DNA of 64,000 nt from Lytechinus pictus (taxonomy: Eukaryota): the NCBI RefSeq assembly GCF_037042905.1, contig NC_087250.1, forward strand, positions 4,218,001 through 4,282,000. Reading direction: 5' to 3'. The notes beneath the pieces are model-generated. The model did no database searches and was not told the DNA's origin. It saw nothing but the letters and a program-made list of their open reading frames with translations. Positions within the stretch are counted from its first letter, which is position 1; the number at the start of each line of letters is the position of its first letter. This document shows, piece by piece, positions 1-64,000 of this stretch. Made by a program: the position numbers and the translations under genes.

Positions 1-24
1 AATGACAAAGGATGCATTAAAGTC

Positions 25-380
25 GTAATTGCCAATTCATCCACTCACCACATAGTCTACCTTCATTTAGTCTAATGCCATTCCGTACATCTACATTTCG
101 TCTAACAACCATTTGGTCCAATAATCATTTGGTCCAATCATCACTTCTTCTAATCACCAGTTCGTCTAGTACCATTTCGTCTAATAACCAGTTGGTCTAA
201 TACCCATTTTCTTTACATTCATTTTGCACAAACAACACTTAAGTTTAATTAGACCAAATGGTATATGGACTAAATGGCTATTGGACCAACTGGTTATTAG
301 ACAGAATGGAATTAGACCATGTGGTGAGTGGACGAACTGATGGTAGACCAAATGATAGTAGACGAGGTGGCAATTGACTT
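25..380. mobile_element. Inverted-repeat MITE-like element with internal (tggtcca/tagacca) repeats
   Basis: aattgccaattcatccactcaccacatagtcta near 27-59 is mirrored by tagaccatgtggtgagtggacgaact...ggcaatt at 315-375. Confidence 0.6.
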
Positions 381-514
381 TAGACGAATTGGAAATAAAT
401 CGATGTTTATAAGCCATAATACTACAGTCGCACCAACGATACCGACCTCAGAACGACCGATCAAATGCCATTCAAAATAATGTATTAGTTCTGATCAGTC
501 TGGAGTCGGTTCAG

Positions 515-670
515 GGGACCGTTTCATAAAGAGTTACAACTGTTGCAAATTTGCCATTATGGCAACTACCATGGTAACCTCCATTCTGATTGGCTGCTGA
601 GGCTTGTTACCATGGTAGTTGCCATTATGGCAGAGTTACAACAGTTGTAAGTCCTTTATGAAACGGGCCC
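515..670. mobile_element. PIF/Harbinger-like MITE
   Basis: Near-palindromic, TIR GGG(A/C)CCGTTTCATAAAG, 3-bp TSD CAG on both sides. Sits inside an older inverted-repeat element (about 423-688). Confidence 0.85.
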
Positions 671-810
671 CAGATGCTGTGACTGGAGCATGGACGTTGG
701 CCAGAGCTCCGTTACTCGAAACTTATTTCTCCGGTAGTTTGCCATCAATGGTGAGAGCGATGGCAACAGAGCTCAGCGGTGCTCAGCGTCCACTAAGCAC
801 CAAGTTTTTG

Positions 811-932
811 TCATAATAACAACGGGACTACATTCATGTTAACGGTGAGCTGATATGGAACGTGGTCCAGGAATTCCCATAAAGGTATCAACTGTAAGGA
901 TGTCCCGTTAATGCACTGTACATCTTCGTCAT
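811..932 (-). CDS. Probable NLR terminal exon (DEDVQCINGTSLQLIPLWEFLDHVPYQLTVNMNVVPLLL*)
   Basis: tgactgtag| acceptor. A 40-codon phase-1 open frame runs to TGA and is compatible with the donor at 1176. Confidence 0.6.
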
Positions 933-3900
933 CTACAGTCATGTTTGAATGTTTCCTCGTGTTAACTTATACAAATGCCAACGTCACTAATGAAACTAAA
1001 TAAAACACATAAATCCTTTAGAATTGTCATCTCTAACAATAAGAGTTAAGAAGTGATTCGTCAATGATGACATTTTCTAATGAAAGATCTAGGAAAATAT
1101 TATCGCACATTAGAAAATAATGCACCAAGGTTAGAAAAACTGTCCTCTGAAAATCAATATTATACTTACAGCTCACTTCCACTTCGTCCCTTTGATCCCG
1201 TTTCCGACCGCAGCATCTGATAAAGCTTCTCAAAGTTTCCGAAGCATGACAGTTGAAGGATCTTCAGAGATGCTGACTTCTTGGTGGCCTTGACGAAACT
1301 TTGGATGGTAGCGTCTGAGACTTCCCCACATGTTTCCTCGACTTCTTCAGCATAGTGACGGAGTTGGTCACCCGAGGGTCCTGCCTTGATGTGGGACACC
1401 TTCGGCAACGTCTGAAGAACCATGGTCAGGATTTGGATCAGTGTCTCGGAGCTGAAGAAGTTGCTTAGCTGGAGATGCTCTAAATTGGTTAGGTTGCCCA
1501 GGACATTGTCAAGACCTTTGAGGCTGTTCCGGTGGCTGTCCACATTCCCTGGGTCGTGGTACATGATACACGAAAGACTCAGTACTTTCAGATTGGGATA
1601 GTTCCGGCACCATGCTGGTAGGTTTATGTACTTTGGATCAACATCCGTGCCCGTGAGCTCTTCCAGGGTCTCGGAAGAATGGAGATTAGAGATAAAATCG
1701 CTCGTAGAGAAGATTGAGTTCACCCTCAGACGCCGGAGGGTAGGTATAACGACGTCATCGGATAGTCTTCGTAAGGCTTCTCTTGAGGGACTGAATGTGT
1801 GTGGCATGTCAAAGATCATTTCTGGCACGGATGAGAAGTAACCATTCTGTAAACAAGCCGTAGCATAGTCCATATCAATTCGAGATGCAATGCAGAACTG
1901 GACTTTCTCTATATGAACTGGTTCCTCAGCTTCCCTAACAGAATTCAGGATGAAGTACCTGAAAGCGACATCTATCAAGAATCTCTTTGTGAACGCTGTA
2001 ATTTGAAGGGACCTTAGGTTAATTTGAAGTTCGCGGTTCAAGGCATCATTTCTGTGACACTCAAAGTTACATTTCAATACAAGCTCTTGAGCCGCCAACG
2101 TTGAACCAGGGTCCTTCCAGGCTAAATCACCAAGAACTCTCAGAATTCTCTTAGCGACATCAGGACTTTCACCGGAAGCAAATGTTAATATAAATCTCAG
2201 AGACTCACAGTCTGCAATAGTTCCAATGGAAGATAAGATATCTTCAAATATCTGTGGGTCAGTCCGGTGAAGCCTTGCCAGACCGATTGCTGCGCATTTC
2301 TCGTGCACTAGTGGGTGACAGAAAGACCACTCCCTGTCCTCTTTGCTTGAAACTGAATCATCGGCGGTGGAAAGGGTACATCTGATCAAACCTACTCTCT
2401 CAGCGAGTTCTGCACACTCTCGTTCACTGTCTGCCAGGTCCTTTGTCTTGAATGTTAGATGGCCGTTTGGTTTCAAGACGCTCTCCAGTGCTACACGACT
2501 GAGCCCTGACATTACATTTCTAACTGCCTCAACCACATTCGCTACATCTTCATGACCAATGAAGCAGAGAACTAGCGAAGAAGTAATGATATCTGAGGGC
2601 GTGTTGATGTCATGAAGCTGAGCATGATTCTCCCATAACTTGCAAATAGTTACAAGAAACATTGGTCGCGAGCAGAATGACAACAATACATCATCGCTGC
2701 CTACGTGTTGAAGAAGCTCAATGCCCCTTGCTTCATCAGATTCGAAAAACGAACGGATGAATTCGCTTTGGAGGTCAAAACTGAGACCTTGCATCTCAAC
2801 TGAGAGTACCTTACGTGTGGAGTCCTCACTTTCTGGTAGACACGCCCTACTTGAAACAATCACCTGGCACTGTACTATGTCTCGAAACTTCTGTACTGCC
2901 CGAAGGTCACCTTGTGAGCGGGAGACATCAAACCCATCTATCAGGAGAACGGAGTTCTTTGGGTGCATTCTAAGGTAACCATCAACCATTCTGGTCGTTG
3001 TTGAAGCGTCCGTAAACAGGAGGTGCTTGACCACTGCTTCTCCGATGCTACGACATCGTCGCAACTCCCCAAGGGTGAAGAAGAGAACTAACGGAACTTT
3101 GGAAAGAGGTGATTGCTCGTTGCCTTCCGCCCAGTCTAGAGCCAGCCTCTTCAGAAGACCCGTTTTACCACAACCCGCGTCCCCGTGTAGAAGGATAAAT
3201 GGCGGTTGTTGCTTGCCCCTCTGGTGAGCACTTAGGACGTCGTGCCTACTCTTAAAGGTTTCCTTCTGCCCACGTTCATTCTGATACACCGCTGGGATCT
3301 CCAAGTAATGCTGGCTCTTTATTGCATCAAAGTCATCGCTGACATACCTCTCCTTTAAGGCGTCTTGCCATCTTGCTACGCTATCTTCAAGGGATTGAAT
3401 CCTGCTCAGAAGTTTATCTGCAAGGAATGAACAAAATTGAAATATTATACTTGTCTGCCTATTCAGTTTTTATAACAGTTAATGCTATTTTTTTCAATTT
3501 CAAATGTTTAGATTATGTGGGTATTCTAAGAAGTATCACCCTAAACAAGGGAAAATGGGAAGAGGCCTAACAATACCTACCAATGACATTGATGACTACA
3601 TGAGTATTACTCTTCAACATTGCCATTTACCAAGAGAAATTTCAACCCCGATTTAGAGAAAACACAGCACAACTAATGCAGATTATGCTGCTTCAATTTT
3701 CAAATTTAAGGCAGGTTGTGGAAATTACTGCGAGGATTTTCCCCTTTCAGTTGCGCTATGAATACCAAGATATCCGATTTATCTAAGGGTTGAATACTGG
3801 GCCGTAATAGAGAACTATATAGGTGCAGAGTGTTCAAATATGCGGGACTGATAAATCGGGTAAATGCCACAAGTAAATGCTGTCTAGAATCCTTTGAAGA

Positions 3901-6900
3901 ATTTCGTATTCGCAAATTGCCACCGGCACTACAAAATGAATGATATTCCAGTTTGATAACGAACTACGGTGAGGATGTTTCACTTTTTTATATACATGTA
4001 AATCAATAAAAATATCTGTGGTGAAAAATATGATTCCCGCCCCACCCATCCACCACCACCCATACCTGTGAAGAAGGTTACAGATATGCTGATTTAAAAG
4101 ATGGATGACAGAATAGTGAATTTCCAATTATTGGGCCTCTGAGATATAAATCATGGGTTTGAAACTCGTATTCCCTTTGTGAACGTACTATTGGTAATGG
4201 CTGCATAAAGATCATCTCGACCCAGATCAGAGGAAACAGCAGCAAGTATCCGTCTTCCCTGAGGTGCGTTGCCAGAGCGTTTCTTCCAAAGCTTAAGAAC
4301 CGAAAATGCACATTGCGCCACGCCCTCTCCGTTCGCCTTTGACACATTCTTAATGTCGTTTTGGTTTAGGCCCAGCCGTTTGCCTATGATGAAAAACACG
4401 AAACATTTAGTGTTGTTAACAAGCTGATTTTTTTTTAATTCAAGCAAAACACATCTTAAAAGTGTGCGGTAAACGGTATGCGTGATGAGACATAATGGTT
4501 ACAATTGATATAATCTGATACGGCATGTCAACTAAATTTGAACTGATATCTGTAGAGAATACAGCATTATGTACTATGAACTTCATGAATCATAATGTGG
4601 TATTTTGACCAAACCTCTCGTCAAGAGAAAAAACATCTTCAGAATAATCGAACCATCAACTTTAGGCTTGCACAATCTATACGAAGTGATATTGAAATCA
4701 CTGAAGATTTTGCGCTGGGGCTAATCAAATTGTTTCAATGGTTGTCCTACCACTAACCTAATGTGTGCCATTCCGATGTAGACCTGATCTCTGTGGATAT
4801 TATACGGAGTTCTTCCAATGATAACTCCATCTTGGTCTTTGAGACAGTAGACTTTGGTGTTGATTTTCTCAAGGATTTGGGAGGTCCAGTACTTTTCGAG
4901 ACATCCGGTTTTGAACTACGCTTATGATCGGTAGGAGCTGGTTTTTGCGTATTTTCAGATCTGTCTGGTATACTGGTGACGCGACCAAGCGGATGAACTC
5001 TTTGAGTTTCTATAGGATCATTTTGTATGGTGATAGTTCCATCGACTGATTTCAAGACGGCAACTGCTACAGTTTCGCCTGGGTCAACTGGATCTAAACG
5101 GCTTGTGACCGTCCCCGGGTAGGGTTCTAACTGACTAGAACTTGGATCAAGATCTACTGAACCAGTGTCATCGTCGCTTTTGGATTCATAAACTCCTGCT
5201 TTATCAGACACCGTTGGGTGGTTAACAGAATCATCTTTAGCAGAAGGCGCCGATGAGGATGGAGCGGTACATTCATGTGGATCGGTTGTGATAATAGGAA
5301 CGGTGATGGACTTTGGTTTGGGTGACTGAGATCGCTGTTCGTTGTCGCTGAGGACTTCAATGGGGACGTGTATGACATTGTGTCTCTGCCACCTTGTTTC
5401 GTTGTCCTCATCCGATTCGTCCTCGAGACTTCATGGGAAAGACAAGAATAATTAATACTGAGATAAGTTGCGGGACTGATTAGAAGGGAAACACGAAGTA
5501 GGAAGGTAGGAGAGGAAGATGATTATGCTGATGATCATGAAGAAGAACGAGGAAAGGAAAACAAATGTAGATGATAAAGGTGAATAAGAAGAAAGAGGTG
5601 CACAAGAGAGAGAAAAAAAAGAAAACGATGATGATGAAGAAATAGAAAGAAAATGAAAAAAAAATAGGAGAAGAAGACGAAACAAAGAAGCAGAACAGGA
5701 TGATGAATAGCAGAGAGAAACGACAGGCAAGGACACGAAATGCAACCAAAAAGAACGTAAAGGGGAAAAAGAAAAGGAAGATGACGGAAAAGATGGTGGT
5801 AAGACAACATACATTAATCAAAAGGAAACGGAAGGAACGCATACAAAAGGAGGATTAGAAGAGAAATAAAAAGAAATACATTAAGGAAATACGAGATAGA
5901 AAAGGACAAGAAGATGTTGATAAATAATAGTTGAAGGCGAGTTGAAGGCAAGTAAAAGGGAAGGAGGGCAATGTGATTATTCTTGAACAGAGTTTAATAT
6001 TCTATAGGAATAATGCAATGACATTGTGAGCAAATAGTTAAAAGTATTGCTTCGAGTACATGTTCCTCCTCTTGATTTTCTAAATTCATCTTTTGACTAA
6101 TACTATGCATACGCTATCATTTTTTTTTGTTCTCTCATGATATACTTCGATCACCTTTGTATTAATCATCTGATCCAACTACTGCGTGAGAAATTGTTAC
6201 TTAAGCACTTAAATAAATATTTCGAAAACAACTGAACTGAAAGAGAAAAAAGAAGAAGAAAAGATAGAAAATAGAAGAAGTAGAAGATCGGATTATTAGA
6301 AAGAATACTGAATGAATTGGAAAATATGATCTTCAACATACCTGTCGCTTAAAGACTCAAATGTTTCCACTCCTGACTCGGTTTTATCGTAACTTCGCTC
6401 TGTAGTCATCGTTGTTCTTTTGTCATCGTCATTAATGATGTAAGGTATGTTTGGTGTGGACTCGGTTCCTTGTCTTCTATTCCTAGCTGCCCTGGATTCT
6501 GCTTCGAGTATATACGTTCTTCCTGCAATGATATGCAATGCAGTAGATTACTTTACGATTTCAAGTGCAGTGTTGATATTTTGGTGTTGGTGTTAGTTCT
6601 ATTTTTAAACATGGGTATAACATTAAATATAAAATCAAGATGGTCCTGAAATGTCACTAACGAGGTGTTGAGCTGTCAGTATTGTGATCCAGATCAATTG
6701 TGTAAACTCAAATTGGGTTTGGAGCTGGGAAACGCAATCCAAATTGGTTTTCTGACACCAACAGCAATACCAATACCGACCTTGAAATCACACAATGTTG
6801 GTTCTGGTTTATTGGTACGTTCCATTTTGGTGTTTGGTGCTGATGTCTACTTTTTACATGAGTATAAAATTAAATATAAAAAGAAGATGGTCCTAAAATG

Positions 6901-9900
6901 TCACTCATTAGGTGTTGAGCTGCCAATTGAAGCTGGGAACCGCAATCCAAATTGGTCTTCCAACACCAACATCGAACTTGAAATCACGCAATGTTTGTAC
7001 TGGTTTTTTGGTACTCGACACAACACCTGGCAGGACTTAATACTTACACATAGATAGGGTATACTTTCGGCCGTAGAAGGGATGCAAGGGACATATTGAA
7101 CCAGTGGTCAACTACTCTTGATCGAGTAACTAATTATGAGGGGATAATATCATCACTGTGTTTTACCATTATTCTTTACTTCAAATGCGTTCTTGTCATT
7201 AGACTCTAGTTTTTATTAATTTTTTTTAATTTGTCGGTAGGATTGTCGGATTTCAAGCTAAATGCTAAAACAGAGGAACTGTTAGTAATCTAATGAAGAT
7301 TGTAAATAAGTTGGCAATCCTCGTGCAGTTCTCCTCGATCATTTGTATATGTTATTTGAGGTATTTGTTTAAAACGACACTAAACCACCAAAATACTAAA
7401 AGTTTATGGTAGCTGTCACTGCAAACAAAACAGGTGATAATCTAACATCAGAAAGACATCTATCACAGCAACATTAGCGAAGTGTTGGAACAACGCGAAT
7501 TTGGTTTCGAGCCAACACAAGGCAGGTATTCTAAACAACTGTCTGTGTTAAAAACAACTTTGGTTTGACGCTGAACTGGTGCCCGTTTCATAAAACTTGT
7601 TCTATTAACAAATATGCAATAACAGTTAAAGGCCGCTGATATCTTTCAATCTGATTCAATCTGGTACTTTTGCAGTTTAAAGTCCAGATTAATAAAGACT
7701 TGCTATAGGTAATGCCCAATATCTATAACAAGCTTACTATCAGCCAATCAAAACAATCTATTTGAGTAGCTTCAAGCTGTTTATGAAACATTCCCGCTGG
7801 TGTTAGTCTGCAGACACAGATTCTTGGTTTTCGCAATTCGCATAATGCATCATGCAGAGTGTGACGTGTTGAGACTAGATTCACTGCATACTGTGGCTGG
7901 CTCTTATTTGACACAAACATAGGCCCGTATTCTGAAGTCAGGTTTGACTTAAACTCAGGTTTAAAGTTGTGGTTTAAGTATGGGAAGCCAAAAGTATCAA
8001 TTTTTTTCATGAATTTGTATGCTTCTTATGTTTACTGTGCTCTTTCCTGATTCATCGATGGTGAAGACAATCATCTATTTATACTTCCCCGGATCCTTCC
8101 TAGACAATTATGAATGATTTCAGAGCCAAATGAGCTGAAAGATGATTTCTCTATCGTTAGTGATTTATGTAACAGTTGGCTATCCATACTTAAACCACAA
8201 ATTTAAACCTGAGTTTGAGTTAAACCTGACTCCAGAATACGGGCCATAGATATCTGCGTCTAGTCTTCATTCTAGACATGGTATAGTTGTCAAATTTGAG
8301 TCTGTGCCTGCAGACTACCCTGGTGTTCGTGCAGGGCTATACTTACGTTTGATTTTATTGTAAAGATCTTCACGCCCAACTGTTGACAGCGCTAAGGCTA
8401 GGTGAGATCTTGGATTGATCACCTCAGAACAGTTGTTTTTCCATAGCAACAGAACTTCCATGGCACAAAGAGGTACGTTTCCAAGGTAACGCTCCTTGAA
8501 TGCGGCAAGTCTACTGCTGGATATTCCAAGATGGCTACCAAGACGCATCCAGTCCGAATCCCGTAGCTCCTCGACAAGCTCCTTGATCTCCAGATCTGTG
8601 ACCTCTGACCTTTCGAGTCGAGTTGAAATCGGTACAAATGAAGAGTCCCTTACTGCATAAAAGTGAAAAAGAGACACTATAGTGAGTAAGATACTGTGCA
8701 CACGGTACCCTGCGGGTGTGACTTTCGTAAAGGTTTTTGTGAGTTACGATCGATTTTACTGGTGGTTTATGGTGTACACACCAAATGTGCCGATTTAACG
8801 CGTTAGAAAAGATCACCAGTCATTCCTAACGCACAAAGGACTTTCTGAAGCACCAACAGGGTATATAATAATGTCCCCTATATAGATAGGGGACATGGCA
8901 CGGGGGGGGGGGGGGCAGTCAAAATATTGCAGTACACACGCGTGACCAAAATACGCGTTTAAATGGGTGTTTTTTCAGTTTTGGACGCGGGCCGCGCGTG
9001 CACTCGTTAAGGGTATCAAAAACACCGATAAAAAGGTGGTTTTGAAAGACTGGTTAATGGTCAATCGCGAGGTCCAACTTAATTATGGTATTTTTTTTTC
9101 CAATGCTTTTTTTAGACTAGCCAAATGTGTTTAGGGTATGTTTTGCCCCCAAAACTTTTCCCCGGGGTCATATTTTTGTTACAACTTGTTTAGGGGCCAA
9201 AATGTGTAAATAAAGCCCGCGAATTTTATTGAATTATGTTAGAATCTATTTTTAGATCTTGAGTACTGTCGACTGGCATTAATATCTAACTGTAACACTG
9301 ATCAATAGTGCTATGCAATAAGAGCCTATGTATGCAGAGTAATTGTCACAGTCACACCAACAAAGCCAAAAAGCCATTTCAAATCGATAAAATGCCCTTT
9401 TCAATAACGTTGGTCGGTTTGAAGTCGGTATCGTTGTAACTGCGACACAGACAGGATGAACGTAAAAAAACAAACAAAAAAATACCTCCATAATAACTTT
9501 CCCTCCTTTCCATTGAGTGATATCCCATTGATGTAATATTATCTTCTTCATGGGTTGCGAAAGAAGTCTCTCTGCGAACTAAATGTGCTGCGTGTGGGCG
9601 GTAATTTCCGGTCATCCTCGACCTCACATCCGGTACAGCTGAGGCGAGTGGATGGAACCGGGTCTCGTGCCAGGACTGGGGCAGCGGCCGACTTTCCATC
9701 TCGTCATCTCTCAATTGGGAACTAAGGTAATCCTGACTGGATCGCCTTCTGTATTGTATCGGTTGGCTCGGTTGTTCGGTATATTGGCTATGATGGGCCA
9801 TTTGGTGGCTGTGGTGGGCGATGTGCTGTGAGACATTCTTCGGTTTCCGGGTGAACCGGCGTTGTTTTCCCGGTGATGTGGCAGGTTGAACCGGTTCATC

Positions 9901-9951
9901 TCCGAACTGGTACCGGCGAGATTTATACCGCTTTGAGTGACTTTGTCCCAT
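811..9951 (-). CDS. NLR-family immune receptor (death domain x2 - NACHT - LRR), multi-exon, about 1,393 aa
   Basis: Coding exons 9951-9486, 8652-8347, 6522-6342, 5428-4758, 4383-4189, 3417-1177 and 932-811 are bounded by GT/AG and join in phase (1,1,2,1,1,1), totalling 4182 nt. NACHT motifs: Walker A GDAGCGKT, Walker B LLIDGFDV, sensor-1 SSR, CSRPMFL, FCHPLVHE. LxxLxL repeats follow. Two W..LG..LG...LLLW...GR.DL death-fold segments are present. Confidence 0.88.
1177..3417 (-). CDS. NLR exon 6, NACHT + winged helix + LRR-like region
   Basis: Extends the 712-aa track ORF upstream in frame to the acceptor ttccttgcag| at 3418. NACHT motifs as above. The 3' end is either the a|gtgagc donor (1176) or read-through to TAA at 1166. 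Confidence 0.93.
4189..4383 (-). CDS. NLR exon 5, remainder of death domain 2
   Basis: ttttcatcatag| acceptor. Encodes KRLGLNQNDI...AFSVLKLWK...LGRDDL. The donor a|gtacgt was chosen because it gives the required phase 1 and is less certain. Confidence 0.8.
4758..5428 (-). CDS. NLR exon 4, S/D/P/T-rich linker plus first helices of death domain 2
   Basis: Frame is open from the acceptor cttgtctttcccatgaag| (5429) through the track ORF 4753..5211 to the TAG|gttagt donor. Ends LSLEELRIISTEIRSTSEWHTLG. Confidence 0.85.
5465..5965. repeat. Purine-rich (GAA/GA) low-complexity intron tract
   Basis: Almost only A/G on the plus strand. Source of spurious F/S/L-rich ORFs. Confidence 0.85.
6342..6522 (-). 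CDS. NLR exon 3, polar linker
   Basis: cattgcag| acceptor, CAG|gtatgt donor, open frame, phase 1-2. The phase-2 end matches the next exon. Confidence 0.78.
6565..7030. repeat. Degenerate element with two ~250-bp internal units (ggtgttgg / caacacc)
   Basis: attaaatataaaa..aagatggtcct.aaatgtcact and gcaatccaaattggt...cttgaaatcac each occur twice. Confidence 0.55.
7804..8317. mobile_element. Non-autonomous DNA transposon with TAGTCT termini and 9-bp TSD (AcademH- or MULE-like)
   Basis: TIR tagtctgcagacacaga / tctgtgcctgcagacta. Flanks cgctggtgt / ccctggtgt. Confidence 0.75.
7922..8245. mobile_element. Harbinger-like MITE nested in the 7804-8317 element
   Basis: About 60-bp TIR ggcccgtattctgaagtcaggttt..., 3-bp TSD ATA. 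Confidence 0.85.
8347..8652 (-). CDS. NLR exon 2, death domain 1
   Basis: ttatgcag| acceptor, |gtaagt donor, 306 nt, phase 1-1. Encodes DWMRLGSHLGIS...MEVLLLWK...LALALSTVGREDL. Confidence 0.88.
9486..9951 (-). CDS. NLR coding exon 1 (MGQSHSK..., disordered H/Q/R/S-rich N-terminus)
   Basis: ATG in strong context (gtcaagATGG) with in-frame TAG and TGA just upstream. Acceptor (ttg)n-tag at 9997-9998, so a non-coding exon lies further 5'. Donor GAG|GTATTT is phase 1. Confidence 0.75.
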
Positions 9952-11204
9952 CTTGACTTTTAACTTTCTTTGTTCTGTGTCTCAAGCTTGCTATTCCTAC
10001 AACAACAACAACAACAAAAACGGGAAATTGTTATTATGTATTTCTTTTAAAGGGGTTCGGTAACCTTATGAAAACATAATATACATGACAAGAGATGCCG
10101 AATAGATTTTATTTTGCAAGCTCCATGGAGATTCCTTTTCAGGCAAAAAGAAAGAGAAAATGAGGCCTCATGGCGATTACAAATTATAAGAGGAACATTC
10201 CGGTGGCGATAACAGCTTGCAATATAAGTTCAGTAGACCTACTTCATATTTCGGTTATGTGTATTCAATTTCAAAATGGCAAAAATGAAAATACACTTAT
10301 TTCTTACATTCACTACATTAAATCTGTTAAAGTTGTACCATTTCATAAAAATGCTTTATATTGGGACACATTTTTCTTAAGGAAAATCACATCATGGTGG
10401 CATTATAATGTTGGTAATGCTAAGGAGCTTACATTAATTAGGCTTGGTGAATACGGGGTGAAAATCATAACAGCAGAAGTGTGCAAAACTACTAATCAAT
10501 CCAGTGTTATTATATCACTATCTGAATACATAGGCCCACTTTTAAGATAACATGCTAAGTCACTACTAAATACATGTACATTCATACCGAAATAAATTTG
10601 TTACCAAGTAGCAAACAAGTGCTTTTCCTTTCAGAGACATGTTTTGTTTATCTTCAGAAACTAAATTATATGTATGCTTATTTATTGTTCGTACTATCCA
10701 AAAAACGGTGTGTTTTAAGACTAGCTAGTTATAACACGCAATCAATGAGAGACCCACAGTGCGTTCTTCAGTTTGCCTACCACACCCTTTAAACATGTTT
10801 AAAGCTATTCATGGAGTGGCCGACTCGAAAATAATGAATAAAAAATATCTGGTTATTCAACCTTGTATTATACAAGCACTGGTAAGGTAATATTAAATTC
10901 TAAACAAAATGCTGAAACTGCACAGCAACGAACTATGTCTAATACTTGTCTGATAGCACAAGCATAGAGCCATTAGCTCCATGGCACAAGTTAACGGACT
11001 GCATGTTAAACCAGAGTGTGTGGAAATTCCATTTTGTTTAACTTCGTATTTGCACTGCGTGTCAAAAGATCCTGTTCCAATAGATCTTACATCAGCTTTT
11101 TGGGCAACAATGTATCACATGAAAATCTATAACTCGTGTTTCAGGAGGGTGTAGGCTGCAGCTTTATAATATTTGTCGTCACGCCTGCAACGAAAGATAG
11201 CAAG

Positions 11205-12470
11205 GGCGATTCCATATGTGTCGTAGGGGACATTTCGACAACAATTTCTATTCTCTTAAATGCTTGAGCAATAAATGTTTTTTTTTGTCAGTGAAGGTTA
11301 CAGGGGGTAGTCAAGTGAAAAACTGATAACCAGCCCCCCCCCCCCAAAAACGTTTGATTATGGATGAATTAAAGGTAAAAATGTTGTGTGTCGTATTGGA
11401 CTAAAAGATCTCCCGTGGGGGAAGGCGGGGTAAGTTGTGACACTTTTTGCATTTTGCATGTTAGAATTGATATGACTAATAATATTGTAGACATAAATAC
11501 CCCGCCTTTAGATTTGATTGTTGCGAAATGATTTTCACCTATATATAACTTTCTACCCCCACAATGAAATTAATTGTGACCTTTGAAAAAACGGTGTCAA
11601 ATGGCTCAACTTGCCCCATATGTGGGGTAAGTTGTGCCACCTTCTGGGGTAAGTTGAGCCACAAAAACTATGTACAAAATGTATGCGGGAAGAAGCAGCA
11701 TGTCAATTTTTTTTTCAAGTCTTTTCACTTGCTAATTCTCTATAAATACATACTCTAAAAGTAAAAGAACTGTCATGTGAATTTGCACCTTTCTGCCTGC
11801 ATATCAATGGCTTTTCAATGTTTTATTTTTTATTTTTTATTATACATTACCATAAGAATTACCATGGTTCAACTTGCCCCATGTTGGCTAACTCAAAGTA
11901 CCCCAGTCTTAAGTTAATGCGATATTTTCACATCCACACATTTCTTATGCATCCATCATTTAAAACACTATGACAAGAATGAAGATCCATACCTTGACTA
12001 ACAATATTGTTCTTATTTCTTTATCATATTTAAAGACGTGTGTGGGTAAAAAGCACTCATCTTTTTTACACCCTTTTTTAATTTTTTGGCTGAAATTTGT
12101 ATTTTCCCCTCTAAAATAGTACTTTTTGTTTCAAAGTCGAAAACAATATGGTTGGGTAAAGGGTTATGTAATGAGTCATCAATACATGACACCACCACAA
12201 TATCTGACTCATTCATTATTGGCCTGGGGGTGGTGGCTCAACTTGCCCCTATATGCTCAACTTACCCCGCCTTCCCCTACGTCGCGCAACATTTTCACCT
12301 CTAATTCACCCACGGACAACATATTTTTGTTGGTTGTCACAATACCACGCGACTACCCCGTAGTACTTTATTATTACCACAAAACAAATTGAAGTTCCTC
12401 ATTTGTTTAGACAGGAGGTTGAAAAGTGTTGTGAAAATGGCTGATTTCTCTAGCTGCATGGAATCGCCCG
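11205..12470. mobile_element. GGGCGATTCCAT-terminated element carrying a nested TIR element (about 11414-12280)
   Basis: Outer TIR gggcgattccat / atggaatcgccc. Inner TIR ggggaaggcggggtaagttg / caacttaccccgccttcccc, with internal copies of the same motif. Confidence 0.7.
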
Positions 12471-13019
12471 AAAAAAATTGAATGCAACTGAATAGCTCTT
12501 GTTCACTGAATGCAATAGCTTTGGGAGATCAGAACAAAAGAATAGACATGTACTTTGCACTTATTTTCGGCGTTGTTTAAAGCCTGGCGAACGCTCCAGT
12601 GAAAGGTCAATAATGCAAATCATACTTGAGCATCGTCTAGCATTCCAACGATACACTGTTATCAAAACATAAGTTTTTTACAGATGAAAAAAAAAAGAGT
12701 TATTTCTGAAATATATAAACATGTTAACATGGCATAACTACATACAAATACATTTTAAAGATAATAAAAAAATAAATGATAGGGATTCAATATATTAATC
12801 ACACAAAACAAAGATATTCAATATAAAAATCAAATTACAAAACGAAGTTCTGAGTGTAGGTGAGTTATAAATCATAATACATTAAAAATGGCATAAATAG
12901 AAAGAAAGAATGCATTCGAAGAAATCAACTGGCAAAGGAAAACAAAATCATACACAGCAGCTCGATACCAATTGAATTATATAGCAAGTATATTACTGAT
13001 TAACAAGTGTGGCTGTAAG

Positions 13020-13590
13020 GTAATAATAGTAATAATAATAATATGCAGTTCTTGTATAGCGCATTTCACATTATGAATTATGTCTCTATGCGCTTCCAAA
13101 GGACTTGGATATTATTACCCCTGCTGTAGCTTGGAAGCCGTAATTACTCAGATTACAGCGCACACGCATTTCAAGGAATGAATTCCTGCCAGGTACCCAT
13201 TCACCTCCCCTGGGTTGAGTGCAGCTCTCTCTCTCTCCCTTGTTTTTCCGTCGATGCGACGAGGACCATCTAATCATCCTGGGTTTAATCATTAGCTTAA
13301 TGGGTCCGCAGATGGCTAGTCAGGCCAATCTGTGTCCTAAAAAGTCTCTGGCAGTGTGGACAGGGAATATTGGCTACTGGTACAGGGTTGGCAGTCCTTG
13401 CCTTCCTGACCTTCCTGCGGGCTACGGCCACTACGGTCCTATTGGTCTCACATGCTTCAGCACCCTTATGTACAGCTAGCACAATGTGGATGAATTACTT
13501 GCTGAAGGAAACTACGCCATGGCTGGGATTTGAACCCACGACCCTCTGTTTCAAAGTCCGGAGACTAATCCACTGGGCCCCAACGCTCCA
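13020..13590 (-). mobile_element. tRNA-derived SINE, interrupted
   Basis: A-box/B-box head (ggcccagtgg, ggttcaaatcc) at the right end, L2-like gcgctatacaagaactg tail and (ATT)n at the left. Same family as other copies in the window. Confidence 0.85.
13226..13477 (-). mobile_element. 3' fragment of an RTE-like LINE inserted in the SINE
   Basis: Encodes CPHCQRLFRTQIGLTSHLRTH*, the C2H2-like C-terminus typical of RTE-clade ORFs. Short 3' UTR, (GA)n tail, AGC duplicated at both ends. Confidence 0.75.
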
Positions 13591-15611
13591 CAACAAGGTG
13601 TTACATTATATTAGTATAAAGAAGGAAAACAGAAAATAGAATGCTAATACAAAAAGTAAATAGAAAGAAATCAATTGAATGATAGGCGCAAGGCAATACA
13701 TAAATGAACAAATGGTTAATGCAAACTTTGTAAATGCATTTTATGGTTTAATAGAATAAAGAAAAAGCAAATTCTAAAATTTACAAGCAACTTGTAAGAA
13801 AGAGAGTGTACATTTGCTCATAGAGAGTGTATATTTGCTCATTAAGAGCAAATATATGTATAAAAATACATTTTAAAAAAGACACCCCCCGGGTTTTGGT
13901 GAGCAAATCAACTATTGAGTAATGAAGATTTGTTACGACATTCAAGAGATCGACACAGTGGGGAAGTGGACTGTTTTAGAATATTTTCATTTTGCATTGA
14001 TATTGTTCATAAATGAGACTTTTTTATTTCTTTTGGAGGGTAGCCAGTTTGAACAGATAGAGTGGTTTTTTATAAAGACTTAGAAAAATCTAGGCTTAAT
14101 TTGCTTCTTCTTGTCTCGAGGGTTTGGAGATTAAGCTAATAATTTCTGAAGATTTTTCAGAAAATAGCAGAATCATTCTGTAAATTGTGAACAAAGGGAC
14201 ATTTTCTGCAATTTAACACACAAAGTGTAATACAAAACATTTGTTAGGGTTCATACACTATTAAAATACCAACTTTGAGTAATTTTACACAATGCTCGTA
14301 ACATAACAAACTCCAGTAAGGTTATAAATGTTGTCGAGGAAATTTTGTTTTGGAGAAAATTTCTAACATTGTATAAATGTGTAGGGGCCGTTTTTTCAAG
14401 TATCAACATTAAAATTTGGCACTGTTTCGTATCAAGTGCCTTAGTACTCTCGTCACTGGGTATCTAAGTAAACTATTAATTCGAATGCGAAGCGCGAGCT
14501 GTGAATCCCTTTCATAAACCCCTCAAAAAAAGGTTTGGAAAGCTGAGTTTGGCCATTAATTTCACCCAACCCCCAATTTTCCACAATGCATGTTTGATAT
14601 CATTAATAAAATTATTTAATTCTCTTTAAAATGATACCATGCTTTATATGATCACGCCATCACGAAAAGAGCAGGATCCAAAAGTGTTGGATGAGGTCTG
14701 AATTGAAAAGCTGCAAAACGAGCAGAAATAGTCATGAAGGGTCAATACAGAACATGATTTTTTTTGTCTGTGTCAATAGAGATGAAAATCCATTCAAATC
14801 AAGCCCCCGCTTTTTCATTTTTTAAAATGTTTTGTTGTGGCTTATGTAGTGATGGTTCTGTGAGATAACATGGTTATACCAACTTTCTGTAATTTTACAC
14901 AATGCACGTAACATTACAAACTGCAGTAAGGTTATAAATGTTGTCGAGGAAATTTTGTTTTGGAGAAAATTTCTAACATTGTATAAATGTGTAGGGGCCG
15001 TTTTCAAAGTATCAACATTAACATTTGGCACTGTTTCGTATCAAGTGCCTTAGTACTCTCGTCACTAATATTTTTTTCTTAAAAAATTGACTTTCTCAAT
15101 AGCTATCTTAGAAATTCAGAGATTGAATATCAGAAAACTACAAAGATGAAATTCTCAGCGTATTCCCAATCGTTTATACTTGGTTTTATATCAGAATCAT
15201 TAAGAAGAAAAAAAAAACTACGGTTTCCTATAAAATCACAAAAATATTTTTGTAAAAAACATCTTTGTTTCATATTCTCCTAATCATCATTGTTTTAGGT
15301 CATACTTGTCATAAACGGGAATAGTAGTAGAGACATGGGTGGTATACGCTTTGGTATTAGATCCGGTAGGGATCTCGGTTAATAATGGTAGACCTTTTTT
15401 TTCCTACTTTTATGTTTGTTTTTTCCAACACCTTTTTGTAGTCATTTAAAAACATATCACAGACTCAATTGATCAAGATGAGTGTCGGATTAAATTTGAG
15501 AACTGTTAAGTGGGTGTTGTGACATGTAAACAGTAGTACACACAATATGCAAGAACATACATACGGACACCAATATGCTACCCTCACCCACATACACACA
15601 AATAATACACT

Positions 15612-15915
15612 GGGCGGGTCGTGATCTAGTGGTTCTGACTCTCGCCTTTCAAACAAAGGGTCGTGGGTTCGAATCCTAGCCGTGGCGTGTTTTCCTTCAG
15701 CAAGAAACTTATCAACACTGTGCTGCACTCAACCCACGTGAGGGAAATGGGTACCGTCAATTCCTCAAAGAAGATGTGTGCACCTGAACCGGTAGCCTAG
15801 CTCAGCCGGGTAATGATAATAATAACAGGGCCCACTGGGAGAACAGTTATCGGAACTGAAGTGGCTACCCTGGGTAAATATATCGTTATTATTATTACTT
15901 TTTATTATTATTATT
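15612..15915 (+). mobile_element. tRNA-derived SINE
   Basis: A box gtgatctagtgg, B box ggttcgaatcc, (TTA)n tail. Confidence 0.8.
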
Positions 15916-17798
15916 ACACTTTAGAGATGACACGCTGCAAGCACTTACTAAATGCAGATAATTCTATATTGCCGACCGAATTCCGTCACCAACATTTTAT
16001 ATTCCGTGTGTTACATTATAATATTATAACATTACATGATGATGTATTATAAAATTTAATCATGGCATATAGGCGTTTTAACCATTGTTACACAGGGTTC
16101 GGCAATATGAGTGTTTGGAATACATTGGTAGATGGCAATGGCCAATGAAGATCACTGTAACATGGGCTTTTCGTTCGAAACCACGACAAGCATCCAATCA
16201 GCAGTATTCTTTTACATTTCAATATTTATCGCGAAGCTCTATTATGTTTGTGTTGGTGTTACAGAGATCGAAATTGTCGTATGGAGTCTAACCAGGAAGA
16301 CCTGATTTTGACAGTCAAATACGGGACATGTACAGGTGCGGATCAGGGATAAGAGAAATATTTTCTTCCGCTAACAACTGAATTTCTCGTTTTCTTTGCG
16401 GGCGTATATAGCCCTCACTTAAGAATAATGTTAAAAAAATGTACGTTATTTAAAAAAAAAAAATGATGCAAACGCGAAGCTCGAGCTCAAACTTTTTTAT
16501 ATTTCATGTATTCCAACCTGAAATCTGAATCTTCTAAGCAAATTATGATCAAGACGCCTATCTAACTGGATGATCACTGCGGGTGCAAAGCGTGAGATGA
16601 CATTTTCATATACTGACCTTGAAAACTTGACATTCGAGACTTTATTTCATCATGAACAGAATGGGTATCTAACTAAACTATTAATTCGAATGCGAAGCGC
16701 GAGCTGTGAATCCCTTTCATAAACCCCTCAAAAAAAGTTTGGAAAGCTGAGTTTGGCCATTAATTTCTCCCAACCCCCAATTTTCCACAATGCATGTTTG
16801 ATATCATTGAAAAAATCATTTAATTCTTTTTGAAATGATACCATGCTTCTTATGATCACGCCATCACGAAAAGTGTTGGATGAGGTCTGAATTGAAAAGC
16901 TGCAAAACGAGCAGAAATAGTCATGAAGGGTCAATACAGAACATGATTTTTTGGTCTGTGTCAATAGAGATAAAAATCCATTCAAATCAAGCCCCCGCTT
17001 TTTCATTTTTTTAAATGTTTTGTTGTGGCTTATGCAGTGATGGTTCTGTGAGATAACATGGTTATACCAACTTTCTGTAATTTTACACAATGCACGTAAC
17101 ATTACAAATTGCAGTAAGGTTATAAATGTTGTCGAGGAAATTTTGTTTTGGAGAAAATTTCTAACATTGTATAAATGTGTAGGGGCCGTTTTTGAAGTAT
17201 CATTATTAACATTTGGCTCTGTTTCGTATCAAGTGCCTTAGTACTCTCGTCACTAATATTTTTTTCTTAAAAAATTGACTTTCTCAATAGCTATCTTAGA
17301 AATTCAGAGATTGAATATCAGAAAACTACAAAGATGAAATTCTCAGCATATTCCCAATCCTTTATACTTGGTTTTATACCAGAATCATTAAAAAGAAAAA
17401 AAACCCCAAGGTTTCCTATAAAATCACAAAAATATTTTTGTAAAAAACATCTTTATTTCATATTCTCCTAATCATCATTGTTTTAGGTCATACTTGTCAT
17501 AAACGGGAATAGTAATAGAAACAAGGGGGATATATGCTTTGGTATTAGATCCGGTAGGGATCTCGGTTAATAATGGTAGACTTTTTTTTCCTACTTTTAT
17601 GTTTGTTTTTTCCCACACCTTTTTGTAGTCAGTTACAAACAAATCCCAGACTCAATTGATCAAGTTGAGTGCCGGATTAAATTCGAGAACTGTTAAGTGG
17701 GTGTTGTGACATGTAAACAGTAGTACACACAATATGCAAGAACAGACGTACGGACAACCATACGCTACCCTCACCCACATACACACAAATAATACACT

Positions 17799-18105
17799 GG
17801 GCGGGTCGTGGTCTAGTGGTTCTGACTCTCGCCTTTCAAACAAAGGGTCGTGGGTTCGAATCCTAGCCGTGGCGTGTTTTTCTTCAGCAAGAAACTTATC
17901 AACACTGGACGTGCTGCACTCAACCCACGTGAGGTAAATGGGTACCGTCAATTCCTCAAAGAAGCTGTGTGCACCTGAACCGGTAGCCTATCTCAGCCGG
18001 GTAATAATAATAGCAGGGCCCACTGGGAGAACAGTTATCGGAACTGAAGTGGCTACCGTGGGTAAATATATCGTTATTATTATTATTACATTTTATTATT
18101 ATTAT
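17799..18105 (+). mobile_element. tRNA-derived SINE (duplicate copy)
   Basis: Copy of 15612-15915 within the 2.2-kb duplication. Confidence 0.8.
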
Positions 18106-18909
18106 TACACTTTAGATATGACACGCTGCAAGCACTTACTAAATGCAGATAATTCTATATTGCCGACCGAATTCCATCACCAACATTTTATATTCCGTGT
18201 GTTACATTATAATATTAAAACATTACATGATGATGTATTATGAAATTTAATCATGGCATATAGGCGTTTTAACCATTGTTACACAGGGTTCGGCAATATG
18301 AGTGTTTGGAATACATTGGTAGATGGCAATGGCCAATGAAGATCACTGTAACATGGGCTTTTCGTTCGAAACCACGAGAAGCATCCAATCAGCAGTATTC
18401 TTTTACATTTCAATATTTATCGCGAAGCTCTATTATGTTTGTGTTGGTGTTACAGAGATCGAAATTGTCATATAGAGTCTAACCAGGGAGACGTGATTTT
18501 GATAGTCAAATACGGGACACGTGCAAGCGCGGATCAGGGATAAGAAAAATATTTTCACCCGCAAACAACTGAATTTCTCGTTTTCTTTGTGGGCGTAGCC
18601 CTTACTTAAGACTAATGTTTAAAAAATGTACATTATTCTAAAAAAAAAATGATGCAAACACGAAGCTCGAGCTCAAACTTTTTTTATATTTCACGTATTC
18701 CAACCTGAAAATTTAATCTCCTATTAAGCAAATTATGATCAAGACGCCTATCTAACTGGATGATCACTGCGAGTGCAAAGCGCGAGATGACATTTGCATA
18801 TACTGACCTGAAAACGTGACATTCTAGACTTTATTTAACCATGAACAGAATGGGTATCTAACTAAACTATTAATTCGAATGCGAAGCACGAGCTGTCAAT
18901 CCCTTTCAT

Positions 18910-19850
18910 AAACCCCTCAAAAAAAGTTTGGAAATCTGGGTTTGGCCATTAATTTCTCCCAACCTCTAATTTTCCATAATGCATATTTGACATCATTTTA
19001 AAGATCGTTTAATTTTCTTTAATATGATACCATGCTTGTTATGATAATACCATCACGAAAAGAGCAGGATTCAAAAGTGTTGGATGAGGTCTGAATTGAA
19101 AAGCTGCAAAACGAGCAGAAATAGTCATGAAGGGTCAATACAGAACATGATTTTTTTGTCTGTGTCAATAGAGATGAAAATCCATTCAAATCAAGCCCCT
19201 GCTTTTTCATTTTTTTAAATGTTTTGTTGTGGCTTATGTAGTGATGGTTATGTGAGATAACATGGTTTGTTTCTAATGTGTTTTCTTGTGCAGAGGTGTG
19301 ATTGATTACATATTAATGTTGATATGTTAAGGTGCATGAAAACAAAAGAAACCGCTGAGAAACTCACTCATCCCCACGGAAAAGGAACAGTGACTTTCGA
19401 AATAGTGTCATTTTGCAAATTTAGAATTTTGACCTTGCCCCACATTTCAAGGCACTGCACCTCCATGTGAACCATAATCATATCATGTAGGGTATCATTT
19501 TAAAGAAAATTTAATGATCCATTTATTGTTATAATTACACATTGATATCTTCAAAACCGAGGAGGGATTATCGATCAAAGTCAAACGAAACCGCTGAGAA
19601 ACTCACTCATCACCACGGAAAAGGAACAGTGACTTTCAATATAGTGTAATTTTGCAAATTTAGAATTTTGACCTTGCCCCACATTTCAAGGCACTGTACC
19701 TCCATGTAAAGATAATCATATCTTGTATGGTATCATTTTAAAGAAAATTAAATTATCTATTCATTAATATTAATTATACATTGAATTTTACTAAAACAGA
19801 GGAGGGACTATCGATCAAATTCAGATTTCCAAACTTTTTTTGAGGAGTTT
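18910..19850. mobile_element. TA-flanked non-autonomous DNA transposon (Tc1/mariner-like)
   Basis: TIR aaac(c/t)cctcaaaaaaagtttggaaatctg / cagatttccaaacttttttttgaggagttt. Internal ~238-bp tandem duplication. Partial copies at about 14515, 16720 and 39465. Confidence 0.7.
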
Positions 19851-20875
19851 ATTTTGACTTGTAAATTTAATAGTTTCAGCACTTTCACATATAAAGTAAA
19901 CAAGTGCAAAGCACGAGCTGGATTCATTTTGGCGATTTAAACCTAAAACCGGGACATTCTCAACGCTTATTGTTACTAGATTTGGGATGGATATCTAATT
20001 AAGCATTTGATGCGAGCGCGGAGTACGTGCTGAAGGTTTTTCTCCGGAATGAAAAAAAAAAGAACGTTTAAGCACGTTTTTAATAAGGAACAAGACATGT
20101 ATCTGGTCACCCAACATGCAGTATAGCATATACTTACTCGTATACTTATTACTATTATATCGTACTACACATTGCTTAATACTGTTGTCTTTTTTATGTT
20201 TGGTCTCACATATTGGTGTATCAATGATCTGATGTTTCAGGTCAATAAATATTAGGCAATGGCGTTTCTGCCCCCGTTTAATTTTGCACCATTCTCTATG
20301 AAAGTATGCTCTAAGATCAGACTGGTCTATACTTTCACCTTCGAAATGAGCTCCCAAATTATATATGATTTCTGCAAAGTGCATTGAGAATCCTAACAGG
20401 TCTGAAATGCGCTATATAAGAACTACATTATTATTTATTATAATAGTTGCGCGTTTTGATGGTGCAAAGTTAAAACATTTCTCCTCAGAGAGTCAGACTG
20501 TTTAAGTTAAAAGGTGGTGATGATACGGCAGAAACAATTAATTACGAATCGTCAAAATGTAGGCCTATTTGTCAACAGATTAGCAAATTCATTCTGGATG
20601 CTACACAACTACTTTTACAATTTTTACAAACCATTTGTATATATCAACTGGTGTCAGTAATCATTGCTTTCGTACAATTGATGTGTATTGCTATGATCTG
20701 ACCTGGATTAATACACTGTCAGACCCAATGAATACAATCTGACAGAGCCTACACGCGCCATTTAGAAAGATCATTTTGCCGTTCATTTCAGCAAGTACAT
20801 CCATGAATACCACATCAATACAGACTATGACAACTATACATCATGATAATATATAGATGATTATAATGTACTTAC

Positions 20876-21010
20876 CAAGAAGGGCATATTCAATGGAGGA
20901 GTTGATTGGTTTCCCCGGAAGTGGTCCGAGAGCTAACAGGACTGGAAACCAAGAGAGTTGTACACGTTGGAGGGCAAAGTCACACCCCTATTGGTGCTCT
21001 CTATAAATTG
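20876..21010 (-). promoter_or_regulatory. Candidate promoter / non-coding first exon of the NLR gene
   Basis: Consensus donor G|GTAAGT at 20875-20870 next to clustered CCAAT (20905, 20990), GGGGAAACC and CCGGAAGT motifs, in sequence with no visible repeat structure. Confidence 0.3.
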
Positions 21011-21089
21011 AATAGTGTGGCAATGAACATGTACAGTGACAGCTGCTAAACTGCTTTTTGACAATGGGTATTCATTCAACTGTTTCTTT

Positions 21090-21570
21090 CAGTGACTCTC
21101 TCTCTCTCTCTTCCCTCACTCCTTCTCTCGCATTCTTTCCTTCTATCGCTCTACCTCCTCTTTTCTATAGCTCTCTCAATCTATCGTCATCTCCTTTATC
21201 AATCTCTGTCTTTTTCCTACACCAATCTCTCTCTCACTCTCCATCTATTATATCATCACAGTTACACGCGAAAAGAACCTCTCTACCTCTTTATCACACA
21301 AACGCACACTCAACCTCACCCTCATCCCCACACAACAACACACAAAAACACACCCCACACAAATACCATTCACATATTATACCAGTATCTTCTCTCTCCC
21401 TCTCTTTATTTATATTCCCTCATTTCTCTCACTTTTTCGTTCTCTTACACACACTCTCTATTTATCCCCCCTATATACACACACGCCCACATAGTATACA
21501 AATCTACAAACGATCCATCTATCTATTATTTTATCCCCAACCCCTCTCTCTCTCTCTCTCTCTTTTTTCC
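21090..21570. repeat. CT/CA-rich low-complexity tract
   Basis: Degenerate (CT)n/(CA)n. Source of spurious S/L/H-rich ORFs. Confidence 0.85.
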
Positions 21571-22155
21571 GTATCTGAAAAAGTATATCGTTCTATTCAC
21601 TTCTGTACAAGTTCAAATTGATATTGCCACCACACGATAAGAAATCCGTCGAGACCTTGGCTTCTGTGCGTACCGACCTGTAGCGTTTGGCTCCAACACA
21701 ATAGAAGCGAACGAATTATTTCTTTAATTTCTTCACATCAATGCAATTCAATAGATAGCTATTTGTGACGTATGCATTGTAAGCAGACCGAAAATCATTT
21801 TGTGTTTTTTTATAAACAAGCTGGCATACTAATATTGGGATCTTGAGCAAGACATGCAAGATTAGCTGGACGAACAAACCATTAGAATTATACGATAGTT
21901 TCCTAACAAGATTATGTTTTCCTCGGAAGTGTATTTTATTCCAGTGTCAATGGTATTACACTAATTACCTACTCAGTCTAACATGTCTAAGGCAACGTCG
22001 AATCCTTTCATGTTTCATTTTTGCTGACTTTGCTCGCCAAAAAGAATGCGATGCATTGCGATTTCTCTACTGACGTTTTATCCGACAGATCTGTATGTCA
22101 AAACGCCCTCCCTCAAATGATATAGGAATTCGTGTAAACGGAGTTGTCAGAGAGA

Positions 22156-22529
22156 GGTTTCACACGCTCGCATTTTGCGTCATTTGAATGCTTAATTGCA
22201 ATGCCGCATTGTAATGACGCTAGAATCTTCTTCCGTTTACACGGCTCTTGGGGATTCGGGAATTCTGCAGCTTTCTTTCGCACCGATAAGAAGAGGTGTG
22301 GCCTCTTTTTAGTACCCCGTCAATCACTCGTGCATGGCTAATATTTGCCAACAGAGCAGAAAATAGCGGGTTTTTCTGCGGAAGTGGTTGAAAGGTCACC
22401 GTAAGCACCTCATCCTGCTATGTTTTGGAGGTCAAAGCATTCATACGGCTATTCATACGGCCAATTCGGAGTGACGCGTCACTCGAATGATCATTCGAAT
22501 GACGCAAAATGCGAGTGTGTGAATCCCCT
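22156..22529. mobile_element. MITE with ~35-bp TIR
   Basis: gaggtttcacacgctcgcattttgcgtcatttgaatg / cattcgaatgacgcaaaatgcgagtgtgtgaatcccctc. Confidence 0.75.
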
Positions 22530-22556
22530 CAGAGATGCGCAGATGCAGATAAGCAG

Positions 22557-23681
22557 CAATGGCGTAACTACGGGGGGGGGGGAAGGGCTCCCCCATCGGC
22601 TGGCAACAAAAGGGGGAAGAGGAGAAAAAGAGGGAGAAAGGAAGAGAAACGTAGTGGAAAAGAAGAAATTATTGTTCATTATAATGTTATATTGTAATTA
22701 TGTTATGTTATAATACATAAGAAAAACATTTTTTCATACCTTTATGAATCATTATTTGCTCAGGCTTATGTCTTCATTGTTCCCGGTGCTCGCATTGTCT
22801 GTTCAACGTTTTAAAGTCAATATACACCAAATATATTTCCTCACACTTTGACTTATTATTGTTTTATGTAGTGACATAATTTCATGCTTCTATTTCATGA
22901 CTACTTAAAGTGACTGCCCCATTTTAAGGTTCTGATATAAAACATTTCCTGTCCGTGCTTACGTTTGCAATAGTAGATTGGTGAGATATGTCTGCTCTTC
23001 ATGAATTCCTAAAAATCAGTCCTTAAAATGTATTTTTTTTCTGATCTTAATATAAAAAATTTTCAGCTCGCGCTTTGCGCTCGCATCATTTGGTTAGTGA
23101 AATACGAAGGGTCTTATAAAGATTACAAACAAACTTAGAAAAGCCCCTCTTCATGTCTGAATATCGTTAATTTTCAGCTCGCGCTTCGCGCTCGCAATAT
23201 TTGATTAGTGAGGTGCGTATTATAATCATGATTACAATGACTACAAAAAGTGCTTCATGTGTTTAGATGTAGCAAAATCAGCAACCGCTTTGCACTCGCA
23301 TTAGATGACTATGGTGAGAAATGTATACTCTTGGATGGATTCCTTAATATAGTCCTTAACATGTCCCTGTTTGGGGTCAATATTTAAAAAAATTTCAGCT
23401 CGCGCTTCGCGCTCGCATTGTTTGTTTAGCGAGACAGGTATGTGTCATGAGATAACAAAAATTTTCTTATAATGTCCTTTTTTGGTCTGAATATCAAAAA
23501 TTTTCAGCTCGCACTTCGCGCTCGCATTATTTGATCGGTGAGATACATATCCCTTTAATGGAACTGTCCTTAAAATGTCCCTATAAGGTCAGTATACCTG
23601 GCAACTTAGCGTGCTTCGCGCGCTCACTAAGTGACTCAAAAATTTTGCTGGTGCCCCCCAATCCCGTGACTCACGCCACTG
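22557..23681. mobile_element. hAT-like non-autonomous element with internal ~120-bp repeats
   Basis: TIR caatggcgta / tcacgccactg, 8-bp TSD ataagcag / atcagcag, internal gctcgcgcttcgcgctcgca cores. Confidence 0.8.
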
Positions 23682-23778
23682 ATCAGCAGTGTATGCAAGA
23701 CAATTGGCTTCTTCTTCTTCTGTCTTGTGTTGAGTTGGCAAACAATCATAACATGACTATTTTCAGCCTCTAAGATGA

Positions 23779-23913
23779 TAGTCTAGATCTGGACATTAGT
23801 AATTATTTGTTTGGAAACCCCTACATCAGTCCTCTCTCTTTTGAAGGTGAAAAGAGAGAGGACTGATATAGAGGTTTCCAAACAAATAATTACTATCGTC
23901 CAGATCTAGACTA
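23779..23913. mobile_element. 135-bp hairpin MITE with TAGTCT termini and 9-bp TSD
   Basis: Near-perfect palindrome with arms of about 64 bp. Flanks ctaagatga / ctaagatgg. Confidence 0.85.
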
Positions 23914-23944
23914 CTAAGATGGCGATCTGATGACGTCAAATCGC

Positions 23945-24830
23945 AATTTCATTTCATTTCATTTATTGGTTTCTGCAACACTTTTTTCATAAACACAGTA
24001 ACAAAGAAAATACAATAATAATATACGTATAACTGACAAGCAAAACATTGAACATAATTGCATTTCTTTTAATATATATCGATTGTTAGAAGGTTGAAGG
24101 GGTTGCCACTATAAGCTAAGCATGACTGCGTGGCAACCCCAGAAAGCAATAATTATTATTCATCCAACATATCTTAACGTAAGGGTGCAGGTGCATAATG
24201 ACGGGGGGGGGGGGGGGGGGCGCTTGGTCCTCACAATGTATATTTTCTTTTGATTCTTTTTTTGTTGTTGAAATTATGTGTTTCGTTAGATAAAGAGAAA
24301 GATCAATTTTAAAATTAACTCTGTGAATATTTATTCAATAATAATGTTTTAATACCTTTTTTAAAGGGAGAAATTAATCTTAACTGTTTGAGTGAATCTG
24401 GCAATGTATTCCATATGTCAGGCCCATGATGTCTAAGTGTTTTATGTGCTAATAGTGTTCTAGGATTGTCTAAGTGAATATTCTGACAAGTCGTGTTAGA
24501 TATGAATGTAAGTTGCTATTATATGAAAAGAAATCGGTAAACACAGGATGAAGCAGTTTGTAATGATATTTATACATAAAAAATAGCTATTTGTATAGTA
24601 TTCATATCATATATCTTCAACGTTTTTAGACGAAAAAAAAGTGGATCAGTTGTGAAAGATATGTTGATTTTGTGCAGATCCTAACAGCTTTCTTTTGTAA
24701 TAAAAGTAATGTTCAAGGTTAGTTTTACTACAGTTTCCCCAATAATGTTACAATAATTAATATTTGGTAGTACCAATGCATTGTATATCATTAAAAGGGA
24801 ATGCTCTGGCAAAAATACTTTAATTTGTAT
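23945..24830 (-). mobile_element. Decayed 3' end of a CR1/L2-group LINE
   Basis: Minus-strand remnants ALVLPNINYCNII..., LLLQKKAVRIC and DPLFFRLKTLKIYD, with a (TGAAA)n-type tail. Confidence 0.7.
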
Positions 24831-25517
24831 AATATTCCAGTTCCTTGAGCCATTGATGAGGATATTTTTATGTTTTATCCGACATATTTACCATGGTAAC
24901 AGTGCATCTCAGCCAATCAAATTAATTCAAAGGTATCAGACATCTAAAAGGATGCAGAATGCACAGTTCTGATTTTTTCCAACTTCTTTATTCAGTTCTT
25001 CAATGCAATGTCGAAAAATATGAAGTAAAACATAGAAGCCTTATTAGAATGTTATGACCAAATAAAATAAATATAGAGAGATTTGCAATCTGAATGAACG
25101 TTTTAATTGTATAAAATAATAAACAGCTCGTTCCGTTGTCCCTATTCCTTCTTACGCCGTAATGGGACATACACAATATAACAAGCTATGTCTTCGTTAG
25201 CATAGACATATTATTCCCTTCCATTTTTGTCACTACCAAAATAATGTATAGATTTTTACCTAATTACTTCAATGGTTTTGTCTATTTTTGTGGGTAATGG
25301 TGTTTGTTGGTCTTTTTATTTTTATCTAATCTTTTTTTTTCTTGGCAAGTCCATTCCGATTTATTATCAGTTATTACTTCCAAGGATTGTAATGAAGAAA
25401 CATGATTAACTTGAAAATGAATCACGTTTATTGCAATATCGACAGGTATTGTACCAGGCTAGATACGTGGTGGAAGAGACCTAAGAATAGTATGCTGTGC
25501 AAACCCTTCTCTTGCAT

Positions 25518-27178
25518 TAAAGGAAAATGAAACCCCAAATCTAATAATAATAATTAATAATTGGCATTTGTATAGCGCTTTATCAATCTACGACTGCTCA
25601 AAGCGCTTCACAATTTTTATTACCCGGTCACTGGATTCATAGCATTTCCAGCAGCCTGTTAGGTGCACACTTGCTACTTATTCCAACCACAATGATGGTT
25701 GTTTCCTACCAGTACCCAATTAGCACCTGGGTGAGAAAGGCAAAGTGTGGATTGACGCCTTGCCAAAGGACGCTAAACTGTTAAAAACCCTGATTTTACA
25801 GAAAAAAGGAAGATTTTGCAGAAAGCAATAATCATTCTGTAAATTCATAAAACAGGAATTTTTCTGCAATTTAACGGAACAGGTCTGTTTAAAAAGGGGA
25901 AACGGGTGTTTTCTTTAAGGAAATTTGTAAGGTTCCATTCACCAATTACCAATTTCTTGTAAGATTACGCAATCTGGTAAGATAACAGGTGTTCTCGAGA
26001 CTCTGCTGCAGGAACTTCTTTTATTTTAAGGATAAACTTTCTAACAGTGTAGGCCATGGTGGGATTCGAACACGCGACCATCTGATTACAAGGCGAGAGT
26101 TAACCGCTACACCACGGTGCTTCCACATAACATAATACCTTTGACAAGTACAGGAAAATCAAAATAAATTCACTTATACCCCAATCCGATTTCCCGGTAT
26201 GAAGTTCCATCTCTTCGAAGTTGGGCTTCTTCAGGTTTCAAGTCTCTGGATGAAGGTCACCATTTCGCAGGATTAATTTGTGACGCTAGCGACGAAGTAC
26301 ATCTCTATTAGCGTTTTCCAAAAAACGATTCCAATATACCAATTATTAATCAAATATGCACATAAACTCATAAAAAAATATTATTCCAAATTTGTATGAT
26401 GTTATATTATTGATTCAAAATACAATTTGATTAATTTAAGAAAATACACCCATATTTCCGATTTCCAAATAGGCATATTACAGGAAATTTGCCAATTTGG
26501 GAAATGTAGATAAGGGCGTAAAATTAATCATTTTGAATTCATCAAACTTAGTTTGAAGCTTTAGTATGATACCAAACACATTTGGAATATTTTTTTATGG
26601 GTTTTATTTGTATATTTTATTTAAAGGGGAATCCAACCCAAACTAAAACTTGTTTTCATGAGGACATAAAACAATATACTACCTGGGTTATATTTAGATT
26701 ACTGCCCCAGGGAATGGGTACTTAGGAGAAAACCACAAATTCCTGATAATAAAGAACATGGCCTATGGGAAAGTTGTCCTTGCCCCTTGACATAATTTAC
26801 TTACTCGGTTGCCAATTTGAAATCTACATAGTATTAGTGATCTCAATTTTAAAGCAGCTATAACTTTCTTATTGCTTGTCTGATTTCTTTCAAACTTTCG
26901 CCATTCTGTTTAATTTATTTTTCTCCTTCCCAACACTACATTTTATGGCCAAGGCTGGATTCCCCTTTAAACATATAGAATCTATAATAATATGAGAGAT
27001 AATTCGTTGCTGACGTCACATGTTTGAACTAACCCCCCGAAATGGCGAACTCCATCGAGATAAGCACATCCATGAAGAGGTGGTACTCCATACCGAGAAA
27101 TCAGATTGAGGATATAAGTGCATCTTGTATTTTCAATGATATTATGAGGTATTAGATCTTGGGTTTCATTTTCCTTAA
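25518..27178. mobile_element. TTAA-flanked (Kolobok-like) element hosting a SINE and two other MITEs
   Basis: ttaaaggaaaatgaaaccccaaatct / agatcttgggtttcattttccttaa. Contains a minus-strand SINE (about 25545-26125), itself split by a (c)actgttaaaaa...ttctaacagtg element (about 25776-26049), and a ttaaaggggaatcca...tggattcccctttaa MITE (26621-26970). Confidence 0.75.
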
Positions 27179-27504
27179 GGTTTTCTGAATACGCAGCTTA
27201 CAATGACTTGAGAACTGAAACAACAAGTTCATGTGCTAGTCTTGCTCGAAAACCCATCAGGGTCTGTGTCTGCAGACTAACCATAGACATCTTGCGATCC
27301 ACCTAGGCTATTAGAAAGAGGCATAAGTATAATTAATCTCATTCTGGTTCATTCTCTTGTATGGTATGATAAGGAAGAGCTTTAAAACTATTATTTTATT
27401 AACTATGTTGTTCGTGTTTAATTTGGCAAGTTTGTATAAAAATACATAACATTATTATAATATGCAAAAGATAGAACGACTCAAACTCGATAGGATAATC
27501 CCAA

Positions 27505-29476
27505 GAAACATCGTTCCGTGCAAGCCTTGCGCGTGAGTTGCGGGCAAATATTTTCCCGCATGCAACAAAGTTTATGCGGGCAAACAATAATTTTCAAAAG
27601 TTTGTCTTCTTCCGTTGAGTAAAGTCCTCTTTATAGATTATAGTCGTACTTGCCAGCATATAACACCCCTTCTGCGGGCGGCGGGACGCGTACAATTTAC
27701 TCTAGACTTGCGTGCATTGCGTGTGCCCTGCGGGCGAGGCGCGAGGGTGGCGCGAGCATGCTTCCGTGTAAGTTGTGGGCGACATACGTGCCCTGCGTGT
27801 TATCTACTGCCAACCTATGTCAAATCCACCTGGTCAAATCTGCGAGTTACTTGCGTGCAAGTTGCGTGTGGGCTGCCTGGTGATATAACCAGGGTGATTA
27901 GCAGAGGTGCTCAATAAACGTAATTATCTTGGCCCCAATCAACCCGCAACTGACCAGTAGAAAGACAGTAGGTCGCCCTCAACATATACGCGATTTGCTT
28001 GCACCTCGTCCACAGAACGCACCAGCAACACTAATGATGGCAGTATCATGACCGTTCCTTGCCAGTAATTCCCCCATATTTTGCACGCAGAATGCCAGCA
28101 GATAACACCTCTTTTCAGCGCATAGCCAGAAATTCACGGGCAATTTGCGTTCTTCAAGCAGGTCAGGCGCGGATCCAGGAGGGGGCCGAGCCGGCCCCGC
28201 CCCCCCCCCCCTATTTTTTGACAACCTGCAGAAAAAGTGTACTATAGGAAAAACACTAAAGAAAAGTAGGAAAGGTATCATACCCAGGATGTGTAATTTA
28301 CAACCTCGTAACGGCCGGCCCGACCCCGAAAGGAAACAAAAAAAGGGTGAGGGGAAGAATTGGAAAAAGAACTTTATATACAAAATTTCGCTCGCGCTTC
28401 GCGCTCACATTGCCTGTGCCAATGAATCCCATTCAAGAGGATTAAATGACACTTATATATCCAGATCTGAAATCAATTTGCACACAATATTTTAGCTCGC
28501 ACATCAAGCTTTAATTATTTTGTTTGTTTTACACAAATTGTTTATATTAAAATTTTCAGCTCGCGCTGCGCGCTCGCATTGTTTGATTTGTGAGTTACCT
28601 ATCCTCTTTGTAAATTCTTACCAAAATTTGTCAAAACGCTCCTTTATCATGCCAGTATAAAAAAAAAATTGAGCTTATGCATCGCGCTCGCATTTAATTG
28701 TTTGAGACACACAGCTTTTTTCTGTATTTAAATAAAAACGCGCTTAGACTGTCCAGTTTTCAGGTCGGAATATCAAAAATTTTGAGCTCGCACTTCGCAC
28801 TCTCATTATTTAATTGGTGATACTTGTATCCTCTTCATTAATCACTAAAAACAGTCCTAATTGAGTCCCTTTTCACGTTACTATGATAAAATTTCGGCTC
28901 GCGCTTCGCGCTCGCATTGTTTAGTTGGATACTTATCTTTTTCATGATTATAAAATCTCCTCAGAATCTTCAGGTCTAAGGACATAAATATCAAAGAATT
29001 TGAGCTCGCGCTTCGCGCTCGCATTATATATTAAGACCACATGAGATACCTTATCTTGTTTATAACAATAAAAACTAACATATACTTAAAACTTTAGTCT
29101 CTAGTTAGGACTACCCCCTGAACCCCCCCCCCCAAAAAAAAAAAAAAATCAGATTATAGCGGCCAATCGAGAAAAATGTTGATGAAAATATTTTCGGCCC
29201 CCCCTATTGGCGAAAGCTGGATCCGCCCCTGCAGGTTAACTGCGTGTGACTTGCTGGACTCTTCCTGGTGTTCTGCGTGGAACTTGCGGGCAATTTCCCG
29301 CAACTCACCCGGAACAAGTTTTAAGCATGTGCCAAACCTTTCTGCGGGCTAATCAGATTTGAGTGTGTTCCTACGGGCTACATGCGTGCGAGATACTGTC
29401 AATGCAGGTGACCTGCGGGTAGCAAAAATAGTTATCCGCAAGTCTCACGCAAGGCTTGCATGGAACGGGGCCTTAA
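27505..29476. mobile_element. GC-rich (tgcggg-repeat) Harbinger-like element downstream of MCT copy A
   Basis: TIR cgttccgtgcaagccttgcg / cgcaaggcttgcatggaacg. Paralogous copy at about 51735-53476. Confidence 0.7.
28164..29231. mobile_element. CAGGGGCGGATCCAG-terminated element with 5-bp TSD (hAT5-like)
   Basis: TIR caggcgcggatccag / ctggatccgcccctg, TSD caggt / caggt. The empty site is visible in the paralogue near 53245. Confidence 0.85.
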
Positions 29477-29480
29477 AACG

Positions 29481-29486
29481 TTTATT
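29481..29486 (-). promoter_or_regulatory. Candidate polyadenylation signal of MCT copy A
   Basis: AATAAA on the minus strand about 350 nt after the stop. Conserved at the equivalent position in copy B (53481-53486). Confidence 0.5.
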
Positions 29487-29551
29487 TCCAATCGGGTCTT
29501 AAATAGAAAAAAAAAACTTATAAGAATGTATAGCAAAATATCATACAAATT

Positions 29552-29900
29552 AATTTGAAATAAAATTTAAGCCGTCCCCCAACCCCTGGCTGTTTGCCTC
29601 CCCTTCCCTAGTATTTTAGATGATTCCACCTATGTCGAGCAACAAGGAAGGCAATGGTCAGGAACATCAATTTGAAGTAAAATTGAGGTCGTCAACTTTC
29701 CCTGGCTTTTGGCCTCCTCTTCCCTAGTATTTTAGACAATTCCGCCTACGTCGAGTAATAAGAAAGGCAATGGCCAGGAACATCAATTTGAAATGAAATT
29801 AACGTCGTCAACTCCCCCCTGGCTTTTTCCGCCTCTTCCCTAGGATTTTAGACGAGTCCATCTATGTCGAGCAACAAGGAAGGCAATGGTGAGCAACACT
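29552..29900. repeat. Three ~116-bp tandem units spanning the stop codon of MCT copy A
   Basis: cctc.cttccctag.attttaga...tgtcgag.aa.aag.aaggcaatgg repeated three times. Confidence 0.9.
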
Positions 29901-29970
29901 ACTAGACAGTTAATAAATCCAAGAGTAAGGAAGACTGTCGTGTAGGATCCCGTCTTATCTTTGATCGCAC
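29840..29970 (-). CDS. MCT copy A terminal exon
   Basis: ttttgcag| acceptor, then GAIKDKTGSYTTVFLTLGFINCLVVLLTIAFLVARHRWTRLKS*. Not in the ORF track. Confidence 0.88.
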
Positions 29971-32900
29971 CTGCAAAAACGACAGAAACACGTCCATATA
30001 GTAAGCTAGTTAATAGGTAAGTTAGATATAGTTAGATACTGATTTTTCAATCGTTTTAATATTTCGTCGGCGTTCATCCGAACCGTTGTATAAGTCAATT
30101 TTGGTCAAACAATCGATTTTGAGATTTTTGCAGAAAATGAAAGTACAAGCCCTATCCTATTCAGAACTAAATTTCTAGGCAGCAATTTATTTTAGTTTCT
30201 TAGATATGAGGGGATTTTCACGGCGATGCCGTACAATGTTTTAATAAAATGTGCAAATACCATTGGAAACGTGTACAGTAGCAGAGTGATACGACGTTTT
30301 GACTGACCGCAATTTTAATGAGCGCGGTCAGCCAAACTGTCGTATCGGCCATCTGCACCTCACTGACTTTGCACGTGAACAGTGATACGACGTTTTGACT
30401 GACCGCACGCATTGAAATCGCGGTCAGGGGAGCGTTTCATGAAAGGACTTGTCGGACGTTATATCCGACAAGTCCCATTTTATCCGACCATCGTAACAGT
30501 ACCTCTCAGCCAATCAACAACAGAGAAAGATGTCAGATCTGACAACTTGTCGGATGAAAATGTTGATGAAACACTCCCCTGGTTTGTTGTATTTCCTATG
30601 ACATTCTTGTACAGGGGTTATCTAAACCGCTCAAACAGAAATTACAAGCATGTAGCTCGTTTGCGATATTTTCTCTGATTCTTGGTTTTGTGTAAAAATA
30701 AGGATATCATTGCCAAGACGTTGTCTTGGTCTTTTCAACCGTGTACTTTTCTAGCAATGAATATGTTGTAAGGCTGCAGAGCTAAGTGTGAAAATGTTAA
30801 TAACCTTTGAAGTCGATTTTCTCTGAAATGGGTTTGCACCGTCGTATGTGTGATACGCCGGTTCGAATGACCGCCGACGATTTATTCACATTTTTTTTTC
30901 ATTAACCTATTGATTCCTTCTATCTATTAATTCATATATTCATTCAATATCTTTCCGTTTTGATTTTATGGAACATATATGTGACCTACCACCCCAAAAC
31001 CAACAATAAGTCGCCAGGTACGGTGAGGTTCTCTGTAAGTAGCCAAAATATAAATTTATTATCCCAAAACCAAAAATTGCAAAAAGGGCTTATCTGGAAG
31101 AGTAATTATTCTTCTTCATACTGTGAAAAGTCTAGAAGTTGAATAAAATAAAAGATACAAGAGTTTCTTGGACACTACTTTGTCGGACTGCTTGGAAGTT
31201 TCACTCAGATTGCACAGTATGCACATCTCATGCTTGAGAGAACCCCAACTTCAAAAACTGTTTCCCGTTTATTTTTTAAGCTCTTGCTGAATTTCCTCTG
31301 CATTAGGTCACGTACTTGTAATGGTTATTTCTGGTCAATTTCAACATATCATATATGTTAGGAAATGAATGTTCAAGCTCAATAAAAATACTAATATTCA
31401 TTTTGGTCGAATTATTCTCGGTTTTGGGGTGGCAGGTCACAAAGCACAGGATAAAAACAGGTTCGATATTGTTTTTTTCCATTTCTGGTGCAGATGCAGC
31501 AGCATAAAAACTTGCAAGATTTTGATAATCATCTCGTATTCATCAATAGCACATTGAATAATAATTTGCATTTATGGAAATGAAATATTGTCATGGTTAT
31601 ATTTTTTAATTATCTTTTCAATTTGGGTTGACTTCGTGGTCAGCCATCGAATTCGCCCCCACTTAAAACTCACCAGATTAAGGATATCATTAAGAAAACC
31701 TTTAGAAAGAAGTTGCTGATGTTACCGGAATAGTTATTTCTCTGATTTATCCGTGCTTCATACATGCCTCACCTGACATTAGACTCCCGATGTTGCCACC
31801 AAGGCCTGCCACAAAACCAAAGATTCCAGATCCAACCGTAAAGTTCTCATTGGAGACGGAACCCTTTAGGAGCGCAGCGTAAGAAATCACAAAGCTGAAG
31901 ACACACACTCCCTGAAGGAAGGCAGCGACGCACATGACAGGGAATGACGTCAACAGTGGATCGAGTAAGAAAACAGTTGTTGATATCACGCCGAAGATCA
32001 GAAAAACTAAGATGAAGTCAATTTTAAGGAAGAGAAATATGATGGACATTATCCGTCCAATAAACCCCCCAGCGCCGGCTAGAGATGATAGTAAGACGGC
32101 CTTTGAGACAGGTATTCCATGCCATACCGCCCGTGGGACAAGGAATAGAATCCACGAATTTACAACAACTGCTGAGAGCAGAAGGCAAGGTAATGACAGT
32201 AATAAAAGCGGTTCTTGGATGATGATGCAACCTTGAACCGAATGCCACAATCGAACCGCCCAACGCTGCTTTCGTCGATTCTGTGATTCGTCTGTTTGTG
32301 GTAAAATGCTGCGTGATTCTTCATCGTGGGTTGCAATCACCTCAGTGCTCTCACGGTCGCAGTCATCACCGTCGATTAAAGGTTTTTGGCAAGAGTCAAT
32401 TGCCTTTGCCGACTTTACGAATGTCTGTCGACCCTGTCCAATCGCTCTTGTGGACTGTCCAGGAGAAACAGTGGTTCTTTCCGCGCTCTTTGTGGATGTC
32501 TGGGAACCCTCTTCAATAGTGTCTGCGGACTCTCCGAGATAAACACTGTTCTTCTTCGCCGTGCCTGTGGATGTCTCTGAAACCTTCCCCACTGCTCTTC
32601 TAGTCTGCTTGAGATAAACACTGATAGGAATGGCATGCATGCTGATACCTCCAAGAATGAGCATGGCACCGCTGAATCCATAAGCGCGAAGCGCCCTCTC
32701 GACGATGAACGGTACGACCAGGGCGCCTACCGTGCTTCCGAGATGGCCTATCGTATTTACAAGAACGAAATTCTCCGGGAAGTGGTCGTTGAGTAAGACT
32801 TTGACTGTTATGTATACCATTGAGAGTCCTAATCCTAAGATTGAGATGGGTAGAAAAAATAAAATAAAATAAAATAAAAAGAGATATAATATATTAATTT

Positions 32901-33635
32901 AAGAAATGTAAAAGTAATGAGCATCTTAAATTAGTATTGTAAACATTGTGAACAAAACGCTTAAATGCAATACAAGCTTTGGGACAGTGGTCTTCATTAT
33001 GAAAATAGCGATTTCATGTTAAATATGTTTATAACCGACATTTGAAAAATACTGAAATAGGGGGAAAAGCTACAAGATTTCTGTGAGCAAAATATCTGAA
33101 ATCTTTAGATTGGGAATGAATATAATGTCAGGAATGCGGTGGGAGCCAATCAAAAATTAGATTGAGGTTAGACTGTTTTTTTTTGTTGTTCTATTTTCAA
33201 TCAAATTCTGGATTGGTCCCTCGTATTAATTTGAAGAAATTAAAAGTTCAAAAGTGTATCTATGTATCTGTTTCCGTATTTACCTGTTATCGAAAGGCAG
33301 AATCCCAGAGCAAATACAGAAGTCAGATAACCAGAAATGATGATTCCTAAAGACGATGTAATAGCTCCCGTAACAGCCATCGCTCGAGGTGAGATAAAAG
33401 CACTCTTGAGTACATACGCCATAGGTAGAGCTGCAATACGTGAAATGGGAAATCAAAGCGTCGTGTCGATGCCAAAACACCCTTAAAACCACATTTTCGC
33501 GCATGGCATGCGCGCAAAAGCACACTTGGCAGCAAGCAATGCCTAAAGTAATTGTGTAAAGGCGTTTATGCACCAATGGGGTGCGCGAGAACGTTTTGAT
33601 AAGGGCGTTTTGCACCGACATGAAGGTTATTTAAA

Positions 33636-33670
<35 letters not shown>

Positions 33671-33671
33671 T

Positions 33672-33703
<32 letters not shown>

Positions 33704-36700
33704 ATAATAATAACAATGATGATGATAATGATAATAATAATGATGATAATAATAATAATAACAACTATAATAATGATGATGATAATAATAATAATAATAG
33801 TGATAATGATAATAATAATAATAATAATACATAAGATTTATATAGCGCACTTTCCATCCTGATTAGATGCTCAAGGCGCTTTAGAGCAGAACAAAACTAT
33901 TTACATATAATACATGTCTGAACAATAAGTCAATGTCTATCAAAAAACACTTTTGTACAGGTATGTTTTCAGGTTGCCCTTGAAGGTGGTCACTAAAGTC
34001 TGGGTTTTCAAACTGTGTGGGAGAGAATTCCACAGGCTAGGCCCTGCATGAGCAAAGGCCCGCTCCCCGCATGATTTCTTAGCAACTGGAATTTGTAAGA
34101 GATTAGATGATGAGGATCGTAAATTTCTTGAGGGTTGGTAATGATGCATCAAAGACCTATTGTAACTGGGGGGAAGTTCCATTGGCTATATGAAAAATCA
34201 AAAGAAGGATTTTAAAGACTATGCATTCCTTCAGGGGCAACCAGTGAAGAGTTTTCAATATAGGGGTGATGTGGCTGCGCTTGCTAGATATAGTTACAAT
34301 ACGCGCAGCTGCATTTTGCAACCTTTGCAATTTTCCAAGTTGAGAATCTGGTAAGTTGTAAAGGAGGCTATTACCAAAATCGAATCGTGAAGAAATGAGT
34401 GAATGTACCAGTTTCTCTGTTGCTGAGCGAGTGAGATATTTTCTTATGAAACCAATATTGCGCAATTGATAACGAACTGATCTGGAAATGTTTGTAATCT
34501 GGTTGGACATGGACATGTGAGAATCAAAGATAACTCCAAGATTGCGACATGTTTTTGACAAGGGGATGTCATTGCCTGAGATAGAGATGGAATCAATGTT
34601 GAATTTGTTAATTTGAAACTTTGAGCCAAAAACTAAAAACTCACATTTACTATGGTTCAAAAGTAACGAGTTTGACTTCAACCGAGTGTCAATGTCACAA
34701 TAAAATAATAATAAAAGGTATTTGCATTGCGCCACCTATCTAGAAATAATTTATTCCATGTCGCAGTGTTGTTGTTATTATTACTACCCCGGCCTTAGCT
34801 CGAGCTGCCTTTCAACGCTCGTCCATTCAAGGAATGAATCCTGCCAGGTACCCACTCACCTTATTTGGGTTGTGTGCAGCACAGAGTGGATACATTTCTT
34901 GCTGAAGGAAAACACGCAATGACTAGGATTTGAACCCACGGCCATCTATTCGAAAGGCGAGAGCCAGAACCACTAGACCACGACGCGCCCCTATAGGAGT
35001 TGAAGTCAGGAATGGATATACCGAGATGAGAGGTATTTCCCACTTTTCGCCTGTGCAACGCAGACGGACTTTACGACGGTATATTGATTTGGGAAGAGAC
35101 TTTTCGGCCCGTCGTCATGGTCGTAAAACTCTGTCCTACAATGCAGATTGTGTGACATGAATTTTTTTTCGTTTCGCATTTGCAACGGAAACATTCAATC
35201 TGCGTTTCGTGTGCAAATTTCTAATTGCTACTATGGTTACAGCGATATATCCGATTTAGGACGACTTTCTAGAGCCACATTTGGTTCCTCCCAGAGCGCG
35301 AGAGGCAGCCCGGGGGCCCACTTTCATTGACGAGTGAATACCAGGCGCGACCACGCGTAAAGAGGGAAAGAGTGGGCAAGTACGTTACACATAGGCATAT
35401 GTAACGTTTTAAGGGATAAATTTCCAATACTTGTAAGGTTTCACAAGACAAATACTTGTTAAGGGATGCATTTGCATAATCTGAAAAAGACTTGCTTCCC
35501 TTGGTTTAGGGTGCTTTTCGAAACCCCATAGTCGCGCCTGGTATCCAATCATCAATGGAAGTGCTCCCCCCGGAAATTTGAATCTAATCCCCCATTTCTG
35601 GGGAAAGTAAAACATAATGCCCATTACATTGTGTGCTACAGGCATATCGTTTTTAATGTGTAGGAGGAGCAAGCAAAAGACCCCCCCCCCGCAAATTCGG
35701 ATGGTGTTCAGACGAATAGGCCTATTGCATTTGCTGTGTACATATCAACGCATGCGAAATGGTTTCGGCTGGAGAGGTGATCTGACCCATGGAATCAATT
35801 GCAAGTGATCCACCAATAATCCACATTAGATGCAGTATCGATTCGATATGAAGTTGACGGTTTTGAGTCTCTCGCTCCTGAAATTTATGGTTTCTTTCAT
35901 CTTTTTTTAAATACTTTACACTGTTTTTATGTTTCCAAACTTGGATATTTGTGATCTTGGAAGGTGATTTTAACTTCTTATCTTGACTAACTGGACATTG
36001 TATATCTGGTAAGACTACAGTGACTCGTTTTTGAACTTACGCTTTTCAAATTGATCAGAGCCTCCGTATAATTTTATGTATGCGTACTGTGGTTATAGTC
36101 GCTTATGCTCAAACTGATACTCCGCCAATTGTCCATCCAGCTATAGCCATGGTAAAGAATGGCTCAGTCTAAACTTTCCAAACCAAAAACTAACGTCGGA
36201 TATGGAACCCCAGGTTCAACTGACTTTAGATGCAAACTGCCTAAAAATATAACTATATCAGGGATCAACACGGCCTTATATCATATTCCGAAAAATCACC
36301 TCGATCAAGCAGTCCTGAAAGATGATCATATAGATTATGTTGTGAATGAGTTATGCTCTATCTACCCAAACCTGAACAGGAATATTTGCCGTCATTATTG
36401 TATTTCATCAGTTAACAATAATGAGAATGTCCGAATAGATTCATGCTCAGAGAATTATATTTCTGACTTAAATGAGGATGAAGATCAATAAAGTTTGATT
36501 TTGATCCAAGATGGCGCTGTCATGGCTGATGGTCAAGTTGGTTTTCCTCTCGATACTACTGATTTGAATATCAATGAAAACTCGGCCAGTTCCATGAGAA
36601 CTGAACTTCAACAAGTATCGGATAATCCCAAGGGCAATGAAGTCCTAAACAATGGTGTACCTCATCAACTTGAAAATAGAGTCAGGGATTTGGAATCCGT

Positions 36701-39041
36701 TGTAAGAGACCTCCGAGCCCAGTTGCTGTCTATACAAGAGAAGATCGCACAGCCCACAAGCAATGGAAAATGTAGCAAGATGCTCAATGGTACTGCTAAT
36801 CGCATTGTCCTTGCAACAAAAGGATATAACTCTGCTACTCACATGACAACCAATGAAGCTGAAATCGATCCTGCCACGACAAGAACAAATTATCTGCATT
36901 GTCACGAACAAAACCAACCTTCAATGGATGAACAGCTACGTCACTACCGAGCAAGACATCAACTCATGAGAGCTTCAATTAATAATTCTTCGACATCTGT
37001 ACAAGATGCTCATTCAGCCGATATCCTAATAGTTGGTGATTCCATGATAAAGGGCATCATACCTTCTAGGCTGTCAAAGAGACCCATTAAATGCAAAACA
37101 CTTCGAGGCGCTCGCATTGGAGACGTCTGCGACATTGTCTGCGAGGAAGCTATTCAGCTTTTAATGCAAAGGAAGTTCTTCTTCACTTCGGCTCCAATGA
37201 TATCACCTCTCATGACACAGCTGAAATAGTCGCAAAGCTTGAATCATTAGCTGAACAGATTACTGATTTAACCCCAGCGAAGAAAAGTTGCTTCTCAACA
37301 ATAATCCACCGTCGCAGAGAATCATCGAGCTGCTACGAGAAAGTGAATTGTGTAAACGCGGCTTTGAAACTTCTAGCCAATCAACGAAGCTGGGCTGTCG
37401 TAGACAATGACAACGTCACGCCTGACATGCATCTTGCCGCTGATGGCGTTCACCTAACTAAATGGCACCGGTGTGCGTGTATTGGCACAAAACATCATCG
37501 CTTATCTTCGCGGTTTAGCTTCACGATCAGCGTTTCGCCCATACGAAGCTTCTCCCACTGTCGCCAGCAATCAGGAAAGAACAAACGACATGTTGTCTCA
37601 ACCCATGAACCAACCTCAGCCTTTTTGGCAAGCCAAGAAAGCGAAATTTCGCAAGAAACCATCTCGCCGAGTCTTTCCAAGAGATTGGTTAGATTGTTTT
37701 CAAACAGCTCGGAAACTTCTCAACGACAGGAATTAGACAATAGCTACACAGACTTAGTTAACAACTGCAAATACTATGAACTTGAAGATGGTATTTTTCC
37801 CCAACTTCCCGTACATGGACTGAAAATCGGTCACGTTAATATTAATTCACTTCCATCGAAGATAGAGGAATTAAGACTCAGTCTAAGAATGTGTAAATGT
37901 TAAATACAAGGGAATGTGTAAACAATATGACCAAACAAAGGAAATAAATATATTCGGTAAGCAATAACAGTAATGATAATCAGACAATTATGACAATGAG
38001 GGTAAAAAAAATGTATAACGATCTCGATTTAACATCTGCAAGGCTATTTTTTTTTTCTTTTTGAGGAAATAGAGGGATCCACTGAATAGCATGACTTTTA
38101 AATGTGGACTTAAGTTAAGTTAAACCAACCTAATTATGTCATTTAATATATAACCCCATGATTGTTCCACTGTGCGCTGAATAAGACAATAGTAATTCAT
38201 CCTACATGAGCAAGTTAAGAATTGATGAAGAGGTTTGAGGTTCGAGCCCTAGCTAGCAAGATCACATCTTTCGGATATCTTGTTAAAGGTCGGTCCAGAC
38301 GTAAATTCTAACAGCGTTATATTTGATTCATTTTAGATGTGATATCGGGGGCCCGTCTTACAAAGAGTTACGATTGATCCGATCAATCGCAACTATGGAC
38401 GGTCAGCAACGTTAACATCGATTATGCATGTTTATTCAAAGTATTTTCTAGCTATGGTGTATCATTCATGCATTCATTGTTTTCTTGATAATTCACTATG
38501 CTTCTCTTTGCATATAAAGGACATTGTGCAAATTTTTCGTACAAAATAATAGGGCATTGATGGATTTCCATAGAGTTACCATTGATTGAATCAATCGTAA
38601 CTCTTTGTAAAACGGGACCCGGGTCATATTGAAGCCTCAGAAAACCTACTATACAATGCACACCCAAATACACACGTCCACATTCAGATTCTTACGAGCA
38701 CCCACAGTGGCAAATGTAGACAAACGCCTTGCCAAAACACGTGAGTGCTGCGGTGGGATTCGAACCCCGAACCTTGTGATTCAAAGTCCTGAAACATATC
38801 CACTGAGTCACAACACCGTCACAACACCTCTACCAAAACCTTTAAATAACTTACATCCAAAGGCCGTCATGGCAGCCGGCATGCTACACACGAGTCCCAA
38901 TGACGAGGCATCAGTTGAGAACACAACCAACATGGTCGGGATCAACACTCCGAACGACCTCATTGTGGCTATACGGAGGAGGAATTTACTCAAAACGATC
39001 AGGTACTTCCGTTTATCTTGTGACTCTCGATTATGCTCCAT
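29840..39041 (-). CDS. SLC16/monocarboxylate transporter-like MFS protein, copy A (4 coding exons, 508 aa)
   Basis: Exons 39041-38855, 33430-33284, 32834-31773 and 29970-29840 have GT/AG boundaries, all introns phase 1, 1527 nt in total. Multiple TM helices, large polar central loop, and motifs typical of SLC16: RSFGVL, YGFSGAMLILGG, GFIGR, KDKTGSY. Confidence 0.88.
30428..30579. mobile_element. Harbinger-like MITE
   Basis: gggagcgtttcat / atgaaacactccc TIR, CWG-type flanks, internal inverted tgtcgga/tccgaca. Confidence 0.7.
30980..31441. mobile_element. TGT...ACA non-autonomous DNA transposon
   Basis: TIR tgtgacctaccaccccaaaacc / ggttttggggtggcaggtcaca. Absent from the paralogous intron near 54555. 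Confidence 0.8.
31773..32834 (-). CDS. MCT copy A exon 3
   Basis: tcttag| ... CAG|gtgagg, 1062 nt. Matches the 357-aa track ORF. Confidence 0.92.
33284..33430 (-). CDS. MCT copy A exon 2
   Basis: tattgcag| ... CAG|gtaaat, 147 nt. Encodes hydrophobic LPMAYVLKSAFISPRAMAVTG... Confidence 0.88.
33636..34700 (-). mobile_element. L2-clade LINE 3' fragment with expanded microsatellite tail
   Basis: RT C-terminal remnants (LLNHSKCEFLVFG, RNLGVIFD, LQRLQNAAAR, LHWLP, GERAFAHAGPSLWNSLP), a frameshift near 34175, the L2-type gcgccttgagc...gcgctatataaat end, and (ATT/AGT)n at 33636-33830. Confidence 0.9.
34715..34992 (-). mobile_element. tRNA-derived SINE
   Basis: ggggcgcgtcgtggtctagtgg...ggttcaaatcc head. 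Body shared with the 13020-13590 copy. Confidence 0.8.
35310..35573. mobile_element. CCCGGGGG-terminated TIR element
   Basis: ccgggggcccactttcattgacgagtgaataccaggcgcgac / gtcgcgcctggtatccaatcatcaatggaagtgctccccccgg. Confidence 0.7.
36159..37885 (+). mobile_element. 5' part of a CR1/L2-group LINE: disrupted ORF1 (coiled coil + SGNH esterase) and start of ORF2 endonuclease
   Basis: IVGDSMI, HFGSND and DGVHL SGNH blocks spread over frameshifted ORFs, stop at 36489-36491, then GLKIGHVNINSLPSKIEELR (APE start). Confidence 0.85.
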
Positions 39042-39300
39042 CTCAAACAAGATTCACCTCTGCTAAGGCGCAGCACGTTTGCTCATGGAAATATAAAACT
39101 ATTCTTGAATTGCAGCGGAAAAGCTATATCTACCGTAAAGAGGTATTTCATCCACACCGAACGTCTCCGCTTCAAATCATGGCCCCGAGGAAACTCTCAA
39201 AGCATTGTATCATGAGATTGGTTGTTTTGTAAAAAGCCTTTTCAGTGATGATGAAAATATATGCTTCTCGCATACCGAATAGACCATCCATTTAGGACCC
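38170..39300. repeat. Local duplication of the MCT first-exon region (partner about 42705-43900)
   Basis: Both copies share intron sequence, a Harbinger-like MITE (about 38349-38620 / 42884-43147), a SINE fragment and the exon. Confidence 0.9.
38855..39041 (-). CDS. MCT copy A first coding exon (proximal version)
   Basis: gagATGG start with an upstream in-frame TGA. Encodes MEHNRESQDKRKYLIVLSKF...AFG. Donor t|gtaagt is phase 1. Confidence 0.8.
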
Positions 39301-40744
39301 TGGGAACGATTTTTTTTTTCGATGGGGGTACTGACATGGGTTGAAATCTCTCTTCAAAGATTGGAGGGATAACACAATTGAGTTTTTCGGTGTTTTATTA
39401 TATACAATCACACATGCAAGAACCCCCCCCCACCACACACACACAAACACACACATATATATATAAACTCCTCAAAAAAGTTTGGAAATCTGATTTTGAT
39501 CGTTAATTACTCATCGGATTTAGTAAATATTAATGCATGATTGATACCAATAAATAGATCATTATTTTTTTTTTAAATGATACCCTACATAATATAATTA
39601 TGGTTCACTTGGATGTGCAGTTCCTTGAAATGTGGGGCAAGGTCAACATTGAGAAGTTGCAAAATGACACAATATTGAAAGTCAATGTTTTTTCCCGTGA
39701 TGATTGAGTTTCTCAGCGGTTTCATTTGTTTTCATGCACCTTAACATCAACATTAACATGGAATCAAACACACCTCTGCACAAGCAAACACATAAAAAAG
39801 CAAACAATCATGCATGGGTATTTCAAACCACGACCCAAACCATATAATGTTATCTCACCGAACCTTCACTACATATTCCACAACGAAACATCAATAATGA
39901 AGAAGCAGGGGCTGAACAAGATTCGTACGTAACAAATAATTACTGCTTGATCGCGAGCAGAATTCTTTAATAGACATTCTGGCTTGATCGAAAAGGAACC
40001 TATTATAAGGACTGTCTGCAGCTACCCATGAAGACGATATATATTTCAACAATAAAACACAATGCGAGCGCGAAGCGCGAGCTGAATTTTTTGACATTTC
40101 AACCTAAAAACTGGACATTCTAAACACTTTTTGTAATCGTGAACAGGAGAGGTGTATAACTATGCAATTGATGCGAGTGCGAAGCGTAAGCGGAAACAAA
40201 ATTGAGATTCAGACCTTAAAAGGGGACCCTCTATGCATGTTTTGTAAATCAGGAAAAGGATGGGTATCTTCCTATATTAATATTGTGAGCGAGAAGCACG
40301 GGCAGAACATTTTTGACATTCTGATCTGAATCTTTATTATTTGAGCACGTTTTAAATTAATAATAATAAAAAAAAAGTTGCGTATCTGAATAAGCATGGG
40401 TGCGCGTGTTTAGTTATATACCTATAATCTTGACATTCTAAATACGTTTCCATTTATTTCCATTTATGCTCAATTTTATACTGTTTTTTTTTTTTACGAA
40501 GTAAGAATGCCCTTCTGTAAAATTGTACTTGCTTTGAATTACTTTATATTACTTTGTATTATGTTTTGAATGGAAATGGAATAAAGAATTGAATTGAATT
40601 GAATGCGAGAGCAAAGCGCGAGCTGAAAATATTTGATATATCGATCTTAAAAAAAGCACCTTTTCAAGCATTGTGTAGGACAATTTTGAAAGGGGGAATC
40701 TTTCATAAACGTCGTTAATTTCTAGCATCCCCGCTTCCCAGGGT

Positions 40745-40902
40745 CACTAGCGTACCTATGGTTTATTTTTTTTTGCTTGTCATTTTTTATCTGGCACGAA
40801 AACCTTTATTTGTGCTTGAAGACCTTTTTTTTTTGTCGGTAAATTTTCTTTTGCGGACGATTTTGCCCAACCCCCCTGTGGAAAATCCAAGGTACGCTAC
40901 TG
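40745..40902. mobile_element. Short hAT-like MITE
   Basis: TIR cactagcgtacct / aggtacgctactg, 8-bp TSD cccagggt / cccagggc. A relative lies at about 50224-50440. Confidence 0.8.
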
Positions 40903-41173
40903 CCCAGGGCCATGTATTCATGCCACTGATGGACTCAGCGGGGTGAAAAAAAAAACAACCCTACTTTGTTAAAAGTGGAGCAATTTTATGATAACCAAGA
41001 TTATTTTTAGGGCTTGCATTCTGATAAATCATTAAACGCAGGTTGATGATTCTTCCGAATCCATTTCAAAGATATTTAACCAAGTAATTCAATGAAAATA
41101 TTATATTTTCGATTTTCCAGTTACTCCCATTTCATGACACAAATATTTTGGAAAAATATTTGCTGCAGGACTA

Positions 41174-42700
41174 CAGGGGCGGATCCAGCTTCCGCCAATA
41201 GGGGGGGGGGCGAAATTTTTTTTCACCCATATTTTCCCAGACGGTCGCTAAAAGCTGATTTTTGTTTGTTTCTTTGAAGGGGTTGTCACAGTGGCGTAAC
41301 GAGCGAACAATTTTTTAGGGGGCTCAATATGGCGTATAGCGTAAAATTAATAACAAATTGCGAGCGAGCCAAAATTTTGACATTTTGATAACAACAATTT
41401 AATTCGTGATAGATTTTGACATAATATTTGGAAAATGATATTATATTTCACCCTTGTCTCTTTCCTTTTCTCTTTTTTTTCTTGGTCGTGATTTTTTTTT
41501 TTTTTTTTTGGGGGGGAGGTAAAACGCCCATGTCCTAACAGCAATTTATTAGCTTCATTCTTATTAATAACAAAAATGTGTAATAAATTCATAAGCCCTA
41601 TTTAAATAGTGTGAGCGCAAAGTGCAAGCTTTTTTTTTTATATTTCACGTATTTTGTTCTGAAAATTGAACATTTTTGGGCAATGTTTGTGAACCTGAAA
41701 AAGATGCGTACATGTAGGTAACTAGATAATTACTGCGAGCGCGAAACGCGAGCAGAATTTTTTAATATGCGTTTTGGCTTTGTCGAAAAGGGACCGTTAA
41801 AGGACGTTTTGCAGTTTGCCATGAAGACGATACATATTTTAACGAATAAATAATACGAGCGCGAAGTGCGAGCTGAAATTTTATGACATTCCGACCTAAA
41901 AAATGACGTTCTATGCACTTTTTGTAATCATTAACGGTATAGGTATATAACCAAACAAGTGATGCGAGCGCGAAGCGCGAGAGGAAAAATAAACAGATTT
42001 CAAACCTAAAAACGGCACACTCTATTCATGTTTTGTAAATCAAGAAAAGGGATGGGTATAATTTAGGATCTTCCCACATTATAGTGCGAGCGCAAAGCGC
42101 GAGCAGAAAATTTTTGATATTCTGATCTGAAACTGGATAATTTTAGCACATTTTGAATAAAGATCAAGCTACGTATTTCAATAAACATGCGTGCGCGTGT
42201 TTAAGAGCTAGACAGAGGCTGAATACGCTTCATGTTTTATCGTGAAAACCAATAATGCGAGCGCGTAGCTCGAGCTGAAAATATTCAATATTCCGATATG
42301 AAAAGGGTCAATTTAAGCACTATTGAAGGATGGATGTGGATAGCACTCAATAAATGATGCGAGCGCGAAGCGCGAGCTGATATTATATTATCATTTTGAT
42401 CTAGGATCAGGACATTCTAGGCCTAAGGATATTTTGTCATCATATGAAAATGATGACTATCTTCCTATTCCTCTTCTTAGGCACGATGTGAAACTTGTCG
42501 ATATCCCTTTCTAAAAAGGGGATGATTTAGTTATTTGTGCGTGAAATTTATAAACATTGAGGCCTGAAAACTGGATATTTTAGGCACTTTGTAATCATGA
42601 ACAGGATTCATGGATTTTTAATGATAATGCGAGCGCAAATCGCGAGCCTTTTTTCTTTATAAACTGTCGTAAATGCGGGATTTTAATCAGTTTGTTATAA
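41174..42700. mobile_element. Composite hAT-like fragments with GCGAGCGCGAAGCGCGAGC-core repeat array
   Basis: caggggcggatccag and cagtggcgta termini followed by about 9 core motifs. Related arrays at 39950-40630 and 60940-61800. Confidence 0.65.
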
Positions 42701-43378
42701 TTACACGCTGAATAAGACAATAGTAATTCACCCTACATGAGCAAGTTAAGAATTGATGAAGAGGTTTGAAGTTCGATCGAGTCCTAGCTAGCTGGGTCAC
42801 ATTTTTCGGATATCATGTTAAAGGTCGGTCCAGACGTAAATTCTAACACCGTTATATTTGATTCATTTTAGATGTGATATCGGGGGCCCGTCTTACAAAG
42901 AGTTACGTTTGATCCGATCAATCGCAACTATGGACGGTCAGCAACGTCAACATCGATTATGCATGATTGTTCGAAGTATTTTCTAGCTATGATGTATCAT
43001 TCATGCATAATTGATAATTCACTAAGCTTATCTTTGCATACAAAGGACATTGTGCAAATTTTTCGTAGAAAAAAATTAGGGCATTGATGGATTTCCATAG
43101 AGTTACGATTGATCGTATCAATCGTAACTCTTTGTAAGACGGGGCCCGGGTCAGATTGAAGCCTCGGAAAACCTACTATACGATGCACACATAAACACAT
43201 ACGTCCACATTCAGATTCTTACGAGCACCCACAGTGGCAAATGTAGATAAACGCCTTTCCAAAACACGCGAGTGCTGCTGTGGGATTCGAACCCCGAACC
43301 TTGTGGTTCAAAGTCCTGAAACATATCCACTGAGTCACAACACTGTCACAACACCTCTACCAAAACCTTTATACTTAC

Positions 43379-43583
43379 ATCCAAACGCCATCATGGAAGC
43401 CGGCATGCTACAAGCTAGGGCTAGTAACATAAGTGACGAGGCATCAATTGAGAACACATCTAACATGGTGGGGATCAACACTCCGAACGACTTCACTGTC
43501 GCTACCTCAACGAACTGGACGACGAATTTACTAAAAACGATCAGGTACTTCCATTTATCTTGTGACTCACGATTATGCCCCAT
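43379..43583 (-). CDS. Duplicated (distal) MCT first coding exon
   Basis: gaaATGG start. Encodes MGHNRESQDKWKYLIVFSKFVVQFVEVATVKSFGVL...AFG. 205 nt, donor t|gtaagt is phase 1, no stops. Confidence 0.75.
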
Positions 43584-44264
43584 TTCAAACGACAATCACC
43601 TTTGCTATTAGCACGTTTGCTCTTGACAAATACAAAATGATTCTTGACTTGCAGCGGAATTATGTTATGTATAAATATAGATATAGGACTACCCCAATTT
43701 AAGTATTGGGTCCACGATGAACGTCTCCGCTTTGAAATATGGCCCTGAGCTTCAGAGTCATAGACCTTTCATATGACGTATACTGACAAAAGGCTTTTAT
43801 ATATTATCAATCTTTTGATGAATTGAATATTTATTTGTTTTTTTAGAAAGCCTATTCAATGTCTCTGTAATGCTTTAATGATTCTCGCATCCAGAATATA
43901 GGCCATTTATGCCACTGAGAGGCACAGCGGGGTGAACTTAACAGCCCTGCGTTGGCAAAAGGGGGGCAAGTTCATGTTGACCAAAATTATTTTAGGGCTG
44001 GTATTTTGATAATTGAGCCTAGATAAAATTCAAGTGTGAACTAAAATTTAGATCAAACTTTTGCGGATACCAGGGTGTCATAATTCTTCCGTAATCATTT
44101 CAAAAATAATTTTCCAAGTAATTGATTTGAAATTCATTATATTTTGGTATTTCCGAATGATTCCCATTTTACGGCAAAATATTCATATGATAACTTTCTG
44201 CCGCAGGATTGAATGAGTTTTATTTGAAGAAAGGGTCGCCAAAGGACACTCCAAAGTGAGTAAT

Positions 44265-44861
44265 TTAAAGGGGAATCCAACCTAAATGAAAATTTGTTTT
44301 TGGAGGAAAAAGAAAAATCAGACAAGTTGTTAGGTAGAAGTTTGAACAATATTCGACAAACAGTAAGAAAGTTATGATTTGTTTAAGTTGTAAATATTGG
44401 TAATCACTATGGGGACTTCAAATTGGCCACATATGTGATGTCATAGTGATGTAAGGTAATGACTACTCTTCCATGTAAAAATCCAATACATAAAATGACA
44501 AATGTCATTGTTCAAACAAGTTTTACTTCAAATCATGTTTTTCTTTCACAAGGACATAAAGTAATATACTACCATAATTATATTTAGATTACTGCCCCAG
44601 GGAATGGGTAATTAGGAAAAAACCACAAATCCCTGATAATGGAGTAGGCCTACATCGCCTATGGAAAAGTTGTCCTTGCCCCTTGTCATAATTTACTTAC
44701 CCAGTTGCATACTTAAAATCTGCAGGCTTAGGGATCTCAATCTTAAACCAGCTATAACTTTCGTATTACTTTCCGATTTCTTTCAAACTCCACCATTCTG
44801 TTTTATTTATATTTCTCCTTTCCAACAAAACACTTTATAACCAAGGCTGGATTCCCCGTTA
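44265..44861. mobile_element. Kolobok-like MITE
   Basis: ttaaaggggaatcca...tggattccccgtta, same family as 26621-26970. Its right TTAA is split by the foldback element. Confidence 0.75.
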
Positions 44862-47800
44862 TAGTGGAGCGGTTATGTGACAAAAAATGGCCAAGATGCT
44901 CGGATCTGGCAGAAAGTGTGAAATTTGGCATACAGGGGTATTTTTGGGCGCTGATTTCAAAAATTGCCGGCCCCAAGCGATTTGACCATCGGGTCGGCCG
45001 CCATTTTGAAATCCAAGATGGCCGCCATGATAAATCATTAAATGTCAATTTCTTGAGTTTTACATGGCATGTGACACTGAAATTTGGCATATAGGGGTAT
45101 TTTGAGGCACTGATTTCAAATATTGCCGCCCATCAGCAATTTGACCATTTGGTCGGCGGCAAAATGGCCGCCATCTTGAAATCCAAGATGGCCGCCATGA
45201 TATATTATTGCAATCATTTTCTCGAGTTTTATATGAACTGCAGTATTGAAATTTGGCATATAGGCTTAATTTGGGGTGCTGATTTCAAATATTGCCGGCC
45301 CCCAAGTGATTTGACCATCGGGTCGGCCGCCATTTTGAAATCCAAGATGGCCGCCATTTTGAAATCATTAATGTCATTTTCATGAGTTTTACATGACGTG
45401 TGACACTGAAATTTGGTATGTTGGGGTATATTTAGGCACTGATTTCAAATATTGCCGGCCCCCAGCAATTTGACCACTTGGTCAGTGGCTAAATGGCCGC
45501 CATTTTGAAATCCAAGATGGCCGCCATGAAAAATCATTAAATGTCATTTTCTTGAGTTTTACATGATATGTGACACTGAAATTTGGCATATAGGCTTAAT
45601 TCGGGGTGCTGATTTCAAATATTACCGGCCTCAAGCGATTTGACAATCGGGTCAGCCGCCATTTGAAATCCAAGATGGCCGCCATGAAAAATCATTGAAC
45701 TCATTTTCTTGAATTTTACATATGTACCCCTGAAATTTGTAGTATATCGGTATCTGGATGAGTTCATTTAAAACATTGCTGGCTCCAAGCAATCTGACAA
45801 TTGGTCGGCGGAAAAATGGCCCACATCTTGAATTCGAAGCTGGCTGCCTTAGAAATCAGTATTGCAATTATTTCGTTGAGTTTTATATGATCTGCGGTAT
45901 TGCATTTTGACATATAGAAGTAGTGTGGGGAGCTTATTTCAAATATTGCTGGCCCTCAGCGATCTGATCCCCTAAGTCAGGGTTATACGGGCCAAAGATA
46001 TTCATTCGAGCCAATTAACCAATTTAATTCTCAATTTTTAATTTTGATATTGCTGATTGACAAAAATGAATGAATATGATTGATAATCAAACACTGATTC
46101 TAGGAAGGGTAACTTTACTGAACTTCCTTTTTTCAAATTGGGAAGATATATCACCACTTTGGAACTATTTTTATACTGGCGGGAGAAGTATTGCCATTTT
46201 ACTGTCTCAAGTGATGAATTTGATCCTGTCAGGTGTAGTCTTCATAAATGCCGATTTATTTTTAAAATGAGCTGGTCGAGGTACCCTTTTCTGGTCAGAT
46301 ATGGAATGTCAGACATATATCCTATCCACTGGACAGGTAGTAAACATTCAATTCTCGAATTTCATCCTAATTTTTTTAGAGCGTCTCTTTAACACACGAG
46401 TCTATGGGAAATATTTTAGGCCCGTGATACCTCAGCTGCAAAATGGCAGCCATCTTGAAATCCAAGATGGCTGCCATAAAAAAAATCATTAAAAAAAATC
46501 AAGTATCATAATTATAACGTAGGTATTATTTTGAAATCTTAAGGTATTGAAATTTCCCCCCAGTAATCTGTCCAATATATATGCTGCAAAATGGCCACCA
46601 TCTTGAAATCTAGAGAGGATCGACTGTCATGAAAATTCATTAAAATAATTTTCTTGAGTTTATAATAATTTGAGGCACTGCATTTTAGACATACAGGCAG
46701 GTTTTGGCCTACTGGTTTTAGAATATTGCTGCCCCATGTGATTGATCCACCGGGTCAGCTGAAAATGACCGCCACTTTGACATCTAAGATGGCTACTACG
46801 AAATATCTTTCAAATTTTTTTTCCTGAATTCTACATAACCTGTGACACTGTAAATTTGTATTATGAAGCAAAAACTTGTATTGTATGTTAATTTCAAATA
46901 TGGATAGATAATGAACATATAACACATAACACACTTTATCTGCCATTTTAAATTCCAATATGACCCATCATGATACAAAGGACATGATTACCTAGCTTAG
47001 TTCTAAATATTGATTATTGTGGGGGAAAATAAGTACAACATGATAGCACGAATCAAAATTAATGTATGGTATAACTGATGGTAATCCATTTATTATATTA
47101 TATGCTAGGCGGTTGACAGTGAATCTTACAGATCTCCAGGAATTACTTTGGAACGATTCAATTGATAACCATCGTGTGTTCGACAATCTGACAATGGGAG
47201 CATGTTCGCCTTACAATCGGGAGATCAAGCTCCGACAGCATCAGACCAAAAGATGTTAAAAGAGGGGAGTTGCTTCTACCCTGTTTGACGGTCAACGAAT
47301 TAAAGGGGAAGTTCACCCTGACAAAAAGTTTATTGAAACAATAACATAATAAATAATGAAAACAATATTGAAGGTTTGAGGAAATTCCATCAAATATTTA
47401 AAAAGCTATTGGAATTTCATTTAGTGTATTTGTGACGTCAGATGCAAGCAGTTCCCCCATGTTTCTTATAGTACAAAACTCAATGAAATGTAGCCTCCTC
47501 AAAAAAATGAAAATGTTTTTTATTGAACCCTCTGTATATCAACAAACTAATGATTTCACACCCGCTCCAGAAAGAAAAAAAATACCCATGATGAACCATT
47601 TATGCATTTTGTATCACATAACATAATGGGGCAGCTGCTCGTACAGTATATAACGTCACAAATCAAAAACTTAAAATTCTTATATCTTAGATGGATTTAC
47701 CAATATCTTTTTTGTATCATATTTTCTTGTGTTTTTACAACAAACTTTTCTCCGAGGTAAACTTCCCTTTTTAAGGGATAGAGCAACGTCCGACGTGGCG

Positions 47801-50004
47801 CTGCTAAGTTGCTGCCGAGATCACGATCTACAGGGTATGGGCAAAATAAATTTTCGGAGCATTTCTGTTACTGAATTCTATTTTGAACAATAAAATATGT
47901 ATTATTATCATTCATCATTAATATTAATTCATCATCATCATCATCATACCACTATATAACCATCAGTACTTCAAGTCTGGAGCAGTTATCTTCATGTTGA
48001 TTTGTAATAAAATATCACAATTAGTGGAGCAATATTCTGAAACCAGCAGGCCAAAAACCTGCCTGTATGTCTAAAATGCAGTGCCTCAAATTATTTAAAA
48101 CCAAGAAAATGATTTTAATGAATTTTCATGACAGTCGATCCTCTCTAGATTTCAAGATGGTGGCCATTTTGCAGCATATCTATTGGACAGATTACTGGGG
48201 GCAATTTCAATATCCCTAGATGCCAAATGTTGAAATAATACATTACGTGATACTAGATAAATTGATTTTTTTAAATGATCTTTTTTAATGGCAGCCATCT
48301 TGGATTTCAAAATGGCAACCAAACAGGGGTCTGACAATAATCAGTGCCTAAATATATGCCTATATGACAACTTTCAGGGCCAGAGTTCATGTAAAACTCA
48401 AGACAATTATCATTGCTTTTAATTCATGGCGGTCATTTTGCCGAAACCGGGTGGTTACATTGCTGGTGGCTGGCAAAAATCAGTGCCACGTACTTCTGTA
48501 TGCCAAAGTTTGGTGTCATATATAATGTAAAATCCAAGAAAATTATTTTGATATGATTTTTCATGGCAGCCATCTTGCCGCTGAACTGATGGTCAGAGCA
48601 CTTGTGGCTGGCAATATTTGAAATCAGCAACCAAAAATAATTACTCTATTTGCCAAAGTTCAGAGCACATGTAAAATTTAAGAAAATGATTTTTAGTTAT
48701 TTTCATGGCGGCCATCTTAGATTTCAAGATGGCGGCTGACCTGGTGGTAAGACTATTTGAAATAAGTGCCCTAAACTACACCTACACTGTATATGCTAAA
48801 TGTCAATACCATAGCTCATACAAAACTAGAGAAAATTATTGCAACGATATTTCATGGTGGCCATCTTGGATTTTAAGATGGCGGCCGTTTTGCCGCTGAC
48901 CTGAAGGTCAAATTGCTGGGGGCCGGCAATATTTGAAATCAGTGCCTCAAAATACCCCTATAGGCCAAATTTTAGTGTCACATATCATGTAAAACTCAAG
49001 AAAATGACATTAAATTATTTTCATGGTGGCCATCTTGGATTTCAAAATGGCGGCCATTTAGACGCCAACCAAATGGTCAAATTGCTGGGGGCCGGCAATA
49101 TTTGAAATCAGTGCCTAAAAATACCCCTGTATGCCAAATTTCAGTGTCACACGTCATGTAAAACTCAAGAAAATGACATTAATGAATTTCTCATGGCGGC
49201 CATCTTGGATTTCAAAATGGCGGCCGACCCGATGGTCAAATCACTTGGGGCCGGCAATATTTGAAATCAGCACCCCGAATTAAGCCCATATGCCAAATTT
49301 CAGTGTCACATATCATGTTAAACTCAAGAAAATGACATTTAGTGATTTTTCATGGCGGCCATCTTGGATTTCAAAATGGCGGCCATTTAGCCACCGACAA
49401 AATGGTCAAATTGCTGGGGGCGGCAATATTTGAAATCAGTGCCTAAAAATACCCCAACATACCGAATTTCAGTGTCACACGTCATGTAAAACTCAAGAAA
49501 GTGACATTAATAATTTCTCAGGGTGGCCATCTTGGATTTCAAAATGGCGGCCGAACCGATGGTCAAAATACTTGGGGCCGGCAATATTTGAAATCAGCAC
49601 CCCAAATTAAGCCTATATGCCAAATTTCAATACCGCAGTTCATATAAAACTCGATAAAATGATTGCAATAATATATCATGGCGGCCATCTTGGATTTCAA
49701 GATGGCGGCCATTTTGCCGCCGACCAAATGGTCAAATTGCTGATGGGCGGCAATATTTGAAATCAGTGCCTCAAAATACCCCTATATGCCAAATTTCAGT
49801 GTCACATGTCATGTAAAACTCAAGAAATTGACATTTAATGATTTATCATGGCGGCCATCTTGGATTTCAAAATGGCGGCCGACCCGATAGTCAAATCGCT
49901 TGGGGCCGGCAATTTTTGAAATCAGCGCCCCAAAATACCCCTGTATGCCAAATTTCACACTTTCTGCCAGATTCGAGCATCTTTTTCACATATCTACTGG
50001 AGTA
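44862..50004. mobile_element. 5.1-kb foldback element (Academ-like, non-autonomous)
   Basis: Inverted arms of about 1.9 kb built from ~150-bp units, TAGT.../...AGTA ends, TTA duplicated on both sides. A Kolobok-like MITE is nested at about 47300-47774. Confidence 0.85.
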
Positions 50005-51917
50005 TTAACATCATTACCTACATGTACCTTTCCTCCTTTCACTTCTCATCCACTTTCATCACATGAACATTATCGTGTATCTTTACTTATCTCCCAATTA
50101 AAATGTTTATTATAAATAATATTGTAGTACACCCAACAGCAAATTTCTCTAATTGTTTCCTCCTGCACAAGCAGTCAATTTACTTTCTTAATACAAAACC
50201 TTTACTAACATATTCACACTACCCACTAGCGTACCTACGGGGGGGGGGGGGGCAGTCTGCCCCCCTGACGAGTCACAACCAATGCAAAGGACGTATCCCT
50301 GCCCCCCCTGACGAGCTTGAAAACCTTTTTTGCCCCCCTGACGAGCTTGAAGACCTTCTTTTTTTTTTTTTTTTTTGCTTGTCAACATTTTTGGCGGACG
50401 GTTTTGCCCCCTCCTGTGGAAAATCCTAGGTATGCCACCGACACTTCCACCACCCCCTGCTTTACACATAACCTTGATAGATCTCTCCTTGGCACAATTT
50501 TAATCTGAAAGTGAATCAAGTAAGTATTTCTTATATTAGTTTAATATTTGCCTCCTGCAATAGTTATGAACACTGAAGCACATTGAGTGAGAGAGAAAAA
50601 AAGTCATGTTTTCTCCTGATACGACACATGGAATACAATACATGAACAAAACTTATGTACATGTATAGTATACAGAGTAGTTTATTCAGTACATTGTTTT
50701 TTTTAAGTAGATCGAAACTTATACAGTAACTTATACAGTTATCACTATGAATGGTAAGTATAACTCTGAATAGAAACATATAAGTAATGTATTGAAAAGA
50801 GCATAAAACCACAAGCAATTCGTCAAATATATTTCTAAAAGAAATTAAAGAATTATGATTCAATCATAATAATAGTATTATCAAACAAATGATAATACTG
50901 GTAGTTTGCAATAATATAGTGCTCATCATCAAAGTGTATCTACATGATCTAAGTTTAGCTGGAAAGTAAAAGGATATTCACCAAAATGAAATTAAATATT
51001 TAAATTTGACACACGCATTAGGGAGCTGCATATAAAGGCAAATTACTATTTAATGAACAAACAGGTCTTAAAATTGAAATCATGAGGATTTAAACAAAGA
51101 TATTTTTATTTAAAAAAACACGACAATAGACTTGAATAATAAGAATGCCCTAAGTCCATCTCTTTGTAAAACTCATTAAGCCTGATAAAATCTTGCTTAT
51201 TAGCCCATCCTGTGTGTCATTTATATCCTGGAATTCCACCCAGAGGTACCAAACCTTTTATCAAACAGGATAAATATTGTGAAATTGGGTTTTAAAAAGC
51301 AAGATGGTCATTAGATCACCGTTGAAATACATGTATGTATAAATGCATTTATTAGATCTTGGGTTTCATTTTCCTTAAAACTTTCTGAATACGCAGCTTA
51401 CAATGGCTTGAGTACTGAAACAACAAGTTTATGCGCTAGTCTTGTGCGAAACCCCATCAGGGTCTGTGCCTGCAGACTAACCTTAGATTTATGTTGATCC
51501 ACCAAGGCTATTAGAAAGAGGCATAAGTATAAGTAATCTCATTTGATGTTGGTTCATTCTCTTTCATGGTACGACATGTATGATGAGGAAGAGCTTTAAA
51601 AGTATTATTTTATGATCTATGTTTTTGATATTTCATTTGGCAAGTTTGTACAGAAATACATATCATAATTATGATATGCAAAAGATAGAACGACTCAACG
51701 ACTTGATAGGATAAACCCATGAAAGCTACAGGTCTGAAGGTGACATCGCTCCGTGCAAGCATTGTGGGTGAGTTGCGGGCAAACATTTCCAAGCGCGCAA
51801 CACGGTTTTTGCGGGCAAACAATAATTTTCAAAAGTTCTGCGGGCGGGACGCGTGCAATTTACTCTCGACTTGCGAGCGTTGCGTTGGCCCTGCGGGCGA
51901 GGCGAGAGGATGGCGCG

Positions 51918-52862
51918 CAGGGGCGGATCCAGCTTTTGCCAATAGGGGGGGGGGGCCGAAAAATATTTTCATCAACATTTTTCTCGATTGGCCGCTATAA
52001 TCTGATATTTGTTGGTTTTTTAGGGGGTAGTCCTAAGTAAAGACTGAAGTTTGAGTTTTTATTGTTATAAACAAGATAAGGTATCTCATGGGTCTTAATA
52101 TAATATGCGAGTGCGAAGTGCGAGCAGAAATTTTAATATAGTAACGTGAAAAGGGACTCAATTAGGACTGTTTTTAGTGATTAATGGATACAGTATCACC
52201 AATTAAATAATGAGTGTGCGAAGCGCGAGCTAAAATTTTTTGATATTCCGACCTGAAAACTTGACAGTCTAAGCTCGTTTTCATTTAAATAAAGAACAAG
52301 ATGTGTCTCAAACATATAAATGCGAGCGCGAAGCACGAGCTTAAATTTTTACTGACATGATAAAGGGGCATTTTGAGAAATTTTGGTAAGAATTTCCAAA
52401 GAGGATAGGTATCTCACAAATCAAACAATGTGAGCGCGCAGCGCCAGCTGAAATTTTTTATATATATTAACAATTGGTATAAATCAAACAAAATAATGAA
52501 AGCTTGATGCTCGAGCTAAAATATTGTGTGCAAATTGATTTCAGAACTGGACATATTAAGTGCCATTTAATCATCTTGAATGAGATTCATTACACAGGCA
52601 ATGCGAAGCGCGAGCGAAATATTTTATATAAATTCTATTTTCCAATTCTTTTTCCCACCTTTTTCTTGTTTCCTTTCGGGTCGGGCCGGCCGTTACGAGG
52701 CTGTAAATTACACATCATTGGTATAATACCTCTTTCTTACTTTTCTTTCTGTTTTTTATCGTTTCTATCAAGTTAAAGAGTACACTTTTTTCTGCAGGTT
52801 GCCAAAATATAGGGGGGGGGGGGGCCGGGGGCCGGCTCGGCCCCCTCCTGGATCCTCGCCTG
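51918..52862. mobile_element. hAT5-like element, same family as 28164-29231, opposite orientation
   Basis: TIR caggggcggatccag / ctggatcctcgcctg, 5-bp TSD gcgcg / gcgcg. The empty site is near 27752. Confidence 0.85.
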
Positions 52863-53562
52863 GCGCGTGCATGCTTCTGAGTATGGGCGACATACGTGCC
52901 CTGTGTGCTATCCACTGCTAACATACATCAAATATGCGAGTTACTTGCGTGCAAGTTGCGTGTGGGCTGCCTGGTGATATCACCATGGTGATTAGCAGAG
53001 GTACTCAACAAACGTAATTATCTTGGCCGCTATCGACCCGCAACTAACCAGTAGAAAGACGGTAGGTCGCCCTCAACATACACGCCATTTGCTTGCGCCT
53101 CTTCTGCAGAATTCACCAGCTACACTTATGATGGCAGCATCAGTAATTCCCCCATATTTTGCACGCAGAATGCCAGCAGATAACACCCCTTTTCAGCGCA
53201 TAGCCAGAGATCCACCGGCAATTTGCCCCTTTGCGTACTTCAAGCGGGTTAACTGCGTGTGACTTGCTGGTCTCTGACTGGTGCTCTGCGTGGAACTTGC
53301 AAGCAACTACAGGCAAATCACCCGGGACAAGTTTTGAGCATATGTGTACTTGCGTGTGTTCCTACGGGCAACATGCCTACGAGATACTGCCAATTCGGAT
53401 GGCTTGCGGGTAGCAAAAATAGTTACCCGCAAGTCTCACATCACTGCTAGTATGGAACGGTATGACAGAGCCTTAAAACGTTTATTTCCAATCGGGTCAT
53501 AAATACAATAAAAAAAAAAGACAACACCTTATAAGAATGTATAGGAAAGCATCATACAGATT

Positions 53563-54038
53563 GATTTGAAATAAAATTAAGGCCGTCCCCAAACTCCTGG
53601 CCTCCTCTTCCCTAGGATTTTAGATAATTCCACCTACGTCGAGCAATAAGAAAGGCAATGGCCAGAAACATCATTTTGAAATCAAATTAAGGTCGTCAAC
53701 TACCCCAACTACCCATTGACTTTTTGCCTCCTCTTCCCAAGGATTTTAGCCAATTCCGCCTACGTCGAGTAATAAGAAAGGCAATGGCCAGAAACATCAT
53801 TTTAAAATCAAATTAAGGTCGTCAACTACCCCAACTACCCACTGACTTTTTGCCTCCTCTTCCCAAGGATTTTAGCCAATTCCGCCTACGTCGAGTAATA
53901 AGAAAGGCAATGGCCAGAAAAATCATTTTGAAATAAAATTAAGGTAGTCAACTACCCCCTGGCTTTTTGCCGCCTCTTCCCTAGGATTTTAGACGAGTCC
54001 ATCTATGTCGAGCAACAAGGAAGGCAATGATAAGGAAC
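53563..54038. repeat. Four ~110-126-bp tandem units spanning the stop codon of MCT copy B
   Basis: Same unit as 29552-29900. The two middle units are almost identical. Confidence 0.9.
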
Positions 54039-56571
54039 ACTACTAGACAGTTAATAAATCCAAGAGTAAGGAAAACTGACGTATACGATCCCGTCTTTTC
54101 TTTGATCCCACCTGCATAAGATCGAAAAAGAGAAGAAACACATCCATACATTTAGCTGGTTAATAGGTAAGCTAGAAAGAGTAAGATACTAGTATTTTTC
54201 AATCGTTTATAGTCACTAATTGTTCATTAATATATTGATTAATTTTATTATTCATTTATTCATTCAATATTCAGCTTCAGCCTACATGTCCTATGATGAC
54301 TCCCGTACGAACTCGGCAGGACAGCATTTTGCTGGTAAACGCCAAGCTGGTATATAACCAATTACCTAGGATATATTTTACGTCTAGGTTAATAAGTCAT
54401 AGTGGCTGACCTTTTAGCCGACAGATACATGTATTACTCTCGGGCAGAAGATTTCGAACTCATAACCTTGCAATTATGAGTCCAGTGCTCTAACCACTGG
54501 ACCACCCGACCCGACACCTTTCAATTTGTTCACAGTTTTGATTCATGGAATACATATGCACGGGATTAGTACAGGATCCGCATTGTTTTTCAATTTCTGG
54601 TGCAGATGTTACAACATTTTGATATTTAACAAATATAAATCAATAAACATTTGAATTACCATTTCTGGAAATGAAATATTAGAAAATATGCAAATTTAGT
54701 AGTATTAAGAACTGTTTGAATAATGTGTCAACTTAAGTATTACTAGTATCATCATGGTTACATTTTTTTTTATCTTTTCAATTTGGGTTCGTGGTCAGCC
54801 ATCGAATTTGCCCCCACTTAAAACTCACCAGATTAAGGATATCATTAAGAAAACCTTTAGAAAGAAGCTGCTGATGTTACCGAAATAGTTATTTCTCTGA
54901 TTCATTCGTGCTCCATACAATGCCTCACCTGACATTAGACTCCCGATGTTGCCACCAAGGCCTGCCACAAAACCAAAGATTCCAGATCCAACCGTAAAGT
55001 TCTCATTGGAGACAGAACCCTTTAGGAGCGCAGCGTAAGAAATCACAAAGTTGAAGACACACACTCCCTGAAGGAAGGCAGCGACGCACATGACAGGGAA
55101 TGACGTCAACAGTGGATCGAGTAAGAAAACAGTTGATGATATCACGCCGAAGATCAGGAAAACTAAGATGAAGTCAATTTTGAGGAAGAGAACTATGATG
55201 GAGATTATCCGTCCGATGAACCCTCCAGCGCCGGCTAGAGATGATAGTAAGACGGCCTTTGAGACAGGTATTCCATGCCATACCGCCCGTGGGACAAGGA
55301 ATAGAAACCAAGAATTTACAATAACTGCTGAGAGTAGAAGGCAAGGTAATGACAGTAATAGGAGCGGTTCTTGGATGATGATGCATCCTTGAAGCGAATG
55401 CCACAATCCAAACGCCCAACTCTGTTTTCCTTGATTTTGCAGTTCGTCTGTTTGTGTTTGAATGTTGCGTGGTTGTTCATCGTCCATTTCAATCACCTCA
55501 TGATCGCAGTCATCACCGTCGATCAAAGGCTTTTGGCAACCGTCAATTGTCTTTGCCATCTTTACGGGTGTCTGTCGGCCCTGTTCAGTAGCTCTTGTAG
55601 ACTGTCTAGGAGAAACAGTGGTTCTCTCCGCGCTCTTTGTTAATATCTGAGAACTCTCGATTGCTCCTGCGGACTCTCCGAGATAAACACTGCTCTTCTT
55701 CGCCGTGCTTGTGGATGTATCTGATCCCTTCCCCGCTGCTCTTCTAGTCTGCCTGAGATAAACACTGGTAGGAATAGCATACATGCTGATACCTCCAAGA
55801 ATAAGCATGGCACCACTGAATCCATAAGCGCGAAGCGCCCTCTCGACGATGAACGGTACGACCAGGGAACCTACCGTGCTTCCGAGAAGGGCTATCGTAT
55901 TCACAAGAACGAAATTTTCCGGGAAGTGGTCGTTGAGTAAGACATTGACTGGTATGTATACCATTGAGAGTCCTATTCCTAAGATTGAGATTGAGAACAA
56001 AATAATAAGATAAATATCAATTTAAAAACTTCAAGGAAAAGTTCACGGGCATCTTAAATCACTGTAAATATTGTAAACAAAACGCTTAAATGCAATACAA
56101 GCTTTGGGACGGTGGTCTAATTCTCTCTATTCGTCTTCAGTATGAAAATATCGATTTTATTAAAAATATGTTCATAACTGACATTTGAAAAATATTGAAA
56201 TAGGGGAAAAGCTACATGATTTCTGTGAGCAAAATATCTGAAATCTCTAGATTGGGAATGAATCTAATGTCACGAATGTGGTTGGAACCAGTCAAAAATT
56301 AGATTGAGGTTAGGTTGTTCTGATTGTTTATACATTTTCAATCACATTCTCGATTGGACACTCGGTTCAAACTGAAGAAGTTGAAAGATCAAAGGTGTCT
56401 CTATGAATCTGTTTTCGTATTTACCGGTTAGTGAAAGGCAGAATCCCAGGGCAAATACAGAAGTGAGATAACCAGAAATGATGATTCCTAAAGACGATGT
56501 AGTAGCTCCTGTAACAGCCATCGCTCGAGGTGAGACAAAAGCACTCTTGAGTACATACGCCATAGGTAGAG
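53981..56571 (-). CDS. SLC16/monocarboxylate transporter-like protein, copy B (exons 2-4; first exon not seen in window)
   Basis: Exons 56571-56425 (147 nt), 55978-54929 (1050 nt) and 54111-53981 (131 nt) have intact GT/AG, phase 1 and no stops. Closely paralogous to copy A. Confidence 0.87.
54300..54515 (-). mobile_element. tRNA-derived SINE
   Basis: gtggtccagtggttagagc A box and gagttcgaaatc B box on the minus strand. Absent from copy A. Confidence 0.65.
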
Positions 56572-56624
56572 CTGCAATACGTTAAATGGGAAATCAAAGC
56601 GTCGTTTCGATGCCAAAAGCGCAT

Positions 56625-56922
56625 ATATTCGTAATTCCGAAGCTTCGTTATTCCTTAGGTTCGGATATTCCGAAGTTTCGGATATTCCGAAGGTTCGTAT
56701 TTCCGAAGGTTCGTAATTCCGGAGGTGCGTTAGATTAACGAACCTTCAGAACAACGAACCTTATTTCGTTTTCGGAATAACGAACCTTTGGAATAACGTG
56801 AAAAATGTTTGGATTAACGAACCATTTTTGGTTTTCGGATTAACGAACATCGAGGTGTAGGCAATTTACGTGTTTCGGAATTACGAACCTTCGGAGTAAA
56901 GAACCTTGGGACTTACGAACCT
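56625..56922. repeat. Inverted array of ttccgaaggttcg-type short repeats (MITE-like)
   Basis: ~17-bp units on the left are mirrored by acgaaccttcgga units on the right. Confidence 0.7.
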
Positions 56923-57600
56923 AAACATCTGCATTAAGTATTAACCTTGCATACCGGTTTGTAATCGTTGGTCTTTTGTTACATAACATATTGCACTCTG
57001 CCCCCATATTGCATTACAATAATCAATGTGCGGTAAAATAAGGTTATTATACATCATTAATAAAACTCGCTTGGGCAAGAGGTACCGAATCCGTCGTATA
57101 AAACCAATAGTTCTTGACAACTTATTGCACACATTATTGATATGACAACTCCAACGCAGGTAAGGGTCTATTATCAAACCGAGATATTTAAATTCATTAA
57201 CCTGTTCAATTGCATCATTTTTCACATAAATATTTATCATTTTGTTTTTTACTTTTGATCTAGTCCCAATTAACATACGTTTGGTTTTCTTTACATTTAT
57301 GGTTGATATATTATTTTCAATCCATTGAAGTAATTTGTTTATTGCACATTGAAAGTCGTTTTGAAGTACTGAAACATCTCTATTTTGACAGAATAAAGTA
57401 GTCTCGTCGGCATATACACACAATTTAAAATTATTACCGAAATTGATATTGCAAGCATCAATTATGAATATTGAAAATAATAGAGGAGAAATCATACTAC
57501 CCTGGAGAACACCTTAAATAAGTAATTATAAAACCAAATTGCCTCTACGCCTTTGTTTGACAACTTAGATAATAAAAGCTTGTGTGAAACTGAGTCACAT

Positions 57601-57998
57601 ACCCCTTTCATAAACCCAATAAAACCCATCCTCCAATTAGCCGCCTAAGAGTAATGCGGATAATTCAATAAAAATTGCGTTCACAAACTCCGAAAATTAT
57701 CCGCATTATTTTTACGAGCGCCCGTCCTGAAAAAGGCGGATAATCGTCATGACAACTGGACACGCCCCCTCCGATGCGGTTGTGTTGGAAAAGGGTGACC
57801 TTGTGACCGCACCATGGCAATTATCCGCATTATTTGGAAATACGTTCATAAACTCAAAATCTTGTCCCGATGCCGCTATTATGCGGATAATAGCAGCATC
57901 AGAATAATGCGATTAACTCTTGTCCTCCTCTGATTTTACGACCAAATTATGCTGCTATCAGCCGCATAATTTGGTTTTATTGGGTTTATGAAAGGGGT
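57601..57998. mobile_element. MITE inserted in the LINE RT region
   Basis: TIR acccctttcataaacccaataaaac / gttttattgggtttatgaaaggggt. Confidence 0.85.
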
Positions 57999-58803
57999 AA
58001 TGGGCACTCTTTAAATCAATAAAACAACCCCAGTCACCAGACCATCTTCGATATTGCGTAATAAATATTCATTATTAAACATCAACCAAAACAGTACTTG
58101 TTGAATGAAGTGGACGGAATCCTGACTGTTTTGGGGCTAAGTAGAGAGTTGTCTGTGAAACAGTTGTAAAGTTAAGAGTGTATTGCCTTTTCAAGGATTT
58201 CATTATGTGAGGGAGAACAGAAATGGGTCTGTCGTTAACGAACTCTTGTTTACTGCCGCTTTTAAAAATAGGGGTTACACGTGCCCTTTTCCAATCTTTT
58301 GGAATACAACCTGTATATAAAAAGTGAGCGATTACGTCACAAAAGTGAGCACTCTCTTTCAAAAGAAGTGGGTGTAAAGAATCTAAACCTGGTGCTTTCG
58401 TTGTGTCTAACTTATTTAGCTCCTTGAATACGTAGTCAACCGTGATGGGCTCGAACTTTAAAGATTCGGAGGTTAACTGATCAGATCTATATTCTGATTA
58501 TTACAGCAATTTGGTGTGAAGTGATTATTGAATAAATTTGCAATTTTTAGAGGATCGCTTTCTAGTCTGTCATTAATAACATCGCGCATCCCAAGTTGAT
58601 TAGTTTCTTATTTTTAAATTCTAGTTATTTACTTTGTTTGGTATTGTTTCCCTATTAAAAGACTACCTTTATCGATGAGATAATGTTTACCATCAAATCT
58701 TTCTTTTAAATAATCTTGTTCTCTCGGAAGACACAAATATTCATCAGTAATCCATGGAGAACGTTTGTGTCGCTGCCTGGCGGATATGAGTGGTGCATGT
58801 TTA

Positions 58804-59205
58804 GGCCACCGCACACCTTACGACTGTTCGCGATCAGATTTGGGAACAAATCGCATTTTGCTCATTTTCTGAAAATGTGAATGGAACATATAAATATTTG
58901 AGGTTAAAATCAATTGAAAGAATACTAATATAACCATTTTGAAAGATTGCAAGCTATTATTTTGGAGTAAGTGTAGTTTCAAATCGTAGCCAATCGTATG
59001 ACTGCTATGACATCATTACGACTAGATATTAAATTTGCTTTTATTCTAAGGATGATAGCATAGACACAGATTTGAACATAGGTATTCGTACGATGATTGA
59101 GAGCATTACATAGTACGATATTCCAAGTCTCAATATTAGCATCAAATTCTACTACATTTTATTCTGAAATCGGGTCGCAGACAAATCGTAAGGTGTGCGG
59201 TCGCC
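58804..59205. mobile_element. Harbinger-like MITE inserted in the LINE
   Basis: TIR ggccaccgcacaccttacga / tcgtaaggtgtgcggtcgcc, TTA/TTT flanks. Confidence 0.8.
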
Positions 59206-61816
59206 TTTTATCGCATAAACGAATGAACATATTTTAAAATACATTTCATTTTCCATCGATATCGCCATTTGCGAAAACAATATGCCAGTCTATTAGTGCA
59301 CCTTCCTCCCTAAGAATATCACGATTGACATTTCGGGAAGATCGAAATAGTTTAATCTTTGGAGTAATGGGTACCTTTTTCGATTTGGTATCAACATAGA
59401 TAAGAGAATGATCACTTTGTCCAATTGATATTACTTCGCAATGAAAATTGTTCTTCTCAATTGGAAAAAAAAAATCAATGCAAGTTCTGCTATTGTTTGT
59501 TACTCTAGTGGGTTCATTCACAATTTGTTTTAGTTGCAGATACGTACAAATGTTTTTTTTGTATAGTTTTGTTGACAATGCGTTCTCAGTGAGCATATTA
59601 TCTCTAAGGATAACAACATTCAATGTATGTTGCAGAGCTTTTTCAAATTGAATTTCTGATTTATCAAATAAATCATTTGGAGAGTTTGGAGGACGGTAAA
59701 CAATGCCGATCAAATAGGGTTGTGAATGTTTACACATTACTTCGATCCATAGTATTGCCAGATTTACAAGTTCTAGATCGTATCTGCGACTGTAAGTCAA
59801 ATTTGAAGTGATATAACATGCCACACCACCGCCAGTTGAATTTATATCTTTTCTTTCACGATTAAATCCGTTTAAGTGGATTTCAAAACCAAGAACAGAA
59901 TGATCTAACCAAGTTTCCGTCAGGCCTATAACATCAAAAGGGTTGTCAAAAATGAAATCTTTTACATGATCAAATTTGCCCCTAATAGTGCGAATATTTA
60001 GGTGAGAGATCGTGATAACTTTCCTGATAAAATATATTTTAGTAGATAAAGTATTGTGAACTCGTTCATTTACATTGTTCACATCATCGTTAATATTGAA
60101 GGTAAGTAATCCACTTGTGACATCTGAGTTAAAAAAAGGAAGTTCTTTAAATAAACAGATGTCACAAATCCAATCAGAGTCTGATCGGAAGAAAGGTAAG
60201 TCAACAGAGGAACACTTTAGATGAATCCATTTAAGACATTTGATACACAGTAAGGCATTTTGATTGTTATTAACTGTCTCTAGGCATTTTATAAATGGAA
60301 ATCTCTTACCCATTATAACAATCAACTAGGTCCGCTTTCTGACTAATGAAGTTTAGAGGGTTTCAATGTCACATCTGCTTCAGATGACCACCGTGACTTT
60401 CCGGTCATCCTTGGTAAGACCTGTGATCTTTCCATCTGAGGTCCATGTTTTTTTCACGTTTTCGTGTTTCCTGCTTGGAAGAGGAGATTTGATCTCTTGG
60501 TGGTAAGATCTTCGTGGATGTATATCCTCGTGTTTCGAAGTTTTGATCGTGATCGATACACTTGATCTCTGGCATTGTATCTTGAAAATTTGACAATGAT
60601 GACTCTTGGACCTTCTGTTGGACTCCGCGATGCTAGTCGATGAGAGCGGTCGATGTCACTGGGATTGAGCACAACATCCAGCTTCTCCTTAACGATATTT
60701 AGGATGACAGCATCAGTCACTTCATTGCTTTATTCTTATGAAACATAGCAATCACATAAGCTATATTTAAACAGTGGGAGCTATTTTTTTTTGGAAATTT
60801 TATGCTTCTTGTCCTGAAATCAAGCATTCTGGGCAATGTTTGTGATCCTGAACAAAATGCGTGTATAACTGATCGTAAAGGGGCATGTTGGAGACTGTTG
60901 TAGTTAGCCATTAAGCGATACACATTCAACAATCAAATAAAGCGAGCGCGAAGCACAAGCTGAACATTTTTGACATTCCAACCTTAAAAAAATGGAAATT
61001 CTAAGCATATTTTATAATCATGGGCAGGATAGGCATATAACTAAACAATGCGAGCGCGAAGCGTGAGCTGAAAATGAGATTGAGACCTAAAACGGGTCAC
61101 TCTATTCATGATTGGTAAATCATGAAAAGAATGTGTAATTGGGTATCCTAAATCAATGTGAGCGCGAAGCGCGAGCAGAAAATTTTAGTAGGAAACTGGA
61201 TAATTTGAGCGTGTTTTAAATAAAGAACAAGTTGTGTATAACAATAAACATGCGTGCGTGTGTTTAAGATTTATACCTAGTATCTGGTCATTCTAAATAT
61301 ATTTTGCTAACATTAAAATCAATAATGTGATCGCGAAGCACGAGCTGAAAATATTTGATATTTGATCAATTTAACCACTAATTCAAGCACTTTGTAGAAA
61401 AACATGGCAAAATGGATGTTATGGATCGGTCTTAATAAATAACGTGAGCGCGAAGCGCAAGCTGATATTTTTATTATGTCTATTATGATCTAGGACCTGG
61501 ACATTCTAAGGACATTTTTGTCATCATATGAAAATTATGACTTTCTTCTATTCCTCTTCCTAAGCGCGATATATTCCATTCTGAAAAAAGGACAATTTAA
61601 TTATCAGGAATTCATGAAAATATAATTTTTGTATTCATCAATCTAATAAGTCTAATTACAACTCGAAATTTGTTGATATGAATTCCTGAGAATGGACATT
61701 TTAAGCACTTTTGTAATTATGAATAGGATGCATGGGTTATAAATTTTCTAACAAATCAATGAGAGCGCATATTGCGATGTCATGAAAAAGCGATTTTATT
61801 AGTTTGTTATAGAATT

Positions 61817-62641
61817 GAAGAGTTTAGTTGCAAAAGGGGTTAGGTCCACTTTTTACCATTCCGAGAAAACCATGTTTTTTTATTCTCACTTACTGCAATA
61901 CTCTTTTGAGAAACTAAATTTTCATGATGTACTACCCTATCATGTGAACATAAAATTGGGTATACAAGAAATCTACCGGTCTTCAATTTTTTTCTATATA
62001 TTCTTTTAAAAATTATCGTGGACCTAACCCTTTTGTAACTAAACTGAAATGAATCCAATCTATATTGATTAAAAAAAGTAATTTTCTTTGCCACTTTTAT
62101 TCACGTTTTCATGTGAATTTCAAATTTTTGTTGTTTTCATCAGAATGACTAAAAATTTAGAGGTTTTGAGACAAAATACAATGAAAATTTATGAACAATG
62201 GACCTACCACCTAACCCCTTTTGACAAATTAGCTCTTCAGAATAGTTTGTTTTCAAAAGGGGTTAGGTCCACTCCAAGAAAATCATTTTTTTAATTCTCC
62301 AATATTGCATATTCTTATGCGAAACTAAATTTTCAAGATTCCCTACCATGACAACATAAAATTGAGTATAACAGAAATCTACCTTTATTCATATTTTAAA
62401 AAATATTCTTTTCCCAAAAAAAAATCGGTGTGGACCAAACCCCTTTTGCAACTAAACTGAAATGGACCTGACCCCTTTTGAAAAAAAAAGTGATTTTCTT
62501 TGCCATTTGTTATCACTTTAAATAGGAATTTCAACTTTTCTTTAGTATCATCTTATAGAGCTACTAAAAATATATACATTGAGACCAAAAAATCAAATTT
62601 GATGAAAAATGGACCTAACCCCTTTTGCAAGTGAGCTCTTC
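61817..62641. mobile_element. Non-autonomous DNA transposon with AATT TSD (Sola-like)
   Basis: TIR gaagagtttagttgcaaaaggggttaggtcc / ggacctaaccccttttgcaagtgagctcttc, AATT on both flanks, two internal ~420-bp units. Confidence 0.8.
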
Positions 62642-63088
62642 AATTGTTAATAATTTTAGAGGAAATTATTGGGGTATACATTATTCGCGAATCAAAATGC
62701 ACAGCGCTGGCTGGTAGGTTTTGACAATCAAACTTAAAAATGGAAATTATGAGAACTTTATGGAATACACGAAAAAATGGAAAGAGAAAATTCAGTTTTG
62801 GGGCACATATTCAGGCCTGAAATTCACTTATTTATCCAAATGTTTTATACAAAATAAAAGACCAATATGAAAAAAAAAATCTAATTGTACAATATTTATT
62901 TTAGCTTAAGGATAAAGAAGGTTAATTTCTAGAGAAAGAAAATCTCACGATTCACGAGATTTTGCAGGGAGGATTCAGCAACGAGAGGAAAGGTATGAAT
63001 GTGGCCTATTTGCTCATTAAAATAGGGACCTGCGGTCTGACTGATAAATATGTGGACTGCTATGACAGGCAAGATTGTTTCTGAAGGC

Positions 63089-63491
63089 TTAAAGAGAAAT
63101 TTCAGTAGTTGCAGTAAACACTGATTTCATGAGAAAGTCTGTAAAACCAGGCTTAATTGTCAGTATATCATCGAGGATCTAGATCTGGTACAGTTACATA
63201 AGCTGAACTTTGTGAAATCTTGAAATCTACGCTGAATAATGTTCAGACTGAACTTCCCCAACACAGATAAGCGCACGTGGGACAGTGTATAATTATTGCT
63301 TTGAGCGTCGGGCCCGACGCTCTACCCGAATCCTGTGCTTATTTGCTGATTTCTCAGCAATTACACAATTTCTTCCAGAATCATTTGGCACATGCGTTTT
63401 ATTTATACGAATAGACACTTTGGTGGTCATTTCATTGGATTTTGTATGAACTCATTTTGATATCGTTACCAAAACTAGCATTTACCTTTAA
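63089..63491. mobile_element. TTAA-flanked (Kolobok-like) MITE
   Basis: ttaaagagaaatttcagt ... actagcatttacctttaa. Confidence 0.6.
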
Positions 63492-64000
63492 GGGAACCGT
63501 AAACGCAACTTTGCTCGAGGGCAGGATTTTGCCGGTGCGGTACCCGCTAGCCAAAAGAAACAACCATGTCCATGTCTCAAATATCAAAGCAGTCCTTTTT
63601 ATGACCCGAATTAATAATAAGCCTAACTTCTCCAAACTAGTCTAAATCTAAGTCAAATCTAAGATTAAACGAAACAACAAACGTTAACTATAACGTTAGG
63701 TCTGGATCTAGATCTATATCATTATTCCCTAATGTAACTTAGATAATAGCCGAACTCATACTTTGCAAGCATATGGCTTGAACAACTTAAACAAGGTTTG
63801 ATGAATTAATTATTGGACTCAGCTTTATGCAAGGTTGGATATAACCAAAGATACTACAAGGGGAAGATCGGACAGTACATAGACCGCGTAATGGAACGCT
63901 TGCGAAGAGCGCCCTACAGCGTTGAGTAAGTAAGGACTCTTCTTGTTTACCTTTGTGTTTAGCGATCTGGGTCCCGTAACAAGCTTAGCTGCATGATCGT

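Follow-up and report, generated by a model that had tools for sequence, protein, structure and literature searches.

The opening exon of an uncharacterized gene in the genome of Lytechinus pictus raises the question of whether an animal NLR can be brought to the membrane by an N-terminal fatty acid. The gene lies in a stretch of 64,000 nucleotides (NC_087250.1, positions 4,218,001 to 4,282,000, here called the window), positions 9951-9486 of which are the first coding exon of LOC129263902, a single-copy gene that is conserved among echinoids. From the sequence evidence we lean, with caution, towards the view that this exon opens a DD-DD-NACHT gene (two death domains and a NACHT domain) with an N-terminal lipidation signal that would lead to membrane anchoring.

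Exon 1 is the first of six exons in the window, and a seventh, with the final 16 codons and the stop codon, is situated just outside it about 240 nt past the window start (locus L002). All features of the model are on the minus strand. The six exons, with five GT-AG introns, give 1355 codons without a stop and are identical at 1355/1355 positions to the NCBI predicted Lytechinus pictus "uncharacterized protein LOC129263902" (P0012), which in all likelihood annotates the window sequence itself and is not independent. The exons are as follows:

9486..9951, minus strand: coding exon 1 of 466 nt (155 codons and one further nt; phase 1)
8347..8652, minus strand: exon 2, which encodes death domain 1 (30.1 bits for Pfam Death, cut-off 22.6)
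6342..6522, minus strand: exon 3, linker
4758..5428, minus strand: exon 4, an acidic linker rich in Ser and Pro, then the beginning of death domain 2
4189..4383, minus strand: exon 5, remainder of death domain 2 (the stop-to-stop frame 4151-4498 scores 22.4 bits for Pfam Death against 22.6)
1170..3417, minus strand: exon 6, NACHT NTPase, helical domains and LRR-like C-terminal region (NACHT 57.6 bits against 26.7)

The protein is thus laid out as death domain, linker, death domain, NACHT and LRR-like tail, and at full length it scores 52 bits for Pfam Death in 2 stretches. Among solved sequences the death domain of FADD comes nearest to death domain 1 (E about 1e-3) and that of TNFR1 to death domain 2 (E 0.03). 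Some 140 hydrophilic residues precede death domain 1 and some 260 acidic residues separate the two death domains. The first of these linkers, encoded by exon 1, is probably disordered; the exon is hydrophilic and rich in S, R, Q, H and P, with a mean Kyte-Doolittle hydropathy of -1.43, and a hydropathy scan found no hydrophobic 19-mer, hydrophobic segment or signal peptide in it. Searches of exon 1 matched no Pfam family and no look-alike in the ESM-Atlas, and an Rfam search of positions 1-12000 of the window returned nothing.

The preliminary description called the product an NLR, a label that is sustained by the NACHT and death domains and weakened by the LRR region, which stays under threshold. 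The NACHT domain (PF05729) has the Walker A sequence GDAGCGKT, read in the translation of exon 6; among solved structures NLRC4/NAIP come closest to the NACHT/helical profile of that exon (E 6e-13), and the N-terminal death-fold effector by which animal NLRs are recognised is found in exon 2 (Death 30.1 bits). For the C-terminus the Pfam LRR models gave LRR_4 17.9 against 27 and LRR_14 12-16 against 40, the classical LRR regular expression did not match, and the peak of hydrophobic autocorrelation at lag 28 was not above that of shuffled sequences. There was a weak match (E 0.18) to NAIP residues 1129-1303, presumably its LRR region, and an hhalign comparison with the LRR-bearing crinoid NLR P0010 gave an alignment that covers the NACHT/helical part only and not the LRR.

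The start codon of LOC129263902 is the ATG at 9951-9949 on the minus strand. The exon that it opens encodes MGQSHSKRYKSRR, and the reading frame from this ATG, MGQSHSKRYKSRRYQFG..., begins with two overlapping features:

9931..9951, minus strand: NMT recognition heptapeptide MGQSHSK (codons 1-7), which fits MG[^DEFRWY]x[^DEKR][ACGST][KR]
9913..9933, minus strand: basic patch KRYKSRR (codons 7-13), which adjoins the candidate acylation site and includes the invariant Ser11

Gly2 is encoded by GGA at 9948-9946, Ser6 at 9936-9934 and Lys7 at 9933-9931, and residues G2, Q3, H5, S6 and K7 satisfy both this strict pattern and the looser PROSITE-type N-myristoylation pattern, which we take to be PS00008. 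Against a background with the residue composition of P0001-P0003 the chance level of a match is 0.0011 for the strict pattern and 0.011 for the loose one. The strict motif is that of Castrec et al. as quoted in the available text of PMC9018777; according to the excerpted text of PMC2133112 a GXXXS/T core with Lys7 favours myristoylation, and the N-terminus of LOC129263902 has both. The basic residues K7, R8, K10, R12 and R13 give a net charge of +5 over residues 1-16 (K and R minus D and E), a second basic patch occupies residues 29-38, and residues 1-20 contain no Cys, i.e. no second lipid site. In the orthologues residues 21-60 hold 5-8 more K/R against 0-2 D/E, and K and R together number 5 in residues 1-20 of six orthologues and 3 in both Diadema species, whose first patch, at net +3 for residues 1-16, is less basic. 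The L. pictus genome also has an NMT gene: PF02799 (NMT_C) is over its cut-off on three exons (G000:C13:8.57 Mb). The NMT consensus of Gly2, Ser6 and Lys7 and the adjacent basic patch, both pointed out in the preliminary description, are therefore borne out by the two patterns and the net charge, with the caveat that a motif match by itself is no proof of myristoylation.

Conservation is what gives the motif its weight. G2, S6, K7 and the strict NMT motif are kept in all 12 of the orthologue records that reach the N-terminus, which share the start MGQxxSKRxxS[RK]xYQF. These records, all of them computational models or ORF calls, are P0001 and P0012 from L. pictus, P0013 and P0015 from two loci of L. 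variegatus, P0017 from S. purpuratus, P0002 and P0009 from Diadema, P0004 and P0006-8 from one further lineage and P0005 from another. Diadema belongs to a different order from Lytechinus, the two lineages having diverged on the order of 200 Myr ago, and their whole proteins are 45-46% identical; the expectation that G2 and S6 would prove conserved in orthologues thus held as far as Diadema. When one sequence per lineage was counted (4 of 9 aligned), 10 of the 16 residues at positions 1-16 were invariant against 28 of the 139 in the rest of the exon (Fisher one-sided p = 7e-4), and residues 1-16 form the best 16-residue window of an exon that is itself fast-evolving. Other conserved islands are found at residues 29-38, 69-76 (RR[ST]S[QE]DYL), 98-101 and 143-149. 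In every lineage the positions read by NMT (2, 3, 5, 6 and 7) carry residues that the pattern permits; variation is seen at position 4 and at those sites among 9-13 that are not invariant. Outside the echinoids a word-based search found no orthologue among 7999 scored candidates, an absence that is weak evidence because only that number was scored; the best non-echinoid match was a crinoid NLRC4-like protein with 23% identity, which has a DED and lacks the MG start.

The same conservation could be read as that of a peptide with a role that involves no lipid, i.e. a nuclear or nucleolar signal, a partner docking motif or an N-terminal glycine degron, the protein then being soluble. Residues 7-10 (KRYK) fit the minimal NLS pattern K[KR]x[KR] in 6/8 orthologues; neither Diadema sequence has that pattern, but the strict NMT motif is found in 8/8. 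Conservation reaches YQF (residues 14-16), past the NMT recognition region, and a binding motif might exist as well or instead. The confinement of positions 2, 3, 5, 6 and 7 to what NMT allows in every lineage speaks against the non-lipid reading as a whole. That N-terminal glycine degrons occur, and that they target an NLR fragment, is stated in the accessible text of a preprint (bioRxiv 10.1101/2024.06.24.600508). Functions of all these kinds are, however, compatible with myristoylation, and we regard a purely non-lipid role as unlikely.

The lipidation reading also requires that exon 1 be the true 5' coding end of the message, and here the structure of the 5' end is informative:

9997..9999, 9991..9993 and 9982..9984, minus strand: upstream in-frame stops TAG 9999-9997 (codon -16), TAG 9993-9991 (-14) and TGA 9984-9982 (-11), from the sequence and its in-frame translation
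8653..9485, minus strand: intron 1, 833 nt, GT...AG

The 16 codons 5' of the ATG at 9951 contain three in-frame stops, no further ATG was read in the sequence between 9996 and 9951, and in the start context gtcAAGATGG position -3 is A and position +4 is G. Because of the three stops and the strong context, the start codon of exon 1 is well defined, as had been proposed at the outset, with the reservation that ORF callers take the first ATG by construction. A polypyrimidine run, ttgttgttgttgttg, stands directly before the TAG at 9999-9997, for which reason the AG at 9998-9997 may be a splice acceptor; if so, the exon would start at 9996 and a non-coding exon would be situated farther upstream. 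At the other end of exon 1 a donor GT at 9485-9484 follows the exon end at 9486, and an acceptor reading ...ttatgcag precedes TA at 8652. The join of 9486 to 8652 is GT-AG, in phase (phase 1), and reads ...ESYYG/VRDSSF..., and in the exon-1 ORFs of other lineages amino-acid conservation ends at the predicted donor. Exon 1 and the death-domain exon are joined in the NCBI predicted proteins of L. pictus, L. variegatus, S. purpuratus (an older model) and two Diadema species. The splice postulated in the preliminary description thus survives, as a prediction, on its GT-AG borders, its matching phase and the recurrence of the same join in these five species.

The gene models of S. purpuratus give reason to consider that exon 1 might be an alternative or rare first exon, or an annotation mis-join, with the dominant protein starting downstream. 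The current model P0003 begins with a Met that lies within death domain 1, and a second model, P0016, starts farther downstream still, both without exon 1; the older model of the P0003 locus, P0017, has it. We consider a downstream start improbable. It has to be set against the join common to the predicted proteins of the five species (the older S. purpuratus model included) and against the matching phases of its GT-AG splice, and a protein beginning inside death domain 1 would have a folded domain truncated. Furthermore exon 1 is present in a single copy on the same strand only 833 nt upstream, and its divergence tracks that of the remainder of the protein: identity is ~74% against 73-76% for the rest in strongylocentrotid-type comparisons, and ~41-45% against 45-46% for the protein in comparisons with Diadema.

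That the NMT motif is a functionless chance match is highly improbable, for although random N-termini fit the loose pattern at ~1% and the strict one at 0.1%, so that a single occurrence in a large proteome could be accidental and some are expected in a proteome whose NACHT family is large (65 matches), chance is not plausible for a motif kept in every orthologue (12/12, from four echinoid lineages or more) in an exon that otherwise drops to 40-50% identity. The 65 NACHT-like matches are those in the L. pictus genome. Within that genome exon 1 matches only itself, the gene is outside the expanded NLR clusters and its nearest NACHT paralogue is 26-31% identical. In the nearest paralogues (8 loci, 6 frames) the NACHT exons are internal, so that a comparison of MG starts is uninformative.

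If the lipidation reading is right, the following course may be envisaged. Methionine aminopeptidase would remove Met1 and NMT would attach myristate to Gly2 during translation, the latter being proposed because MGQSHSK fits the NMT recognition pattern. Myristate alone is a weak anchor; it would be reinforced by K7, R8, K10, R12, R13 and the patch at 29-38 binding acidic lipids, there being no neighbouring Cys for palmitate. The combination of myristate plus basic residues is the two-signal mode of membrane anchoring known from Src and MARCKS. Together the two signals would keep the NACHT sensor and the death domains on the cytosolic side of a membrane, for which the plasma membrane or endosomes are the likeliest candidates. 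The LOC129263902 protein is predicted to be attached, probably, to the inner surface of a cell membrane. Activation would then lead to oligomerisation and to the recruitment of death-domain partners at the membrane. MARCKS and TRAM provide an analogy for release from the membrane by a phosphorylation switch, and by speculative extension the invariant Ser11 might be a switch that releases the protein.

Parallels for such an anchor are to be found in several systems. The plant group II (CC-G10) NLRs SUMM2 and RPS5 are, like LOC129263902, STAND receptors whose first residues are MGxxxS/T; the available text of PMC13043302 reports that SUMM2 is held at the plasma membrane by Gly2-dependent N-myristoylation, a modification that cell death requires, and that the motif is found in 65% of the group II CNLs of Arabidopsis. 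The plant type, however, has an NB-ARC domain, whereas LOC129263902 scores 12.8 bits for NB-ARC against a cut-off of 23.5 and 58.5 for NACHT, and no CC or Rx-N match was found for it in Pfam. The plant lipid is placed directly on a folded CC domain, often with a neighbouring palmitoyl Cys; LOC129263902 has no such Cys, a polybasic patch and ~140 hydrophilic residues between the anchor and the death domain. The resemblance is convergent and not homologous, and the echinoid protein may work alike without being a member of the group. Src and MARCKS share G2, S6 and K7 followed by a Lys/Arg cluster without a palmitoylatable Cys, but they are kinases or actin regulators and the likeness is limited to the anchor. 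For TRAM (TICAM2), the TLR4 adaptor, an N-terminal myristate is described in the excerpted text of PMC10014160 as essential for membrane localisation and signalling; the myristoylated innate-immune role is shared (for LOC129263902 as a prediction), whereas TRAM is a small TIR adaptor without an NTPase or death domain.

Among animal NLRs, NOD1/2 and NLRP3 have to be at membranes in order to signal, and S-palmitoylation brings about their recruitment (PMC12433868, in its available text), with polybasic recruitment as the other mode in this group. In these vertebrate proteins the lipid is a reversible S-palmitate attached to internal Cys by ZDHHC enzymes, not a co-translational N-myristate, and the effector domains are CARD or PYD in place of death domains. 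Membrane-bound animal NLRs have also been proposed from predicted transmembrane helices in anthozoans (PMC3879445, in the available text of which 'myristoyl' occurs 0 times), the anthozoan and sponge proteins being integral through N-terminal TM helices and not lipid-anchored. NLRC4/NAIP remain the closest solved NACHT and helical domains to those of LOC129263902. A death-domain N-terminus is reportedly typical of sea-urchin NLRs; the DD-NACHT-LRR family of these animals is expanded and clustered, whereas LOC129263902 is a single-copy gene outside the clusters, with two death domains, long linkers and an LRR region below the Pfam thresholds. A literature search, with hits judged by title and abstract, found no N-myristoylated animal NLR or NACHT protein and nothing on the LOC identifiers. 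Of the earlier claim to novelty among animals this much stands, and the rest must give way to the membrane-bound animal NLRs already proposed and the palmitoylated ones already known; what would be new in animals is the N-myristoyl route alone. The suggestion of a membrane-tethered animal NLR class fares similarly: the strict NMT motif is conserved, as that reading predicts, but 'class' overstates the case because the motif belongs to a single orthogroup, single-copy and, in the searches made, confined to echinoids.

The location of an NLR in the cell decides what is sensed and who is recruited. Were the prediction to fail, residues 1-16 would still be a strongly conserved short motif without an explanation. 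The fuller picture is more tentative and we hold it as a possibility somewhat short of even: an old single-copy DD-DD-NACHT receptor, present from Diadema to Lytechinus, that would be permanently anchored by an N-myristate and a polybasic, possibly phospho-switchable patch, and would be the first N-myristoylated animal NLR, convergent with SUMM2/RPS5 and bringing platforms for death-domain signalling to the membrane. If this is true, a deuterostome would have arrived at a third, convergent solution to membrane attachment beside plant myristoylation and vertebrate palmitoylation, and the gene would be a membrane-proximal signalling hub and not a fast-evolving sensor copy among the hundreds of sea-urchin NLRs.

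Placing the NCBI protein P0001 on the window gave a model of the minus-strand gene LOC129263902 with six exons inside the window, five GT-AG introns and 1355 stop-free codons.

Coding exons, from the mapping of P0001
9951-9486 (-), exon 1
8652-8347 (-), exon 2
6522-6342 (-), exon 3
5428-4758 (-), exon 4
4383-4189 (-), exon 5
3417-1170 (-), exon 6
about 7710-7760 of L002 (the locus reaching beyond the window start), ~240 nt before window position 1 and outside the window, exon 7, last coding (16 codons + TAG)

Without exon 7 the frame within the window would stop at TAA 1168-1166, inside a GTAAGT donor, and the last intron holds two 16-nt tandem repeat arrays at 94-209 (7.3 copies) and 248-319 (4.6 copies). 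The model was identical at 1355/1355 residues to P0012 (XP_054757793.2, "uncharacterized protein LOC129263902 [Lytechinus pictus]"), and therefore the gene is already annotated, though as uncharacterized; P0012 is probably an annotation of this same sequence and so is not independent evidence. A genome search found exon 1 once in 812 Mb and the closest NACHT paralogue was 26-31% identical, so that, judged by sequence, the gene is conserved, present in a single copy and not part of the expanded NLR clusters.

Death domain 1 lies in exon 2 (Pfam Death 30.1 bits, cut-off 22.6) and death domain 2 spans exons 4 and 5, with the full-length protein reaching 52 bits for Death over two stretches. The NACHT domain in exon 6 (57.6 bits, cut-off 26.7) has GDAGCGKT as its Walker A. 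Among solved structures NLRC4/NAIP was closest to the NACHT and helical part (E 6e-13), while the nearest matches of death domains 1 and 2, FADD (E 1e-3) and TNFR1 (E 0.03), were marginal. The C-terminal 300 residues resemble LRR by eye (NLKVLSLSC, LTNLEHLQLSN, SLKILQLSC), but LRR fell below threshold in every test run; the designation NLR in the preliminary description thus holds for NACHT and death domains, both above cut-off, and with the LRR unproven the protein is termed "NLR-like".

The frame opened by ATG 9951-9949 (-) translates as MGQSHSKRYKSRRYQFGDEP... and has the start context AAGATGG (A at -3, G at +4). In-frame stops lie 5' of it at TGA 9984-9982 (codon -11), TAG 9993-9991 (-14) and TAG 9999-9997 (-16), and sequence inspection revealed no further ATG between 9996 and the start. 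Exon 1 is 466 nt long, its last base (9486) being followed by GT; exon 2 is preceded by ...ttatgcag, and the phase-1 junction encodes ...ESYYG, continued as VRDSSFVPISTRLE... The preliminary account of this exon and its coordinates proved correct when ATG, upstream stops, exon end and splice join were re-read. The encoded stretch is strongly hydrophilic (Kyte-Doolittle mean = -1.43), with S, R, Q, H and P abundant; hydropathy by the same scale revealed no hydrophobic 19-mer, signal peptide or TM helix, and a Pfam search no family. It reads as a flexible linker with short conserved motifs.

Islands of exon 1 unchanged in four lineages
residues 29-38, KQRRFTRKPK, second basic patch
residues 69-76, RR[ST]S[QE]DYL, presumably a basophilic-kinase type site
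residues 98-101, RF[HN]P
residues 143-149, GYxSxER

Orthologue searches used exon 1 and the full protein as queries.

Orthologue records
L. pictus, P0001 and P0012
L. variegatus, P0013 and P0015, two near-identical loci (1350/1369 identical)
S. purpuratus with exon 1, P0017, older model of LOC105441599
Diadema, P0002 (D. setosum) and P0009 (D. antillarum)
cluster of four exon-1 ORFs, P0004 and P0006-8
further exon-1 ORF, about 50% identity, P0005

The L. variegatus loci represent a recent duplicate or haplotype copy, the window's genome having one copy. All 12 of the records that reach the N-terminus begin MGQ[SG][HV]SKR..S[RK].YQF and keep the strict motif M-G-[^DEFRWY]-x-[^DEKR]-[ACGST]-[KR], and the motif noticed initially in a single sequence is thus conserved in orthologues. 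With one sequence per lineage (the window, P0004, P0005 and P0002, four of the nine aligned) 10/16 residues were invariant in positions 1-16 vs 28/139 elsewhere in exon 1 (Fisher one-sided p = 7e-4), and no other stretch of 16 residues in the exon is as well conserved as 1-16. The full proteins of Lytechinus and Diadema, genera of separate orders that split in the order of 200 Myr ago, share 45-46% identity.

MGQSHSK also matches the loose PROSITE-type pattern, which we take to be PS00008. The strict pattern is credited to Castrec et al. in PMC9018777; according to PMC2133112 the minimal consensus is GXXXS/T, with Ser6 favoured and Lys7 mattering for efficient myristoylation. An N-myristoyltransferase (NMT) gene was found in the same genome. 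The best-supported reading is that Gly2 would be N-myristoylated co-translationally and that basic residues 7-13 and 29-38 would complete the membrane affinity; near the N-terminus there is no cysteine to accept palmitate. A long flexible tether would then keep the death domain-death domain-NACHT platform at the cytosolic side of a membrane whose identity, like the attachment itself, we infer, with signalling possibly via death-domain partners and a phospho-switch conceivable at the invariant Ser11. Myristoylation of Gly2 is probable and membrane binding, once that is granted, highly so; the chain as a whole stands slightly better than even.

The N-terminal peptide might instead be conserved for a non-lipid role, as an NLS, docking motif or degron. 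NMT recognition leaves the conserved YQF at residues 14-16 unexplained, but K[KR]x[KR] is gone from both Diadema sequences, in which the NMT motif is retained, and such a role seems rather unlikely.

The S. purpuratus models P0003 and P0016, which begin downstream without exon 1, favour another main 5' exon and are the sole annotation evidence against exon 1, whereas models of five species, splice phase and matched divergence back it; it is very probably the true 5' coding exon, and a different main 5' exon is improbable. The current S. purpuratus LOC105441599 model lacks the first exon present in the older model of that locus. Similarity to read-through ORFs of other lineages stops at the predicted exon 1 donor, consistent with a conserved exon end. 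A (TTG)n polypyrimidine run at 9997-10015 (-), just 5' of the start codon, terminates in TAG 9999-9997, and because of this order AG 9998-9997 may be an acceptor, downstream of an unannotated non-coding first exon that may exist further upstream; two in-frame stops would still be left inside the exon.

Against the composition of these proteins a match is expected with probability 0.0011 (strict) or 0.011 (loose), and a lone match is not compelling because the genome has at least 65 NACHT-like matches; it is conservation that carries the weight and makes pure chance most improbable.

Elsewhere in the window two MFS transporter exons and several retroelement remnants were found.

Other features of the window
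31747-32898 (-) and 54825-56021 (-), large paralogous MFS transporter exons ~23 kb apart (MFS_1 E about 1e-13 each)
56941-60325 (-), 34157-34735 (-) and 36492-37903 (+), retroelement remnants

The MFS exons look like a tandem gene duplicate. Among the remnants an RVT_1-matching ORF (E 5e-13) adjoins one with sub-threshold PHD and endonuclease matches, another RT-like ORF has no Pfam match, and two ORFs paired on the plus strand give a GDSL-esterase-like match below threshold, of a kind known from some LINEs.

In plants, G2 myristoylation tethers the group II CC-NLR SUMM2 to the plasma membrane and is required for cell death, and MGxxxS/T occurs in 65% of Arabidopsis group II CNLs (PMC13043302). 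The sea-urchin protein may work alike, yet is no member of that group, having NACHT rather than NB-ARC and death domains rather than CC. The animal innate-immune protein TRAM is myristoylated (PMC10014160), and NOD1/2 and NLRP3 get to membranes via S-palmitoylation and polybasic regions (PMC12433868). Myristoylation is nowhere mentioned in the paper on predicted transmembrane NLRs of anthozoans (PMC3879445). The full-text literature searched contained no mention of the gene's LOC identifiers and, with matches judged by title and abstract, no N-myristoylated animal NLR/NACHT protein, a provisional result as most subscription papers lie outside it. Provisionally, then, what would be new is an animal NLR with a lipid anchor of the N-myristoyl plus basic type. 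The suggestion of a membrane-tethered NLR gains from conservation and from agreement with independent gene models and stands as a prediction, while the supposed class contracts to a single echinoid orthogroup. The finding neither overturns expectations nor settles a long-standing question; what it offers is a clean hypothesis that is cheap to test and has a notable parallel in plants.
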